NCBI GenBank assembly: GCA_964276515.1
Contig: OZ193909.1
Span: forward strand, 4,526,001-4,590,000
Length of the DNA: 64,000 nucleotides
Direction of reading: 5' to 3'
Source: Gordius albopunctatus
Taxonomy: Eukaryota
Numbering within the stretch: position 1 is the first letter of the stretch; the number at the start of each line of letters is the position of its first letter. Of the stretch, positions 1-64,000 are shown in pieces. The notes under the pieces were generated by a model. The model saw only the letters and a program-made list of their open reading frames with translations. It searched no databases and had not been told where the DNA came from. A program made the translations under genes and the position numbers.

Positions 1-669
1 GGCACGCATGAGAAGCGATTTATAAATTATATTCTGCAGAAATAATTTTAATTAATCGATCACTTTGTGCCTCAAGTTATATCAGACATAAAAAATTTTA
101 ATGGAATTTTGTCAAAAAAATTATTAAAATGATATAAAAAATTTCACGACTAAAAAACTATAAAAACGCGCTAAAACTAAACAGATGCCATTGTTCTGTG
201 TATGGAAATCGTGTTGGATTTAACGATTTCCATTGTGATCTTTTGCCTGATAAAAATAATTGTCCCGAACCTATTACTAAGTATGCCAAACCTTTGTAGT
301 TGACCTTGTGACTTTTTGTAATAAATTTTTACACTAAAAATATTTTTATATAATCAAAATTAAAATAATTTTAAAGCACATCCGATTTTTCGCCCATGTA
401 AAAATTATATAAATTTAATTAGGTATATCTTGTAGGCCTCACTTATGTGTCGGGTATTTTTACAGTAAATAGAAAAGAATGCCCGTTCTCCGTTATTTTA
501 AAGGATCTATAATAAATGCGCATAATCGAAAAATTTCATACTAACTTTAAATTAACTTAAAATATGGGAATCGAAAATCCACATCCTTACAAATTAAATT
601 GCGAATAACAAAATTTTTTCTAAATGTTGACAGCAGATATTATGGTTAAATTGAGCAGCGCCTGCTTAC

Positions 670-2686
670 AAAGGATTCCGGGTGTCCCGGATCGAACGAT
701 TGAGTGCAATCAATTCGCTTACGTACACATCGAATTCGTTTTCCTTGAATCGCTCTTGGCGGGCCTCTTCATACTTTTTTGACAGCAAAACCGGTCTGCC
801 CATCTCACCGTCTCCTTCTATAAACTTGCTTTTGCCTATAAACAATTTAATGATACAAACTCGATTGGGGTTTGAAAGAGAAAAAATTTACAATACCGTT
901 ATATGTACATGTAAACGACTTCTGTGCAAAATATAATATGTGCAAAATCTAATATAGGCAAGGGTTAGGGTTAGTTTTAGTGATTTATTTGATAATATGT
1001 ATTTATTTATAAAATAGTATTATACATTTTGATATAACTTTTGTTTTAATTAACAATTATAGTATCCTTTTATTACGTAGTTTTTTTAGCACATATTACA
1101 TGCGTATTAATATGTGTGAAAACCGGTCTCAATTTCTAAAATGCGAATATTACATTATTAGATTTTGCACATATTACATTTTGCACCAGATTCCATGTAA
1201 ACTTGGTGCATTTTCTAAAATGCATACTATCGACCTAAAGATAAGTATCAGTTCAGTGAGGTGGGAAAGGATAGAGGATTCCGGTTAAAATATGGGAAAA
1301 TTTAATGACATTAAACCCTAGAAATTATTTATTCCTTAATTAGTTTGGAATTTAATCTTAGATGAAACCTACTAATTTTAAGATTCATTACACAAGATTT
1401 TTTAGAAATGTCTTTGAGGTTCATGTTAGTGGTGGAGGTCAAGGCTAGGTTTTTCGAAAAAAACACGTATGATTCATTTTTAAATTTTAAGGCTAAATAA
1501 GAATCACTAATAAAATTTTGTACTAATTTCATGTGAAAAGTGTTGAAATAATTTTTTTATGTATACATTATGTATATCATCAACGAAACATTTTGTGTTA
1601 TATTGCTTAGTCTATGGTGGGTGTAAAGATTTTTTTATGCAATTTTGTATATTCATCATTATTTATTAACATTTAAAAATTACATTGTCGAACCAAACGT
1701 TATTCTATTTTATAATTATATTTCTTTTAGAGTAACAAATTAATTTGTTAATTTTACATACACCTTTTGACGAAATGTTAAATTGTAAACTAAGTGTGCA
1801 ATAATTTAAAAGGTGTTATAACAGTGTAAAATTTTTTAAACAACTCTTACCGCCAGGAATAATGCGTACCTTGCGATTTTGAATGGCGACATTTTTGTAT
1901 TCTGCCAATAATTTACACGTATATAGGGTAAACAAAACATTCAAATGCTTTATCAGTTTCTTTTTTTATAAAAATAGGAAATAAACTAGGTTTTGTCCGA
2001 AATCATTCATTAAAAAATATTTTTAAAGCATGGCGCCTCCGCTCTTTGTTACTGTTATATACGATTGGCGTGTTACAGGATTATTGGAAATTAAAATTAT
2101 AACGGTGTAAAAATGGAAAGATATGCCCATTTATCTCCATTAAGCAGCCTATGACAACTAATACAACATTTGGGAGATTATACCGAAGCACAGACCTAAC
2201 AAGTTACGGTAAATTGCAGCTGAATTGTTTCCTTTATCAAGCCTCATCTTTTTCAAAATTAGAATACTATTAAATTTAAACAAAATCTAAGGAATAAATT
2301 TATAGTTATTATGACATTTAAGGTCTTAGGTCAGTCATATACTAAATTGAAATATCAAATTAAAGTTCCTAAAGCGTACCTTTTGCATGGGTGAAAGTGT
2401 TTGGTTTTGGGGAAACCTTAACCATTAATCTTCTACGCTTGGTACCCTTTTTCGAAATGCCATGCATTTTGACACCGAAATCGAAAACGGGGCTGGGCTC
2501 AGGATATTTCCGGATAAAAACTCTGTAATCAGAACTCTGATTGGGCATTGGGTTTGTTGTGAAACACTTGGTGAATGTGTCTACGTGAACGAGCAAAAAA
2601 ATAACGTCCAAAAAGATCCAGGTGAGCGAAGTAAAAATTATGACAAATAAAATTTGTGTCCTCTGAGACGCTGCGTTGCGCTTCAT
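670..2686 (-). CDS. Polypeptide N-acetylgalactosaminyltransferase (ppGalNAc-T/GALNT family), first coding exons; the gene probably continues beyond the left edge
   Basis: Exon 2686-2380 encodes a type II membrane anchor (ILFVIIFTSLTWIFLDVIFLL) and ends at a phase-1 GT donor. Exon 835-670 (AG/GT bounded, phase compatible) reads GKSKFIEGDGEMGRPVLL...FKENEFDVYVSELIALNRSIRDTRNP, matching the GALNT stem motif GEMGxPV...FxxNxFxxxxSxxIxLxRSxxDxR. The paralogue cannot be assigned. Confidence 0.85.
917..1193. mobile_element. Mutator-like MITE in a GALNT intron
   Basis: 31-bp inverted repeats (924-954 and 1156-1186, one mismatch). A perfect 9-bp flanking duplication catgtaaac lies at 908-916 and 1194-1202, and 9-bp TSDs are typical of MULEs. 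Confidence 0.75.
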
Positions 2687-4801
2687 TACAAAAGCCGGGA
2701 TGCGGGTTTAAATCTATCTGTGTTGCAGACTAAAATTATAGGCTTATGCGGTTTTGTATTTAATGAGCGCAAAATCAATCGAATCAGTTAATGTCATGAC
2801 ATAAGGGCCGGTAAACTAGATTAGCAGGCGATTGCCTTTTAATGGCGATCGGTGTTTACTTAACATGGTTAGGAAATGTTTCTTAGTAGCAAAGTTATGT
2901 AACTTATGCAGCTTTTGCATACTTTGTGCAACCAAATGCACACTAAATTTTGCAATTTAATAAAAGAAACGCTAAATATGATTAATAATTTAATCTTTGA
3001 ATGATTTACACATAAAAAGTGTGACAAAAGTTAGGGAGAGCAAGATTAGGGTGGAACTGGTTAAATTCTATTATACTATTAGAACTGAAAAATTATAATA
3101 AGATGACTAAAATGTGATAGTATGACTACTTTTTTGAAATTTAAATTTATGAGAAATATAGGTTTACAATAACGTATTTATACTTACTGGTAATGATGCT
3201 AAGTTTCATGGACTATATTTCTTGATGTTTAATCTGTCGCACATTGCTCTAAGGTTCAGCGAATAGCGAACATCTACTTTCGTGAAAATTACCGCTAAAC
3301 CGTCTTAGTGCCAATTTATTATAAATATTTTAATACATATGGTCTTTACGCCTAAATGTAGATGCTAAAATAAAATTCATGCAGAAAATAAACAGGCGCC
3401 ATAGATCGAGGCTAAATTGTGTTTCAGCGACCAGAGCCCAGCCCGCTTTGGGCCTGAATTTGGCCTCGAGCTGACCCATCATGCCCGTAGCCCGAGGTAG
3501 ATAAACTTTATTAATTGTCTAGGCCCACCCTCGAGGCGCTAAGATCAACAAGTCATTCAATCATCCCAAAAAATCCAAATAGAAAAAATGACTAATTTAT
3601 ACTTTCCTTAATTAATTATAAAAAGGAGCTTCTGTGGCAAATTATAAAATCACTAAAAAGTTTAAATTCGTATCGTCGTTTTTGCTCAATATCGTTTTAA
3701 TACATTTTTCAAGACAATCACTAATATCTAAATCGCCAATTTTTCGTGTAATTAAACTTGGAACTTTAATCGCGAATTATAATTTTAATGCTTGAACTTT
3801 ACAGAGCCTTGGTAGAGTTCTTTTTAAAGCTATCACAGTTTGAATTAATTTTATACATCGCATACAATTACAATTTGGCACACATTTAATAAATGATTTA
3901 TAAATAATTATAATCGGTTATAATTAAGCTTGATTAAATTACTATATATTTTAAAGTTCCAAAATATCAATACGAAATTTTACCAGTTACATGACTGTAA
4001 TAGGATGTTTAGAGTTTGGACGGAATAATACATTGCAAATTTCGGTGCTTTAAATTACTTTCGTCCAGAATGTTCCTGTTTTTAAATCTTTAAATGCCTT
4101 TCATCGTTTGATCCAAATATATTTTTTATGTACAATATTTGTGAAATTTTTGAAGGGAATATCTAAATGATATTGTCTTTTGAAAAATCTATCTATATGG
4201 ACACATTTATTATATCAGTAAATTTTATTTACACTATATTAAATACAAATACCATGTTCATTACGCGCCACTTAACGATACACAATAAAATAGTCATTGA
4301 TTACTAATTAATTGTATCAAATTTATTTACAAAAATAAAAAAATATACAAAGTCTTAAAATGTCCACTTTAAAAATAAAGAAATAATATGAAATAAATAC
4401 TTACTATATTATTACCTTAAATTAAAGCATCTAAATAAAAATATTATTTTTAACTCACGCGTACAATAAACTTAAAACCTATAAATTGGTTCTAGATAAA
4501 AGTTTAAATTTAACGTTAAAATATAAAACTGACCTCTTATTTGGAATATCAAAATATAACTTTTAGAAATAACCTACCAAATTGATATCATTCTAAACAA
4601 TAGCGCATGTTGTTTATAAACACGTATTAAATCTTCTAATAAGGTCGATTTCCGTGAGCTTCTTGTTATTCAAAGTTTCAAATTAACATTATCTCCACTA
4701 CATTTCTGATGATTTAAAGCCGACAATTTCTGAGCCAAATTAAACGCATAAACAAAATTTAAATCTTTATTTTGTTCAAATTATTCAAAGAAAGATATAA
4801 A

Positions 4802-5152
4802 TGTATATTTGTTTTAGCATTCATATACCAGCAAATTTGCAATTAAAAGATTACATCAATCGAATATTTTAAAACGAATTTTTGCCGAAGATTAAATTGT
4901 TATAATTAAAGATGTTCGGGGGAAATTGATATGGCGAAATCGCGTTCATTCCATGGTTATTGTTTTTCTTTTAAATATTATTTTGGGTTAGATGTTTATA
5001 CTTAATATGGGAAGGTATGTTAATATTTTGATTAGATAATAAATCTAGTAAGCATAAATGTTGACGAAAAAATTCAAATTTGTTTTGTACCAAGGCGTAA
5101 TTGTATATTTGTTTTAGCATTTATATACCAGCAAATTTGCAATTAAAAGATT
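4802..5152. repeat. 51-bp direct repeat pair exactly 300 bp apart
   Basis: 4802-4852 and 5102-5152 are identical except at one position. Confidence 0.9.
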
Positions 5153-5175
5153 GAAAGTTAACTTTGAATTTATAT

Positions 5176-5459
5176 TAGTGTTGTAAAAACGAACAAGAGG
5201 AAGACCCAAGCTAACCTGGATTCATAAAATACGGCATGATATGAAAGTCCACTATGTAAACATAGAAACAAATGGAAACGAATGCTGAAAGGACTGACCA
5301 CCAGCCTAGGTGACAAGCAGTCATAGAAAGAAGAAGAAGAAGTTGTAAAAAAGGCTGGTTTTTTTTGGTCGAACTTCAACTATGACGAACGGTCGAAAGC
5401 ATACTTCGACCAAGCCTCAAAGGTCAACTAAACCAGACCTCGCCGTTCTTACATCACTA
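5176..5459. mobile_element. hAT-like MITE, TAGTG(T)TGTAAAAACG family
   Basis: Termini tagtgttgtaaaaacg ... cgttcttacatcacta. The same family recurs near 21447, 23285, 24998, 35756, 37251 and 38140-38250. Confidence 0.6.
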
Positions 5460-6606
5460 TATTCACACTTGTATTAGTTATAGTCAAATTGCCTGTATAA
5501 GGTACCGACAAGGGAATTCATTGGGCCCATGTTGTCTTGCAATTCAAAATTTTGCAAAGCCTATTTCCTTTAAATGTACCCTTACTTTTAATGTTTGGAA
5601 TCTCAACGAGGCCATCCAATTGTGCCCACTTCCCGGATTATTGCAAAGCCATCCATATTAATGAATATTTGGAACGATCTTAACTTAAGCAGAGCTGGGG
5701 GGAATCTAATTTTTCAAGCACCAAACCTAATTGGCTTTCTATTTTTTACACTATAAGCATTGAAAGAAAATTTTAAAATGTATTTTTTAAGATATCTCCA
5801 CAGAAACTTTGAGATTTAACCTGAATTAAAACATTCAATGTGCTTTTTTGCGCTCCCCTTTTTCTGAACCATTACAATTTAATTTTAAATTAAAATATTC
5901 ATTTATTTTGCTCTATTATTAAATTTTTGCACTGCCCCTTTAAAAGCAAACGAAGGCTAAGATTTTTTTAGCGAAAATATTCAATTTAAAATTTAACATT
6001 CACAATTGGTTCTAAGCCTCTTTACCGGCCAAATCAGAAGATTTAAAAATTGGTCTTCGTGGCAGCATATCCTAAGCAACTTTTATATACTCAATGAAAT
6101 TCGGTAAGGGTTGAATTTCTAAGCTTATACCACAAAATTTCGACCACCTGAGAGCTATAGCATATAAATGTCATAATAGAGACCATTTAATTTTAATGTT
6201 TGAGACGGATGGATTGGGATTATGGTCTATTCTTGCGATCCGTCAATTATCTGTCATTAAGCTGCAACGATACCAATCATTACAAACTTCGGTCCCTCGC
6301 TTTCAAAGGTTCCGGTCGCGAGTGGCTTGAAGTCTATCTCAGCCTACTTTTGGGAGCGAATCTGGACGATTTGGGCTTCCATAAACTGTAGCTTTAAGGT
6401 TGGGTATTAGTTACTAACGAATTTCTCTGTCGGGATTGTCTTTCATTAATAGACTAACGGCAAACACCCTCTATATTTTCTGGCTAATTTTTATTATCCA
6501 ATCATGGCCGTTAGGCAGCCATGATTGGACCTGTGGATTCCTGCAGGGCAAGCCTGCTATCGCCCACAGCGTTTATTACTAATAAACTAACACTATATAT
6601 GACCAT

Positions 6607-6720
6607 ATCTTCTTCTTTATCAGTTATTTGGTCCCACATTGGTGGGGTTTGTTTTGATGAGTCTCTTCCATCTTGACCAGGTTAGTGCCATGTCTTGACG
6701 AATCTCTTTAGTTTCCATAA
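6607..6720 (-). mobile_element. 3' terminal fragment of an RTE-clade LINE
   Basis: Closely matches the 3' end of the RTE copy at 50215-50300. The minus strand translates METKEIRQDMALTWSRWKRLIKTNPTNVGPNN*, followed by a short (GAA)n tail typical of RTE elements. Confidence 0.85.
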
Positions 6721-6735
6721 ATTTAAAGGAAGTGC

Positions 6736-7068
6736 TCACGCCCCGCATCTCGAGTATGCGTTCACCAAGATCTGTGACGTTATGGGTCTCGACAATATGA
6801 TCAAGATTAAACAGAACCTGGAGTGGGTTTCCACGGACAAGAATCCATATGATATGACATAATAAACAACAATGTGGCGAAATTTTTTATGATATAAAGT
6901 ATATATGAGGTGAATAGAAGGTGCTATATGTAAAGGTGTAAGATCGCGAAATCCAAAAGAGCGACTATAAAACGGTGGTAATTCTTTATATATCCGCGTA
7001 ATGTTAATGCGCGATTGGGTTAGATTGGTTCTGGACCTTCGTTCACCGAAATTTCGCCACCTGCTCAT
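6736..7068 (-). other. 110-codon ORF or promoter-like region downstream of the RT-RNase H ORF; function unknown
   Basis: Its ATG overlaps the TGA of the upstream polymerase ORF (ATGA at 7068-7065) and the N-terminus is Arg-rich. The same DNA carries two CCAAT boxes and TATATAAAG on the minus strand, so it may be non-coding. Confidence 0.3.
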
Positions 7069-8646
7069 GTGTCCCAGTCGAATAGCTCGTCTTCTTCCTC
7101 GTAGATATCAGGGATAGGCTGGCCCTCCGGCGGGATACCTGCGAGGATGGACGGAACCGTGTATCGCTCTGGTGGGATCCAGGTGCGCGAGGTGTAGTCG
7201 GCCGGATTATCGTCGGTCGGCGTCCATTGTACGCTATACCTGATGGCTAGGAGGGCGTCCAGGCCGTATTCTTTTACGAAACTCGAGATGAGGTCCTCGA
7301 TGGCCGGGGAATTGGATCCGCCTTTTATCAGGACGTAGTAAGCGCTCGATGAATCGGTGCGGATGCGTGGGAAGGGATGGTCATCGTATTTACCGACCAG
7401 GTATCCGTATAGTGCTCCGCTGGTTTCCGTGATCGTGATGTGGGGGCTGTCGGGAAGGGTGTAATTCATGGCTGCCGCTGCATCCGCGAATGTGATTGAT
7501 AATTGTCTGTCAGGGCAGTAGATTCGAATGTGTTCGCTTGACGCATCCGTGTAGATGGTGACATCGGGGGTAATGTACAGGGGGATGCGATGTTTTAAGG
7601 ATTCGATGATGACAAATAACTTGAAGCATGCCCTATTCATATTGAACAGGCGGGAGCGGTTCGAGAGGTACGCATAGAACGGAGCCAGCAGCTTTGACAT
7701 GCCGGTTAAGTTGTACAGGAAATAATTTAAGACGCCTAAGGCCTCTAGGAAGACCTGTGTGGGGGGAGCCGTGTTCGTGGGGAATGCGTAGAATAGAATG
7801 TCGGAGGCATATTCGAGGCGCGTGATAACCTGCGTCGTACACCGAATCGAGTGGTCCTCGAATGATATTTTAAGGCCTAAATATTCTATGTCCCTTTCGG
7901 GGAGTAGGGATGACTTTTGGGCATTGAACGTAAGACCCCACTCTGCGGCCAGTGAATAGATTGGCTCTAAGTCCTTCTGGACATCCGTACATGAATCTCC
8001 GTAGGTCAGGATATCGTCAAGGTATACATTGTATTTGCACCTAGTGACTGCCTTGGCGGTAAGGTCTGCTACGATCATTTGAAGCACGTAGGGGGAGAAG
8101 GATGCCCCCATGGGGAGGACTTTGTAGCGGAATTTCCGTGTTTGGAATGTGTAGGCAGTGTATTTCCGGGCCGAGACGTTCAGGGGTATGCTAAAGAAAG
8201 TGGCCTTGAGGGCGATCTTGGCGGCGTAGAACGCTCGGCTGAGTTGCTTTTGATGTTAGGGGTATCGATGCGAGTTTGATGGGATAATGGATAAAATTTT
8301 TCGATACCTGGGATAAATCTGTTATTACACGGGCGTCGCCGTTGGATTTTGGAATAAAAAAGGTTGCCGATTTAACTATTTCTCTGGTGGTTTCTTCTAC
8401 CACGTGAAAATATTCGGGTTTTCCACGAGAGATGGCTTTTCGCCGGGAGGTTAAGAATAAACCTCCGTGTTTGCGGATTTTGGGCATATCCAGTCTGGGC
8501 ATGAAGCCTTTTTTGGCGATTCGTTTAGTGAAGGGGGACTGGAGGGGATGTGGCCGTAGAGGGCTAGTGGGGGGTAGTGTGGGTTCTCTATTCCAATGGA
8601 ATATAGATTTGTGGAGGTCGAATATGGGCATCATAACAACACGCAC
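7065..8646 (-). pseudogene. Reverse transcriptase-RNase H of a hepadnavirus-like or DIRS-like retroelement, lightly disabled
   Basis: Joining ORFs 8646-8191 and 8111-7065 across one frameshift (about 8245-8260) gives FFIPKSNGDARVITDLSQVSK ... AAKIALKATFFSIPL ... YKVLPMGASFSPYVLQ ... VYLDDIL (8024-8013) ... GLTFNAQKS ... IEYLGLKI. RNase H motifs follow: IYTDAS, HITITE, RTDS, WTPTDDNPADYTSR. The motif-A Asp codon reads GCC (Ala) at 8213-8211. The segment is much richer in GC and CpG than its flanks. Confidence 0.85.
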
Positions 8647-10471
8647 TTAATTCCTAGTGTTGAAGAGAAGGGAGGGCGCCCTCTAGTCTGGTGTAATTTG
8701 TCAATGTAAAAGATAGGGATAATTAATTTTGTATATAATTTAAAAAGTAAAAGTTTTAGGATAAAAAAAAATTGTGAATACATTCCTCTCCCCTATATCT
8801 ACGTATTAAATCTATTAAACAAAATTTTTACCGATTAATTTGCAGGTAATGGACGTTTGAAAAACGCTAAAATCGCGTTTTTGGCGACTTTGACAGCGAA
8901 TATTTAAAAAACTTGATGTATAGGGATAAAACTAAAAACATATTTGTGTTCACAGTAAAAAACTCTACCAGAATCTGCAAATAGTTTGCAGGTTAATTTC
9001 ACAAGTCCATTATTTGTTGACCAGTGTTATTATATAAGATATAAATTGGTCATAATGGAACCAATTTTTATCTCAAACCCCAAAACACAAGCTAGATGAG
9101 TATCTTAAGGCAAGAAGCATTATTTTTCATAATGAATTTATTGAGATCTTATATAATAACGTTAAAATAATGACAAAAATACGAGAGTAAATTTTGAAGA
9201 TATCATTATTAATAACAAGTAATTATCTTAACATTGTAAATACAATAAAATAGGCATTGTTGTTGGAAGAACATAACAGTTTTGAGATCTTACGTTAATT
9301 GCACATATATAACATATAACATAAAATAAAAAATTTTCTTTAAAGCACAATTTACACTTCTCCATTTTATTTGATTTGAGCAGCTTGCTCTTTTTTGTGT
9401 TGGGTGATGAACTTGTTGCGCATAAACTCATTATAGGTCTAAATAATTTTATACTATATAAGCTATACAAATAAGTAACAAATACCTAAATACGCTAAGG
9501 GCTACTAACACTATGTCTATTAAGATTATATTACAAATTTGAAATTTGCGCGAAGCGGATAATTAGGTGCCTAAGTAATTACTATCAAAAGTTTTAAAAT
9601 CATATTAAATTGCATTAAATACCCTAAATTTAAATCTCATAAATAAAAATTTTTAATTAGTTAAATGAAGACTTAATAGATAAAAATTAAAGTCGAGATC
9701 TCGCCGATAAAATCTCGTCTCGTCTCGAGGTCAAAATTCTCGTCTCGATCTCGACTCAAATTTTCAAAATCTCGTCGAGACGAGGCCGAGATTTTTCAAG
9801 ACGAGACGAGACGACCCCGAGATTTTTCTCGGTTTTTCCGCATCACTAGTAAACAGCGCGTGTGTAGTATGTACTCCAATGTACTCCTTTTTCCAGACAT
9901 AGTGGAACGAATTTCGATAAGGAGAAAGGGTTCACAAAAAAGCGAATAAATTTAAATATAGAGGTGTAACAAAAAAAAATAAATGAATGGTCCTATAGTT
10001 GAAACTTTAATCTATAGAAATATATTACTATTTTTCACTAAATATTAAAAATCAAGAAGGCTTAAAAAGGGCATTTTGGCACCTTCAATCTCGTATATCT
10101 AAGAAACTGGTAATTGTGGGAAAAAAAATAAAAAAAAATATTATTGTTTCAGCGCAAAATTCTCTATCAGAATTATTGGTCTCTGATTGTAGGATGTGAT
10201 CACGAAGTCAATATTTGTAGAACTGTGTTATAACACCTACGTTATAAAAATTTGTATTATCCTTGTAACTATCATAAATAATGTCATAACTTAAAATTAT
10301 ATAATTTAGTATTATAATATTCTTATTTATTGTATATTTAAATATGTATTTTAACATTCATGCACTGCATAGGCATTCTTATCTGTCACTTGACTATGTT
10401 TCAGATGACACCAATTCTGATTTTAATAGTAAAAATATCCTGTTCACCAATCTACAGTACTATTAATTTAT

Positions 10472-10814
10472 CGTTATACGACATCCGGGACGTCAGCAAT
10501 ACGTCAGTCACACCACACGTGACATACGTGACCTAACGTCGTCAATTTTAGGAAACAAGTTTGTCACACCAATAGCGTCAATCTACTCTATCTTCCTAGA
10601 AGACTATCGATATATTTAGATTATTTAGAAACTAAGAATCGTTCCATATAAAATATCGATTTATGGAAATCTATTACTCACCAACACCATATTATCCCTA
10701 TATAAACTCGCACCCTTAATCAATACAGACACACACAGTTTTGTATTTTTATATTCCCGATTATAAATGTTCGCCGTTTAATAAATAATAACCACGCATT
10801 CTTAAAAGTTTACA
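10472..10814 (+). mobile_element. Possible solo LTR
   Basis: CpG-rich 5' part, then CCAAT, ctatataaa and AATAAA in LTR order, ending in ...ttaca. The 5' end reads CGTT rather than TGT and no TSD was found. Confidence 0.3.
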
Positions 10815-11857
10815 GGATATAAGGCACTTCTACAGGACTTAGTCATATTTACACAGTAATATCATTTGGAATGTTTTTATATAAAAAGGATAGAGATGAA
10901 TTGCTTGATATGATTTGTGAAAAATTAACCCTTAAAATATATTAGTGTCGAAATTATTAAATTGTAAACAACTAATTTTACTATCCTCTTACAAATTATT
11001 TACCTTTAAAATTAAGAATATCCATGCTTTATAAATTACGAATGTCAATAATTTTTTATAAACAATATAAAAAAATATCTACAAAATTGTCTGTCAATCT
11101 ATAAATTGCTATAAAATGAAATCTTAAGGTCAAAGTATAGATTTTATAGACTTAAAGTAAGTGCCAAGATTCAAATAATATAAATCAAATTTTTTTATAG
11201 ATAAATAAGAATCTATGATGTTTTTACAGAAAAAAATATTCTGTAAAAAATTATGAGGTTTGCATCCTACGAAGTAAATTGTATGATTAATAGTATTAAC
11301 CTTATATTATTATCATAGCACATCATTATATTAGTATATTGCCTCGAATGTTTGGGTAGATATGAAAGAACATATATAAAGAATAATGTCCGATTTGCCG
11401 CCTAACCTATAGAAGACTATAAAATGTATACATATAGCACGATTTTGTGTATTATAATTAAAGGCAAACGTTCATATAATAATGCAAACATCTTAGTTTA
11501 AACTCTTAGCAGAAAATTACAACAAATTTTGAGGTATATTAACACGTTTAACAATTTGAGGAGGAAAAACGTGCAACACCAATGAAGGATAAGAATTTTT
11601 ATAATGACCCTAAAGATAACTTTTAAATGTCTCAAAACTCCATTCAATATTAATATCTTTAATAAAACAAAAAATCTCTTAGTTGATTATGAGAAAAAGA
11701 TTTATGGAAAACCTAGCCAACATGTTGTAAACGAAATGTCGAATTTGGATTTCGCTAATCAATTTGCATTAAAACCCGATAAAATTTAAAGGTCCAGCTG
11801 AGGGTATCATTTCAAAATGTCACACGCCAAAATGTCACTGAATCTCACGATCTAAAT

Positions 11858-12920
11858 TAGAGGTCTGCATGGGCCGAAATTTCAGGGTCAGGCCCGGCCC
11901 ATACCCGCACAAATATATATTTTTTTACCCATACCCGCCCCGCAAAATGACAACAAAAAATGCGCCGCATCAGGCCCGCACGAGAAAAAAGCGTCAATGT
12001 TTTCAAAAAAAATTTATTTTTATAGAAACAATTTTTCATGTATGAAAAAATTGTTATAGCATATAGAAACGATATTAATAAAGAAAATTATAATTCAATA
12101 TTGTCATTTAGAAATAATAAACTGTCTATTCTATCACGTAGTAGTCTCTTACTAAACGTGCGTTCACTTGTAGCGCTTGTGGCTGGAATTGCCAAAAACT
12201 GTACAGCTAACTTTGTCAAATTAGGTAGGATAAGGCCGTGTTCTTTCCACCATGAAATAATATCAAGCTCATCATCTATCGGTTTAAGATTTAATTTAAA
12301 ATAAGTATCAAATTCATTGCTCTCCTCAATCTGCTCTCTTCATCGTCCTCCCAAACGGAGATATCCATATCGACTTCACCAATAGCTAATTGCCTACATA
12401 CCTGAGCTGAATTGCTCATAGATGGACGACTGATGCAAGAAGAGCTAGAATCTTCTTGCATTAATTTATTTAAAGTTTGTGTTACCATGGTTTTAACAAG
12501 AATAGCAATGTTGATATTATAAGTTTGTAATAAGAAGGAGAAGTGTAGCTAAAACTAATTAATTATAAAATAAAATTTTTTAATGAATTACCTTAAAGCT
12601 TAAAACAACGTCAATGAGATCTTGGAACAAATATTAAGCAATCTAAGAATTTGAAAAGCGAGGGAAAAAATAAACTATGAAGTTAAAAACAAACACTACC
12701 TTCTATCCATTCAATTAATTTACTTAATTAACGAAAAATATAATATTAAATTTTCCCTCAAAATAATACTGTTCAAATAGCAAATTTTTGTTAGAAAAAA
12801 TAAATTTTTTATCATCAAGATAATAAATGCATTTTTTTGTGTCAATACTAAATTTTTTCACTTATCAAAGCCCAAGCCCGGCCCGCAATTTTTTTAGTGC
12901 TCATTTTCAGGTCCGGCCCC
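11858..12920 (-). mobile_element. hAT transposon remnant (C-terminal dimerisation domain)
   Basis: Minus strand about 12276-12110 translates DDELDIISWWKEHGLILPNLTKLAVQFLAIPATSATSERTFS, the hAT dimerisation signature. A hAT-like terminus tagaggtctgca lies at 11858 with GCCCG subterminal repeats. Confidence 0.8.
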
Positions 12921-13563
12921 TGAATCTCACGAACCCAATCTCACGATTTACTCATTGCGCAAGCGCATAATTTCGATATGATTGAATTCAAATTCTCTAG
13001 AAAGCAAAAACTTATATTAATTGCTGACAACTATGAATAAAAAAAAGCTAAAATTGGGATAAAAAATCAATCATACAACCGTTGTAGGCAGAAATATTGT
13101 ACAGGGAAACAATATAACACATGATCACTTAGCAATTCCTCATAAAGTTAAAATTATAACTATTACTAATCCTGTAAAACTTTAGGTGTTATATGAAACC
13201 TATTTTAGGTTTTATGAGGCATGTATAATCTAATTCAAATAATATGAGCCCTACAACTGAACTGTAAGTTTTATGAATTAGAATACATAACTTATTTTTA
13301 GAGAATACTTCTTATGCTCATGAAAATATTTATCCATATATACGACAAAGTCAATGCTATTATATGCATGTTGTATTTGTTAGATATGTACAATAAAATT
13401 AGACCATATAATTGATTTATTGGTATTAATTGAATCATTAAAACCTCAATGACTTATGGCACAGAGATGGCTTAATTTAGAGCAACAATGTCACATTTGT
13501 ATATCTTTTTTAAAATTATTAAATTTCAAATTAAATCACTTGAGTTAAAGTTACCTGATTTAA

Positions 13564-15049
13564 CCCTCCATCGTACCTATGGGGTCTGACAGACCCCACG
13601 AAAGTTATAATTTAACATCACTTAAACAGTTTAAGATTTAGAGATCTGGTTTTTTTTAGAGTTTTCCTAAATACACAAAAGCTACATTCCCGGAAAATTT
13701 CATTCGATTTACTCCAATACTTTTTGAGATATAAGCGTTTGGGGTCCAATAGACCCCATAAGGCAAGTTAGGAAAGTTTTTTTGTTTTGGCCAAAAAAAT
13801 TTTTTCATTTTTTTACTTAAAAATAGTAATTTAAATATGTATATAACATTTGAAATGAATATCGCTACTCAAAATTTTAATTATTGACAATTATTGATGT
13901 TCATGTGGAGCTATTTTTAGTAATTGTTGTAATCAGCTGTTATGAGTTGGCCAAGCATCTTTTGGCAAATCATTCCCTAACAATGGTGGGAACTCTAAAA
14001 AAAATAAAAGGCAAATTCCACCAAATTTTGGCCAAGCTAAAGATGCAAAAGTTTTATCAAGTAATTTTCTTTTCCAAGAAAATCTAACATTAGTATCTTA
14101 CATTCCGAAAAAAACAAGCAGGTGATGTTGCTGTCATCTCTCCATTATGACCAAAAAATTGACCCAGAATCTGGGACTGCTCAAAAACCAGAAATAATCA
14201 CCTTTTACAACATGACTAAAGGGGGGGTTGATATAGTGGATCAACTTTGTGCATCCTATAATGTTGCAAGGGTGTCCAATCGCTGGCCCCTTACTGTTTT
14301 TTTCACCTTACTAAATATCGCAACCATAAATTCTATGCTAGTTTATGAGTTTAACCATCAAATTCGCATGTCAAGGCAAAAATTTATAAAAATGTTGACC
14401 AGAGAACTCTCCAAAATACATATGGTAAACAGGTTGAATAACAAACAGCTCCATAAAGATACAAGGAAATTCATTAAACGATTGTACAACGTTGAAGAGA
14501 ATCCTGAACCAAGATCTGATAAAAAACGAAGATGTTCCAGTTGCCCCCGCAAGCGAGATGTAAAAACAAGATTTTTGTGCAATTCTTGTCAAAACCCGGT
14601 CTGTTCTAGTCACATTGTAATGTTGTGTGAAAAATGCAGTGAAAAAAACGAAAAATAAAACACCTATTTTTAAAGTCTTCTATTTTTTTTCTGTATAATC
14701 ATTTTATCGTGAAATTATGTTTTTTATATTTTTTAAACATTCTTTTAATAAAAAACATTTACTTTTTATATTTTTGACGAATTGTTTAGAATCTGTGACA
14801 AAAATAAAACATGTCACTTTATATTTTATGAATTTTCTTCATGTTTAGTAAATTGCATATAATTTTTAAATTAATATTTATAATCAAAAATTTTTTTTTA
14901 CAAACCTACAAGAGGCTTTAATAAACTTATATTTAAAATTAGAGAACTTTTTCTTTAATGGTATTAAAGCTACGATCATTTTAAGATTGGGGTCTATTAG
15001 ACCCCATAAGTCATTCTGGGAGAGTAATTTCTATAGGTACGATGGAGGG
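13564..15049 (+). mobile_element. Internally deleted piggyBac element
   Basis: TTAA at 13560-13563 and 15050-15053, and perfect 17-bp TIRs ccctccatcgtacctat / ataggtacgatggaggg. Palindromic subterminal repeats ggggtc-N5-gacccc occur at 13581, 13741 and about 14989. Only the C-terminal transposase remains (frameshifted TMVGTL region, then KPEIITFYNMTKGGVD, RWP and the Cys-rich domain at 14122-14658). Confidence 0.95.
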
Positions 15050-16209
15050 TTAAGCATTTTATCTAAATAAATTAGAATTTGTGGCTATAAATATATGTAT
15101 AAATGTTTATGTAACTATTTTTGTAGCCTTATAAAATTTCTTATATAAAATTTTTCATTTAAATATTTTCCATGATCTTAATTTTTATCTTTTATTATGT
15201 ATCTATATAAAAAATTTAGAAAATAACATTTTAAGGCCAAAATTGCCTAAGTTTGAACATCTTTATTTTTTTTTGTTTTTAGGATATTTTTTACCAAAAT
15301 TTCCATGTTTATAGTTTTAACCTTCTTTTATATGATCTTATTTTTATTAAATATGTTGGAAACATGGTTTAGAGTAAGTAAAATTTAATGATATCAGTAT
15401 TACAATTACATTAATTATGTGTGTAGGAAAAGTAACTTCATTAATATATATATTAGGGATAAAAGTATGTGTTGCTCAATTTGTAGAGAACATTGCTTGT
15501 TATCAACATGATTAATAAAGTCATTATAGACTTAAAATTTATTATTGGTAATAGTAAAGAAAAAGTAATTGCACAAATATATTTAATAAGAATAAAAGTT
15601 TATTAACATTTAGCATAGGAATTAGAAGGTTGAAATTTCTAGAATCATGTAAATGCATAGGTGTGGGTACATTTGTGATGGATATAGTCTGTTTTATCTC
15701 TGATTTTGTAATTATTGATATAACTTGTGTTAATCAAATATCTCTATTTGTTCATACCTCTTTTTATTATAAATTACACTATAAAATCTAAAATAAGTTC
15801 ATTAAATATTGTGTACTAACGTTTATATTTAAACTTTCAATATCATTCATTTATAACAATCATAAATGACTAATATTAGTTTATTAAATTTAATGGTATA
15901 TATCGCACTTTGCACTTGTGTTTAATTTACGAAAGAATTGTTCATATATAGATAACTTACATATTAAAGATCTACTTTTCGTTTATAAATTTGTGATATA
16001 TTTTTTAAATATATAATCTCACTCAAATTTTTTTATATAATTATAAAATATACATCATTAATGATTAATAAGATATACAATATGTCATCTTTGTAAATTT
16101 TTACTTTTACATATAAACATACGATAGATTCATACATCGTGATATTGAGTGTGACATTTAGACCCAAATCCCAGCTGAGTGATAACTTTACGTTTTGTTT
16201 TAAGATGAG

Positions 16210-17047
16210 ATGAGTTTCTTATTGTAATGAATTTATTTATTTATTTATTATTATATGATTTATAGTGGGACTAGATCCTCAAAGACCTTTAAGCCTAAAA
16301 AAAATATTCCAGAGGGAACACATCAATATGATTTGATGAAACATGCTGCTACTACTCTAGGAAGTGGTAATTTGAGGCAAGCTGTTGCACTTCCTGAAGG
16401 AGAGGATTTGAATGAATGGATTGCCGTGAATGGTAAATATAGTTATATTCTTTCTAAAAAAATTAGTTGTTGACTTTTTTAATCAAATAAACATGCTTTA
16501 TGGCACCATAACTGAATATTGCACACCATATAAGTGTCCACTAATGAGTGCAGGACCTAAGTATGAATACCACTGGGCAGACGGAACTACTATAAAGAAG
16601 CCAATAAAATGTTCTGCCCCTCAGTACATAGATTTTTTGATGACCTGGATACAAGAGAAACTAGATGATGAAACATTATTTCCATCAAAAATAGGTAATT
16701 GCTTGGTCATTTTTGCTTTTGCAAATCTATTTTTGTTATTTAAAATTATTTATATTTTTTTAAAGGTGTTCCTTTCCCCAAAAATTTTATTTCAACAGCA
16801 AAAATCATATTGAAACGTCTTTTCCGGGTATATGCACATATCTATTATCAACATTTCTCTGAAGTTATGAAATTAGGTAACTTATTTATTTTGATATGTT
16901 TAAATTAAGCAAAAAGGGGAAGAAGCTCACCTCAACACCTCTTTCAAGCATTTTATATATTTTATACAAGAATTTAATATGATTGAAAAACGTGAATTAG
17001 CTCCATTGCAAGAGCTTATTGATAAACTTACTACTAAAGACAGATGA
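16210..17047 (+). CDS. MOB1: MOB kinase activator 1 (Mob1/mats), 5 exons
   Basis: Exons 16210-16223, 16266-16432, 16467-16694, 16766-16876 and 16917-17047 splice in frame to MSFLFGTRSSKTFKPKKNIPEGTHQYDLMKHA...EEAHLNTSFKHF...LIDKLTTKDR*. Confidence 0.97.
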
Positions 17048-20000
17048 AAACACTGTTTATATTTTATTTATATTGCTTTGGCTTAAAATGTGATAATCAG
17101 TAATATTAATTATATTTATCAAAATTATTTATTACAAGTTCTTTACTATATGCAAATGGTTTTGAACCATTATTGTACATGCAATCATGAAAACACAAAG
17201 TTGTGTCATTATATCTATTTGTAACTTTTTTGCATTAATTTTTGTAATAAACAACTATAGAAATTGTTAAATTCACTTTTTAAAATGAATACGCTAAGTT
17301 TATAGTAAAGTTAAAATATGGTATTGAAATTGTTAATTATTAAGAAGAACCATTATATCAATCCTTATTTTTTTTTAAAATTCTATCATTAAATATTTTA
17401 ATTTTTGAGAATATCAAATTATTTTGGAATAAGTTATGCATTAAAATTAAATTATCAGATTTCTTTTGAATATTTTATTACTTCTAATGTGTAGCATAAA
17501 ATGAAATTTTAATCAGTTAAATGTACACTTATGAGAGAGAGTATGTTAGCAGGGAAAACATTTTAAGTTAGTTGTTTAGAGGATAAGTTTTTAAATGCAA
17601 AAACAATTGTCATTTCTTAATTCCTGACTTATCTGTATTTACTAGTATTGTCTTAGGTAAATGATTAAAATCTATTAAGCAGCTAGTCAAAGTTTGCCCC
17701 TAAACATCAATGTAATCCCGAACCGTGTCCTATTAAGTAGATTTTTTCAGCCTAAGCCTGGCGTTTCTTTTTGTTTTTACTTCAACCCTAACTTAACCCT
17801 ATTTTTTCAATATTCATGTCGAACTAAACCAAATGATTATTATAAAATCTGAACCCAAACCGTAATTTAAATTATCCATAACTTACCTGTTGAAATAACA
17901 AAGTTTTGAATTGACGGGGAAACATGTGAAACTCGGTAACTTTATAATTTAGATGGACTGAATAAAATATGATGCAAAAGTTTTTTAAACTGACCCCAAC
18001 CCAATGAATTGAACTGAAGCAAACTAATCTATTATAAAATAATATTTAAACAAACTCAACTCAATATTGAACAATTATCTTCACACAGCGCACATTATAT
18101 AGCTTCCAAACTTCAGCTTTTCCCCTGTCTATAATAATATAACTGACCTGAATCGCAAATCTTATTCTAGTATTTAAATATATTTATAGTATTGCGAAAT
18201 AAGAAAGGTAAATATTTCAAAAAAAATTTCGTAAGGAACTGTTAAATATAATATATTTTTTAAAGTTATATTTTTTTATTTCAAACTTATCCTAGTTTTA
18301 AATTACGAGTAATAACTACTGCATTTTATATTAAAATAGTGAAATAATTTTCAAAATAAAAATGTTCAAAAGTTTTATTCGAAAAATCGGGTTGGGCCTA
18401 GATAAAAAAAACTCTTTCGGGCCGGACTCGGACAGAAGAAATTTCACTTTGCAGGGCTGTAGTTATAGGTGAACTGGGTAGCGCAAGATCACGCTAAAAT
18501 TAAGCTTTTCTTTAAAATCGTTTAAATTGAAGTATTTGTTACAGGATCATGTTGTATGGTCAAAAATGAGGAGATTGGAGTGTATTACCCCTATAAATTA
18601 ATAAAATTAAAGCTAATCAATTGAGACTTTAAATTTATATTAAGGATTAAAATATATGAATATAATTTTGGTTTACCAACAACCCGTGAATTGTTATGTT
18701 GGAAAGATAAAAGAGGTATGAGAGGCGCGCATCTAATTGGAAATTATAAATGATGCGTTATTTTTAAATTTATATTACTTAATAGTTATTATTAAGCTGG
18801 TCCATCCAAAACATGATGATATTAGCGCCTAATCGGTAAAAGAAAAAATATTTGTAGGCGGATCAAGTTGAGACCTAAAATATTAAGATAAGTCTGAACC
18901 TCGTGATTCACATTAGAGTAGAAAACAACAAAGTCACTTTTTTTCAACTCGAACCCAACCCGAAAGTAATTAAAAAATTTCAACCCGAACTTGACGCTTA
19001 AGCGTTTAAAATTTTAAACCCAAACTTTACAGGAAAGCGTTTAAAATTTTGAACCCAAACTTTACCGGAAAACGCTTAAATTTTTTTAACCGAATCCCTC
19101 CCGAAGGCGTTTTATTGGTATCCGACGGGTAGTAAGAAAAATTGCGGTGTAAACTTAATCGACAGATTAAAGTGCGATTTATGAAACTAATTGATACCAC
19201 AGATTTCGATTACTAAATTTATTTGAATGATTTATTGTAGTGATGTACGAATATGATAGCATCTACAATATCGGGTCCCAAATCAATTTGTAATGTTTGC
19301 ATATAAACTCTTTAATAATTTAAATTTACTATTATGTTGGTTCATGAGTATATATTTATATAATTTAAATTAATAATGAATTAACACTTCATACTATTTA
19401 AAAATATTATTTTATCAATATATATTACCTTTCACGAGTCATATTTTAAAATGCGTCCAAATTAAAATAATCATATTTAAAATACAACTAAAAAAATAAT
19501 TAACAGAATGAATTATCTTAAATTATACATTTCGATATTAATTAAAAATATTAGTCCCGTGTATTTTGCAATGTAAGATTCATAACCTTTGACCCGACCT
19601 TCATTCAAATCAGAGACCAGGGGCCGGGCAACTGTCCTAAATTTTTATTTTCGGGGGGCCCGGGTGGGCGGCACGAAGATAGGTTTCGGGCAATTGGGGC
19701 TTAATAAGATTTTTAAATAGTGTATTATTTTGTTACTTTATATTTTATTGCATATTAAAATGCTAAAAAAGTTAAGAAACTTGATTTCGCCATCACAAAG
19801 TTTCTCCAATTAACCTTTATTATTCGTCGCTTTCGCTAAGTTACTACTTATTTTCATGATAAAAAATTTCTATACCTTTCTTTTTTTGCTTCAAGTTAAA
19901 AGAATTATCCATAAATTGCATTTAAATTCGATTGATAAATTATTGTCTTTTTAACAAAAAAGTAAGTTTAAACAGAGCACAGATTGACTAATTGAACTAA

Positions 20001-21205
20001 TTTTATTCATTAAGAAGCTTATTTATGGGCAGGGCAAAGGGGTTAACTCAAAAGGGGAGTATAATTTCGTTTATCGTAATATTATTTATTAAATATGTAA
20101 ACTTTAAACTTAATTAAAAAATTGCTGCATAAATATTTTCTAATTAAAAAATTGCTGCATAAATATTTTCATGGACTTGTTTTATTAAATATGCCATTAA
20201 TTTAATGCTTATTTTTTAATTGCGGTTGAAAGAATTTGAGATCGCAAAATTTCGGGCCTAACAGGCAAATTTAATATTTCGGGTCGGGCAGCTTTAATGT
20301 TTCGGGCGGGCAATCAAGTTAAAAAATTGAAACGGAACAAATCTTAGCCCTGCTTCAAATCCAACCCGCCCGACCACAAAGCATTTTCAAACAGTTTTAA
20401 ACCCAAACCCGACGCGAAGACGTTTCAAAACTTTCATGTCTGGTAAGGTCACCCGTGGAGGACTCTACATTTGAGACATTTATGTTAAACATGTTACCTC
20501 GGTCAACACATTAGGTATTGTATCAAATTTAATTACTACTATTATGCATAATATGGTATCGGGGTTAATAAATCACGTAAATAAGCATATAAATATGCTT
20601 ACGAAAACGATGCTTAGGCTGGAATTTCTCAAAAGGTCGACACGCAACCTAGAGTAGTAACATTCAAAAATTGCCCCCCGACGAAAAATCGAAAATTTAA
20701 TCGTAATAATATAGGGATAATAATGATTGATATGACAAAGTGTGTGTTTGTGGTTTGTGCGTTTAAACCCTCGAGCCCCGAAAAATAAAATCCCAAAAAA
20801 CATTCCGGAAAAAAATAAAAGTTGAGCGGAAAAGAGTATTAGCAAATAATTAAAAAGGCAATTTAAGAGCTTGGCTGAGGCATGGTGTGGGCAAGTGATA
20901 TGTTAAAACCCAGTTGGCTTAAAATTTAAGCGTTTTTAACAATTAAGGAGACGGACCAGACTAAAATATCGTAGTGATGAGGAGGTATTACAAAGCTTTT
21001 GACAATAAATGTTCCCCTCAAAAATGTGTATTATTACGGAAAACCATTGCGATTCTCTTATAAAGGATTGCATTGCAGCTAGGAAAAATGAGTAAGAGAT
21101 GACATTTTTTATAATGGATAAAACGACAATTTTTTTAAAAAATCTCGGTGAAAGAAAAGTTGAGGATAAGGACACTGCAAGGCTTTCGGTTGATTGGTGG
21201 TGGTG

Positions 21206-24200
21206 TTATAAAGGGCTTTCGTAATATGCTTTAGCCTCTCGCTCTAATTCCATGCTCTCTTGCATAAGTTGATCAAATTCGCTTTGGTGTTGGAATTTGT
21301 TACCCGTAGACGGCGAAGCAGCTACGTTACGCCCGATGTACCTGAAATACATTTTTGGCAAAGAGTTAAATTATAACGATTGTTGAAATAATTGTTTCAA
21401 AAAATATTTTTAAAAAGTATGGAATTTTAAAAAAATATTGTAATTGGTAGTTTTGTAAAAACGACTGGGTGTTGTTCAGTCGACCCGTGGCTTTGATTCA
21501 CTAAACATGAGACCAAAGGTTTTTTGGGCCGTTTCTCTTAGTCCCATAAATAGACCAAATGTTTTTTGGTCAAACCTTTAGTCTGTTTATAAAAAACAAC
21601 GCATTGCCGGTATTTAATATCCACGAAGATTAAAATACAAAACATGTATAAAATCATAGATTAAAATACAAAACATGTATAAAATCATAGAGATTAAAAT
21701 GTATTAGTTTTAGTGTAGAAATTGAAGTACCTAATGGGCAATTTACGGTTAATAGCCGTCTTAACCCTGGGGCAAACGTAATACCAAGCGCCCATATTTT
21801 TAGGCTCTTCTTGCACCCAGACCAATTCCGCGTTGGGATACTTGGCGATTTCGGCTTCAACCAAATCGAATGGGAAGGGCGATATCTGATTAAAATGTCA
21901 CTTTTTAAGCCTGTCAGTTTAAGCATCTTAAATCGTAATAAATTTGGGAGAAAATGTATCTTCCTTTCTAACTTATATTGTAAATACTTGAAAAGTTATT
22001 TAAAATTAGGCAAAGAAATTAGTTTACAAATTCAATCGCGATTGGCGTGATGCAAATATTAATTAAATTTGTCAATTATATGAAATCAAATAGGCGCGCC
22101 TGAAGCAAAATCGCGTATTAAGAAGACACAGCCTAATTCAGCTATGGAAGCCAACTAGAAAAGCAATTTAAGAGAAGGATGTTTACCCCCAAAAAATAAG
22201 GGATAACATATGCCCATCGCTATTCCCTGCCTGAGTGTGCCCTTCTGAATCGTTATTATTCGAGCAAAATGTGTAACAAATTATATGGGTCTCGGTTTTG
22301 ATGTTTCACCAATCACTATTTCATACAGGATGATCCTGACTTAACAACACACTCTTGCCGTCAAACCCAATAATTAAGTGAAATAAATCATAGACTTAAT
22401 GCCCACTCGAACTGTTTCGTTGCTCAATTTTAATTATGCTACGATTCTTGATGTAAGCAATATTAACCATTTTTCGCGTACAAACTTTGCGAAGCCCTTC
22501 CTTTCCCAAAGAGCTGAGCCATGAGTGCATCCTAGGGGAAATATGATGCAGGCATTCGGTTAGTATAAATAACCCAAAAGTAGGCAATTAAATGTTTTAC
22601 CCCATTTCTCTTTGTCAAATGTTTAAAAAGTCATCCTTTGAATGGATGTCTTAATATACTAAACTCAGCTAAATAACTCGATTTAAACTGCAAAATCAAA
22701 TTAGAAAACGTTTTAAATGTTAGGGTCAACCCAAACAACAATATCTTAAGGGTCACTTGTTCGATGCGTGTCATGGCTATAACGTCTTCTTTCTTGCGTT
22801 CTTCCCGTTCTTTATCGAGGTCGAAGTATACCTTACCCGTGCATAGTATGTGCCTCTTCACGCCTGAGCTATTAGAGGCTGCCGCTCCTTGGTCTGGAAT
22901 AATTCGTCTAAAATTCGTGCCTGTTGTTGATGAATTAAATAAAATGTGGGGGATTCATATTCTACTGATTTAATTTCATAACTTTCTAATTATCAGGTTG
23001 TTAAGCTGAATTTATTCACAAAATGGCTAAACTAATCTTTAAGAAAAAACTTTTCTCAAACACGGGGGGGGTAATCGTAGTTAAAAGTATAAAGCCGCTA
23101 TCCAAACAAAATACATTACCGACTGAACAACGGAGCCAAATAAACACGTGTTTATCTAAGGTTTAATAAAACTGATTTCAACCCTAGTTACAAATAAAAG
23201 TAACAAAATCAATAGTTTGAAACGATTACTTTTAATTAAGCTTCTTGATGCGTCTAAGTTTTATGATTGACCACTGACTTGCTATAGTGTAGTAAAACGG
23301 CTGGCTTTTGTTAGGTCAACCTAACAAACTAAAGGTTTTTTGGTCTTTTTTATCTTAGTTGACCGCTAGGCTTAGTCGAAATTTGGAAAAGAGAAAAAGT
23401 GGAGAGAGCAAAACCCAGCCGTTTTTAAAATACTAGTTGAAGCATTTAACTCGTTTCAGCCTCGAAGTACTCAATTAATAATAATAATAAGTAAGAATAA
23501 ATGCTCAAGGTACGATATTTTATGGGTAAAGTGGCAAAATTGAGGGTTACCTTCGAGCATCTCGTCGAAACTGGACCTGGCTTTAGGATGGCGCAATAGA
23601 CTTTTGGGCGTGAATATGACTAGCTATTATGAGGTAATTATTTAAAAAAGATGATATAATATAGGCACAGTTCAGTGGCAGGTTCAGATATTAAGACATT
23701 ACAACGAAAATAGATGACACACTGCTCCAAAATAGTTTCAAGAAGCAAACTTTGGCATTAAACACGCAATTTCCCAATTTCTTTAAAATCCCTTCCCCAA
23801 ACACATATACGTGTTATTCAATCGAATATGTAACCGCTAAATAATAATAAAACGGAACTTTTGCGCAAAACTAAGATATAATAATCACCGGTTTCCTGAA
23901 GGGTAGGGCGATCTGCCTCCTCAGGATGTGGAATAAGTTGGAGGGAACCGTACAATTAGCTATTATCCAATTGATATCGTGCAATTGCTGCAAATCAAAG
24001 TGGGGCTCTTTCATCTAGTTTCCACGAATAAAATGTAGTCATGTCGTCATATAAATTTAAACGAAAAAAATTAAAATATAGTCGTCCCAGCCGCATGATT
24101 TACATTTATAAATATTTCAAACAAATTATCTACTAACCGATGAAAGGCCATTTTAAGGCTAAATTTATGTCAACTAAGCCCATTTAGGATCCATACGACA

Positions 24201-27200
24201 GGAAAAGCTTTAAAAGAATACGCCGTTTATAATGTATCCCCACACAGAAAAAATTTTCTTCCCTAGGGTTGCTTTAAATTGCCAACTAATATTATTAATT
24301 ATTAGCTTCGTAAATCATATTTTACGCACATAATTACTACACCTAAATTTAAAAAATCTCGTTGTTCCCACGTTTTTTCCGTATTTGCAACCCCTTTTAC
24401 CCTTTATAAATTAACTAAAATAAAAAAAGAGATGGCAACACCTCTCTGTAACTTATCAAAAATTCGCTTGCTGGCTAAAAGTATAATTTGATCAAATTTC
24501 AATGGCAAAATCGAAACCGAAATATTTTTTCTGAACCATCTATAGAGAGGGACTTTGCAATTTGTCAAAGCTGATAAAATGTAAGCACTCTTATAATCTA
24601 AAAAAAGTCCCCAAAGGCTTACGGGATAATAGTCGGGGTCGTCGTTGCACATTTGCAAAAAGCGTTCCACCCGGGCACTAGAATGTTCGGGGCCCATGCC
24701 CTCGTAGCCGTGGGGCAGGAGCATGACTATCCCGCTTTGCCGAACCCATTTAGCTTGACCCGATGAGATGAATTGATCTATTATGCACTGGGCCGTGTTA
24801 TTGAAATCTCCGAATTGAGCTTCCCATATGATCAAGGAATTGGGTTTGGTCAGGGAGTAACCCAACTCGAAACCTGCATAATGTACAAGCGAGTTTATGA
24901 GCACTTAAGCGCTAAGCAATGTATAAGCCGATTTTATTTAATCCAAAATGTCCTGTCTGTCTGTCTGTCCCGTAGTAATAATAATGATAATGCATTTGTA
25001 GTGTTGTAAAAACGGCTAGGATTGGTTTGGTCGATCTTCGGTTTTAGTGGACTAAACATCAACAAACCAAATATGTTTTAGCCGTTGACTCAAAAATATA
25101 CTCCTTCCACCGAGTAGGAATCTTTTCCCATAAAAATATTAGATGGTAAGGATGAGATAGTGGTACCGAACCGACGAATACATATGACGTGTAAGCAAAC
25201 TTTCGTTAACTTTAATTTAAAATAAAGGATTTCACCTATCCTCCGTGAGAGAGCATGGGCAAAGAAAGAGATAGTACACTGACGCAATCGCTAAAATGTG
25301 AAAAACTTTTTAAGGTTATGATGATACTCTAGGTGAGATGTGTGTATATTTTTCTGATAACAACAAACTTTCGTAAACATCTATAATACAAACAACGGCT
25401 ATTATTCATGAAAGTTGTGAGAAACTTTTTAATTTATAGTTATGCTAACAGTAACAGGATTCACGCAATATTTTTTTGTTTAATCATAACGTACGTCTTG
25501 GCATTATTCTTCCCAAATGACTAAACTAATGATTTTCAAGCGCTATTCTAACGTCACAAAATCAAAGAAACTAGGGCAACTTCCATCTCAAAAGTCACTC
25601 CAAAACTGGAAAAAAAATATTTAAAAAAAAGTGAACCTACTAGGAACAGTAATAAAAAAGATTCGTTTTGGACGTGATATAAATCACAAATCGTCGTGCA
25701 TACCTAAAACGGCGTATTCGGAGAGCGAGCTATTACAAACGGTGTAGGGTGGCTGATTAGGCCACATATTTTGCAACGGTACCATGGTGACCGAATCGCG
25801 ATCTTGGTCGTGCAAGACGTGATGTCGATGGCTAGCAACAATCAGATATCACGAAATCAATCAAATTATAAAGGCAAAATTATTCTCATTCGCGAATTTA
25901 AAAAGGTGAAAACTGAGAAAAAACCCAAATTTTATTCACTATAAAATTTAGTCATGTCAAAAAATTTAAAGGGGTCCTGTAGATCAAATTAAGGCAATTA
26001 TATATTTTCTATTTCTAAAAGCGTCTGTGAAACGTTTTTCTAATAAATTTATTCTTAGACTGCACCACTCCGTTGGTTAGTTTCAAATAAATGACACGGA
26101 TGTGAAAATGTTCATAAAATAATTTGCCTAACGATTGATTGCTTATTAGCAAAAGCGGAAAGAATTCAAACGAGCTAATATAAATCAGTTATTATTTTTT
26201 ATTAACCTTCCAAGCAAAATATTTTGGAAATTCGTGTCTTAATCACATCGACATATAACTTGGTGGCAATAATTTAAGTGGAAAAAATTAAAGCGATCCC
26301 CTTAATTATTCCTTCAATTCTCAAACCGCAGCGCATATAGAAGTTGGGGGAGGGGGGGATGTACCTAAAAGTGCCCCTCTCGACATCTTGACCACTTAGC
26401 CTCACGTGCACGTCGTCTTTTAGGAGAGACCCAAAGGCAAAGGCTTCACCCAGAGCCCAATCCACAACTCGATCTTTAACCATGTTCGCTCTTTGATTGA
26501 GCACCCTCTTCAAACCTAGGCCAATTTGAGGAAGAAAATAACGTAGCCAGGAATAGTGAATATTTTTTATCGGGATTCAGTCAGCAAAACTTTTTAAATT
26601 TCAAATCTGTTCTACAATCCGCGAAAAGATAGTTTCTTCAAAGTGGATTAGTTAAGAAGAGAATAAAAATGTCAAATGAGTCCTTTTAAATAAAAGCCCA
26701 ATTTATGGGTGAATGCAAAAACATTTATCGACAACTTTGAATCGTATAGAATACCAGCGCCGACACAATCGTGTCTTAAAAAACGGTCTGCTTAAGGCCT
26801 TGTCTTAATATCGGATTCAGATTCAAATGGCGCGAATTTATCTTTATCAAATATCCGATACCATTTCATGTGTCAAACTCGGTTGCAATTATTAATATTT
26901 TGTTTTTTGATAGTTAAAAACGTTTTTTTTCGTTGTTTATTTCAACTCTTGAGATTAATCGCTGTTATATTATGCGTCGTCTGAAATGCAAATCTGTTGC
27001 TGTGAATTAGAAGTTAAGACACGGGGCTATGTTATAACCACCCGTACAACGATTTTTGCTGCACAGCAAAATCCGATATTAAGACAAGCTCTAAGTCGGA
27101 CAAATAGCGATTAAATCGTAAATTAGCCAGTTTTCATTTGCAAATTTTAACGGCTAAATTAAAAAGATAACAAATTCAATTGTTACTCACAAAAATTTAA

Positions 27201-30200
27201 TGGTTTAATAAAGTTTAATAGAGATGAGAAAGTAGAAAAAAAACTAAATTTTTGGTGAACAAAACCCTTGGTTTTTACAATTTGTTTTACCCAAAAATCA
27301 GAATCTTAAAAATCAAGATAAAAACGGGTGAAACCACACTACGTAAAATTACCGTTGTGTATAACGAAAGGAGCTTCTGGGATTTGGGCAAATTTCTGTC
27401 CAATATGAGCTAAGACTCCCTCGGGCACGCCAGTAGCCGGAGTTTTGAGCGGATCTTTACCCTTGAAAAATCCTGTATAGCATAAAAAAATCTATATTTT
27501 TAAAAACCAATTGTAAAGCCATGATTTATTCCTTAAAAAAGTGTATACCTCACGATATCAAATCCAATAAAATCAAATCAAGCTATGTTCCCCCGCGGAT
27601 ATATAAATACAAAAAGGGTTATGGAATAATAAACAATAATAAGGTGACGTTCTACTTGGGAAAAATGAATTGTTTTACTCATGAAATGTTGATAATTTTG
27701 GCAATCGAATATTAAAGTAGTCTCGTGGAATTTAATTCTCATCCCAAAATTACTATACAATATGTATGGTCCAATCTCATTAATATTATTCGTTTATTAA
27801 ATTCCCGTATACTAAATATCAAAGAAAAAGGGGGCTACATTTTCATTATTAAATAAGAGTGGCAATGAAACGAATGAATACCCTTCCAAGCCGAATCGAG
27901 CCATTTGGTATGCTTGACTTTGGTGATGTGCTTGACGGTATCGTGCGAGCCTTCGCATATCTTCTTGTACTCTTCCTTCTCTTTCTAACACAAAAACAAA
28001 AACCTCACAAAATTATATATTTATTTCAAACGCAAAAAATATAATTAAAACCGGATTATATTACTCTTCTATTTTATCGTGTACAAGATCCCACAGTGGA
28101 ATTATCTAAATTTGTTTTAGCACACGTGCTTGTGACCGTCATGCCTAGGTTTTTTGTATGTAGGCCTAATCTTAACGCACAGTGCGAGTTTAAAATAGTG
28201 TTCAAAGTACGGTATCAAAATGGCTCAATTTGAGCCTTATGCAAAATTTAAACCCATTTCCACCCTAATATAATCATAATTGTCAATCATAACTCGGCAG
28301 AGAGCGAACGTTTTTTATTTGATCATTTGTAAATCTTTTATAAAAGGTCGTTTTAGTCGAACCGATCACATTTAGAGGTTCGTATTGGATATATAATTAA
28401 CCCTATTTTCAACTCAAAACCGACTTAACCTCGCGGTCTTCTACTTGGCCCGGTCGATGGAAAGCAATTTTGCAAAAAAATAAACAATTTAAACAAAGAT
28501 CCTAGCCATAAATATGAAATCAAATTAGTTTTTGTAAAAGTTAATCCGTTTTAGATGGCACCAACTTCGATGTCGCCTTGCGTCACTATTCCCTGTTCAA
28601 TCAACTTTCTCCCGTATATATCCAGTTGACGAGGGTGATTGCGGATCTTTTTGTACATCAGGGGCTGGGTAAAACTAGGCTCGTCGACTTCGTTGTGACC
28701 GTGCAACCTGTACCCAATCTGTATCAAACAAACGCATAAAAAATTAGTCAAGTATGTTTTTAAATTTTGGCAATCAACCACTGGTTTTTGTGGGCAAAAG
28801 GGCATTAAACAAACGCATAAAACTCTCGCAGCTTTTAATTGATAGAATGAATAAAAAAGCATTTGCAACATTCACCACATTGCTCTCTTGTATACCTTTA
28901 ACGAGAGCTAAGGTTAATTTGTTTAAGGCCACGGGGGCTCATCTTCAGGAAACAAAATAAAATGTGGAGACGAAATAAAGTTTGTTAAATTGCTCGCGTG
29001 AGCGATAGTCACTATGTGCTTTGGTCGAGCAAGCACACTGAGTTGTTTAATAGGCGCGTTAGCACAATCTGTGCTCGCTGCTCTAGACAGAACGGTAGCA
29101 TATAAAAATGCTCGAGAGGCCATTCGAAGCAGTAAAATCTGTTCAGATAAGATTCCCCGAGCACTAAACTCGAGCAGATGGCAGATTTAATAGAAGCAAT
29201 TGCTACGAGTTAGTAACTTACAATATTTGCTCATAAACCATAAATAAATTAAGAACTTTGCCCCCCCCCATTTTTATACCACTTTTTCTCACCTAGAGGG
29301 TAAAAAAAGAGGCAAAAACGCAAAATTTTCTTTTAAAATAATAATTATATGAATTTTTACTATGTCAATGACGACGTCCTTGCCAAAAGTGTATCTCCAT
29401 TCGGCAGCCACTTTGCAAGCGTAGTTCACGGCTTCGGCGTCATCGGCGTTGACGTGAAAGATGGGGGCATTCACGACCCGGGCTACGTCCGTGCAATACG
29501 GCGATGAACGGGCAAATCGAGGATCGGTCGTAAATCCGATCTTTGTGGAATCATAATAATAACTTGGCTGTTATTAGCAACTACCATATTAACACATTTA
29601 GAAGGGGAGTTAAAGGTTAAATATTTATTTGCTGAAAGTTGATCATGGATGCTTTAGAAAGGAAAAAATGGGGGAAAGGTGTGGTGGGCCTAGGCATAGA
29701 AGATTACACGATATGTATGTATCTGTAGACACGTACGTGAGTATTTCAATTACTCGACCTATGCATTACAAAAAATAGGATTAAACTAGGGGTCTCACCT
29801 AATAAATATAGGAATCGGCCTGATGGAAAATTTGAGCGAAAAAATGATTTTGCGATGGACAAAACCTTTAAGGCTAGATATTGTAGGATTAATAAGTATG
29901 TGTGCTGCTTTGCCGACAAAAAGTGCAATAAAACTAACGGAATTGACGAGAGAGATGACACACATTTTTGGAGAAAAATTGGGGTAAGAAATGCGTAGCG
30001 ATCAATAAATCTTTATTCAGTGCCTAGGATCTAAATAGCGAGTTGTAGGTGTGGCAGATTATTCGACCCCTCCACGATTCTTAAAAAATAGTTGGCCAAT
30101 CTAAACCTGATATATATATATATATAAATTCCAAGGTATTTACAACACGGCCATCCGTTCCACCGTCATTCTTATAATACATAACCTATTGAATGGGGGA

Positions 30201-33200
30201 TATTATGCGTATAAAACAGAGGTATTCATTTGATATAATGACGAAAGATGGAGCCTAAGAAATGAAATTGAAAATTTTGAAAGGAGCTCAACCCTACGAA
30301 TAAAAGTAATATAGCCAGCAGTGGGCCAAATAGCCTATATTTTTAATCTAATTAGCGAGATCAATCAATATATTATGGATGCAAAATTTAGGTTAATAAC
30401 AAAAAGAAGCAATAATTCACACGAAGCAACGAAATACAATTAAATTGGCGATTAACCAAATTAATAATTTTGCACTTTGGTGGGGGATAAAGTAGAAGTA
30501 AGCAAGAATAATCATAATTTGCTTCCGCAAGCATCCGATATATAGCAACAACCTAGACAAGTTTCACAAAGAAATTAATGTATAGCGCCAATCAGTCGAG
30601 CGCACAAACAATGATGGAATATTGGCTGGGGCGAGGGGTCATAGTGTATTTGCGAAAGCAAGATAAAAGAAGTCATTTATAGAAGCATAGGTACACGCAC
30701 AGCTATGAAAAACACTTGGAAGTTTGTACGGCAATTATGCAAAAAGTACAAGTTGGAGAGCAGGACACTGACTCAAGACAAGAGAAGACAACGAAGAGCG
30801 AGTCCATAAAGTGCATAGCAATTAAAAATTAATTAGAATTTACCGAGCAATCTTTTAGATAACGAAAATTGGAGACGAGTTGTAATACCTGATTATTCAC
30901 GACGATATGAATGGTGCCTTTCGTAGTGTAATTCGGTAATTCGCTAAGGTGAAAGGTCTCGTAAACGACACCCTGACCCGCAAAGGCAGCGTCTCCGTGC
31001 AACAAGATGCTCATAACCTGCACAAAAATAAATTAATAAACCATTTTTACATCAAGTTTCTATTTCCTAGCTACTTCCGTCAAATGTAATGCCAACAAAA
31101 CGTGATGTTTAAAGAGTGTAAAAAGATGTAGCCCCATGAGAATGCAAGCCTGAATTGAAAGCATTTCTACCTTTTTGCCGTGCGTGTCTCCCCGATAGAA
31201 TTGCTCCGAATAGGTTTTCCCTTGCACCACCGAGTCCACGGCTAAATTATAACGGAAAAAACATTAAAAATTATTTTTATTTCAACAATAATTCCGCATA
31301 TGAGGCAAGCGGCCCCCGTCATATTAGAAAATTGATATAGATTTTATTTTTTGTGTGATTTCATCTCCATTTTTCATTTCATTTCTTGGAGATGGGCCCA
31401 AGTGGCCCTAGATAGATAATACCATTCATTCCTACTAGCTTTAACAATTCAGCCTTAGCACTAGTTAACACCACATATACTTACATAATTGCTTGATAAA
31501 TAATTTTATTAGTAAATCGGTCTGCACATTATATCGTACTTGATTGTTTTGCTAAATTATATCCCAAGATATACAATTTTCTCTTACGATATGAGAGTAA
31601 ATTGGCAGGTTCTACGCGCTTAAGCTTAAAAACTATCCGTTTTGTGCTTTGTAAAATTTCTAATTTCTCGTCTACCGTACACGTAATGCGATGACAAAAT
31701 ATGATTTAGGAGGAGAAATAGGGAAACCTTCGAGGTGGGATGGGTTAGCCACGACGGAAATGCGAATCTTTTTGCCGTTTATCCTATTTATCCGTTCGTG
31801 TGACATTCCCAAGTGATACTTCACGTCACCGGAACCCTGAATAAAACACGTAAAAAATAACTTTTTTTTGTAATTTATTAAAGATGCAAAAATAGTTACC
31901 GGCTATTACCGAAAATAATAGTAGTCAAGCCTATTTATTAACGGTTAGCAAGAGGGGAAGGGACTTTTTAAACGTTAGGAGGTTCAAACGCCATGTCAGC
32001 TTTTACGATATTATTATTAATTACATTATTGTTTTTATCGATTTTTACGGATGAAATCAGCACATTAAAAACGCTTGTGTCAATATTTTGAACACGAGCC
32101 TTTTCGAAAACAAACAAAAAAACCTTGAAATATTGCAGATATTTTAGTTTTCGAAAGACTGGAAAAGAAGGTGCAATTGCCTAAATATTTTCAATACAGC
32201 GTTCCTAATAATAACTGAGAATAAGTGTTTCCTCAAAGATTTTGAAAATTTTAGCGAAAAAATGATGCTAAAATACGAAGGAATTAATATCACCACAAAA
32301 TTCAGGATGATAATTTAACCGAAATAATTCAATTCGTATACATTTTAGGTTTGACGAATAAAATGAGGCTAGAGCAGAATGAAAAACCGTAAAAATACAA
32401 ATATCATATGTACCTCATCTGCAGCTTCGAGCGTTTGAAATTGAGAGAAAATATCTTCAAGCGGTTGTCTGCACACGTTAGCCAGCACATTGAGTCGTCC
32501 CCTGCATTGAATTATAGCATATGTATTACATAGTATAGATGACAAACCGAGTCCAAAAGTCCAGTCTGTGGCGATTAAGCCAGTTTTATTTGATTTAAAT
32601 CTACGATAACAATATCCAAGAGTATCGGGCAATATTATAAAAAATTAATCATTTAAGTTCCAATGAAAATTCATGGAAGAAATTACATGAATACAATACA
32701 GCAAACCTCGGGTAAAAAAAGTCTGATTGTTCTTAGAACCTAAATATCCCACTTTTTTAAGTTCAATTCATGATGGTATACAATATATAATGTTACTCCT
32801 CGTTAAAAATAAGAAATAAATTATATGTATCCTTCATCTAATAACGGCTCATATTTGCTTAAATATTAACGCTTAATGTCGTAAAAACATTCAAGAAAAT
32901 GAATAATCTAAAACAAGAGTTCTGTTAATTTTAAATCCAACAAAGATCTATATATGTCAGCTTGCAACAAAAGGTGCATAAAACTAATATTTTCCTAAAT
33001 GGCTACCGGGTTTACATAAATGCCCGTGAAAAATGAATTTTCAGACGGCGCTCTCCGGAGTAAATTATTTAACAAATCTATGCCCATTGTAATTTCCCCT
33101 TATATATATTGGTGGTAGAGCAAATAAAACAAGCAATTTGATATGCATACATTAAATAACAAAATATATGTTAGCGATAATAAATTGATGGAACTGGGAA

Positions 33201-36081
33201 ATAGGGAAAAACCTGTGTGGCATCCCTATAACAATATTTTCTACGCCCAAGGTGCTGGATGTATCGATTATCTGTTTCATTCCCGGTATAAGAACTTCGC
33301 AACCTTCGAGTCCGAATCTCTTTTCCGATGGATATTTCTTCTCCAAAAATTCTTCAAACCTTACAAATGGAAGAATAAAATTGATTTACACGTAAATCAC
33401 GTGATTTAATGTGCCCGCTGTTTTTCCGCGAAAACAAAATTTAATGCATATTTTGCTCAATTTGGATTGAGGAAAAGACATAATATAAATAAGCAATTAA
33501 ATAAATACATGTAAAGGACAAATAAAAATTCAGATTTAAAGGCTTGATCACCAGCATAGGTGACAAATAATTTCAAAAATGACCCAAGTTAATGTAAGGC
33601 ACATTACCCGGTCGAGCGAGTGAGTCGTTTTAGAATGAGTTTTTTATCCTCGGGCCCGATTTCCATAACGTTAGGCGTTTCAAATTTACGTCTCAACCAG
33701 TCGCATTGTTCGATATCGTTTATGAACATGTACTCTAATCCGATGTGTCGGCAATACACTTCCTAAAATTAACATTAAATTGCTAGGAAAAATTTAATTT
33801 TACAAAAATACATTTTTTAATCTAAGGAACCAAAAATTAATCACCAAAAATGGACATAAAATTGAAAACAAGTCCTATATGTATGCCAAACATTTTGAAA
33901 TAAATTGATAGAAACTTAATCATTTGAACTGAAACTAGTGTTGAAGAACTTAACAGTTCTGCTGATAGAATCACAGAATATTGATAGGCGAAGTGGTTTC
34001 AATAAAACATTTTGGATCGTTTTCATGATCGAAGGTATGTTATTATTTATTCATGATAAACCGAAGAAAATTCTCTTGAGATTTAAGCCAATTCAGAGCC
34101 CGCAATAACGCTAAGAGAGATATTTCAGGAGATCTAATAGCTTCTATATCAATGTTTAGAAGAAGATAAGTTCGAATTTGGGCCAGAGGTCATATTTGTT
34201 TTTCTACCCAAACCCGGCCCGGTCCGATTTTATAAATAATCTGCCCGCCCGAACCCTTTTCAATCTATTTGATCGCTCAGTGTTCGCTGGCAACTTTAAT
34301 AAAAAGGCTCGAACCTTTTCTATCAAGTGAGGATTTGGGTCTCACGATGTTATAGTAATATTGGAAAATTTTAATCATTTTGGGCCAATACTTTGATTGT
34401 TAGGAGCGTTTAAAAGCCCAAAATCACGCTCGGGGGCGTTTTGATGATTTTACTAATTTTGTCATATTTCTAAAATCAAAGGGCGCCATCCTCTTGATTT
34501 TAGGTGTATTTTAATCCGGAATTCTCTATCGAAACAATTTTAAAAAAAACCTCATACTTTTGTGCCGCTAATTATTTATGGTCAATTCAGTTAAAAAAAC
34601 AGTTTCCACTTAAGGTCCCCAATTTTACAAGGCACTTCCTTATGACCCAACATCAATTTAAATCCTCAAAATTTTGGGAACGACTAAAAGATTGCCAAGA
34701 ATTCGAAATATTAAAATTTTCACAACAAAAATTTGTATAAAATAACATCGTATGGTGTTTCTTTTTTATAAACTTGATAATTTTCGCCGTTAAACCATAG
34801 CCCTTTTCAATAGGGCTTAATAAAATTTTAATCGTTCGCGATTTCGTGTCCACTTTGAAAAGACCATTTCGATGATTTTGTATTGGACTATCATCTTTCT
34901 TTATGCTATTTCACGGGTTTTTCTTATTTATTATAATCGTAGTTTCGTTGTTAAACTACTAACTTTTTGATAAATCAATTAAAAAACGTTCGCGACTTAA
35001 CTAAATTATTTTTGCAAATATGTAAAAATAAATAAGTATTAATGATCGATAGTAACTTCGAGTCGCCTTATGATATCTTTCAGGGGCAGAGACCTCTTCT
35101 CGCCCGCGATGTGGGTTGAAAAGGGTAAAACGTACACTTTATCCATCGCCATCTTATCTGCAATAATTTAGTATTATCATTATATATATATTGCGATGGA
35201 TTCAACTACCAGAGAAGCGCATATATGATTTGAATGAGTTTAATGCAAAAATCTTAACAGTTCCCAAAATTTCCAATACATTATTTTATCATTGGCTAGT
35301 TCATAGGAAGTTAAACGGAGAGAAAATAACGTTTGTTAGTAGTCTATTGCGTAATAATAGCTATTCCTTTATCACGATCATCACATAGATTAAATGGGAA
35401 AATATGAAAAGAAATTAGCACATAATTTAAAATGGTTTACTATCTTTTATTATGTGGTAGGGTAATAACTAATATTTATAAGATGATAAATATATTCCAT
35501 AGAGGTAATTTAAATTTGATTTATATTGACCCTCTACCTATGTTATAGTTTCTGTAAATGATTTGGGCGGGATTCAGTTTGTGGTAGGAGGTGCTGTTGA
35601 TTTCGAGCGGATCTAAGCTGGCCATGAAATGACCGCGTATCTAGAAATAATTTGGCCGTAATAACTTAAGTTACCTACATTGTTTTTGCATCAAAAGTGC
35701 GTTAAATAACAGCTAAAAATGTCATTTTTTGTAATTTCAAGCGGTAGCTCCGTTGTAGTGTTGCAAAAACGGCTGGTTTCCCTTTGGTCAACCTTCGTCG
35801 CTTTTAGTCGGCTAATCATGGAACGTGACCAGATCAAGGCCACAAACCCTTGGGTAAGTTTAGGCGACTAAGAAAAACAGGCAAAAAACTAGTGGTCCCG
35901 TCATGTTTAGTCGACCAACAAAGGGAAACCGAGCCCCTTTTACAGCACTACTCCATCGATGAATCGAGTCGAGTGTAAAAAAGAGTGAACCTGATACGAC
36001 CTGACGATGGCTTGTACGTTGAGGTGTTCATCGACTATACCCAGTATTTCCCTATCTTTCAGCAGAGGATTCGATTTCAAG

Positions 36082-36124
<43 letters not shown>

Positions 36125-39100
36125 TAGATAATAGAATTAGTAATGAATGACTGCCAGAAGAGTGTTTTTAAACGTAACTCTTCCTCTATTTCTCCAATTT
36201 TTAATTTCCCATAGCAGCGGCCTGGCCTGGTTAAATTGTACAATTTGTCAACCATTTCGACTCGACGGCATCGAGGAAACCATCTCAAGGTCGAAGCATT
36301 TTTGTCGATGCTGTCATGTCATGAATAATACGTGACGTGTGTACGTGCAGATTCATAGTTAATTATGGTGGCAGGGGAGGCAACTTAAAAAAGCTGTTAC
36401 TTTAAGCGTTAAAAGCGATTAGGCGCACCAATTTTGCGATGAAAAATGCCATTTTTTGGGCACAGACTCATGGGAAGGTGCATGGGTGTAGCCGGGGGGG
36501 GGCAGGAAGGGGCAGCTGCCCCCTCTAACTCCAAAAAGTTGTTGAAACTTATTGAAATTATGCCCAAAATTTCAAAAAAAGTTCATTTTGCCTCTCCCTA
36601 AATCATTATTGCCCCCTCCCTCTAATTCCAATGCTGACTACGTCCATGGAGTAAGCATAAATCTTTCAATGAAAATGCCATTTTTCGGCCGTAGAGTCAC
36701 GAGAGGATGGAAATTAAATCGGAGGAAAAGCACGAAATTAAGTTAATTATAATATCCCAATGTATCGCAGAAAAATTTCGTCAAGCCCCAAGAGGGGATA
36801 ATGTCGAAAGAAATCAAACGCACGAGTGACAAACAAAAAAATACGATATTGTTATCCAAAACAACAATCCAGATTAAATTATAGTGCAAAAATAAGGGCA
36901 TCACGAATTTCAGGTTTAAAAACATTTTTTAAAAACGAAATTCAGCAGTATAAAGGTGTTAAGTAGAAAAAGCCGTGATTTCAATGAAAAAGGCAAAAAA
37001 TTTATTGAATAAATCCGTTTTTTACATAAGAGTTCTCATAAAATAATGGCCAGGGTCATTTATAACCTCCGTTCTGGTCCAGGTTGTGTTGGGTCCGAGT
37101 CTGAGGTCCGCTGGAAGGCATGAGGTCTGGTGGCGAAACGTACGCTTGACTCGAGGCCAATCCGTTGGTTTTGGCTCGGAAAAAGGCGTCCCAAGACTAT
37201 CGATTAAAAATAATTTTAATTTAAACACTTAGCTTTTTTTTACTAATAGATAGTGTCGTAAAAACGGCTGGGTCTTGTTGCTTGGTCGATCTTTGGGGTC
37301 TTAGTCGATTAAACATAGAGAGACCAAAGATTTGTAGGCCAAACCTTTGGTCTCTCTATGTTTAGCCGACTAAAACCCCAAAGGTCGTAGAAGCAAAATC
37401 CAGCCGTTTTACAACACTTAGAGTCCCAAATAATGGTATATGATGATACATGTTAAAATATTATATTCCAGTCAAAACCGTTTAATTGCAAAGCCTTTGA
37501 CCTGAAAAAAATTCGCGATTAACCGATATTTCGCGATTAAACGATGGGTAAAAAAGTATATGTACATTATATTAAATATTCATTTCTTACGCTTCGCGAT
37601 AAAACGATATTTTATATAATCATCTGGTTGATTTAAGGACTCGAAAATGTTTGTGAATATCCGATATTGTACTATTAAGCGATTTGTCAATAAACGGTGT
37701 TTTTGTTAATATTATCGTTTGGAAAAAAACAAAATGGCGGTTAACTTCGCGATTAAAAGATTTTTGCGATAATCCTATCTGTGATTAAGAAGTTTCGACC
37801 GTATATATTGATGAGCAGGCATATATAGCCACGGATGGAAATTGTATATTGGGTTTTACAATTTCACACAGTGATTTCCTGCTTAATATATATGTATAAA
37901 TAAATTCTTTGGGGTCGTGTGTAATTGAAGTGATGCATCCCGAAATTTGTTTACGCAATCGGCTACAATATAAAAGCGTGGTGGGGGTGAAGGGGCAAAA
38001 ATTCGCTCTTTTATTTAATTTGAGTAGTCAATTAACCGGGCCAATGTATATATCAACGAAATAAAAGGTGAGCTGGAGCAGCAAGTAGAGTTATAAAACA
38101 AAGGCTCCCCTTTTTTCCTCTCTTTTTCTTAGTCGCATAAATCAACGCCAAACGTTTTCTGGTCAAAACATAGGTCAGCTCGTGGTTAGTGAACCAGAAG
38201 CAAAGGTCGTAGAAGCAAAATCCAGCGGATTTTCGGATTTTACAACACTAGCTGCAAGTAGAGAGCCCACACCGCGACATTGTGTTCCTAATTTTAAACA
38301 GGCAACCATGTGTAAAGATTTATGGGAAAGTCGAATATATATATTTGGAAAAATATTTTAGAAAAGCGGCCATTTTTAATTAAGACATTTGTTTCTACAT
38401 TGTACGTTGGAATGAATTCCTATTTAAAGAATTCGGCAGCGAAAAAATTGCAAACTTGCTTTGAATTGCACCGTGCCCGGCCCAATATTTTGATTTTGTC
38501 ACGAGCCGTCCGAAATATTATATCCGGTAATGTTTGGTAAAATTTATCATTTAAATTGTATTAGATAAAACTCGGGCCTTCGGCCCTCGTGGGAAGGGGG
38601 AAGGGGAGGAGGGGATCGAAGGGGGAACTCATCTACACTCCGTATAAATGTATCATATTTGCTATGCAATTTATGGAAATACTTACGTGAATATTGCAAA
38701 ACGAAGGTTGGAAGCACTAAATAAGTGTATATGCCAAATATCATAAAGGGGGAGAGAGGGAACGAAGGGGAAGCTTTATGGTTAGTTAAATTCTACGGGA
38801 GTTGTATTACCAAAAAGTCATAATAGCAATGGTAGGAACAGGAACAATCATAATAGTCAAAAAAAACGAAAAAAAAATTTTCGAATCACATTTTGGCCAA
38901 AGGTCATTATTTTCCATTGGTCAGCAGCCAGGACACGGTAAAAGTGGATATAAATTCATAACAGTCAAAAAAAACGAAAAAAAAAGTTTTCGAATCACAT
39001 TTTGGCCAATGGTTATTTTATTCCATTGGTCAGCAGCCAGCGGAGGGCCAAAAAGTCATAATAGCAATGGTAGGAACAGGAACAATCATAATAGTCAAAA

Positions 39101-42100
39101 AAAACGGAAAAAATAATTTCGATTCACATTTTGGCAGAGGGTCATTTTTTCCATTGGTCAGCAGCCAGGACACGGTAAAAGTGGATATAAATTCATAACA
39201 GTAAAAAAAACGAAAAAAAATTTTCGAATCACATTTTGGCCAATGGTCATTTTATTCCATTGGTCAGCAGCCAGCGGACGGACAAAAAGTCATAATAGCA
39301 ATGGTAGGAACAGGAACAATCGTAATATTCAAAAAAAACGAAAAAATAAACTCGGATACACATTTTGGCCAATGGTCATTTTTTTCATTGGTCAGCAGCC
39401 AGCGGATGGCCAAAAAGTCTTATTATCATTGATAGTAACAAGAACAATCATAAGAGTCAAAAAAAACTCCGGGATTCTAACCCAAAAACTAGATAAATTG
39501 CATAGCAATTATTAAAAAGTATAGGGTAATTATCAATGTTAACCTATTCAAAAACGAACAAAAAATTTTGATTTATTTGGCCAATGGTAATTTTTTTCAA
39601 TTATCAATGTTAACTTATTCAAAGAAAATTTGAGCCATTTTGGGCTAATACTTTTTGAGTTATGGACGCTGAAATGGCCAAAATCACGCTTGGGCGTGTT
39701 TTACAAATTTCACTATTTTCCACATATCTTCAAAAGTATTGCCGCTAGCTTCGTAAATTTTGCTGTATTTTAATCCTAATAAAATTCTCTATCAGAAAAA
39801 TGTAACATAAAACCGCAAACTTTTGTGGTTAGTGTTTTGTGGTCAAATTAGTGGAAAACTAAAAAAACCACCTTCTCTGTTATATATCATCACCAAATTT
39901 GCTATGGGGACTCCTTTATGCTTAGTTATCAAATTTCAAATTTAAAAAGTTTGGGCACGGCTATGAGTTGGTTGATAAATAGAAAATTCACAAATAAATT
40001 AAAAATATTTCTAGATGGCGGTATAATCAAATATTAAGGAATATAAATTTTAACCATATTTTATTACTAAAGAGCCATATAAAGTATTGTTTGATAAATA
40101 AATCATTTTGGGATATAATTAAAGGAAAATTTTTAAAACACCTACTTAGCACAAAGCAATTGATCGGATTGTAATTTATACCTTAAATAATAAAGGTTAA
40201 AAGTATCTCTTTCTTCAAATATTGTTTAACGTTTAGAGATATGAAAAAGAGTTTCCTTTGACTAAATATAAGATGACGCAATAATGAATCAATAAATATT
40301 CTTTTATTATATAGATTTTATTTAAATAATGATAATGCGCAATAATTAAATTAATTTCGATTTTCACTAAATTATTTTGTGTTGTGCTGTAACCAAATTA
40401 ATTTCTACCGTGTTAAGCGTATAACTGCGTCCGGTGATTGTGTATGGAGACACTTTGAGTATAACATCTGATTTTTTGAGGTTAACTTTATTTAATTTAG
40501 ACGGGAAAAAAAAGATTTTGCCGGACCATTAGGATGTAAAAGATGAGCGACAATATATTCGTTTATTAGATCCTTGTCTACAATTAAGGCTAACCACCAT
40601 TTATTCTGGTATCTACATGCCACGTAACCATTTAGATTTTCAAAATCAATTTCATTCGCTATTTGAATTTCTTCCTCAAAATATTCACTTGAATTAGAAT
40701 ACATCTTTGTTTTAATTATCTTTCTGTCAATAGGTATTGAAGCATGTAGCTTTTGCATCCCAGAAATTGCTCGATTGAATCGAGAGGTAAGTTTCAATTC
40801 CTCTTGTTTAAACTCCTCATTCGTCATATAACCAAAACTTATATTATCGACTAATTCGATCTCATAATTACTTAATGTTTTACCTGGCTGTAGATTTGGA
40901 GTGGATAAAATTCCTTTTTCCATTTTGATTTTTTTTGCCCGTCTTGCCATATAGTATGAAACATTGAAAACGGTCTTAATTTTTTGGGCCGTCCAACTAT
41001 CAGGGAGTAGTGTCAGAATACGATATTTATTACTTTTGTTTAATAAAGGAAAACCAGATGAACTATCTAGAAGTTCGGAATCGATCGAAGATTGAGCGTT
41101 TTCATGGGTGATATTAAAGGTTGTGTCAAGGCTTTTCTTAAGTTTGGCTAATTTTTTCAACGGATAATTTATTTCCCCTAGTCTCTTTATTTTGATGGGC
41201 GATTCGGCAATCATTGGTAATGATGTATTAAGGGCTTGAATAGATGGTCCTGCTATTTCTAAAATCTTATTTTTTTTGGTGAATAAGAAGGATCAAAAGA
41301 AGGGTTCATATTGGGATTATCCCGACCTTGATAAAGTTTTTTGCGACATACATCACATAATTTTGCAATGGGATCTACAAAATTCATCAATTTGGCAACT
41401 TTTCTTATTCCTATGACTTCATCCTTATGTGTCTTCAATGGATTACAGCAATAGTAGTTTTTAGGCATAGAAAATTATATTAATAAAAACTAAGTTTTTA
41501 AATCAATGTTAGAGAGTGGAAAACATTAAATTGATATGAAACCGATCTTGTTTTTAAATCAATAACGCTGTTGCACATGTGGTAATTAATTATTAAATTA
41601 TAGTAAGCTGGATGACTTGCCATATGCTATTTCATAGGCAATAAAAAGCATGGCATTTGCCATTCATTAATGAATGAATTCATCTATGTTTGAAGTAAGA
41701 GATACCTTAAACCTTTATTATTTAGGTATAAATTACAATCCGATCAATTGCTTTGTGCCATGGTTAAAATTTATATTCCTTAATATTTGATTATACCGCC
41801 ATCTAGAAATATTTTTAATTTTTTAAATTTGAAATTTGATAACTAAGCATAAAGGAGTCCCCATAGCAAATTTGGTGATGATATATAACAGAGAAGGTGG
41901 TTTTTTTAGTTTTCCACTAATTTGACCACAAAACACTAACCACAAAAGTTTGCGGTTTTATGTTACATTTTTATGATAGAGAATTTTATTAGGATTAAAA
42001 TACAGCAAAATTTACGAAGCTAGCGGCAATACTTTTGAAGATATGTCGAAAATAGTTAAATTTGTAAAACACGCCCAAGCGTGATTTTGGCCATTTCAGC

Positions 42101-44651
42101 GTCCATAACTCAAAAAGTATTAGCCCAAAATGGCTCAAATTTTCAGAAGATGTTATTTCATATGAGGTCTAAATCCTCACAAAAAATTAGCCCTATCTGA
42201 GATGGTCGGTCGAAAATCGTCTTTTTTTTGACGAATCGACATGGAATATGTTAAACTATTCAAAAACGAAAAATTAAAAATTTCGATTTATCTGGCAAGT
42301 GGTCATTTTTTCATTGGTCAGTAGCCTGCGGACGGTCAAAAATTCATATTATCAATGGTATTAACAAGAACAATATATTAATTTAATTTAAAAAAAAATA
42401 AAAATTTTTGTCCTCTCCGGGTCTCGAACCATCAATTTAGAACGTTCGCCGGGATTCAAACCCACATTAAATAGAGGCATAAGCCTTTGGAGGGGAACAG
42501 GGAACCATATAAATAGAGCCATAGGCCCTTGTAGGGGAGGGCATAGGGTAATTATCAATGTTAAACTATTCAAAAACGAAAAATTAAAAATTTCGATTTA
42601 ACTGGCCAATGGTAATTTTTTTCAATTATCAATGTTAACTTATTCAAAAACGAAAAATTAAAAATTTCGATTTATCTGGCCAGTGGTCATTTTTTCATTG
42701 GTCAGTAGCCTGCGGACGGTCAAAAAGTCATATTATCAATGGTATTAACAAGAAAAAAATATTAATTTAATTTAAAAAAAAAAAATTTTGTCCTCTCCGG
42801 GTCTCGAACCCGCAACCTCCAGGTCGGGAAGCTGGTGTAAATAACTTGGTGGACGGACGGACGGACAACCAAAAACGAGCCCATAAATTGCATAGCAATT
42901 AAAATTAGAGTTAACTGCAATTGTTAAGTGATTTAAAACCCATAAATAACTCTGGTAGATATATATTGTGGACGTTATTTTATCTTGTTACAATTTAATT
43001 ACATATCTACATTTTTTGATATACGAAAAATCCAAAGTAAAAAATGAATAAATTTTACATTACGTATCAAATAAAATAAATGAGCTTTCGAATATTTACT
43101 AAAAATTCTAGAGTTCGATAACTTAACGAGAATATACGTTTTAACAATCGGTGTAGTCAGAGGGAGCGCCAAATTAATAGGATTTTGAAATTTTAGCCAT
43201 AATTATATCAAATTTTAAAGAAGGATTGGATCTAGAGGGGTGCAGTCGCCCCTCCTTGCCCCCCCCCGGCTACGGCCATGATAACAAGCCTTTCGAAACG
43301 TATTTCTTCGAAGTGGGGAAGGTGACTGAGGAGAGTAAAGGATTATTCAAAACAAAACGCATTCGAGATGCTCCATTTCTGAGATTTTTTTCGAATTACG
43401 TGAAACTTACCAGGCAATTCATATGAAAAAATTTAAAAGATAATATATAACCAACAATTTGTGAAGACAGCTTTAAGCAAAAGTGATTTGTGTGATATTT
43501 TAAATTCAATTTTTACAGAATAGAGGCAAAAGTATGTTGATATTTATTTAAAATTTGGGTAAACAAACCTTTAAGGGAATTTAAAGCTTTAATGTTAAAT
43601 AAGCCATAAAGTTTGAGAGGGGGGTTGTTTATTGTATAATAGACCCTCAATTAATGTAAAAATTTTGAATTTAAGTAAATATTTATTTTATGTAAAAGAT
43701 ATTTAAAACATAATCTATCAATTAGCATTAAAAAAATTTGCAAAAACCCCCAATATGAAAATTTCCATACAAATTTATAAAATGTGAGCAACACTAAAAA
43801 CAGTGATTTTTAAGATATATTAATTTAAAAAACATAAGCAACCCCATTTTTATGTGTAAATTGTATCTCAAATCCTTTTGTTTATGCTTGTTGAAAATAT
43901 GCATATGTATAAATGGATGAAATATGTTAAATGCTATATTAAGAATGACTCAAGCTACTATGCTTTAGGCCATTTTACATATCTTTTCTTGAAACATATT
44001 TATGTAAACATAAAATAAACAAAGGTTAACAAAAAAGGTTGTTTGAAAGACAAGAAAATCTTATTTATTTTGAGATTCAGCATTTAGAAATAAACATAAA
44101 TTATATCCTAATTTAATAAATGCTTTTTTAGAAATAAATACCTTTTCTAATTGACTAACTTGTAAATTCAGTGGTCACAATTATAATTTGAAAACTAATA
44201 ATTTAATATATAATGAAATTATTAAAAATTATTATAAGTAAAAGTTAAATGTAAACCTTAAGTTGTGGTTATAAAATTAAAAGTTCTTAAAATATATGAA
44301 TTATAATGTGTTAATTTTATTTTAAAATAGCCTTCAAAATTTATGAATTGTGAGGTCCAAATTCCATTATCTATACTTAAAGGTAATTATATTTTAAAAA
44401 TAATAGGCTATAATTTTCTAATAATTAAATATTACTTTATGGACGCTTGATGGATCAATTTGCCAAGCCTGATACATTTCTTCAATATAAACGCTTGAAT
44501 TGCCATTTAAAAAGGGCTCTGCAAAAGCTGATGATGAATATTTAGAGGTTCCACTTAAGAGGAAGCATAATGGATTATTTTTAATCAGCTTGCGTCCAAA
44601 TCCATTTATATTATATAATAACGAGGGTGATGCGCGAATTAAACAATCCAT
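21206..44651 (-). CDS. OGDH: Mitochondrial 2-oxoglutarate dehydrogenase E1 component, at least 23 exons
   Basis: Ordered minus-strand exons encode [17 protein letters not shown] (44651-44436), SWDAFF (37196), [12 protein letters not shown] (35641), [80 protein letters not shown] and [10 protein letters not shown] (21885-21731). The last exon is 21341-21206 and ends ...YYESPL*. Confidence 0.97.
23285..23435. mobile_element. hAT-like MITE (TAGTG family) in an OGDH intron
   Basis: Imperfect TIRs tagtgtagtaaaacggctgg ... ccagccgtttttaaaatacta. Confidence 0.6.
34329..34720. mobile_element. Diverged solo arm related to the long-TIR transposon at 39624-42248
   Basis: Shares ordered blocks (gaggattt, cattttggg..aatacttt, ccaaaatcacgct, tgtattttaatcc, attctctatc) with the inverted arms of that element. 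Boundaries are approximate. Confidence 0.6.
35756..35950. mobile_element. hAT-like MITE (TAGTG family)
   Basis: tagtgttgcaaaa ... ttttacagcacta, flanked by ctccgttg and ctccatcg (6 of 8 identical), a decayed 8-bp TSD. Confidence 0.7.
36086..36122. repeat. (TA)n microsatellite abutting an OGDH splice acceptor
   Basis: Uninterrupted TA run next to the AG at 36084-36083 on the minus strand. Confidence 0.95.
37251..37420. mobile_element. Foldback hAT-like MITE (TAGTG family)
   Basis: Termini tagtgtcgtaaaaacggctgg / ccagccgttttacaacact, with an internal perfect 20-bp inverted repeat at 37310-37329 and 37345-37364. Confidence 0.7.
38561..42900 (-). mobile_element. Non-autonomous Helitron/Helentron-like (DINE-1/HINE-type) element with internal tandem repeats, interrupted by a nested transposon
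   Basis: 18-bp inverted repeat at 38659-38676 and 42881-42898. A (GTCC)n microsatellite lies near the minus-strand 5' end (about 42851-42866), and tandem repeats of about 110-125 bp span about 38810-39470. A 3' hairpin gggcc-gaa-ggccc is followed by CTAA (CTRR) at 38564-38561. Confidence 0.55.
39624..42248 (-). mobile_element. Long-TIR DNA transposon deletion derivative, superfamily uncertain
   Basis: Inverted arms of roughly 450-600 bp (39624-about 40220 versus about 41690-42144), near-identical apart from deletions. They enclose minus ORFs 41468-41259 (CCNP..H..LCDVCR, zinc-finger-like) and 41214-40492 ([10 protein letters not shown]...KGILSTP fused to GYVACRY..WWLA..LHPNGP). No DDE core is visible. 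Confidence 0.8.
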
Positions 44652-45872
44652 TTTAAAATTTTATAAATTCAAAGGCCATATAATTTTAAAATCCGGCTTA
44701 AGCTAGAGATCAATGACGACAAGTTGGTGGGTGTGTCAAAAATTTTATCGAAAATAAAAGATGGAATGAAATTAAGGGTTAAATCAAATTACGTGTTTTT
44801 AAACTTGTCATCTAGTCAGAATTTTAACCTCTATTATCAAGGAAAATTTTATTGCATAGAAAGTGCAAAATATTTAATAATTTATACTAATTTGCTTCTG
44901 AATTACAAGAGATATTTCAAAGTAAATTCACAGAGACGATACTTGTATTGGATACAAAAACTATGCAATATAATTTATTATGTTTTACTAGACAATGGTG
45001 TAGGCAGGATTACTTCAAGGGGGAGGGGTTTCAAAAAATTAGGATAAACAATACTATTAAACAAAATTTTTATAATTATCCATCAGAGGCTTAGGTAGGA
45101 GAGCCCAAAGGTGAAGGAAGTGGATTTTGTGTATTTTGATTAAACAAAAATTATTTATACACTTAGGGTTTTAATAAAAAAACATTAATAATATCATCAG
45201 TAATATGTTTGTAAATATAGAGCATTTACACGTAATTATTTAAATTTTGTGACCATATTTATCCTGTGGTCTTTTTCCAAGGACACAACTTGCAAAGAGC
45301 TCCTTTTAAATCTCTATATATGCAAACCAGAGGCAATGTTTGAACTAGAGTTCTTAAATATGAATGCTTAGACTGAAATCCAGAATGGCAATATAGTATC
45401 TTTCGGGAAGTGTACATATACCAAGATATATTAATAAGATACATGCCGCGGGCAGAGGTATCTATATTGGAATTGCAATCGGTCATCAACTAAACCGGTA
45501 AGCGGTGGTGAGAACGTTGGTAGTAGGTGTCATTGTTTTTCCGAACGTAGTCTTTGCTCGTTGCAAGAGGCCATGTGGTGTTGATGTTGAGATGAGTTTT
45601 GTGATTAGGGCCATGCGCAGCAGTGGACGGGCGTTCGACAGACGTTGTTGTTGTCTGTGTAGAGGTGTAGTAGAGCATCATGTTTTTCCTCGTAGAAACA
45701 CACAGGTAGGTAGGCAACTTGTCACAGCAGTCAGACACGTATTGCTAGAGGTGTTAAGAGGTTGAAGTTTTGTTGCAGCTCGATCGTGGATGCCGGATTG
45801 CCAAAAATAGTGCCTAATATTTAAGGGCGTATTCAGGGGGAGTTTTTAAAAAAAATATATGGCTCCCCCGAA

Positions 45873-46085
45873 CGGGGTCACCAATTTCGGGAAGTGTATA
45901 TATACCAAGTAATGTAATAAGTGTTTTATTAAATATCCAAATAAAAGATCAAGTGCTCTTTGAGAAAAATAAGTGCGTTTATATAATCGCGCATTAATTG
46001 AATAAAAAATTACATTTAGTGTTTAGTCCTCGAGGTGTTTGTGATTGGTCAATTAACGTCGCGAGGTAATGGACGCAACGCTACA
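45873..46085 (-). mobile_element. Short LTR (46085-45885) with a tRNA-Trp primer-binding site (45883-45873)
   Basis: The minus strand starts TGTAG and contains CCAAT, TATATAAA and AATAAA in order. It is followed by TGGTGACCCCG, the start of the tRNA-Trp PBS known from avian leukosis virus. The LTR end motif recurs at 45401-45425. Confidence 0.7.
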
Positions 46086-46883
46086 TATCTTTTAAACTTA
46101 GTGTCACATTTCTATTACTTTTATTGTTGACACATTGGTAAGTAATATATGTATTGTCTAAATCCAAACTATAACAATTAGTTTAGCCATTTTAATATTA
46201 TCCCATATATGGGAGATTTAGCCTTTTTGAAATGAGCAAGTCATATAAAATCAAAAAAAAATAGAATAATATATCAGTGCTTATTTTTTTTCTGACGGGT
46301 GTGATTATAGATTTATTCCATTAAAGTTTGCAGAGTCAGAGTCTGCAAAGATGATTTTATATCCAAATTCCACGCCAAATGTGATTGTTATATTTAAGAA
46401 ACCAACATGACCTGAAAATTATTTTTTTTATTGGAGCGAGCCCTTTACGACGCGATCTGATTTTAAGTTTTAACCCAAACCTCCCCCCCCTACCTTTTTT
46501 TAATATCCAAGATAATAAATCTAGAAATATCTTTGATGCAACAACATCAAAAATAGCTTATTTAAATTATGTTTGGCAAAAATGTGAAAAGGTGCGGCTC
46601 GGCAAATTCAATTTGTTCAGTTTAAACCCAACTCCACGCAAAATTTAAAAATATGAATCTGAATCGGTGCAGATAATGGTATCAGATGACTTGTTTGACT
46701 TTTAGTGGAATAACATTTAAAAATTATCAAATTATTCTCAAGACAAATATATATGTAAATTAATAATAATATTAAGAATGATATTTTAATATCAAGATAA
46801 AATTTCAGCCCAAGCCCTTAATCTATTTAGCAGGGACAACAAACTTTCAAAAACATTTAACTCTCTTGGGACTTTACAACTCT

Positions 46884-49055
46884 GGCTTTAATAAAAAACT
46901 AAAATTATTATAAAGTTATAAATATATATATTGCTATGTTGTATATTATATATTGCACAGTCTATGATCAGAACTCATTCTAAGCCTATAAATTTGTAAT
47001 ATTTAATATCAGAACTCATTCTAAGCCTATAAATTTGTAATATTTAATAATGCTATGGATTTAAATATGTGATAAAGATATTATAAAATTATTCACATAC
47101 CCTAAGGGTCAACAATACTTAGGTAAATGTTCCAAAAAATATAATATTTACAGGAATTTTTTTAATGTCAAATATACTCCATATGTATTGATTTACACTT
47201 AATACCTTAAATGTAAATCATGTAAATTAAAATACACAATAATTTACTAAAATCTAACGAAAAAAAGTCGATATCTCGCCGAAAAAATCTCGGTTTTTAC
47301 GATTTGAAACATTAAATCAAAGTCATTTTTTGCTTATTTTTCATGTCAATTATTATTATAGGCATAGACTGTCTATGATTATAGGATAGTCGTGTCCCCT
47401 CCTGCGTGGCTAAATAAATTAAAAAAATCTCATTTTATCATTTTTTGCGCGTTAAATAAGGAGAAAAATGAAAATACTTTTAACAAAGTGCCAATAAATG
47501 TTGATATATCTCAGTTCTTAATTAAAAGTTTTATTCAGAAACAAATAATTATAATTATGATATTGTTTCTCAATTACAAAACTCATAATGGCTAATATTA
47601 GTAAAAATGGTAACATGCAATATTAGTGATCAGGACTTTAGAGTGCATCCTTTATAGTTATATATTTTGAAGGGAGTTTTTAAATAACACAGCTTGTTTA
47701 TTTGGGTGGATTAAATGGTAAGCACATTATTAACTTAATAGAGTAATTTTTGAAAATTAAATGTAAGGCAGTGGTGAATAACTTAGAATAAACTTAATGT
47801 AAAATAAGTTAAAAGGAAATTTTTTGTAATATATAAGAAATCTAAATTCAAATGATATATCATAAGAATCAAAATTATGAAAATCATTTTTATTAATGGA
47901 TCCGGATAATTTTTTCCCTGTCATGTTTACAATATTTATATATTAATTGTACAATAAGCAATTAAATTATATAGTATTTGGAATTAACGCTTGAACCTTA
48001 CAATAAAAATACTGTATGTAAAATTATAACATATTCAACATGATAGGAGATAGAAAAAATATTGCTATGCTTACTCAATGCTATATAAACAAATGTAATA
48101 CAAGTGTAATGATATCATTAGGTTTTCACATATGAAAAATCGAAATAGATATATCTTTATTAAACATTATTTACACGTTTAAGCAATACTTGTGTATCAT
48201 ATAATCAAGCTACATAGCACAAAACATTATACATAATTAAAATAGATTACATCATGTACATAAAACATTTTGCATTTTATTCAAAAGTATTATTAAATAA
48301 AAATTTAAATAAATTTTGTAAGATTATAATTTTACAAAATTAAATGCTACTATTGATATTCAATCAATTGATATTATGGGACTTTTTGTATACCCTTTTT
48401 CCCAATAAGAGATTTATGTATATGAGGAATGACACCTAAAATTTTAAGTATATAAAATAAGAGATTTAATATTACCTCCTCCAGCAATAGTTGCTTTAAT
48501 TAAAGAGTCCAATTCTTCATCCCCACGTATAGCTAACTGTAAATGACGAGGGGTTATCCTTTTTACTTTCAAGTCTTTACTAGCATAAGTTTTTGTTTAA
48601 GATCCTACACTTTTAAATATTAAATAGATGGTATTTTATAAGCTTTAGCTTTCTGATGGGTTTCTTTTTCTTCTAATCTAAAATGTTAAATTTCTGTCGT
48701 ATATGTGAATACGTGAAAGAAGAATAGTTTAATTTAGTATAACTTTTATTTGTATATCATTTCCTACAGATTATATTATTGCTATAATTAAATATTTTAA
48801 TATTGTAAGCCAAAGACGAGTTGGTAAAAACCAGATGTTTTCATCTTTTTATTTTCTTTTGTCTTAAAAACTTTGTTTTATATATACTGTATGTCTCCTC
48901 CCCTGGCCCTTAATAAATCTTTATCATTTTATATTTATTAATATCTTTATTCTTAATAATTTCCTATTTCCAAGGTTTTAGGCTTTAATAAAAAACTAAA
49001 ATTATTATAAAGTTATAAATATATATATTGCTATGTTGTATATTATATATTGCAC
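46884..49055. repeat. 75-bp perfect direct repeats flanking the H2A.Z duplicate
   Basis: 46884-46958 is identical to 48981-49055. Confidence 0.92.
46959..48586 (-). pseudogene. Near-identical duplicate of the H2A.Z 3' region (part of exon 4, intron 4, exon 5 and downstream DNA)
   Basis: Matches 53363-54945 with only a handful of differences plus a 41-bp tandem duplication (46967-47007 and 47008-47048). The coding remnant is 48586-48374; exons 1-3 and the promoter are absent. Confidence 0.95.
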
Positions 49056-50214
49056 CTAGTCTGCTAGCTACATAATCTAACTACTTAAATTAAAATTTTT
49101 ACCAAGCCTATGTATTCAGGTGTAATGACAAACCCTCCCCCTAAAAATAACTTTAACAACGGTTTGTATTTTATTTCGTTTTTTGTTTTGCCATGTTGGC
49201 TTAAAACATTCAAACGCCTTGAATTAACTAATAAATTTTGACTTAATTTAACTCAATAATTTCTGTATAATAATAATTAGGCTATGTAACTTCGCAAACT
49301 GTTGACAATTAAACCAAATATCTAAATTATTTTAGCTAATGTTTTAACTGTCTGAAAATGATATGTATAACCAATCTATGGTTTATAATGTGGTCCTTAG
49401 ACTATGAGAAAAGATGGCTAAACATTATATCAAGGTTGCCATTTTTGAACATAAATTCTTATTATTGCAGCGAGTTTACAAAGCGGAGTATAGATATCCT
49501 TTTATTTTATATAACATTGTAAGAAAAAATATAGAAACAGACACTTAAATTGACCAAAATTCATATTAAACAAGAAAGGCATTATAATAGTATATCTAAA
49601 ATATTTTCGAATATAATCAAAAAGTGTTTTGTCTTATTTATCGATGCATCTCCACAAATTAATATTTATCTTTAAACAACCACATAAATTTCGTAAAATG
49701 AAATCCTACAAAAATTTCGTAATTAAATGCGATTTAGTTAATAAGCGAGTAAAATTAGTTCTTAGTTACTAATCTGATGCATTATATTTTTATTTAATGG
49801 CAAATTTTATAAAATCTCTAAGATATAGTTAGATTTTAAAGTTCATAAGTTTATTTATACATCAAATATTAAAGCTTTGCAATATGATTAAATACTCGAA
49901 TATCAGACTTCCTCTTTGATGATTTAAGTTAAATTATTATTATTTAAAATATAACTTTAAACATATAGATTAATATTGGTTTTATAAGATATATTTATCG
50001 AGTTATCTCGTCATGTTATCAACTATCCGAAAAAGTGGTCATATAAAAATTTTATATTAATTTTTACAATTGTGTTTTGAAAAATAATTGAAAGATTTAG
50101 ACGCATATAAAATTGTTAATGATGGTCGTGTGGTATAGTAAACTCCTGTTTAAAATAATTTAAACACACCTCTTGTGGTTAAAACTTAAATTTTGGAAAT
50201 GAAAAAAAGTATAA

Positions 50215-52140
50215 ATCTTCTTTATCAGTTATTTGGTCCCACATTCGTGATCTTGAGCGGGTGAGTTCCATGTCTTGACTAATCTCTTTAGTTTCCATAA
50301 CTTAATCGACTTGTCCTTTCCACGTGACACGGGGTCGTCCTCTTCCTCTCTTCCCCGGTACCTCCATGTCCAGTACTTTTCGATTTACGTCTTCCGTATC
50401 CCTCCTTAGTATATGCCCATACCACCTTAGGCGATTTTATTTAATAATGTCCGTTGAATATCCATTTTTGTGATGAGAAAGTCATTGGTCATATGGTCGA
50501 GCTTAGTATAATACCCCAAGCTCCACCGTATCATTCTCATCTCTGTGGCTTGTAATAGCTTTCCTTGCGTGGTGTTTAATGCCCATGTTTCACTTAAATA
50601 GAATAACGCCGGTCTTACGATGGATTTGTAAGCTTTGCTCTTCAACCATATTGGCATTTTCTTGTTGCACATTACACCGGATATACTTTGCCATTTAAGC
50701 CATCCTTTTTGAATCCGGGCATTGATTTCAGTTGCGCAACCTCCCTCTTGATGTAGCATAGAGCCGAGGTAAGTAAACCTGTCTACTTTTGGGTACTTTA
50801 GGTGGTCATCCAGTGATGGGGTGCTTGTACCGTTCATTTCCATGTATACCGTTTTTCGATCGTTGACCTTTAAACCATATCCAGCTAAGCGCTTTGACCA
50901 CTTTTCTGCTTCTTCGAATACCTTCTCCCTTGTTTCCTCACATAGTACTATATCATCGGCATATAGCATACACCATGGCGATGGCTTTCGAAAGTCCCTC
51001 GTTATCGTGTCTATAATTATATTAAATAAAAAGGGGACTTAAAGCAGAGCCTTGATGTAATCCAATATTAACCCGAAAAGGTTTAGAGTCTCCAAATGTC
51101 GTCCTAACGCAAGAGTTTGAGGCTTCATAGATATTTTTCATAAGCCGTATATATGCGTCAGGGATATTTTGTTTCCTCAGGCACCACCATATTAAATCGC
51201 GAGGGACCGTGTCATAAGCTTTCTCCAAGTCGATAAAAACCATATGTAGGTCTTTCCTCTTTTCACCATACTTATCCATCATTTGTCTTAGGGCGAAGAT
51301 TGGGTCGATTGTGGATTTTCCGGCCACGAATCCGAATTGATTAGTCGATATTTCCACCTCGTTTTTCAGCCTTGTTACTAGGATTCTTTCCATAAGCTTC
51401 AAGGAGTGACAAGTTAGCTTGATACCTCTGTAATTGCCGCAGTCCTGAGGGTCTCCTTTTCCTTTGAATAAGGACATAATCGTGCTTGCTCTCCATTGAT
51501 TAGGGATTCGCTCTTCTACCAATATCTTGTTAAGGAGGTTCGTCATGGTGGTGACTCCTTCTTCATTTGGGCCATTTGCTTTTCCTTTTTGCATCTTGTT
51601 CATTTGTGTCCTAACTTCATCCTTCTGAAAGAGTTCGACCATACTTATATTTGGCTCAATTTCGAAAAGGGAATCCTTTTCATTTGCAATATTCATAAGT
51701 TTCTTAAAATATCCTTTCCACCTTTCCTTAACTTCCTTCGGCTTGAATAAGGTTTGACCCTTCTCGCTTTTGACTATTTTAAGAACTCAGACATCTCGAC
51801 TTTTCTTCTCCCTTATCTTGGCCAATTTGTACATAAGCCTATCGCCCACTTTATGATCCAGTTTGTTTGCCATCTCGGTGTACGCAGCATTCTTCGCTTT
51901 TGCAACGGCCTTTTTTGCGGTCCTCTTTGCGTCCCTGTACTCTTGATAATCCTCCGACTTTTTTGATTTATGCCACCGTCTATATAGATTTTTCTTTATT
52001 TCGATGAAATCTTTAACCGATTGATCCCACCACCATAGTTCCCTATTCATAGCTTTGCCTCCTTTGGTCTGTCCTAGAACACGAATCGCTGTTTCCTTAA
52101 TGTCCTTAGATAACGTCTCCCAATCGTCGTCTACGTCCCT
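50215..52140 (-). mobile_element. 5'-truncated, decayed RTE-clade LINE
   Basis: Fragments read ELWWW, DCGNYRGIKL, QFGF, FIDLEKAYD, GLHQGSALSP, MLYADD, FTYLGS and ETWA, with stops and frameshifts. The 3' end has a short GAAGA tail. Confidence 0.93.
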
Positions 52141-52501
52141 TTTAGTGTTTCGACCTCGAAAACAAAATCTCGATCTCGTCTCGACTTTTTAAAAAAAAAT
52201 ATACGGAATAAAAATTTCTCCCGTTTTATTGAAATATTAAACAAGTGTTAAAAAATTAAAATGGCAACATTTTATATTTTTTGAAAAACCTTAATACGCA
52301 AACTTTTTAAAGATTTAGTGGGACCCACATCTCATTCACAATATAAAAACATTAATTCATTCATAAAAATAACATTTTCTATGGAAAGTGCAGACTAAAA
52401 AACTATGATTAAATTTGAAGTATAGAAAATTAAATTTTATTGTTCTAGCAAATTTTAACATTTGTATCATATCACTGTGTTTGTCAAATATAAATAGACT
52501 T

Positions 52502-52771
52502 CAGGCGCGTAGCCAAGGGGGCAGAAAATTCTGCCCCCTTGACCAACATTTGAATTTTTTTTTGAAGGTCCATGTCCTTTTTTAAGGTATAAAATGGATA
52601 GTAATTGCTCTGATTAATGAAGAGAGAAGATTTTTCCAAAGCTGGTTATATAGCGCCTTGAAGTTTCGCATATATTGTAAGCGAAGTTTACTTTTGTTGC
52701 ATTATAAATAAAAATATCAAAAATATTTTGAATTTTTCTTCCCCCTTGAGAAAATCCTAGCTACGCGCCTG
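52502..52771. mobile_element. hAT MITE
   Basis: TIRs caggcgcgtagc / gctacgcgcctg and a perfect 8-bp TSD atagactt (52494-52501 and 52772-52779). Related ends occur near 36481, 43150 and 60906. Confidence 0.9.
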
Positions 52772-54732
52772 ATAGACTTAGAAAACAATAAGTTAGGTTA
52801 TAGTTGACTTAGTTGCACAATTGAGCAAATGAGACCCTTTATTAACTCTGGCTAAAGCTTCACAGTAGACCTTAACATATTTAAGGCATACAATTAAGTC
52901 CATTAGTACCATCCTTAATTATAGCTCATGGTGTTTATTGCATGTTTATTATAGCGTTATAAACCACAATGTGCAAGTAACTTTTAATGATAATATTATT
53001 ATTTACAGAATTGATAACTAGATGCACATATAAAAACGGGTAGAAACAACAATAAAAGCATTATTATTATAGGATTAGGAATATGAGGTTTTAAACTCTA
53101 AATTGCACGTATTTAAATTTATGACAAAAATCATTAAAATTAAATTTATATTCCAAATAATTATCTTCCAATTCTAACTAACTTTGACATTAAATAGTTA
53201 TTTATCAAATATAGTTGAAGCATAAAACTTCTAGAAAACTCATTCTTAGATTTAATCTATTGCGGTGTCATTAAATAATCTATTGTACTTTTGAAATCGT
53301 TAAGCGGGTGCTTAAAAATCTCGAGCCACCTTGGCTTAACTAGTTTAATTATTCAAACTAATAGTCTATGATCAGAACTCATTCTAAGCCTATAAATTTG
53401 TAATATTTAATAATGCTATGGATTTAAATATGTGATAAAGATATTATAAAATCATTCACATACCCTAAGGGTCAACAATACTTAGGTAAATGTTCCAAAA
53501 AATATAATATTTACAGGAATTTTTTTAATGTCAAATATACTCCATATGTATTGATTTACACTTAATACCTTAAATGTAAATCATGTAAATTAAAATACAC
53601 AATAATTTACTAAAATCTAACGAAAAAAAGTCGATATCTCGCCGAAAAAATCTCGGTTTTTACGATTTGAAACATTAAATCAAAGTCATTTTTTGCTTAT
53701 TTTTCATGTCAATTATTATTATAGGCATAGACTGTCTATGATTATAGGATAGTCGTGTCCCCTCCTGCGTGGCTAAATAAATTAAAAAATCTCATTTTAT
53801 CATTTTTTGCGCGTTAAATAAGGAGAAAAATGAAAATACTTTTAACAAAGTGCCAATAAATGTTGATATATCTCAGTTCTTAATTAAAAGTTTTATTCAG
53901 AAACAAATAATTATAATTATGATATTGTTTCTCAATTACAAAACTCATAATGGCTAATATTAGTAAAAATGGTAACATGCAATATTAGTGATCAGGACTT
54001 TAGAGTGCATCCTTTATAGTTATATATTTTGAAGGGAGTTTTTAAATAACACAGCTTGTTTATTTGGGTGGATTAAATGGTAAGCACATTATTAACTTAG
54101 AGTAATTTTTGAAAATTAAATGTAAGGCAGTGGTGAATAACTTAGAATAAACTTAATGTAAAATAAGTTAAAAGGAAATTTTTTGTAATATATAAGAAAT
54201 CTAAATTCAAGTGATATATCATAAGAATCAAAATTATGAAAATCATTTTTATTAATGGATCCGGATAATTTTTTCCCTGTCATGTTTACAATATTTATAT
54301 ATTAATTGTACAATAAGCAATTAAATTATATAGTATTTGGAATTAACGCTTGAACCTTACAATAAAAATACTGTATGTAAAATTATAACATATTCAACAT
54401 GATAGGAGATAGAAAAAATATTGCTATGCTTACTCAATGCTATATAAACAAATGTAATACAAGTGTAATGATATCATTAGGTTTTCACATATGAAAAATC
54501 GAAATAGATATATCTTTATTAAACATTATTTACACGTTTAAGCAATACTTGTGTATCATATAATCAAGCTACATAGCACAAAACATTATACATAATTAAA
54601 ATAGATTACATCATGTACATAAAACATTTTGCATTTTATTCAAAAGTATTATTAAATAAAAATTTAAATAAATTTTGTAAGATTATAATTTTACAAAATT
54701 AAATGCTACTATTGATATTCAATCAATTGATA

Positions 54733-55270
54733 TTATGGGACTTTTTGTATACCCTTTTTCCCAATAAGAGATTTATGTATATGAGGAATGACACCTAAAA
54801 TTTTAAGTATATAAAATAAGAGATTTAATATTACCTCCTCCAGCAATAGTTGCTTTAATTAAAGAGTCCAATTCTTCATCCCCACGTATAGCTAACTGTA
54901 AATGACGAGGGGTTATCCTTTTTACTTTCAAGTCTTTACTAGCATTGCCTGCTAATTCCAGTACCTTCAAAAATATATAATTCAATATCTTAAAATTACT
55001 TCTGCTGTTAAATACTCTAATATAGCAGCACTATAAACAGCCGCAGTAGCACCTACACGCCCATGGCTTGTGGTACGAGTTTTTAGATGTCTATGAATTC
55101 TTCCTACAGGAAACTAATATTTTAATTACATAATATATTATATAAATAAACCTGCAAACCAGCTCTCGCTGATCTCGTTGTAGCCTTAGTTTTCACTTTG
55201 CCTGAATCTTTGCCAGCTTTTCCTCCTGCCTAAGGAAAATTTAACTTAAATTTATTAAGCATCTCACCAT
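54733..55270 (-). CDS. H2AZ: Histone H2A.Z (H2A.V), 128 aa, 5 exons
   Basis: Exons 55270-55268, 55229-55152, 55113-55000, 54964-54835 and 54794-54733 (3/78/114/130/62 nt) give [12 protein letters not shown]...[15 protein letters not shown]...[42 protein letters not shown]. Confidence 0.98.
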
Positions 55271-57110
55271 CTTGTGAATTGAAGCAGTTGTAAATTAACG
55301 TTAAAAAGCGGGAATGTCAATCACGTGATTATATGAAACTATTGGGGCATAACTATAAAAAATTTTGCATTTACATTTGAAATAATTCAAAGAACTTTAA
55401 ATAATAAATTTTATATGTTAATTAAGTCAATTTTTAGGCAATACTTAAAATGGTATTAATAATCTTACTTTAGATATCAAATATGAATAAGTAATGCTCT
55501 TAAAAATACCCTATATTGTTAGCAAAATGCTTTGTGCAATAGTTCTTAATAAGTTAAATAACAGCCTCATCTAGTAAAATTATATAAATATTTTATTATT
55601 GGTTGTATACAGTTGTGTCATTGTTATAAGGTGCTAATCATTGTTTTGCGATTAAAAGCATAGCTATTTTGCCGTCATCAAGAGATATCAAGCGACTTAA
55701 AATTTTATGACGGCATCCAATATTATGCAAATAAGATATTTAAGTCTTTTAAATCATCACTTTGATTGCATATTTTTGACTCAGAATACCTAGAAATTTG
55801 AACATAATTAATAAAAGAACTCTAGGTATTTATTAATTGCTAAATACTCTCAGAGATAATTTTTGCGGAGGAGAAAAAATGTAGAATGAGTAGTTTTCCA
55901 TTACATTCTATTGTTGCACATGAAATAAAAATATAAAAATGAGTTTTTACCGTATCGATAATGTTTGCATGTACCGGATTGTCCATTATTAAAATATACA
56001 GATCATATGGTAATAAAATCGTATCGTTGCATTCGACAAAAATTCAACTGACAAATGTCTATAAATGTCTATGAATATCTATAAATGTTTATGAATGTCT
56101 ATGAATATTTTTTGAACAATCAGAGCTTGGCTGTTCATACCCATACAAGTAATGTTTATAATTATTATATCTTATCTTCATAATAGCTTATCCAAACTAT
56201 GGATCTACAACCTCTACAAACATCGGACATTATTTGTATTTTTTAACAACAATATAGCAAATATATATACCTGTTTTGTACTAATAAAGTATTTCAATAT
56301 TCAAGATATTTCTAATGGGTTAGAAATTTTGGTTATAGGATTAGTTTTTCTCCACCTATGATGACATAAATCCAGATCTAACCTTTTAACCCATTTTATT
56401 TGACAAATACATTTTCTTAGACATTTATGCATTTTCGTAGACATTTATTTGTTTTTTGCTTTTTTGTCAAATGGCACTGAATCAATAAAATAACTCATAA
56501 AACATATGGGAACCCCGCATATTCCCAAAATCGCACAATCCCGAAACTACGATAAGGCTATGGCTACGATTTGAAATTACCATATGATATTTTTCAATTC
56601 GTTTCATTTTAAAATTTTTTAAATTTGAGCCCCATCTTATCATACCACATAAAAGTATAATTTTTAGACATGGATTAATTAATTTATTTATTAGCATTGT
56701 CAACCTTAGCTATAACCAATTTTCAACCACTGAATGACATCTCGCAAGTAACCTTATATAATAATCATGTAAATTGTTGTATTAAGAGAAAATTATTGAT
56801 AACTTGTTAGCCCTTCAAGAAATAACTGATGGTAATATGTTACACATTAGCTAAGGAAAATAAATTATTTCAAGATTAGAAAATATGAAATCATTAGTTG
56901 AAGTTGTGTTGGAATCATTATTTTAAAAATGATATTAATAATGTTGATATTTTTTCTTATCAGCATATTGTGAATTATTTACATCTTGAACATTATACAG
57001 AGCCTTGCAAAAATATATCAATTCAATTGTTGCTAGTACTAATCTTATTGCTTTTATTACATGTTTTATTGTTCATATTTTATATAATTACATATAGTAT
57101 CTAAAAATTA

Positions 57111-58502
57111 TTAACAATCAATTTCATTATTTTTATAAAGAGTTTGTAGGCGTATCACTTTTTTAGCCTTTGTTTCCATTTTCCCTTTAACTTTAAACAA
57201 TATATTTCCATTGTTGATTTGTATTATTTTTGTTTCAGTATTCCTCTGATATTCCTTTATCATTTTTATAAAACTATAGATATTAGGATGTGGTTGTTTC
57301 ACTATCTTTTTTAAGGCACTGTGATAACCTTCCAAGTGGTTGTTGGTGGTTATGCCAGGGGTTTCATATTTCCCCCACAAACAATATGGAAACTTTGCAC
57401 TGTCATCTACCCATACATCATTTACATATCTTAAAAATCTTTTCATGTTAGTATTATTGAGATTTCTAGAGACAGCCCTACATTGGTCAAACACTAAGTC
57501 CACATCCAATTTTTTAAGAAAAGGGAAATTACAAATTTGTTTTAATATAGTCTCTAGTAAGGCCCAATTTCTTAGATTTTCCAATCATTGCTTGTGAAAA
57601 ATGGAAATAGCAACCTTAAAGGATACAATTTACATAATGCATGATTTTTACCTTGAATTATAATGTCTGGGAATACTGTTTTTAGGGCTTTAATGGAAGC
57701 CATCTCAAAGTCAACCTGCCAAAAGCTAGGATTGAATGTAGACCCTATATAGCTGCACACTGTTTTCAGACTTTTAAAAAATTGAACATATGTGTTTGAA
57801 AATTTATCTGGATATGGTTTTTATACAAAATATGAAGAGTGTAGGCATAAAATTAATATATGTGTTGTTTTAGTTAGGTACTTGATAAAAAGGTTAGGAG
57901 TTATATAAAATGTGCCATCAGAGTAAATCTTTTTAGTATCACACATAATTTTTAAAAAATGTGGTGTTCCAAATATAAACAGTCTATTCTCTATATTCTC
58001 CAATAAGAATGGAGTTCCATCCTCAAGATAGTGGCAATCCCGGGGAAGTATAATCTCGTCGCTTGTTCTAGGCACTTTTGACCTGTTTTGTGGGCAATCA
58101 GATTCATGGTTCGGTTTATGGATTTTAAAGATGGTAGGGCATGGGGGTATTGCCATATATCTTCAACTTCTTCGCGTCTCTGATAGATTATATCATTATA
58201 TACCTATTTAGGGTTAATGAGTTCATGAAACAAAAATATATAATTACTTTGGTTATGGGTTGCATTGGATTATTATCCATTGCCTCCTTCGATTTACTTT
58301 TTGTTACAAGATATTGATACTCATCAGTATCCGGTTCATCGCTATGATGTTTCTTTATTTTGACAACATTGTTCAAATATATAAGTCTGCAAGGACATTT
58401 AGAATGTCTGCATCGATAGTATGTGCAAATCTTTGTAGTTTTGTCAACTACATAATGATAACTGTTCAGAACTAAAATATTTTTCCCTTTTTGGGATGGC
58501 AA
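57111..58502 (-). pseudogene. MULE (Mutator-like) transposase with an N-terminal FLYWCH-like domain; intron-containing and disabled
   Basis: SQKGK..YYRC....C...H zinc finger, then YSDGTF, VDFE, GCYFHFSQA (after removing intron 57651-57615), TTNNHLEGYH and HPNIY. Frameshifts and an apparent internal deletion are present. Confidence 0.85.
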
Positions 58503-58797
58503 GAATGTTATATCTAATATATATTATAGGCATTTGAAATAAGAAATATACTTTGTGCATTAAAATTTGCTGGAGGAAGGGCCTGTTCCATAACATTTAG
58601 GGCATCATTGTTAGAATCTATTTACAATAAATTTAATAGTTAATAGTAACTAACAGTTAATGTTTATGATAATCAATCATGTGACATTACTTGGTATTAT
58701 ATCATCCACTGAGTTTAATAAAATTGCACCTTGACTAGAAACTTAAAAAAATCTCAAAAAATTATAGACATATCTTACTTTCTTGATTTTCTATGGG

Positions 58798-60759
58798 TGT
58801 AGAGATATTTTCTATAACCATACAGTATTTATTAACAGGATAGATAACACAGATGGATAATACAACAATAATATATATATATACTAGGAATACAATATCA
58901 TCAATAACACTATATTACAATAGTCCCCCATAAGATTAATATTCATCGTCGAATCTTTTTGGGGGTTGTCTAAGTCGTTGGGGTCTCGGCACATTGTCTT
59001 GTTTAAATCCTTCAATTGGTTCCTCTTCCTCGGGCCCTATTGATTCCTTTAGGTTGTCTATGGCTTTCCGTAAGTGATCTGTGTGTTTACGCTTAATCCG
59101 TCCTTCGGCCCAAACATCGTAGGACCAATCATTCTTCTTACGTTCAATTATTCCCTCGTGCCAACCCTTTTCTTTTTCATTTTTTACCCATATTTTATCC
59201 CCTTCCTGAAAATTGCGGTCGGAAACCTTCCTATCATGATAGTACTTTTGTTTCCAAACATTGTTGATAGTGGTTTCCTTGATCGAACGTCGCAGTTGGT
59301 CAAAAGAAGATCGGATTCTTCTTTTAAACATTAATTCACAAGGAGCTACACTTGTAGTATTGTGAGGTGTCAATCTGTAAGCCATGAGTACCTGAGCCAA
59401 AGTTTTATCATCGTCTTGATTATACCTAGCGGCTGCGTAAAACCGTGATTTTAGTGTCCGGATAAATCTTTCACACAATCCGTTAGATTTTGGGTGATAT
59501 GAAGATGTCCGAATATGTCTAATCCCATTAGCTTTTATAAATATTGAGAATTCCTCTCCCAAGAATTGACTACCGTTATCGCTTACTAAAACTCTTGGTA
59601 GTCCCAATCGAGCAAACCATTCTCGCAACGCCTTGATAATTCCGGTAGAATGTAAGGAATTTATGAGTTTTACTTCTGGCCATTTTGAATAACCATCAAC
59701 TAAAACCAACCAATATTTGCCGTTTATGGGTCCTGCCAAATCAATGTGGACGCGATCCATTGGTTCTTCTGTTGTAGGCCATTGATATAAGGGAGATTCT
59801 AACATATTAGATCGATTTTCTTGACAACCTTTACATCTTTGGACAAAAATTTCAATGTCATCATTGATTTTAGGCCACCAACAATAAAATTTTGCTAAAT
59901 CAATCATTCCAGATATTCCCGGGTGTCCGGTATGTAAATTTTCTAACACAACCATGTTCAACTTCCCTGGAACTATTAACCGATTTTGCCAATATATTAA
60001 ATCGTTTTCAATAGATAACTCATCCTTCTTCGGATAAAATGATCTTCGAATGGTTGCATCGTTGATAGGTTTGCTCCAATTGCAACGAATCAAATCAATA
60101 ACATCATTCAACCTTCTATCTTTTCTTGTTTCCTCCACTAACGTTTTTCTGGAAAACTTTAAATCTTCAATCATGTTTATATGGATGTCTTCATTACTCT
60201 CTGCAAGGGTAGGTAATCGAGATAATGTATCTGCGATTTGATTAGTCTTTCCAGAAATATACTCAATTTTAAAGTCATAAGCCATTAATTTAGTATTCCA
60301 TCTTTGTAATCGTAAGTTGCAATTATAATGGTGTCCCTCTCGACCAAAAATGTATTGTAACGGTCGATGATCTGTTTTTAATGTGAATGTTCTCCCATAA
60401 ATGTATTGGTGAAATTTATTAACAGCGTAAATAATACCCAAAGCTTCCTTGTCAATAGTGGAATATCCCTTTTCTGCTTGACTTAAAACCCTTAATGCAT
60501 AGGCAATAGGCCTTTCTTGTCCATCCGACTCCACGTGCATTAACACCGCTCCCAATCCTGCTTCACAAGCGTCTGTATACAGAACTAACGGCTTCCGTAA
60601 CGAATATGTAACAACGGTATCTTCACTAGATATTAAGTTTTTCAATTTGTCAAAACAATCTTCTTCCTCTTTCCCCCATTCCCATTTAGCCTCTTTTTTT
60701 AAAAGGTTGTGTAATGGTACACATTGTGGTTGTAATAATGCCATAAAGCTTCTTAACAT
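58798..60759 (-). mobile_element. 5'-truncated Ty3/Gypsy LTR retrotransposon: RT end, RNase H, integrase and 3' LTR
   Basis: Open 607-codon frame with YTDAC..GLGAVL, TDHRPL, ADTLSR, an HHCC finger, HIDLAGP, SDNG and SNGLCER. A purine tract gggggac follows the stop, then a 122-bp LTR (58919-58798) with TGTA...TACA ends and AATAAA. Confidence 0.93.
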
Positions 60760-61799
60760 TTCATAAATGACTTTATTTTATAGGCAATGGCTAACCCACC
60801 CGATTTAGCTTTTTGTATAAAGATTGTAGTGAAAATAACAACTTAATGATACATTATATGTTTTTATCATTTTTATTTACCTTTCGTTTTAATTTGATGG
60901 AACGCCAGGCGCGTAGCCAGGATTTTCACAAGGGGGGTAGGAAATCTGGCAAAATTTGTTCCCCATTTTATTTGTAATTAGAATTAAAAATTAAAAAACC
61001 AAAAATTTGGGCTTGCTGCTGGGCCCATTCGGCTAAGGGGTTGGGAAAGCTACCGTTCTAAATTGAGATTTTTAAGTAGGCCTGCGCGGGCAACATAATG
61101 AGATTTTTTATATAGTTTCCTATTTTTTTGTCACCTTTCTATTTATAAAAATTCTAGAATTAGATCAAAATTTTTTGAGAAATTTAAAATCGTCATTATG
61201 GACCCGGCTGTTCGGACAGCATTAGTGAATTTGGCAATTAAGAGGGGTTTGGCTGGCCTTGGCAGGCAATTTAGTTATCAAACCGAGATGGGTTCTAGCA
61301 GAAAATTTTAGACAAATATGAAAAATGGTAAAAGTATTAATATTATATTGAACATTATAATAATCGCTTAGTTATCTACTTCATGGGGGGGGGGGGGTCT
61401 GGTGTTTTCACGGGAAATATAATAAATGTTCTAACAAGATTTTTTTCATATAAATTTTCCCAATCATATTCGGAAATTTTACAACGCATTTTGTCAAAAA
61501 TTAAGATTTATATATTATGTTTTTAGGTTTTTATAAGTGTCTTAAAGTCTTTGATGTAACTAAACTATAATATTTTTTTTAACCCTTTTTAATTTAATTA
61601 TTTATCAAAAAACAGGGCCCTCATTTACCCCACTATGGAGCGCACATTTCAATCCAGCCATGGCACCTAGCTCAAAATCTATTTGAGCAATTTAGGTTGA
61701 ATCCAAATGCCATAAACATTACAAATACAGACTAGCCTATTAAAAAGCTATATATGTATTGAGTATAGCTAAAATAATTTATAACTCAACCGAGCCAGA

Positions 61800-63910
61800 A
61801 ATACCTTGTAGTGGTGGTTGAGCTTGTGTACTCTCGTGATCCGAGAAGCTATACCTTTGGTAGCCAAACACAATTTTTATGTTTGTTACTGGTGGGGTCA
61901 ACCTATTGTCAAAGTTCTTGGTGAAGGGTCAGACTAAAATTTCCGGGGTTTTTGAGGGAGTACTTAGTGAAATGGAAGTGCTAGATTAAGCCTATCAATA
62001 CGGGTGGTCTAAAGAAAAGTTTAATTCACCAAAATGACTGCATCATAAAGAATAGTAGGTAATCAAGCGCCAAAATCTAACATAGTTCCGTCAGGCTTGG
62101 AAGGCCGGGATATCAATGCTCCCTCATTCCATATAAAACAAAATGTATACTACAACAAAGACGCAGAATGAAAACCATAGGACGTCCCCCTTAAGCGACG
62201 CGCGCATTCTTCGCCTGGAATGTGTGGGAAATAAACGAAGGCTACCGCTCTCTCAACAAACGTAAGCGGTTAAAGACATTAGTTTGCGTAGGATAAAGTT
62301 TGGGTCATGGAATATTGGTACAAGGACTAGCAAGAGCAGAGTATGGCAGACGTTCAAAAGAGGAGAAAATCAATATCGCGTGTATACAAGAGACCAAATG
62401 GAAGGGCCAAAAAGCAAAATACATAGGGGACGGATACAAATTATATTTTTACGGTACAGAAACTCACCGGAATGGCGTCGGTATAGTGCTATCGGAAGAA
62501 TTTCAGCAAACTGTGGTCGACGTTAAAAGAATCAATGACAGAATTATGGCGATACAGCTTTGTTATAAATCTACTACGATAAACGTTATATCAGCATACG
62601 CCCCTCAAAGTGGATGCTCTGAGACGGAAAAAGAGTGTTTATGGAAGGAGCTTGAAGATGTTCTATCCCAATTCGGTAAAGAGGAATAATAATTATCGGA
62701 GCGGACCTCAATGGACACGTGGGCAAATCAAGGGGAGGATTTTAAAGAAATCACGGTGGTCGGGGTTACGGCCTGAGAAATGAAGGAGATACGGAAATTC
62801 TAGAAATTGCTCAAGCTTTTGACCTAGCAATAGGAAATACCTTCTTCAAAAAGAGACAGGAACATCTTATAACGTACAAAAGCGGCAGCCGTACCACTCA
62901 GATAGATTTCTTTCTAGTCAACAGAGTGCACTTAAAGTATGTTCAAAATGTTAAGGTAATACCGAGTGAAATATTGGCCTGCCAACACAAGCTGTTGGTG
63001 ATGGACTTTATATTAAAGGGCAAAAGGTACAAAGAGTAGCCGCTACTATACAATGGATGAAACTAAAGGATAATATTCAACATTTTAAGGAGCAAGTAAT
63101 TAAAGATGCTGAATTTAAGAAAAATACTTCATGTGAGGATCAATGGAATGGTATAGCTGCCACAATGCGAAAAGCGGGACGACAAATACTAGGTGAAAGC
63201 AAGCTCGCTAAAAGAATTCTCAAGGAGACGTGGTGGTGGAATGAAGAAGTGCAAAAATGTATCAAGAAGAAGAAGAGATTGTACAAAGTTTGGCATAAAA
63301 GCAAGGATAGTAATGATAAGCAAGCTTACCAAGTAGCTAAAAGATCGGCTAAAAAATTGTAGCGAAGCTAGGAACCAGGTTTACGACGATATAAATGTAA
63401 AACTCAACTCAAAGGAAGGAGAAAGATTGATCTACAAAGTCGCAAAGTCAAGGGCCCGAAATTCTAAAGATTACCTAGAATGCCGGCTAATCAAGGGTCA
63501 AAAGGGAGAAATACTAACACACGACAGCCATATACTACAAAGATGGTACGACTATTATAGCGATTTATCAATTGAAAAGGGGCCTGTAGTCGAAGACACT
63601 AACCAGGAAAAAACAATAGGAGAATTAAAAAAAGCGGACTGGATCACGGAAACGGAAGTCAAAGTTGCTATGGGTAAACTAAAGTCAGGAAAAGCCATTG
63701 GACCCGACAATATACCAATAGAGGGCTTCAAAGCGTTAGGCAATACTGGTGCACAATTCCACACCAACCTTTTCAACAATATCTTGAAAACGGGTAAATA
63801 GCCTAACGAGTCGAGGGATAGCTACATGATCCCGATATACAAGATGAAAGGGGACATTCAGGATTGCAACAATTACAGAGGGATAAAGCTTATGAGTCAC
63901 ACTTTCCAAA
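61800..63910 (+). mobile_element. RTE-clade LINE, 5' half (5' UTR, AP endonuclease, start of RT); decayed and 3'-truncated
   Basis: RTE-type 5' UTR start (ccttgtagtggtgg...gagct...ggggtcaacc...gtcagact), then GSWNIGT, IQETKW, NGVGI, SAYAPQ, ADLNGHVG, TQIDF, ETWWW, GPDNIP and NYRGIKL, with several stops and frameshifts. Similarity ends at about 63910. Confidence 0.92.
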
Positions 63911-64000
63911 TTATATTTTAAAAAATTATTATGTTTTTGAATCATTACTAAACCTATTGTATCTCCTACCACCCCCTCCAATTAAAACTCTAACGGACAT

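What the first reader, a model, noticed from the sequence alone, without database searches (positions are those of the whole stretch)
6607..8690. Foreign RT cassette fused to the 3' tail of a resident RTE LINE, a probable trace of its integration mechanism
Seen: on the same (minus) strand the RT cassette and its trailer run directly, at about 6720-6726, into the last 115 or so bases of an RTE LINE, including the stop codon and (GAA)n tail. That tail matches the RTE copy at 50215-50300. Known: LINE reverse transcriptases recognise their own 3' ends and can switch templates, producing 5'-foreign/3'-LINE chimeras. Inference: either RTE machinery captured the RNA of an integrase-less retroelement or virus in a single event, or this is a family that borrows the RTE tail for mobility like a SINE while coding its own RT. 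No TSD was found.
Basis: partly seen in the sequence, partly recalled or inferred. Interest (0 to 1): 0.85.

Follow-up and report, generated by a model that had tools for sequence, protein, structure and literature searches.

The report
RTE insertion into hepadnavirus-like retroelement fossil
A decayed reverse-transcriptase gene whose nearest database relatives are hairworm proteins lies near a short LINE tail, but the DNA touching the tail is a backwards scrap of a second, related element, so the tail is likely a later insertion that probably carried only that scrap, not the trace of how the gene itself got in.

Summary
The RTE tail (6608-6719, minus) and the broken RT/RNase H gene (element A, 8646-7065, minus) are real. 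The DNA touching the tail (B, 6720-~6847) is a PLUS-strand RNase H piece of a second family member, only 13/41 aa identical to A. No target-site duplication flanks the whole cassette. A degenerate 14-bp repeat (6594-6607 / 6848-6861; zone p 0.002-0.014) brackets tail + B. Strongly folding DNA lies on both sides of that unit. Best reading (0.45): a one-off RTE insertion co-inserted an inverted 128-nt scrap of family RNA (twin-priming type) into the 3' region of an older A. Sequential insertions are the main rival (0.30). Whole-cassette capture gets 0.12 and a tail-borrowing family 0.03. A's closest relatives are 12 Gordionus (hairworm) proteins on five chromosomes. No integrase, protease, methyltransferase, recombinase or terminal protein was detected. 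Trees and fold search lean to the HEART/hepadnavirus side, but DIRS/VIPER is not rejected (AU p 0.46). No genome or reads were available.

The parts
6608..6719 (-). 3' end of an RTE-clade LINE (last ~31 codons, stops, (GAA)n tail), 5'-truncated at about 6719-6720
   Evidence: clade label from the C-terminal motif of the 50k copy is recalled, Pfam gives only RVT_1
6720..6847 (+). Piece B: RNase H C-terminal fragment of a second, divergent member of the RT family, antisense to the RTE tail and to element A. It is stop-free over 41 codons; similarity collapses after the N-P of the NPAD motif (weak to ~6874)
   Evidence: 11-17 of 41 aa identical to seven family rows, 13/41 to A; 46% nt identity to A, 26% at third positions
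6594..6607 (.). Left copy of a degenerate 14-bp direct repeat (candidate TSD of tail + B); its last 5 nt (CCATA) also recur at 6715-6719 and 6845-6849
6848..6861 (.). Right copy of the degenerate repeat (13 matches, two 1-nt indels; 7-nt exact core). It lies in the 27-nt gap between the end of B and the start of the spacer stem-loop
   Evidence: best of 2146 positions; 8 of 127,949 window positions score as high; p 0.002-0.014 for a 30-nt zone, 0.13-0.50 for anywhere in the cassette
6715..6719 (.). CCATA at the RTE 5' break, which is RTE sequence; rival 5-bp TSD for the tail alone
   Evidence: p 0.03-0.09
6874..7060 (.). Quasi-palindromic spacer: four collinear exact inverted blocks (12, 6, 6, 6 nt) starting just after A's stop codon; predicted long stem-loop
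   Evidence: 0 of 1500 shuffles and 0 of 2114 window segments reach the chain score; fold z -3.2 minus, -2.75 plus; same GC skew as A
6862..7068 (-). Possible second ORF: its ATG overlaps the pol stop codon, and it is open for 69 codons up to the repeat; function unassigned
   Evidence: p 0.015 for an open frame in shuffled spacer; no Pfam, Atlas or family-HMM hit
7065..8255 (-). Element A pol, C-terminal frame: RT core (YLDD; motif A lacks its catalytic aspartate), connection, RNase H, 39-aa acidic tail
   Evidence: model pLDDT 87.9
8191..8646 (-). Element A pol, N-terminal frame (frameshift near 8250); family similarity starts at 8559
8647..8690 (-). 5' edge of the GC-rich segment (with a 12-nt palindrome); AT-rich host-like DNA follows. 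A looks 5'-truncated
   Evidence: no RTE body between 6721 and 14000
6496..6588 (.). Three adjacent hairpins left of the tail; inferred continuation of A's structured 3' region
   Evidence: z -4.8 / -4.6, 0 of 200 shuffles; third most stable locus among 2130 windows; no Rfam hit at E<=1
6200..6495 (.). GC-richer (0.42 vs 0.27-0.32) unassigned segment, possibly more of A
   Evidence: no family or Pfam hit
50216..52146 (-). Reference RTE copy (broken) used to identify the tail

Best explanation
A broken RT/RNase H gene (A) lies on the minus strand, and a 112-nt RTE LINE tail joined to an opposite-strand 128-nt RNase H scrap (B) of a related element sits just past A's stop codon; tail and scrap likely arrived together, in one later RTE insertion into A's structured 3' region. 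Inferred mechanism: the RTE endonuclease cut a short AT-rich linker between two hairpin blocks. RT primed on RTE RNA from one end of the break and on the RNA of a second family member from the other end (twin priming). The two short cDNAs joined at a few shared bases near 6716-6720 and left a 10-14 bp duplication that has since decayed. On this reading A was there first, and how A integrated is not recorded by the tail. Shown: the pieces, their strands and family membership, the repeats and the fold scores. Inferred: order of events, single-event origin, that the left hairpins belong to A, twin priming.
For: B starts at the RTE break and is antisense. B is stop-free and keeps the family's conserved residues for 41 codons, then loses them abruptly where the right repeat copy begins. 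That copy falls in a 27-nt gap fixed independently by the end of B and the start of the spacer stem-loop; p 0.002-0.014. Its length fits RTE TSDs, 7-15 bp with a mode of 10-12 (PMC6007223, passages citing Ichiyanagi & Okada 2008), and 5 bp does not. DNA on both sides of the unit folds unusually well. The minus frame open for 69 codons before the right copy is in register with the longest open frame after the left copy (30 codons vs 7 and 2; weak, about 1 in 3 to 1 in 5). Antisense foreign pieces at LINE 5' ends with TSDs around the pair are documented for L1 and ascribed to twin priming (PMC13174262, section 10 and passages).
Against: The repeat needs two 1-nt indels in 14 bp, which is odd for a tail only ~7% diverged from its sister copy. 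It was found after looking at several models, and over the whole cassette it is not significant (p 0.13-0.50). A rival exact 5-bp repeat flanks the tail alone (p 0.03-0.09), and ~14 codons left of the tail weakly continue B's profile (p 0.04-0.06). The spacer's inverted blocks could instead be motifs conserved downstream of both A and B, which would extend B to ~6950, past the repeat. The model does not explain why a B-carrying insertion landed in a relative of B. Nothing ties the left flank to A by homology. One locus, no empty site, no reads.
Confidence: 0.45

Rival explanations
1. Sequential insertions. A and B are fossils of two family members lying tail to tail (nested or adjacent), and a 5'-truncated RTE later inserted alone into or at the edge of B, with a 5-bp TSD or a target-site deletion.
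For: Exact CCATA at both ends of the tail (p 0.03-0.09). Weak frameshifted continuation of the RNase H profile for ~41 nt left of the tail (p 0.04 vs 146 loci, 0.06 vs 100 shuffles). Collinear blocks shared by the DNA after A's stop and after B. Ordinary 5'-truncated LINE insertions are far commoner than chimeras (general knowledge).
Against: 5 bp is below the usual RTE TSD range, and the inner copy is simply RTE sequence. The left flank has no HMM hit, while B's core scores 32.6 bits. B would need an internal deletion or very uneven decay on both sides of a clean 41-codon core.
Confidence: 0.3
2. One reading: RTE RT switched from its own 3' end to an RNA that already held B (antisense), the spacer and A, and copied 2 kb to 8690.
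For: A is on the RTE strand and looks 5'-truncated. No RTE body lies beyond the cassette. LINE insertions can lack a TSD (general knowledge).
Against: No repeat around the whole unit. It needs a source transcript with A and B already tail to tail. It makes the 14-bp repeat and the structured GC-richer left flank coincidences.
Confidence: 0.12
3. A mobile chimeric family that codes its own RT but uses the RTE tail for integration.
For: The family is multi-copy and dispersed in Gordionus and shows no integrase.
Against: The tail is separated from A by an antisense fragment of another member. One junction in 64 kb. No hit in viral contigs for the tail. The DNA flanking the Gordionus copies could not be read.
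Confidence: 0.03
4. Separate question, what A is. Rival to the HEART/hepadnavirus-side reading (which I put at ~0.55): A is the RT/RH gene of a tyrosine-recombinase retrotransposon (VIPER- or Ngaro-like) whose gag and recombinase were lost with the missing 5' part or lie undetected.
For: The AU test does not reject Gordionus rows + DIRS rows as one clade (p 0.46). VIPER RNase H also groups with hepadnavirus, and only some DIRS carry the methyltransferase (PMC6681497 passages). Dispersed 80-95%-identical copies in Gordionus fit a transposon. That VIPER places YR upstream of RT is recalled.
Against: RT+RH trees put the clade with MT-less, partly PF00336-positive rows, apart from the MT-bearing DIRS rows (SH-aLRT 93 and 95). 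Best fold matches are HBV protein P and an unnamed 634-aa viral protein (TM 0.60-0.62 vs 0.42-0.49 for the caulimo/retro/metavirus rows in the top 18; that library holds no DIRS). GC3 0.63-0.65 against 0.27-0.46 for host exons, RTE and Gypsy in the window suggests an outside origin. No YR hit in any frame tested.
Confidence: 0.4

Closest known systems
Antisense RNA/LINE-1 chimeras (5S, tRNA-half, U5 with L1), ascribed to twin priming (PMC13174262)
   Same: Short, truncated foreign piece antisense to a 5'-truncated LINE, with one TSD around the pair; one-off, non-propagating
   Different: RTE clade instead of L1; the passenger is retroelement coding RNA; TSD degenerate; single locus with no cross-species alignment
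HEART retroelements (Gong & Han 2018, not read; described in PMC12691608 and PMC12440569)
   Same: Invertebrate-genome RT on the hepadnavirus side, decayed copies, no known integration enzyme; Kojima calls their mobilisation unresolved
   Different: The seven Ixodes HEART rows seen in the supplement have LPFG(I/L)RP(A/G)P and (Y/H)(I/L)DN motifs; A has LPMGASFSP and YLDD. They were compared by eye only and not placed in a tree
Proto-nackednaviruses, nackednaviruses and hepadnaviruses (Blubervirales)
   Same: PMG-x-x-x-SP motif B, RNase H ending in NPAD-x-x-SR, best fold matches, structured RNA after pol
   Different: Lacks the clade's FLV(N/D)KN, RLVV(N/D)(Y/F)SQFS and (I/V)SDG signatures seen in Data Set S6; no terminal protein, core, DR1/DR2 or canonical epsilon shown
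VIPER-like / Ngaro-like YR retrotransposons
   Same: RT/RH without protease or integrase; no methyltransferase; hepadnavirus-like RNase H (VIPER)
   Different: No recombinase, gag or split direct repeats detected; known VIPERs are kinetoplastid
Uncharacterised Gordionus sp. m RMFG-2023 proteins (XP_065317776, XP_065315196, XP_065315139, CAK9296138 and others)
   Same: One starred clade with A (98-99); 33-50% identity in aligned stretches; acidic C-terminal tail with a Y/F-x-W-D motif

Membership tests
5'-foreign/3'-LINE chimera of the whole cassette | Foreign part in sense, joined directly to the LINE 3' end | tested here: not met
   The piece at the junction is antisense and from another family member
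5'-foreign/3'-LINE chimera of the whole cassette | One TSD around the whole unit | tested here: not met
   Best 4 nt exact in 8640-8800; best gapped score 4 in 8640-8900
Twin-priming-type LINE chimera (tail + B) | Foreign part inverted relative to the LINE and abutting its 5' break | tested here: met
Twin-priming-type LINE chimera (tail + B) | TSD around the pair | tested here: inconclusive
   Degenerate 14-bp repeat, p 0.002-0.014 in zone, two indels
Twin-priming-type LINE chimera (tail + B) | Both parts present or absent together in alleles or relatives | not testable with these tools
   No genome held
LINE-tail-borrowing mobile family | Many copies with the same junction | not testable with these tools
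   One junction in the window; none in viral contigs; genome not held
DIRS/PAT-like | Methyltransferase after RNase H (in many members) | tested here: not met
   A ends 39 aa after RH; complete Gordionus tails run 64-90 aa with no MT motif
YR retrotransposons (DIRS, Ngaro, VIPER) | Tyrosine recombinase ORF and ITR/ICR or split repeats | tested here: inconclusive
   None detected, but A is truncated
LTR retrotransposon / Ortervirales | Protease-RT-RH-integrase and LTRs; RT inside Ortervirales | tested here: not met
   No such domains; separated from Gypsy/ERV rows at 99
Blubervirales (hepadna, nackedna, proto-nackedna) | Terminal protein upstream of RT | tested here: inconclusive
   Only ~130 nt of GC-rich DNA upstream of the RT similarity; no hit
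Blubervirales (hepadna, nackedna, proto-nackedna) | Clade-specific RT signatures | tested here: not met
   By-eye comparison with Data Set S6
Blubervirales (hepadna, nackedna, proto-nackedna) | Core ORF, DR1/DR2, epsilon, circular genome | tested here: inconclusive
   No core hit; a 15/16 repeat (6135-6150 / 7049-7063) is near chance level; hairpin 6532-6569 has a symmetric loop, not an epsilon bulge
HEART | RT clusters with named HEART sequences next to Blubervirales | not testable with these tools
   No named HEART row could be put in the trees; the grouping with MT-less rows is at 93-95, AU p 0.46
RTE-clade LINE (tail) | 3' end identical to an RTE copy, microsatellite tail | tested here: met
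   clade assignment of the 50k copy rests on a recalled C-terminal motif

The most novel reading that the evidence does not exclude
A and B are fossils of an undescribed hairworm-associated lineage of integrase-free, hepadnavirus-side reverse-transcribing viruses or HEART-like elements with a heavily folded 3' region. Their RNA is picked up by host RTE LINE machinery in the germ line, and B is a direct record of such a capture. LINE-assisted entry would then explain how elements with no integration enzyme come to be scattered over nematomorph chromosomes, which bears on the open question of how HEART elements mobilise.
Probability: 0.12. Interest if true: 0.75.

Novelty: new member of a known kind. 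Interest (0 to 1): 0.4.

Why it matters
The insertion itself is probably a one-off LINE chimera of a kind known from L1, here for an RTE and with retroelement RNA as passenger. The more useful result is the RT family. It is a deep branch, multi-copy in a hairworm genome and annotated only as 'uncharacterized', in the poorly resolved zone between DIRS/VIPER retrotransposons, HEART and the hepadnavirus relatives. A chromosome-level Gordionus assembly exists, so full-length copies can be mapped at once. They would show whether the family carries a recombinase (transposon) or a terminal protein and core (virus), and whether its copies end in LINE tails. That makes one version of the HEART-mobility question directly testable.

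Tried and rejected
No own genome is held, so junction copy number and empty sites were not testable; read support is untested. Related loci: none for P0004 in viral contigs (46 pattern matches, 0 confirmed), for P0001 in metagenome contigs (97, 0), for P0016 in viral contigs (8, 0), or for the RTE tail pattern (0). Whole-unit TSD: rejected. Cassette inserted into an older full RTE: no RTE body in 6721-14000. B as an inverted duplicate of A: rejected, 46% nt and 26% third-position identity. ORF2 as another pol fragment, a core or a recombinase: no support; the best pairwise p 0.013 was with the wrong region and the HMM was negative. Left flank as a mitochondrial insert: many stops under table 5. 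Hairpins as a known ribozyme or ncRNA: no Rfam hit; by eye no hammerhead or HDV core (recalled motifs). A plain gapped alignment of the two spacer arms was not significant (p 0.27-0.51; 0.01 under the strictest scoring); only the block-chain statistic was, and it was designed after the blocks were seen. PF00336 is not diagnostic: sub-threshold in 2 of 8 family rows scanned, absent in A, and present in a DIRS-side row. A profile search to pull named hepadnavirus/HEART references returned 22 proteins, none named so. Troyka/Kuafuortervirus was rejected (LTR elements). The Atlas gave only generic RVT_1 clusters. Earlier scan findings: none in four look-ups.
Full report
Setting. The window is AT-rich eukaryotic DNA with intron-split Mob1 and 2-oxoglutarate dehydrogenase genes and scattered RTE, Gypsy and DDE-transposase remnants. 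The host was not identified. No whole genome is held and no reads were examined, so everything rests on one locus plus protein databases.

Observation. The 112 nt at 6608-6719 are the 3' end of a LINE. They match 50216-50303 (E 4e-16), with 28/28 and 41/46 identity in two blocks and a 25-nt gap in the 50k copy. I call it RTE from the C-terminal motif of that copy (recalled; Pfam gives only RVT_1). Element A is an RT/RNase H gene on the minus strand, split by a frameshift near 8250 and lacking the motif A aspartate. It has no in-frame stops. Its GC3 is 0.65, against 0.27-0.46 for host exons, RTE and Gypsy frames in the window.

The correction. tblastn of fetched proteins on the window showed hits on the plus strand at 6707-6937. 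An HMM of five Gordionus proteins run over all six frames of the window confirms it (21.8 bits, E 1.2e-6), as does an RNase H profile (32.6 bits). The sequence touching the RTE break (piece B) is therefore an antisense RNase H fragment. It is not a copy of A: 13 of 41 aa, 46% nt, 26% at third positions. It is about equally far from the Gordionus rows (11-17 of 41).

Boundaries. No repeat flanks the whole unit, and no RTE body lies to the right. Two smaller candidates exist. CCATA sits at 6603-6607 and 6715-6719 (p 0.03-0.09); the inner copy is RTE sequence. A 14-bp repeat with two 1-nt indels sits at 6594-6607 and 6848-6861, the best of 2146 positions. Eight of 127,949 window positions score as well; p is 0.002-0.014 for a 30-nt zone but 0.13-0.50 for the whole cassette. 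The zone has independent support. B's clean core ends at 6847, and a quasi-palindrome of four exact inverted blocks starts at 6874 and ends at 7060, just after A's stop (0 of 1500 shuffles, 0 of 2114 window segments; statistic chosen after seeing the blocks; fold z -3.2 and -2.75). Left of the tail, three hairpins fold at z -4.8, third strongest of 2130 windows. RTE TSDs are mostly 7-15 bp (PMC6007223; abstract and passages seen; the primary paper was not seen). A frame whose ATG overlaps A's stop is open for 69 codons up to the right copy (p 0.015) and is in register with the longest frame beyond the left copy (30 vs 7 and 2 codons). It has no database hit.

Results against this reading. The ~14 codons left of the tail weakly fit the RNase H columns that precede B (p 0.04 and 0.06), which favours the tail having landed inside B. 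The spacer blocks may be motifs shared by the DNA after A and after B rather than one RNA stem; this would carry B to ~6950. Two indels are many for a young TSD. No model explains well why two divergent family members sit within 400 nt of each other.

Mechanism. I put 0.45 on one RTE insertion that co-inserted B in inverted orientation into A's structured 3' region. Antisense passengers with a shared TSD are described for L1 and ascribed to twin priming (PMC13174262; section 10 and passages seen; PMC2912911 passages, for 5'-junction repair background). Sequential insertions get 0.30, whole-cassette capture 0.12, a tail-borrowing family 0.03, and other histories or mis-assembly about 0.10. In the first two models (0.75 together) the tail says nothing about how A integrated.

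What A is. Two of 4141 candidates passed in the first search, both Gordionus sp. m RMFG-2023. The exhaustive search gave 4048 hits at E<=0.001, and the two at E<=1e-30 are Gordionus. In all, 12 Gordionus proteins on five chromosome-sized contigs belong to the family; some may be one locus annotated twice. None of those scanned shows protease, integrase or methyltransferase. Forms longer than 982 aa were not searched. Trees: 176 RT rows after dropping 74 of 250, mostly bird ERVs; 53 hand-picked RT+RH rows; 36 rows under a mixture model. A and the Gordionus rows form one clade (98-99). It groups with unnamed MT-less proteins from short (mostly 2-4 kb) contigs, several with weak or clear PF00336 hits, at SH-aLRT 85, 93 and 95, apart from MT-bearing DIRS rows. 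The group labels are mine, from motifs and Pfam; no named HEART, VIPER, Ngaro or hepadnavirus row was available. The AU test does not reject a clade with DIRS (p 0.46). A confident model (pLDDT 87.9) matches best an unnamed 634-aa viral protein (perhaps a nackednavirus P; a guess from its length) and HBV protein P (TM 0.60, 0.62); PDB gives only Ortervirales RTs. By eye, A lacks the RT signatures of proto-nackedna- and hepadnaviruses and differs from the seven Ixodes HEART rows (PMC12691608; parts 1-2 of 3 of the text, parts 1, 4 and 5 of Data Set S6 and a term search of S4 seen). VIPER RNase H is also hepadnavirus-like (PMC6681497 passages). So A works like an integrase-free RT/RH retroelement on the HEART/hepadnavirus side (~0.55) or a truncated YR element (~0.4). 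It is not filed as a member of either.

Novelty. Searches for Gordionus, Nematomorpha or hairworm with RT/TE/EVE terms and for HEART/Blubervirales listed no description of this family. S4 of PMC12691608 has no Gordionus or Nematomorpha row, and the nematomorph genomics preprint 10.1101/2024.06.11.598342 (passages; its supplements could not be seen and may list TE families) has no occurrence of 'virus'. The library lacks most subscription papers, Repbase and Dfam, and Gong & Han 2018 was not read. Kojima 2025 (PMC12440569; part 1 of 5 and passages) states that HEART mobilisation is unresolved. PMC11551314 (passages) and PMC11673190 (part 1 of 3) gave background only.

Verdict. Observation partly confirmed; interpretation partly supported. 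It is probably a one-off chimera of a known kind, sitting in a fossil of an apparently undescribed RT lineage. Interest 0.4; the LINE-assisted endogenisation reading has probability 0.12 and interest 0.75 if true.

Noticed in passing
window 6135-6150 and 7049-7063 (and inverted 6874-6885): A third, near-identical copy of the 12-nt spacer motif lies ~900 nt away in A's orientation (15/16). It could be a DR-like or split repeat marking A's far end, or chance; about 0.6 direct hits of this score are expected per 3 kb. It may lie inside a small host element with 16-nt inverted ends at 5911-5926 / 6166-6181.
   Followed up: partly
window 6200-6391 (+): A 63-codon open frame in the GC-richer left flank; no Pfam or family hit.
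   Followed up: partly
window 47008-48586 and 53371-54945: Two copies of a 1.58-kb sequence, 99.6% identical: a very recent duplication or young non-coding mobile element.
   Followed up: no
window 37291-37385: Long near-perfect hairpin (about 45-bp arms), by far the most stable fold in the window; probably a MITE.
   Followed up: no
window 9690-9830 and ~52146-52190: (CTCGT)-rich palindromic repeat ends; the one near 52150 abuts the 5' break of the 50k RTE copy.
   Followed up: no
window 62297-64000 (+): A second RTE-like element running off the window end (translation; recalled motif match).
   Followed up: no
window 58936-60777 (-): Gypsy-type RNase H + integrase ORF of 613 aa; FLYWCH domain fragment at 58191-58523; DDE_Tnp_1_7 fragment at 14065-14658.
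   Followed up: no
proteins P0014-P0016, P0035, P0051, P0095, P0115, P0168, P0279-P0288: Many unnamed RT/RNase H proteins on short (mostly 1.4-4 kb) contigs, MT-less, several with PF00336, one in the barnacle Amphibalanus (P0287). They suggest a large undescribed set of hepadnavirus-side retroelements.
   Followed up: partly
window 38790-42810: Tandem and inverted repeat cluster with units of about 240 nt and shorter.
   Followed up: no

Follow-up and report, generated by a model that had tools for sequence, protein, structure and literature searches.

The window (the entire stretch of 64,000 nucleotides analysed here) carries one copy of a repeated reverse transcriptase (RT)–RNase H family, which likely represents a new deep branch among the relatives of DIRS, VIPER, HEART and the hepadnaviruses, is accompanied by an odd second gene and, as far as we have searched, is undescribed. 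Our preferred reading, to which we tentatively give somewhat less than an even chance, is that the family stands on its own deep branch and likely lacks both an integrase and a recombinase, the window harbouring a dead, doubly truncated member. The features of the locus are listed in Table 1.

Table 1. Features of the RT–RNase H locus and its flanks (positions in the window; depth is summed contig depth).
Feature	Position	Strand	Remarks
N-terminal RT frame	8194..8646	minus	151 aa; RT part ~8250-8634
Main frame: RT palm and thumb, connection, RNase H, acidic tail	7065..8255	minus	396 aa
Spacer between the convergent genes	6861..7064		multi-copy; ~200 bases
Second RNase H of the family, C-terminal fragment	~6720..6860	plus	tail to tail with the first gene
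3' end of a very high-copy LINE, probably RTE-type	6608..6725	minus	cuts the second gene; not part of the element
Stretch partly made of repeats and moderately rich in GC	6040..6607		GC ~0.39; depth to 48,000 at 6537
Very high-copy repeats	8635..10358		cut the 5' side of the element; not part of it; depth in run X1 126,000-1,320,000

The gene is read on the minus strand in two frames, which overlap near position 8250, where a single frame break occurs. Counted from the ATG at 8634, it comprises about 520 codons; the first four codons of the N-terminal frame (8635-8646) are flanking repeat and not RT gene. Jointly, the two frames cover the RT–RNase H proteins of the horsehair worm Gordionus from end to end (tblastn E-values of 2e-19 and 1e-70). 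The N-terminal frame is 41-44% identical to three of these proteins (P0001, P0002 and P0006; tblastn E 1e-19 to 1e-22), and the main frame is 36% identical to P0001 (E 8e-66) and matches the Pfam RVT_1 family (E 8.6e-21). A preliminary description of the locus had proposed just such a gene, of about 520 codons and with one frameshift, and these matches bear it out. The motifs quoted there are all present in the sequence, as is the reported substitution in motif A, which is altered in the main frame of the window copy; in the alignment, motif C reads YLDD in both the window and the Gordionus proteins. The GC- and CpG-rich island described earlier holds for GC content (0.505 in the gene versus 0.323 window-wide) but not for CpG, whose observed/expected ratio of 1.10 at the gene, against 1.02 for the window, is explained by the GC content. 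The acidic tail is likewise present and is a family trait, common to P0002, P0003 and P0009, but the point at which it ends is private to the window copy.

Only 11-90 residues follow the RNase H in P0001-P0003 and in the window, and they contain no methyltransferase. Consistent with the earlier account, recombinase, integrase, terminal-protein and methyltransferase families were all absent from the two frames in a Pfam scan, and the same four families were absent from 44 of the 44 flanking open reading frames of at least 38 aa. When a recombinase (L020) served as tblastn query, the best match had an E-value of 0.65 and lay away from the RT–RNase H gene. In the window copy the gene is the last open reading frame, with no further same-strand domain downstream of the RNase H, an arrangement shared with VIPER/TATE. 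A scan against Rfam gave a single match at chance level.

Three contig runs contain the stretch: two (X1 and X2) from organism A, belonging to one study that is possibly the window's own source, and one from organism B. In X1 the depth is 330-510 for the locus's own contigs and 12,000-15,000 for conserved parts of the gene, these values being sums over contigs aligned to the locus at 80% similarity and not equal to copy numbers. Within the RT–RNase H gene, 8-14 contigs carry an alternative letter at single sites; long variant pieces are 80-85% identical to the window gene, and the family is found in both organisms. From the variant contigs it follows that ten or more copies or related variants exist, perhaps a few tens. 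No joint suggestive of a circle occurs among the 15 listed of 27, and no RNA run is listed among the datasets that contain the window stretch.

The copy in the window is decaying and dead, and it is truncated on both sides. Some or most of the other copies seen as contig variants lack its frame break, its motif-A change and its terminal stop; copies without the stop make up about 80% of the X1 depth. Furthermore, 14 of the 17 differences listed for the main frame (among the best-supported 40 of 428 rows) fall at first or second codon positions, and it is from these private lesions and differences together that decay is concluded. Upstream, the element ends abruptly at the repeats, and 37, 19 and 46 contigs carry unlike flanks before 8635. 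At the other end, depth exceeds 1,000,000 at 6608 and the flanks are variable; the LINE piece there is 72% identical to positions 50216-50303, just past the RTE-like open reading frames of the window, from which its type is suggested. The insertion had been thought probably young, which is doubtful in view of the break, the motif-A change, the private stop and the repeats cutting at 8635 and 6608-6725. With both sides of the copy cut by repeats, the lack of a recombinase or terminal protein carries little weight, also for the region upstream of the cut at 8635.

The second RNase H fragment, missed in the preliminary description, matches the family profile at E 2e-8 and residues 412-459 of P0001 at 42% identity (E 1.5e-6). 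It is present in organism B too, and 10 of its 14 listed variants lie at third codon positions. The depths of the second fragment, the spacer and the 3' end of the first gene are 18,100, 16,000 and 20,700, respectively, in X1, and 3,400, 4,400 and 4,200 in X2. Matching copy depth, and not a bridging contig (none among those listed spans both genes), leads us to infer that a second, convergent gene with an RNase H likely belongs to the native unit. The spacer has an X1 depth of 12,600-20,700, with variant contigs at 6930 numbering 16 in X1 and 11 in X2, and the final codons of the RT–RNase H gene likely lie within it in other copies. At 6871-6883, however, depth drops to about 1,300, and a single other contig in each run aligns there, with small indels; this drop and the want of a bridging contig speak against a native link between the two genes. 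Beyond 6725, 6 and 7 contigs continue with a shared sequence unlike the LINE piece. The stretch at 6040-6607, which is possibly a decayed continuation of the second gene, gave no match to the family profile at E 10, and a weak search, with two candidates, found no longer protein containing the second fragment. The convergent two-gene layout is not met in the available parts of PMC12691608, PMC12440569, PMC6681497, PMC11551314 and bioRxiv 2024.06.11.598342. We discounted a 12-base inverted motif at 6874/7049 because such motifs turn up in 21 of 289 tiles of the window, even though shuffling produced one in only 35 of 2000 cases.

The only close relatives found for the window protein are six Gordionus proteins (P0001, P0002, P0003, P0006, P0009 and P0152), with identities of 33-49%. 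A word-based protein search returned two proteins, both from Gordionus (36% and 33% identity), and HMMER against 1.84 billion representatives returned two hits below 1e-30, plus two further Gordionus fragments. The first hit from outside the family appeared at 8.5e-18, and the rest of the best 150 listed were DIRS-type, gypsy-type or unnamed. The Gordionus entries XP_065317776, XP_065315196, XP_065315139, CAK9296138 and CAK9304925, annotated as uncharacterised only, belong to the same family, being sister to the window protein in both trees described below and sharing the acidic tail. As intact models in an animal genome assembled to chromosome level, these proteins offer a further deep branch whose full-length structure can be read. 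The Gordionus models have 45-65 residues ahead of the conserved start, a stretch that appears too short for a terminal protein, although the models may be incomplete; the terminal-protein family PF00242 is absent from the five models scanned, and none has a recombinase or methyltransferase after the RNase H. A description of the family was not found among literature titles and abstract starts or by accession search, nor does Gordionus appear in any of the 10 supplements of PMC12691608.

Eight further loci were considered as candidate kin. Five of them (L014-L018) are metagenome contigs of 2.5-3.3 kb that contain a small open reading frame and an RT–RNase H only, without a recombinase; of the other three, one is a short fragment and two are loci of DIRS type that stand further off. 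The small frame has a basic tail and overlaps the long RT–RNase H frame with an acidic spacer. Comparison with Pfam, with solved sequences and with known folds gave no match for it (model pLDDT 59), and a core-like role for its product found no support from these comparisons. L014-L018 show that recombinase-free relatives can exist, their tie to the window family being weak.

Phylogenetic trees were constructed from the RT (63 rows, 191 columns, with a bootstrap that was not fully settled) and from the RT plus RNase H (53 rows, 393 columns). The rows were picked manually out of some 160 proteins and 13 hepadnavirus loci, with the 13 hepadnavirus genomes as references; the window was represented by its main frame only, named sequences of Ngaro, VIPER, HEART and nackednaviruses were absent, and all group labels other than hepadnavirus were assigned from domains and motifs. 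The window and Gordionus proteins form a clade with support of 100/98 in the RT tree and 100/99 in the combined tree. This family lies outside each of three other clades in both trees: the DIRS-type clade (20 rows; 97/93 and 97/88), the hepadnaviruses (100/100 and 100/99) and the HEART-like clade (7 proteins; 99/93 and 98/92). Gypsy-type rows are split from it at 100/99 in both trees, and it does not fall with the Ortervirales. The RT tree joins the family to seven unnamed proteins at 88/85, which is the source of its tie to P0021 and to L014-L018; the grouping is gone from the combined tree, where the same clades meet in one unresolved polytomy. The family thereby stands as a separate branch, and it is likely an undescribed deep one, apart from the DIRS, HEART-like and hepadnavirus clades sampled. 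The phylogeny proposed in the preliminary description accordingly came out in part as envisaged, with the family outside the DIRS-type clade, but without a sister placement to the hepadnaviruses or to the HEART-like clade.

HEART retroelements, reportedly described by Gong and Han in 2018 from arthropods, are genomic RT elements of invertebrates related to the Blubervirales. In profile comparisons the family scored 299.7 against HEART-like unnamed proteins, 292.7 against DIRS, 229.6 against a small metagenome clade and 130.0 against hepadnaviruses, the first three groups having come from the same search and sharing its bias. The earlier suggestion of an undescribed lineage near HEART is in keeping with the depth of the branch, its position outside the DIRS clade and this best score, but the score is barely above that for DIRS. 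The label HEART-like itself reflects a by-eye comparison of motifs with the Ixodes HEART rows in the available part of the PMC12691608 supplement, where motif C is W-x-H/Y-[LI]-D-N; the window family, in contrast, keeps YLDD and forms a clade separate from the HEART-like proteins.

As to the priming, the intermediates and the route of integration of this family, we infer the following. Working members would transcribe RNA, which the element's own RT would copy to DNA while its RNase H would remove the RNA. The DNA would then enter the chromosomes via host repair or the enzymes of another element, as in other integrase-free reverse-transcribing DNA elements. The 200 bases downstream and the convergent gene are multi-copy themselves, without a recombinase or methyltransferase after the RNase H. 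Should the family indeed have no recombinase, it would illustrate how RT elements without an integrase maintain themselves in tens of copies.

A serious alternative, though appreciably less probable than this one, is a tyrosine-recombinase retrotransposon of VIPER/TATE order in an animal, with the gag and recombinase genes upstream and cut off in the window, and with the facing RNase H a neighbouring insertion of a sister subfamily. In the available passages of PMC6681497, VIPER-like elements have three open reading frames, of which RT/RH is the third, and an RNase H that groups with hepadnaviruses. Such an element would explain the copy number, since an integration enzyme of its own is the simpler way for an element to reach tens of copies that are apparently under selection. 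Where the phylum is known (3 members in each), the two Atlas clusters that best match P0001 are largely Euglenozoa (0.96), and the same Euglenozoa lead is obtained for P0021, one of the proteins that join the window family in the RT tree; P0021 is, however, unnamed and long-branched, and its link is the one that disappears when the RNase H is added. Against this alternative, the same passages of PMC6681497 report no credible VIPER or TATE outside the kinetoplastids and mention no convergent second RNase H gene, no VIPER-like element of Metazoa was found in the literature by title, and four nematomorph genomes yielded no DIRS in an automated survey (bioRxiv 2024.06.11.598342, in the part available). 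Neither a gag gene and a recombinase nor split direct repeats, which VIPER and TATE have, were observed at the cut copy of the window. A recombinase upstream would extend VIPER-type elements to animals.

A bolder reading, which we regard as unlikely in its entirety, takes the family for a new group of integrase-free reverse-transcribing elements (perhaps a small DNA virus endogenised in horsehair worms) whose genome has a pair of divergent polymerase-type genes, one on each strand, and places it in a large unnamed radiation of 2-3.6 kb RT–RNase H elements that gave rise to HEART and the hepadnaviruses.

It is more doubtful still that the family is an ordinary but fast-evolving DIRS1, PAT or Ngaro element displaced by a long branch, the locus being a jumble of unrelated fragments. 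The likeness to DIRS1-like, PAT-like and Ngaro elements extends to the N-terminal segment of the RT, the length of the RNase H, the helix segment, a KGGS-type segment and the nearly highest profile score. In an AU test on the RT alone, a grouping of the family with DIRS was not rejected (p 0.23), and Ngaro, as stated, was not among the tree rows. Nevertheless, the family falls outside the DIRS-type clade in both careful trees and lacks both the methyltransferase and a recombinase after the RNase H, though that stretch is common to many copies. In addition, the GWG motif, present in 32 of 78 RNase H rows, does not occur in the window family, and the Ngaro motifs of 10 rows in the available part of the PMC12691608 supplement were missing from it by eye.

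The preliminary description had also considered the gene intermediate between DIRS and the hepadnaviruses, and the comparisons do not sustain a special tie to the latter. On the hepadnavirus RT–RNase H profile the window protein ranks 85th of 168 (41 bits), and the control comparison of the DIRS profile with hepadnaviruses scored 197.2; judged by these scores, the family is less hepadnavirus-like than ordinary DIRS (130 versus 197), and sisterhood to the hepadnaviruses is not demonstrated. The NPAD..SR end is widespread, occurring in 23 of the 78 RNase H rows, 13 of which are neither family nor hepadnavirus (3 from the DIRS clade and 10 others). The RNase H of the family measures 121-122 residues, a DIRS-like size, and has DAS, versus 93-95 residues with DAT in seven hepadnaviruses. 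A predicted model of P0001 (pLDDT 64) gave TM scores of 0.46-0.50 to the hepatitis B virus P protein and an unnamed 634-aa entry, and of 0.33-0.37 to retrovirus and caulimovirus proteins; because the library has no DIRS, this comparison does not discriminate.

Endogenised fragments of a Blubervirales-type virus (a relative of hepadnaviruses, nackednaviruses or proto-nackednaviruses) are the least probable source of the locus: the NPAD..SR end, a PMG..SP motif, the want of an integrase, the RT-to-RNase H arrangement in the predicted model, the AU test (family plus hepadnavirus p 0.20, not rejected) and a quick RT plus RNase H tree uniting the family with the hepadnaviruses and with HEART-like and unnamed rows at 83 are in its favour, but that grouping was lost in the careful tree, the profile score is the lowest of the four groups, the RNase H is longer and of DAS type, the Gordionus models offer no apparent room for a terminal protein, and no core gene was seen. 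Searches of viral contigs with the window protein, with the family alignment, with the L014 clade and with the HEART-like group all came back without a relative. Two motif scans of these contigs retrieved 13 and 18 contigs of 3.0-3.4 kb, and the 13 that were translated encode hepadnavirus polymerases.

Numerous RT-RNase H proteins that are unnamed and branch deeply are carried on contigs of 2.0-3.6 kb (P0011, P0013, P0040, P0047, P0048, P0023, P0056, P0092 and P0112), and most of these terminate shortly past the RNase H. The small-contig proteins may represent a radiation, not yet described, of retroelements or viruses of small size. A W-x-H-x-D-D signature at motif C, resembling that of the arthropod HEART retroelements, occurs in a well-supported clade of P0092, P0112, P0107, P0056, P0059, P0018 and P0029, whose sequences derive from metagenome and run assemblies.

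Five whole metagenome contigs of 2.5-3.3 kb each (L014-L018), candidate kin of the studied family, likewise form one clade. In these, the RT-RNase H ORF is overlapped by a small ORF that is helical and has a basic tail, the RNase H is of the DAT type, and no recombinase was found on the contigs; the layout is hepadnavirus-like, in a lineage without a name.

Other features of the window are listed below. The palindrome, among whose copies internal deletions are numerous, is likely a small non-autonomous element. Judged by their motifs, the transposase-like fragments are presumably hAT-, piggyBac- and Mutator-like; the LINE pieces are presumably RTE-like and the RNase H-integrase frame gypsy-like, and the host exons presumably resemble MOB1 and 2-oxoglutarate dehydrogenase.

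Additional features of the window (window positions)
Feature	Position	Remark
Imperfect palindrome, GAGAC-type repeats	9690-9850	Very high copy
Transposase-like fragments	12088-12339, 14065-14655, 40495-41292, 57114-57584	
Host exons	16430-16810, 24407-24904	
LINE pieces and one RNase H-integrase frame	50216-52188, 62297-63798, 58939-60777
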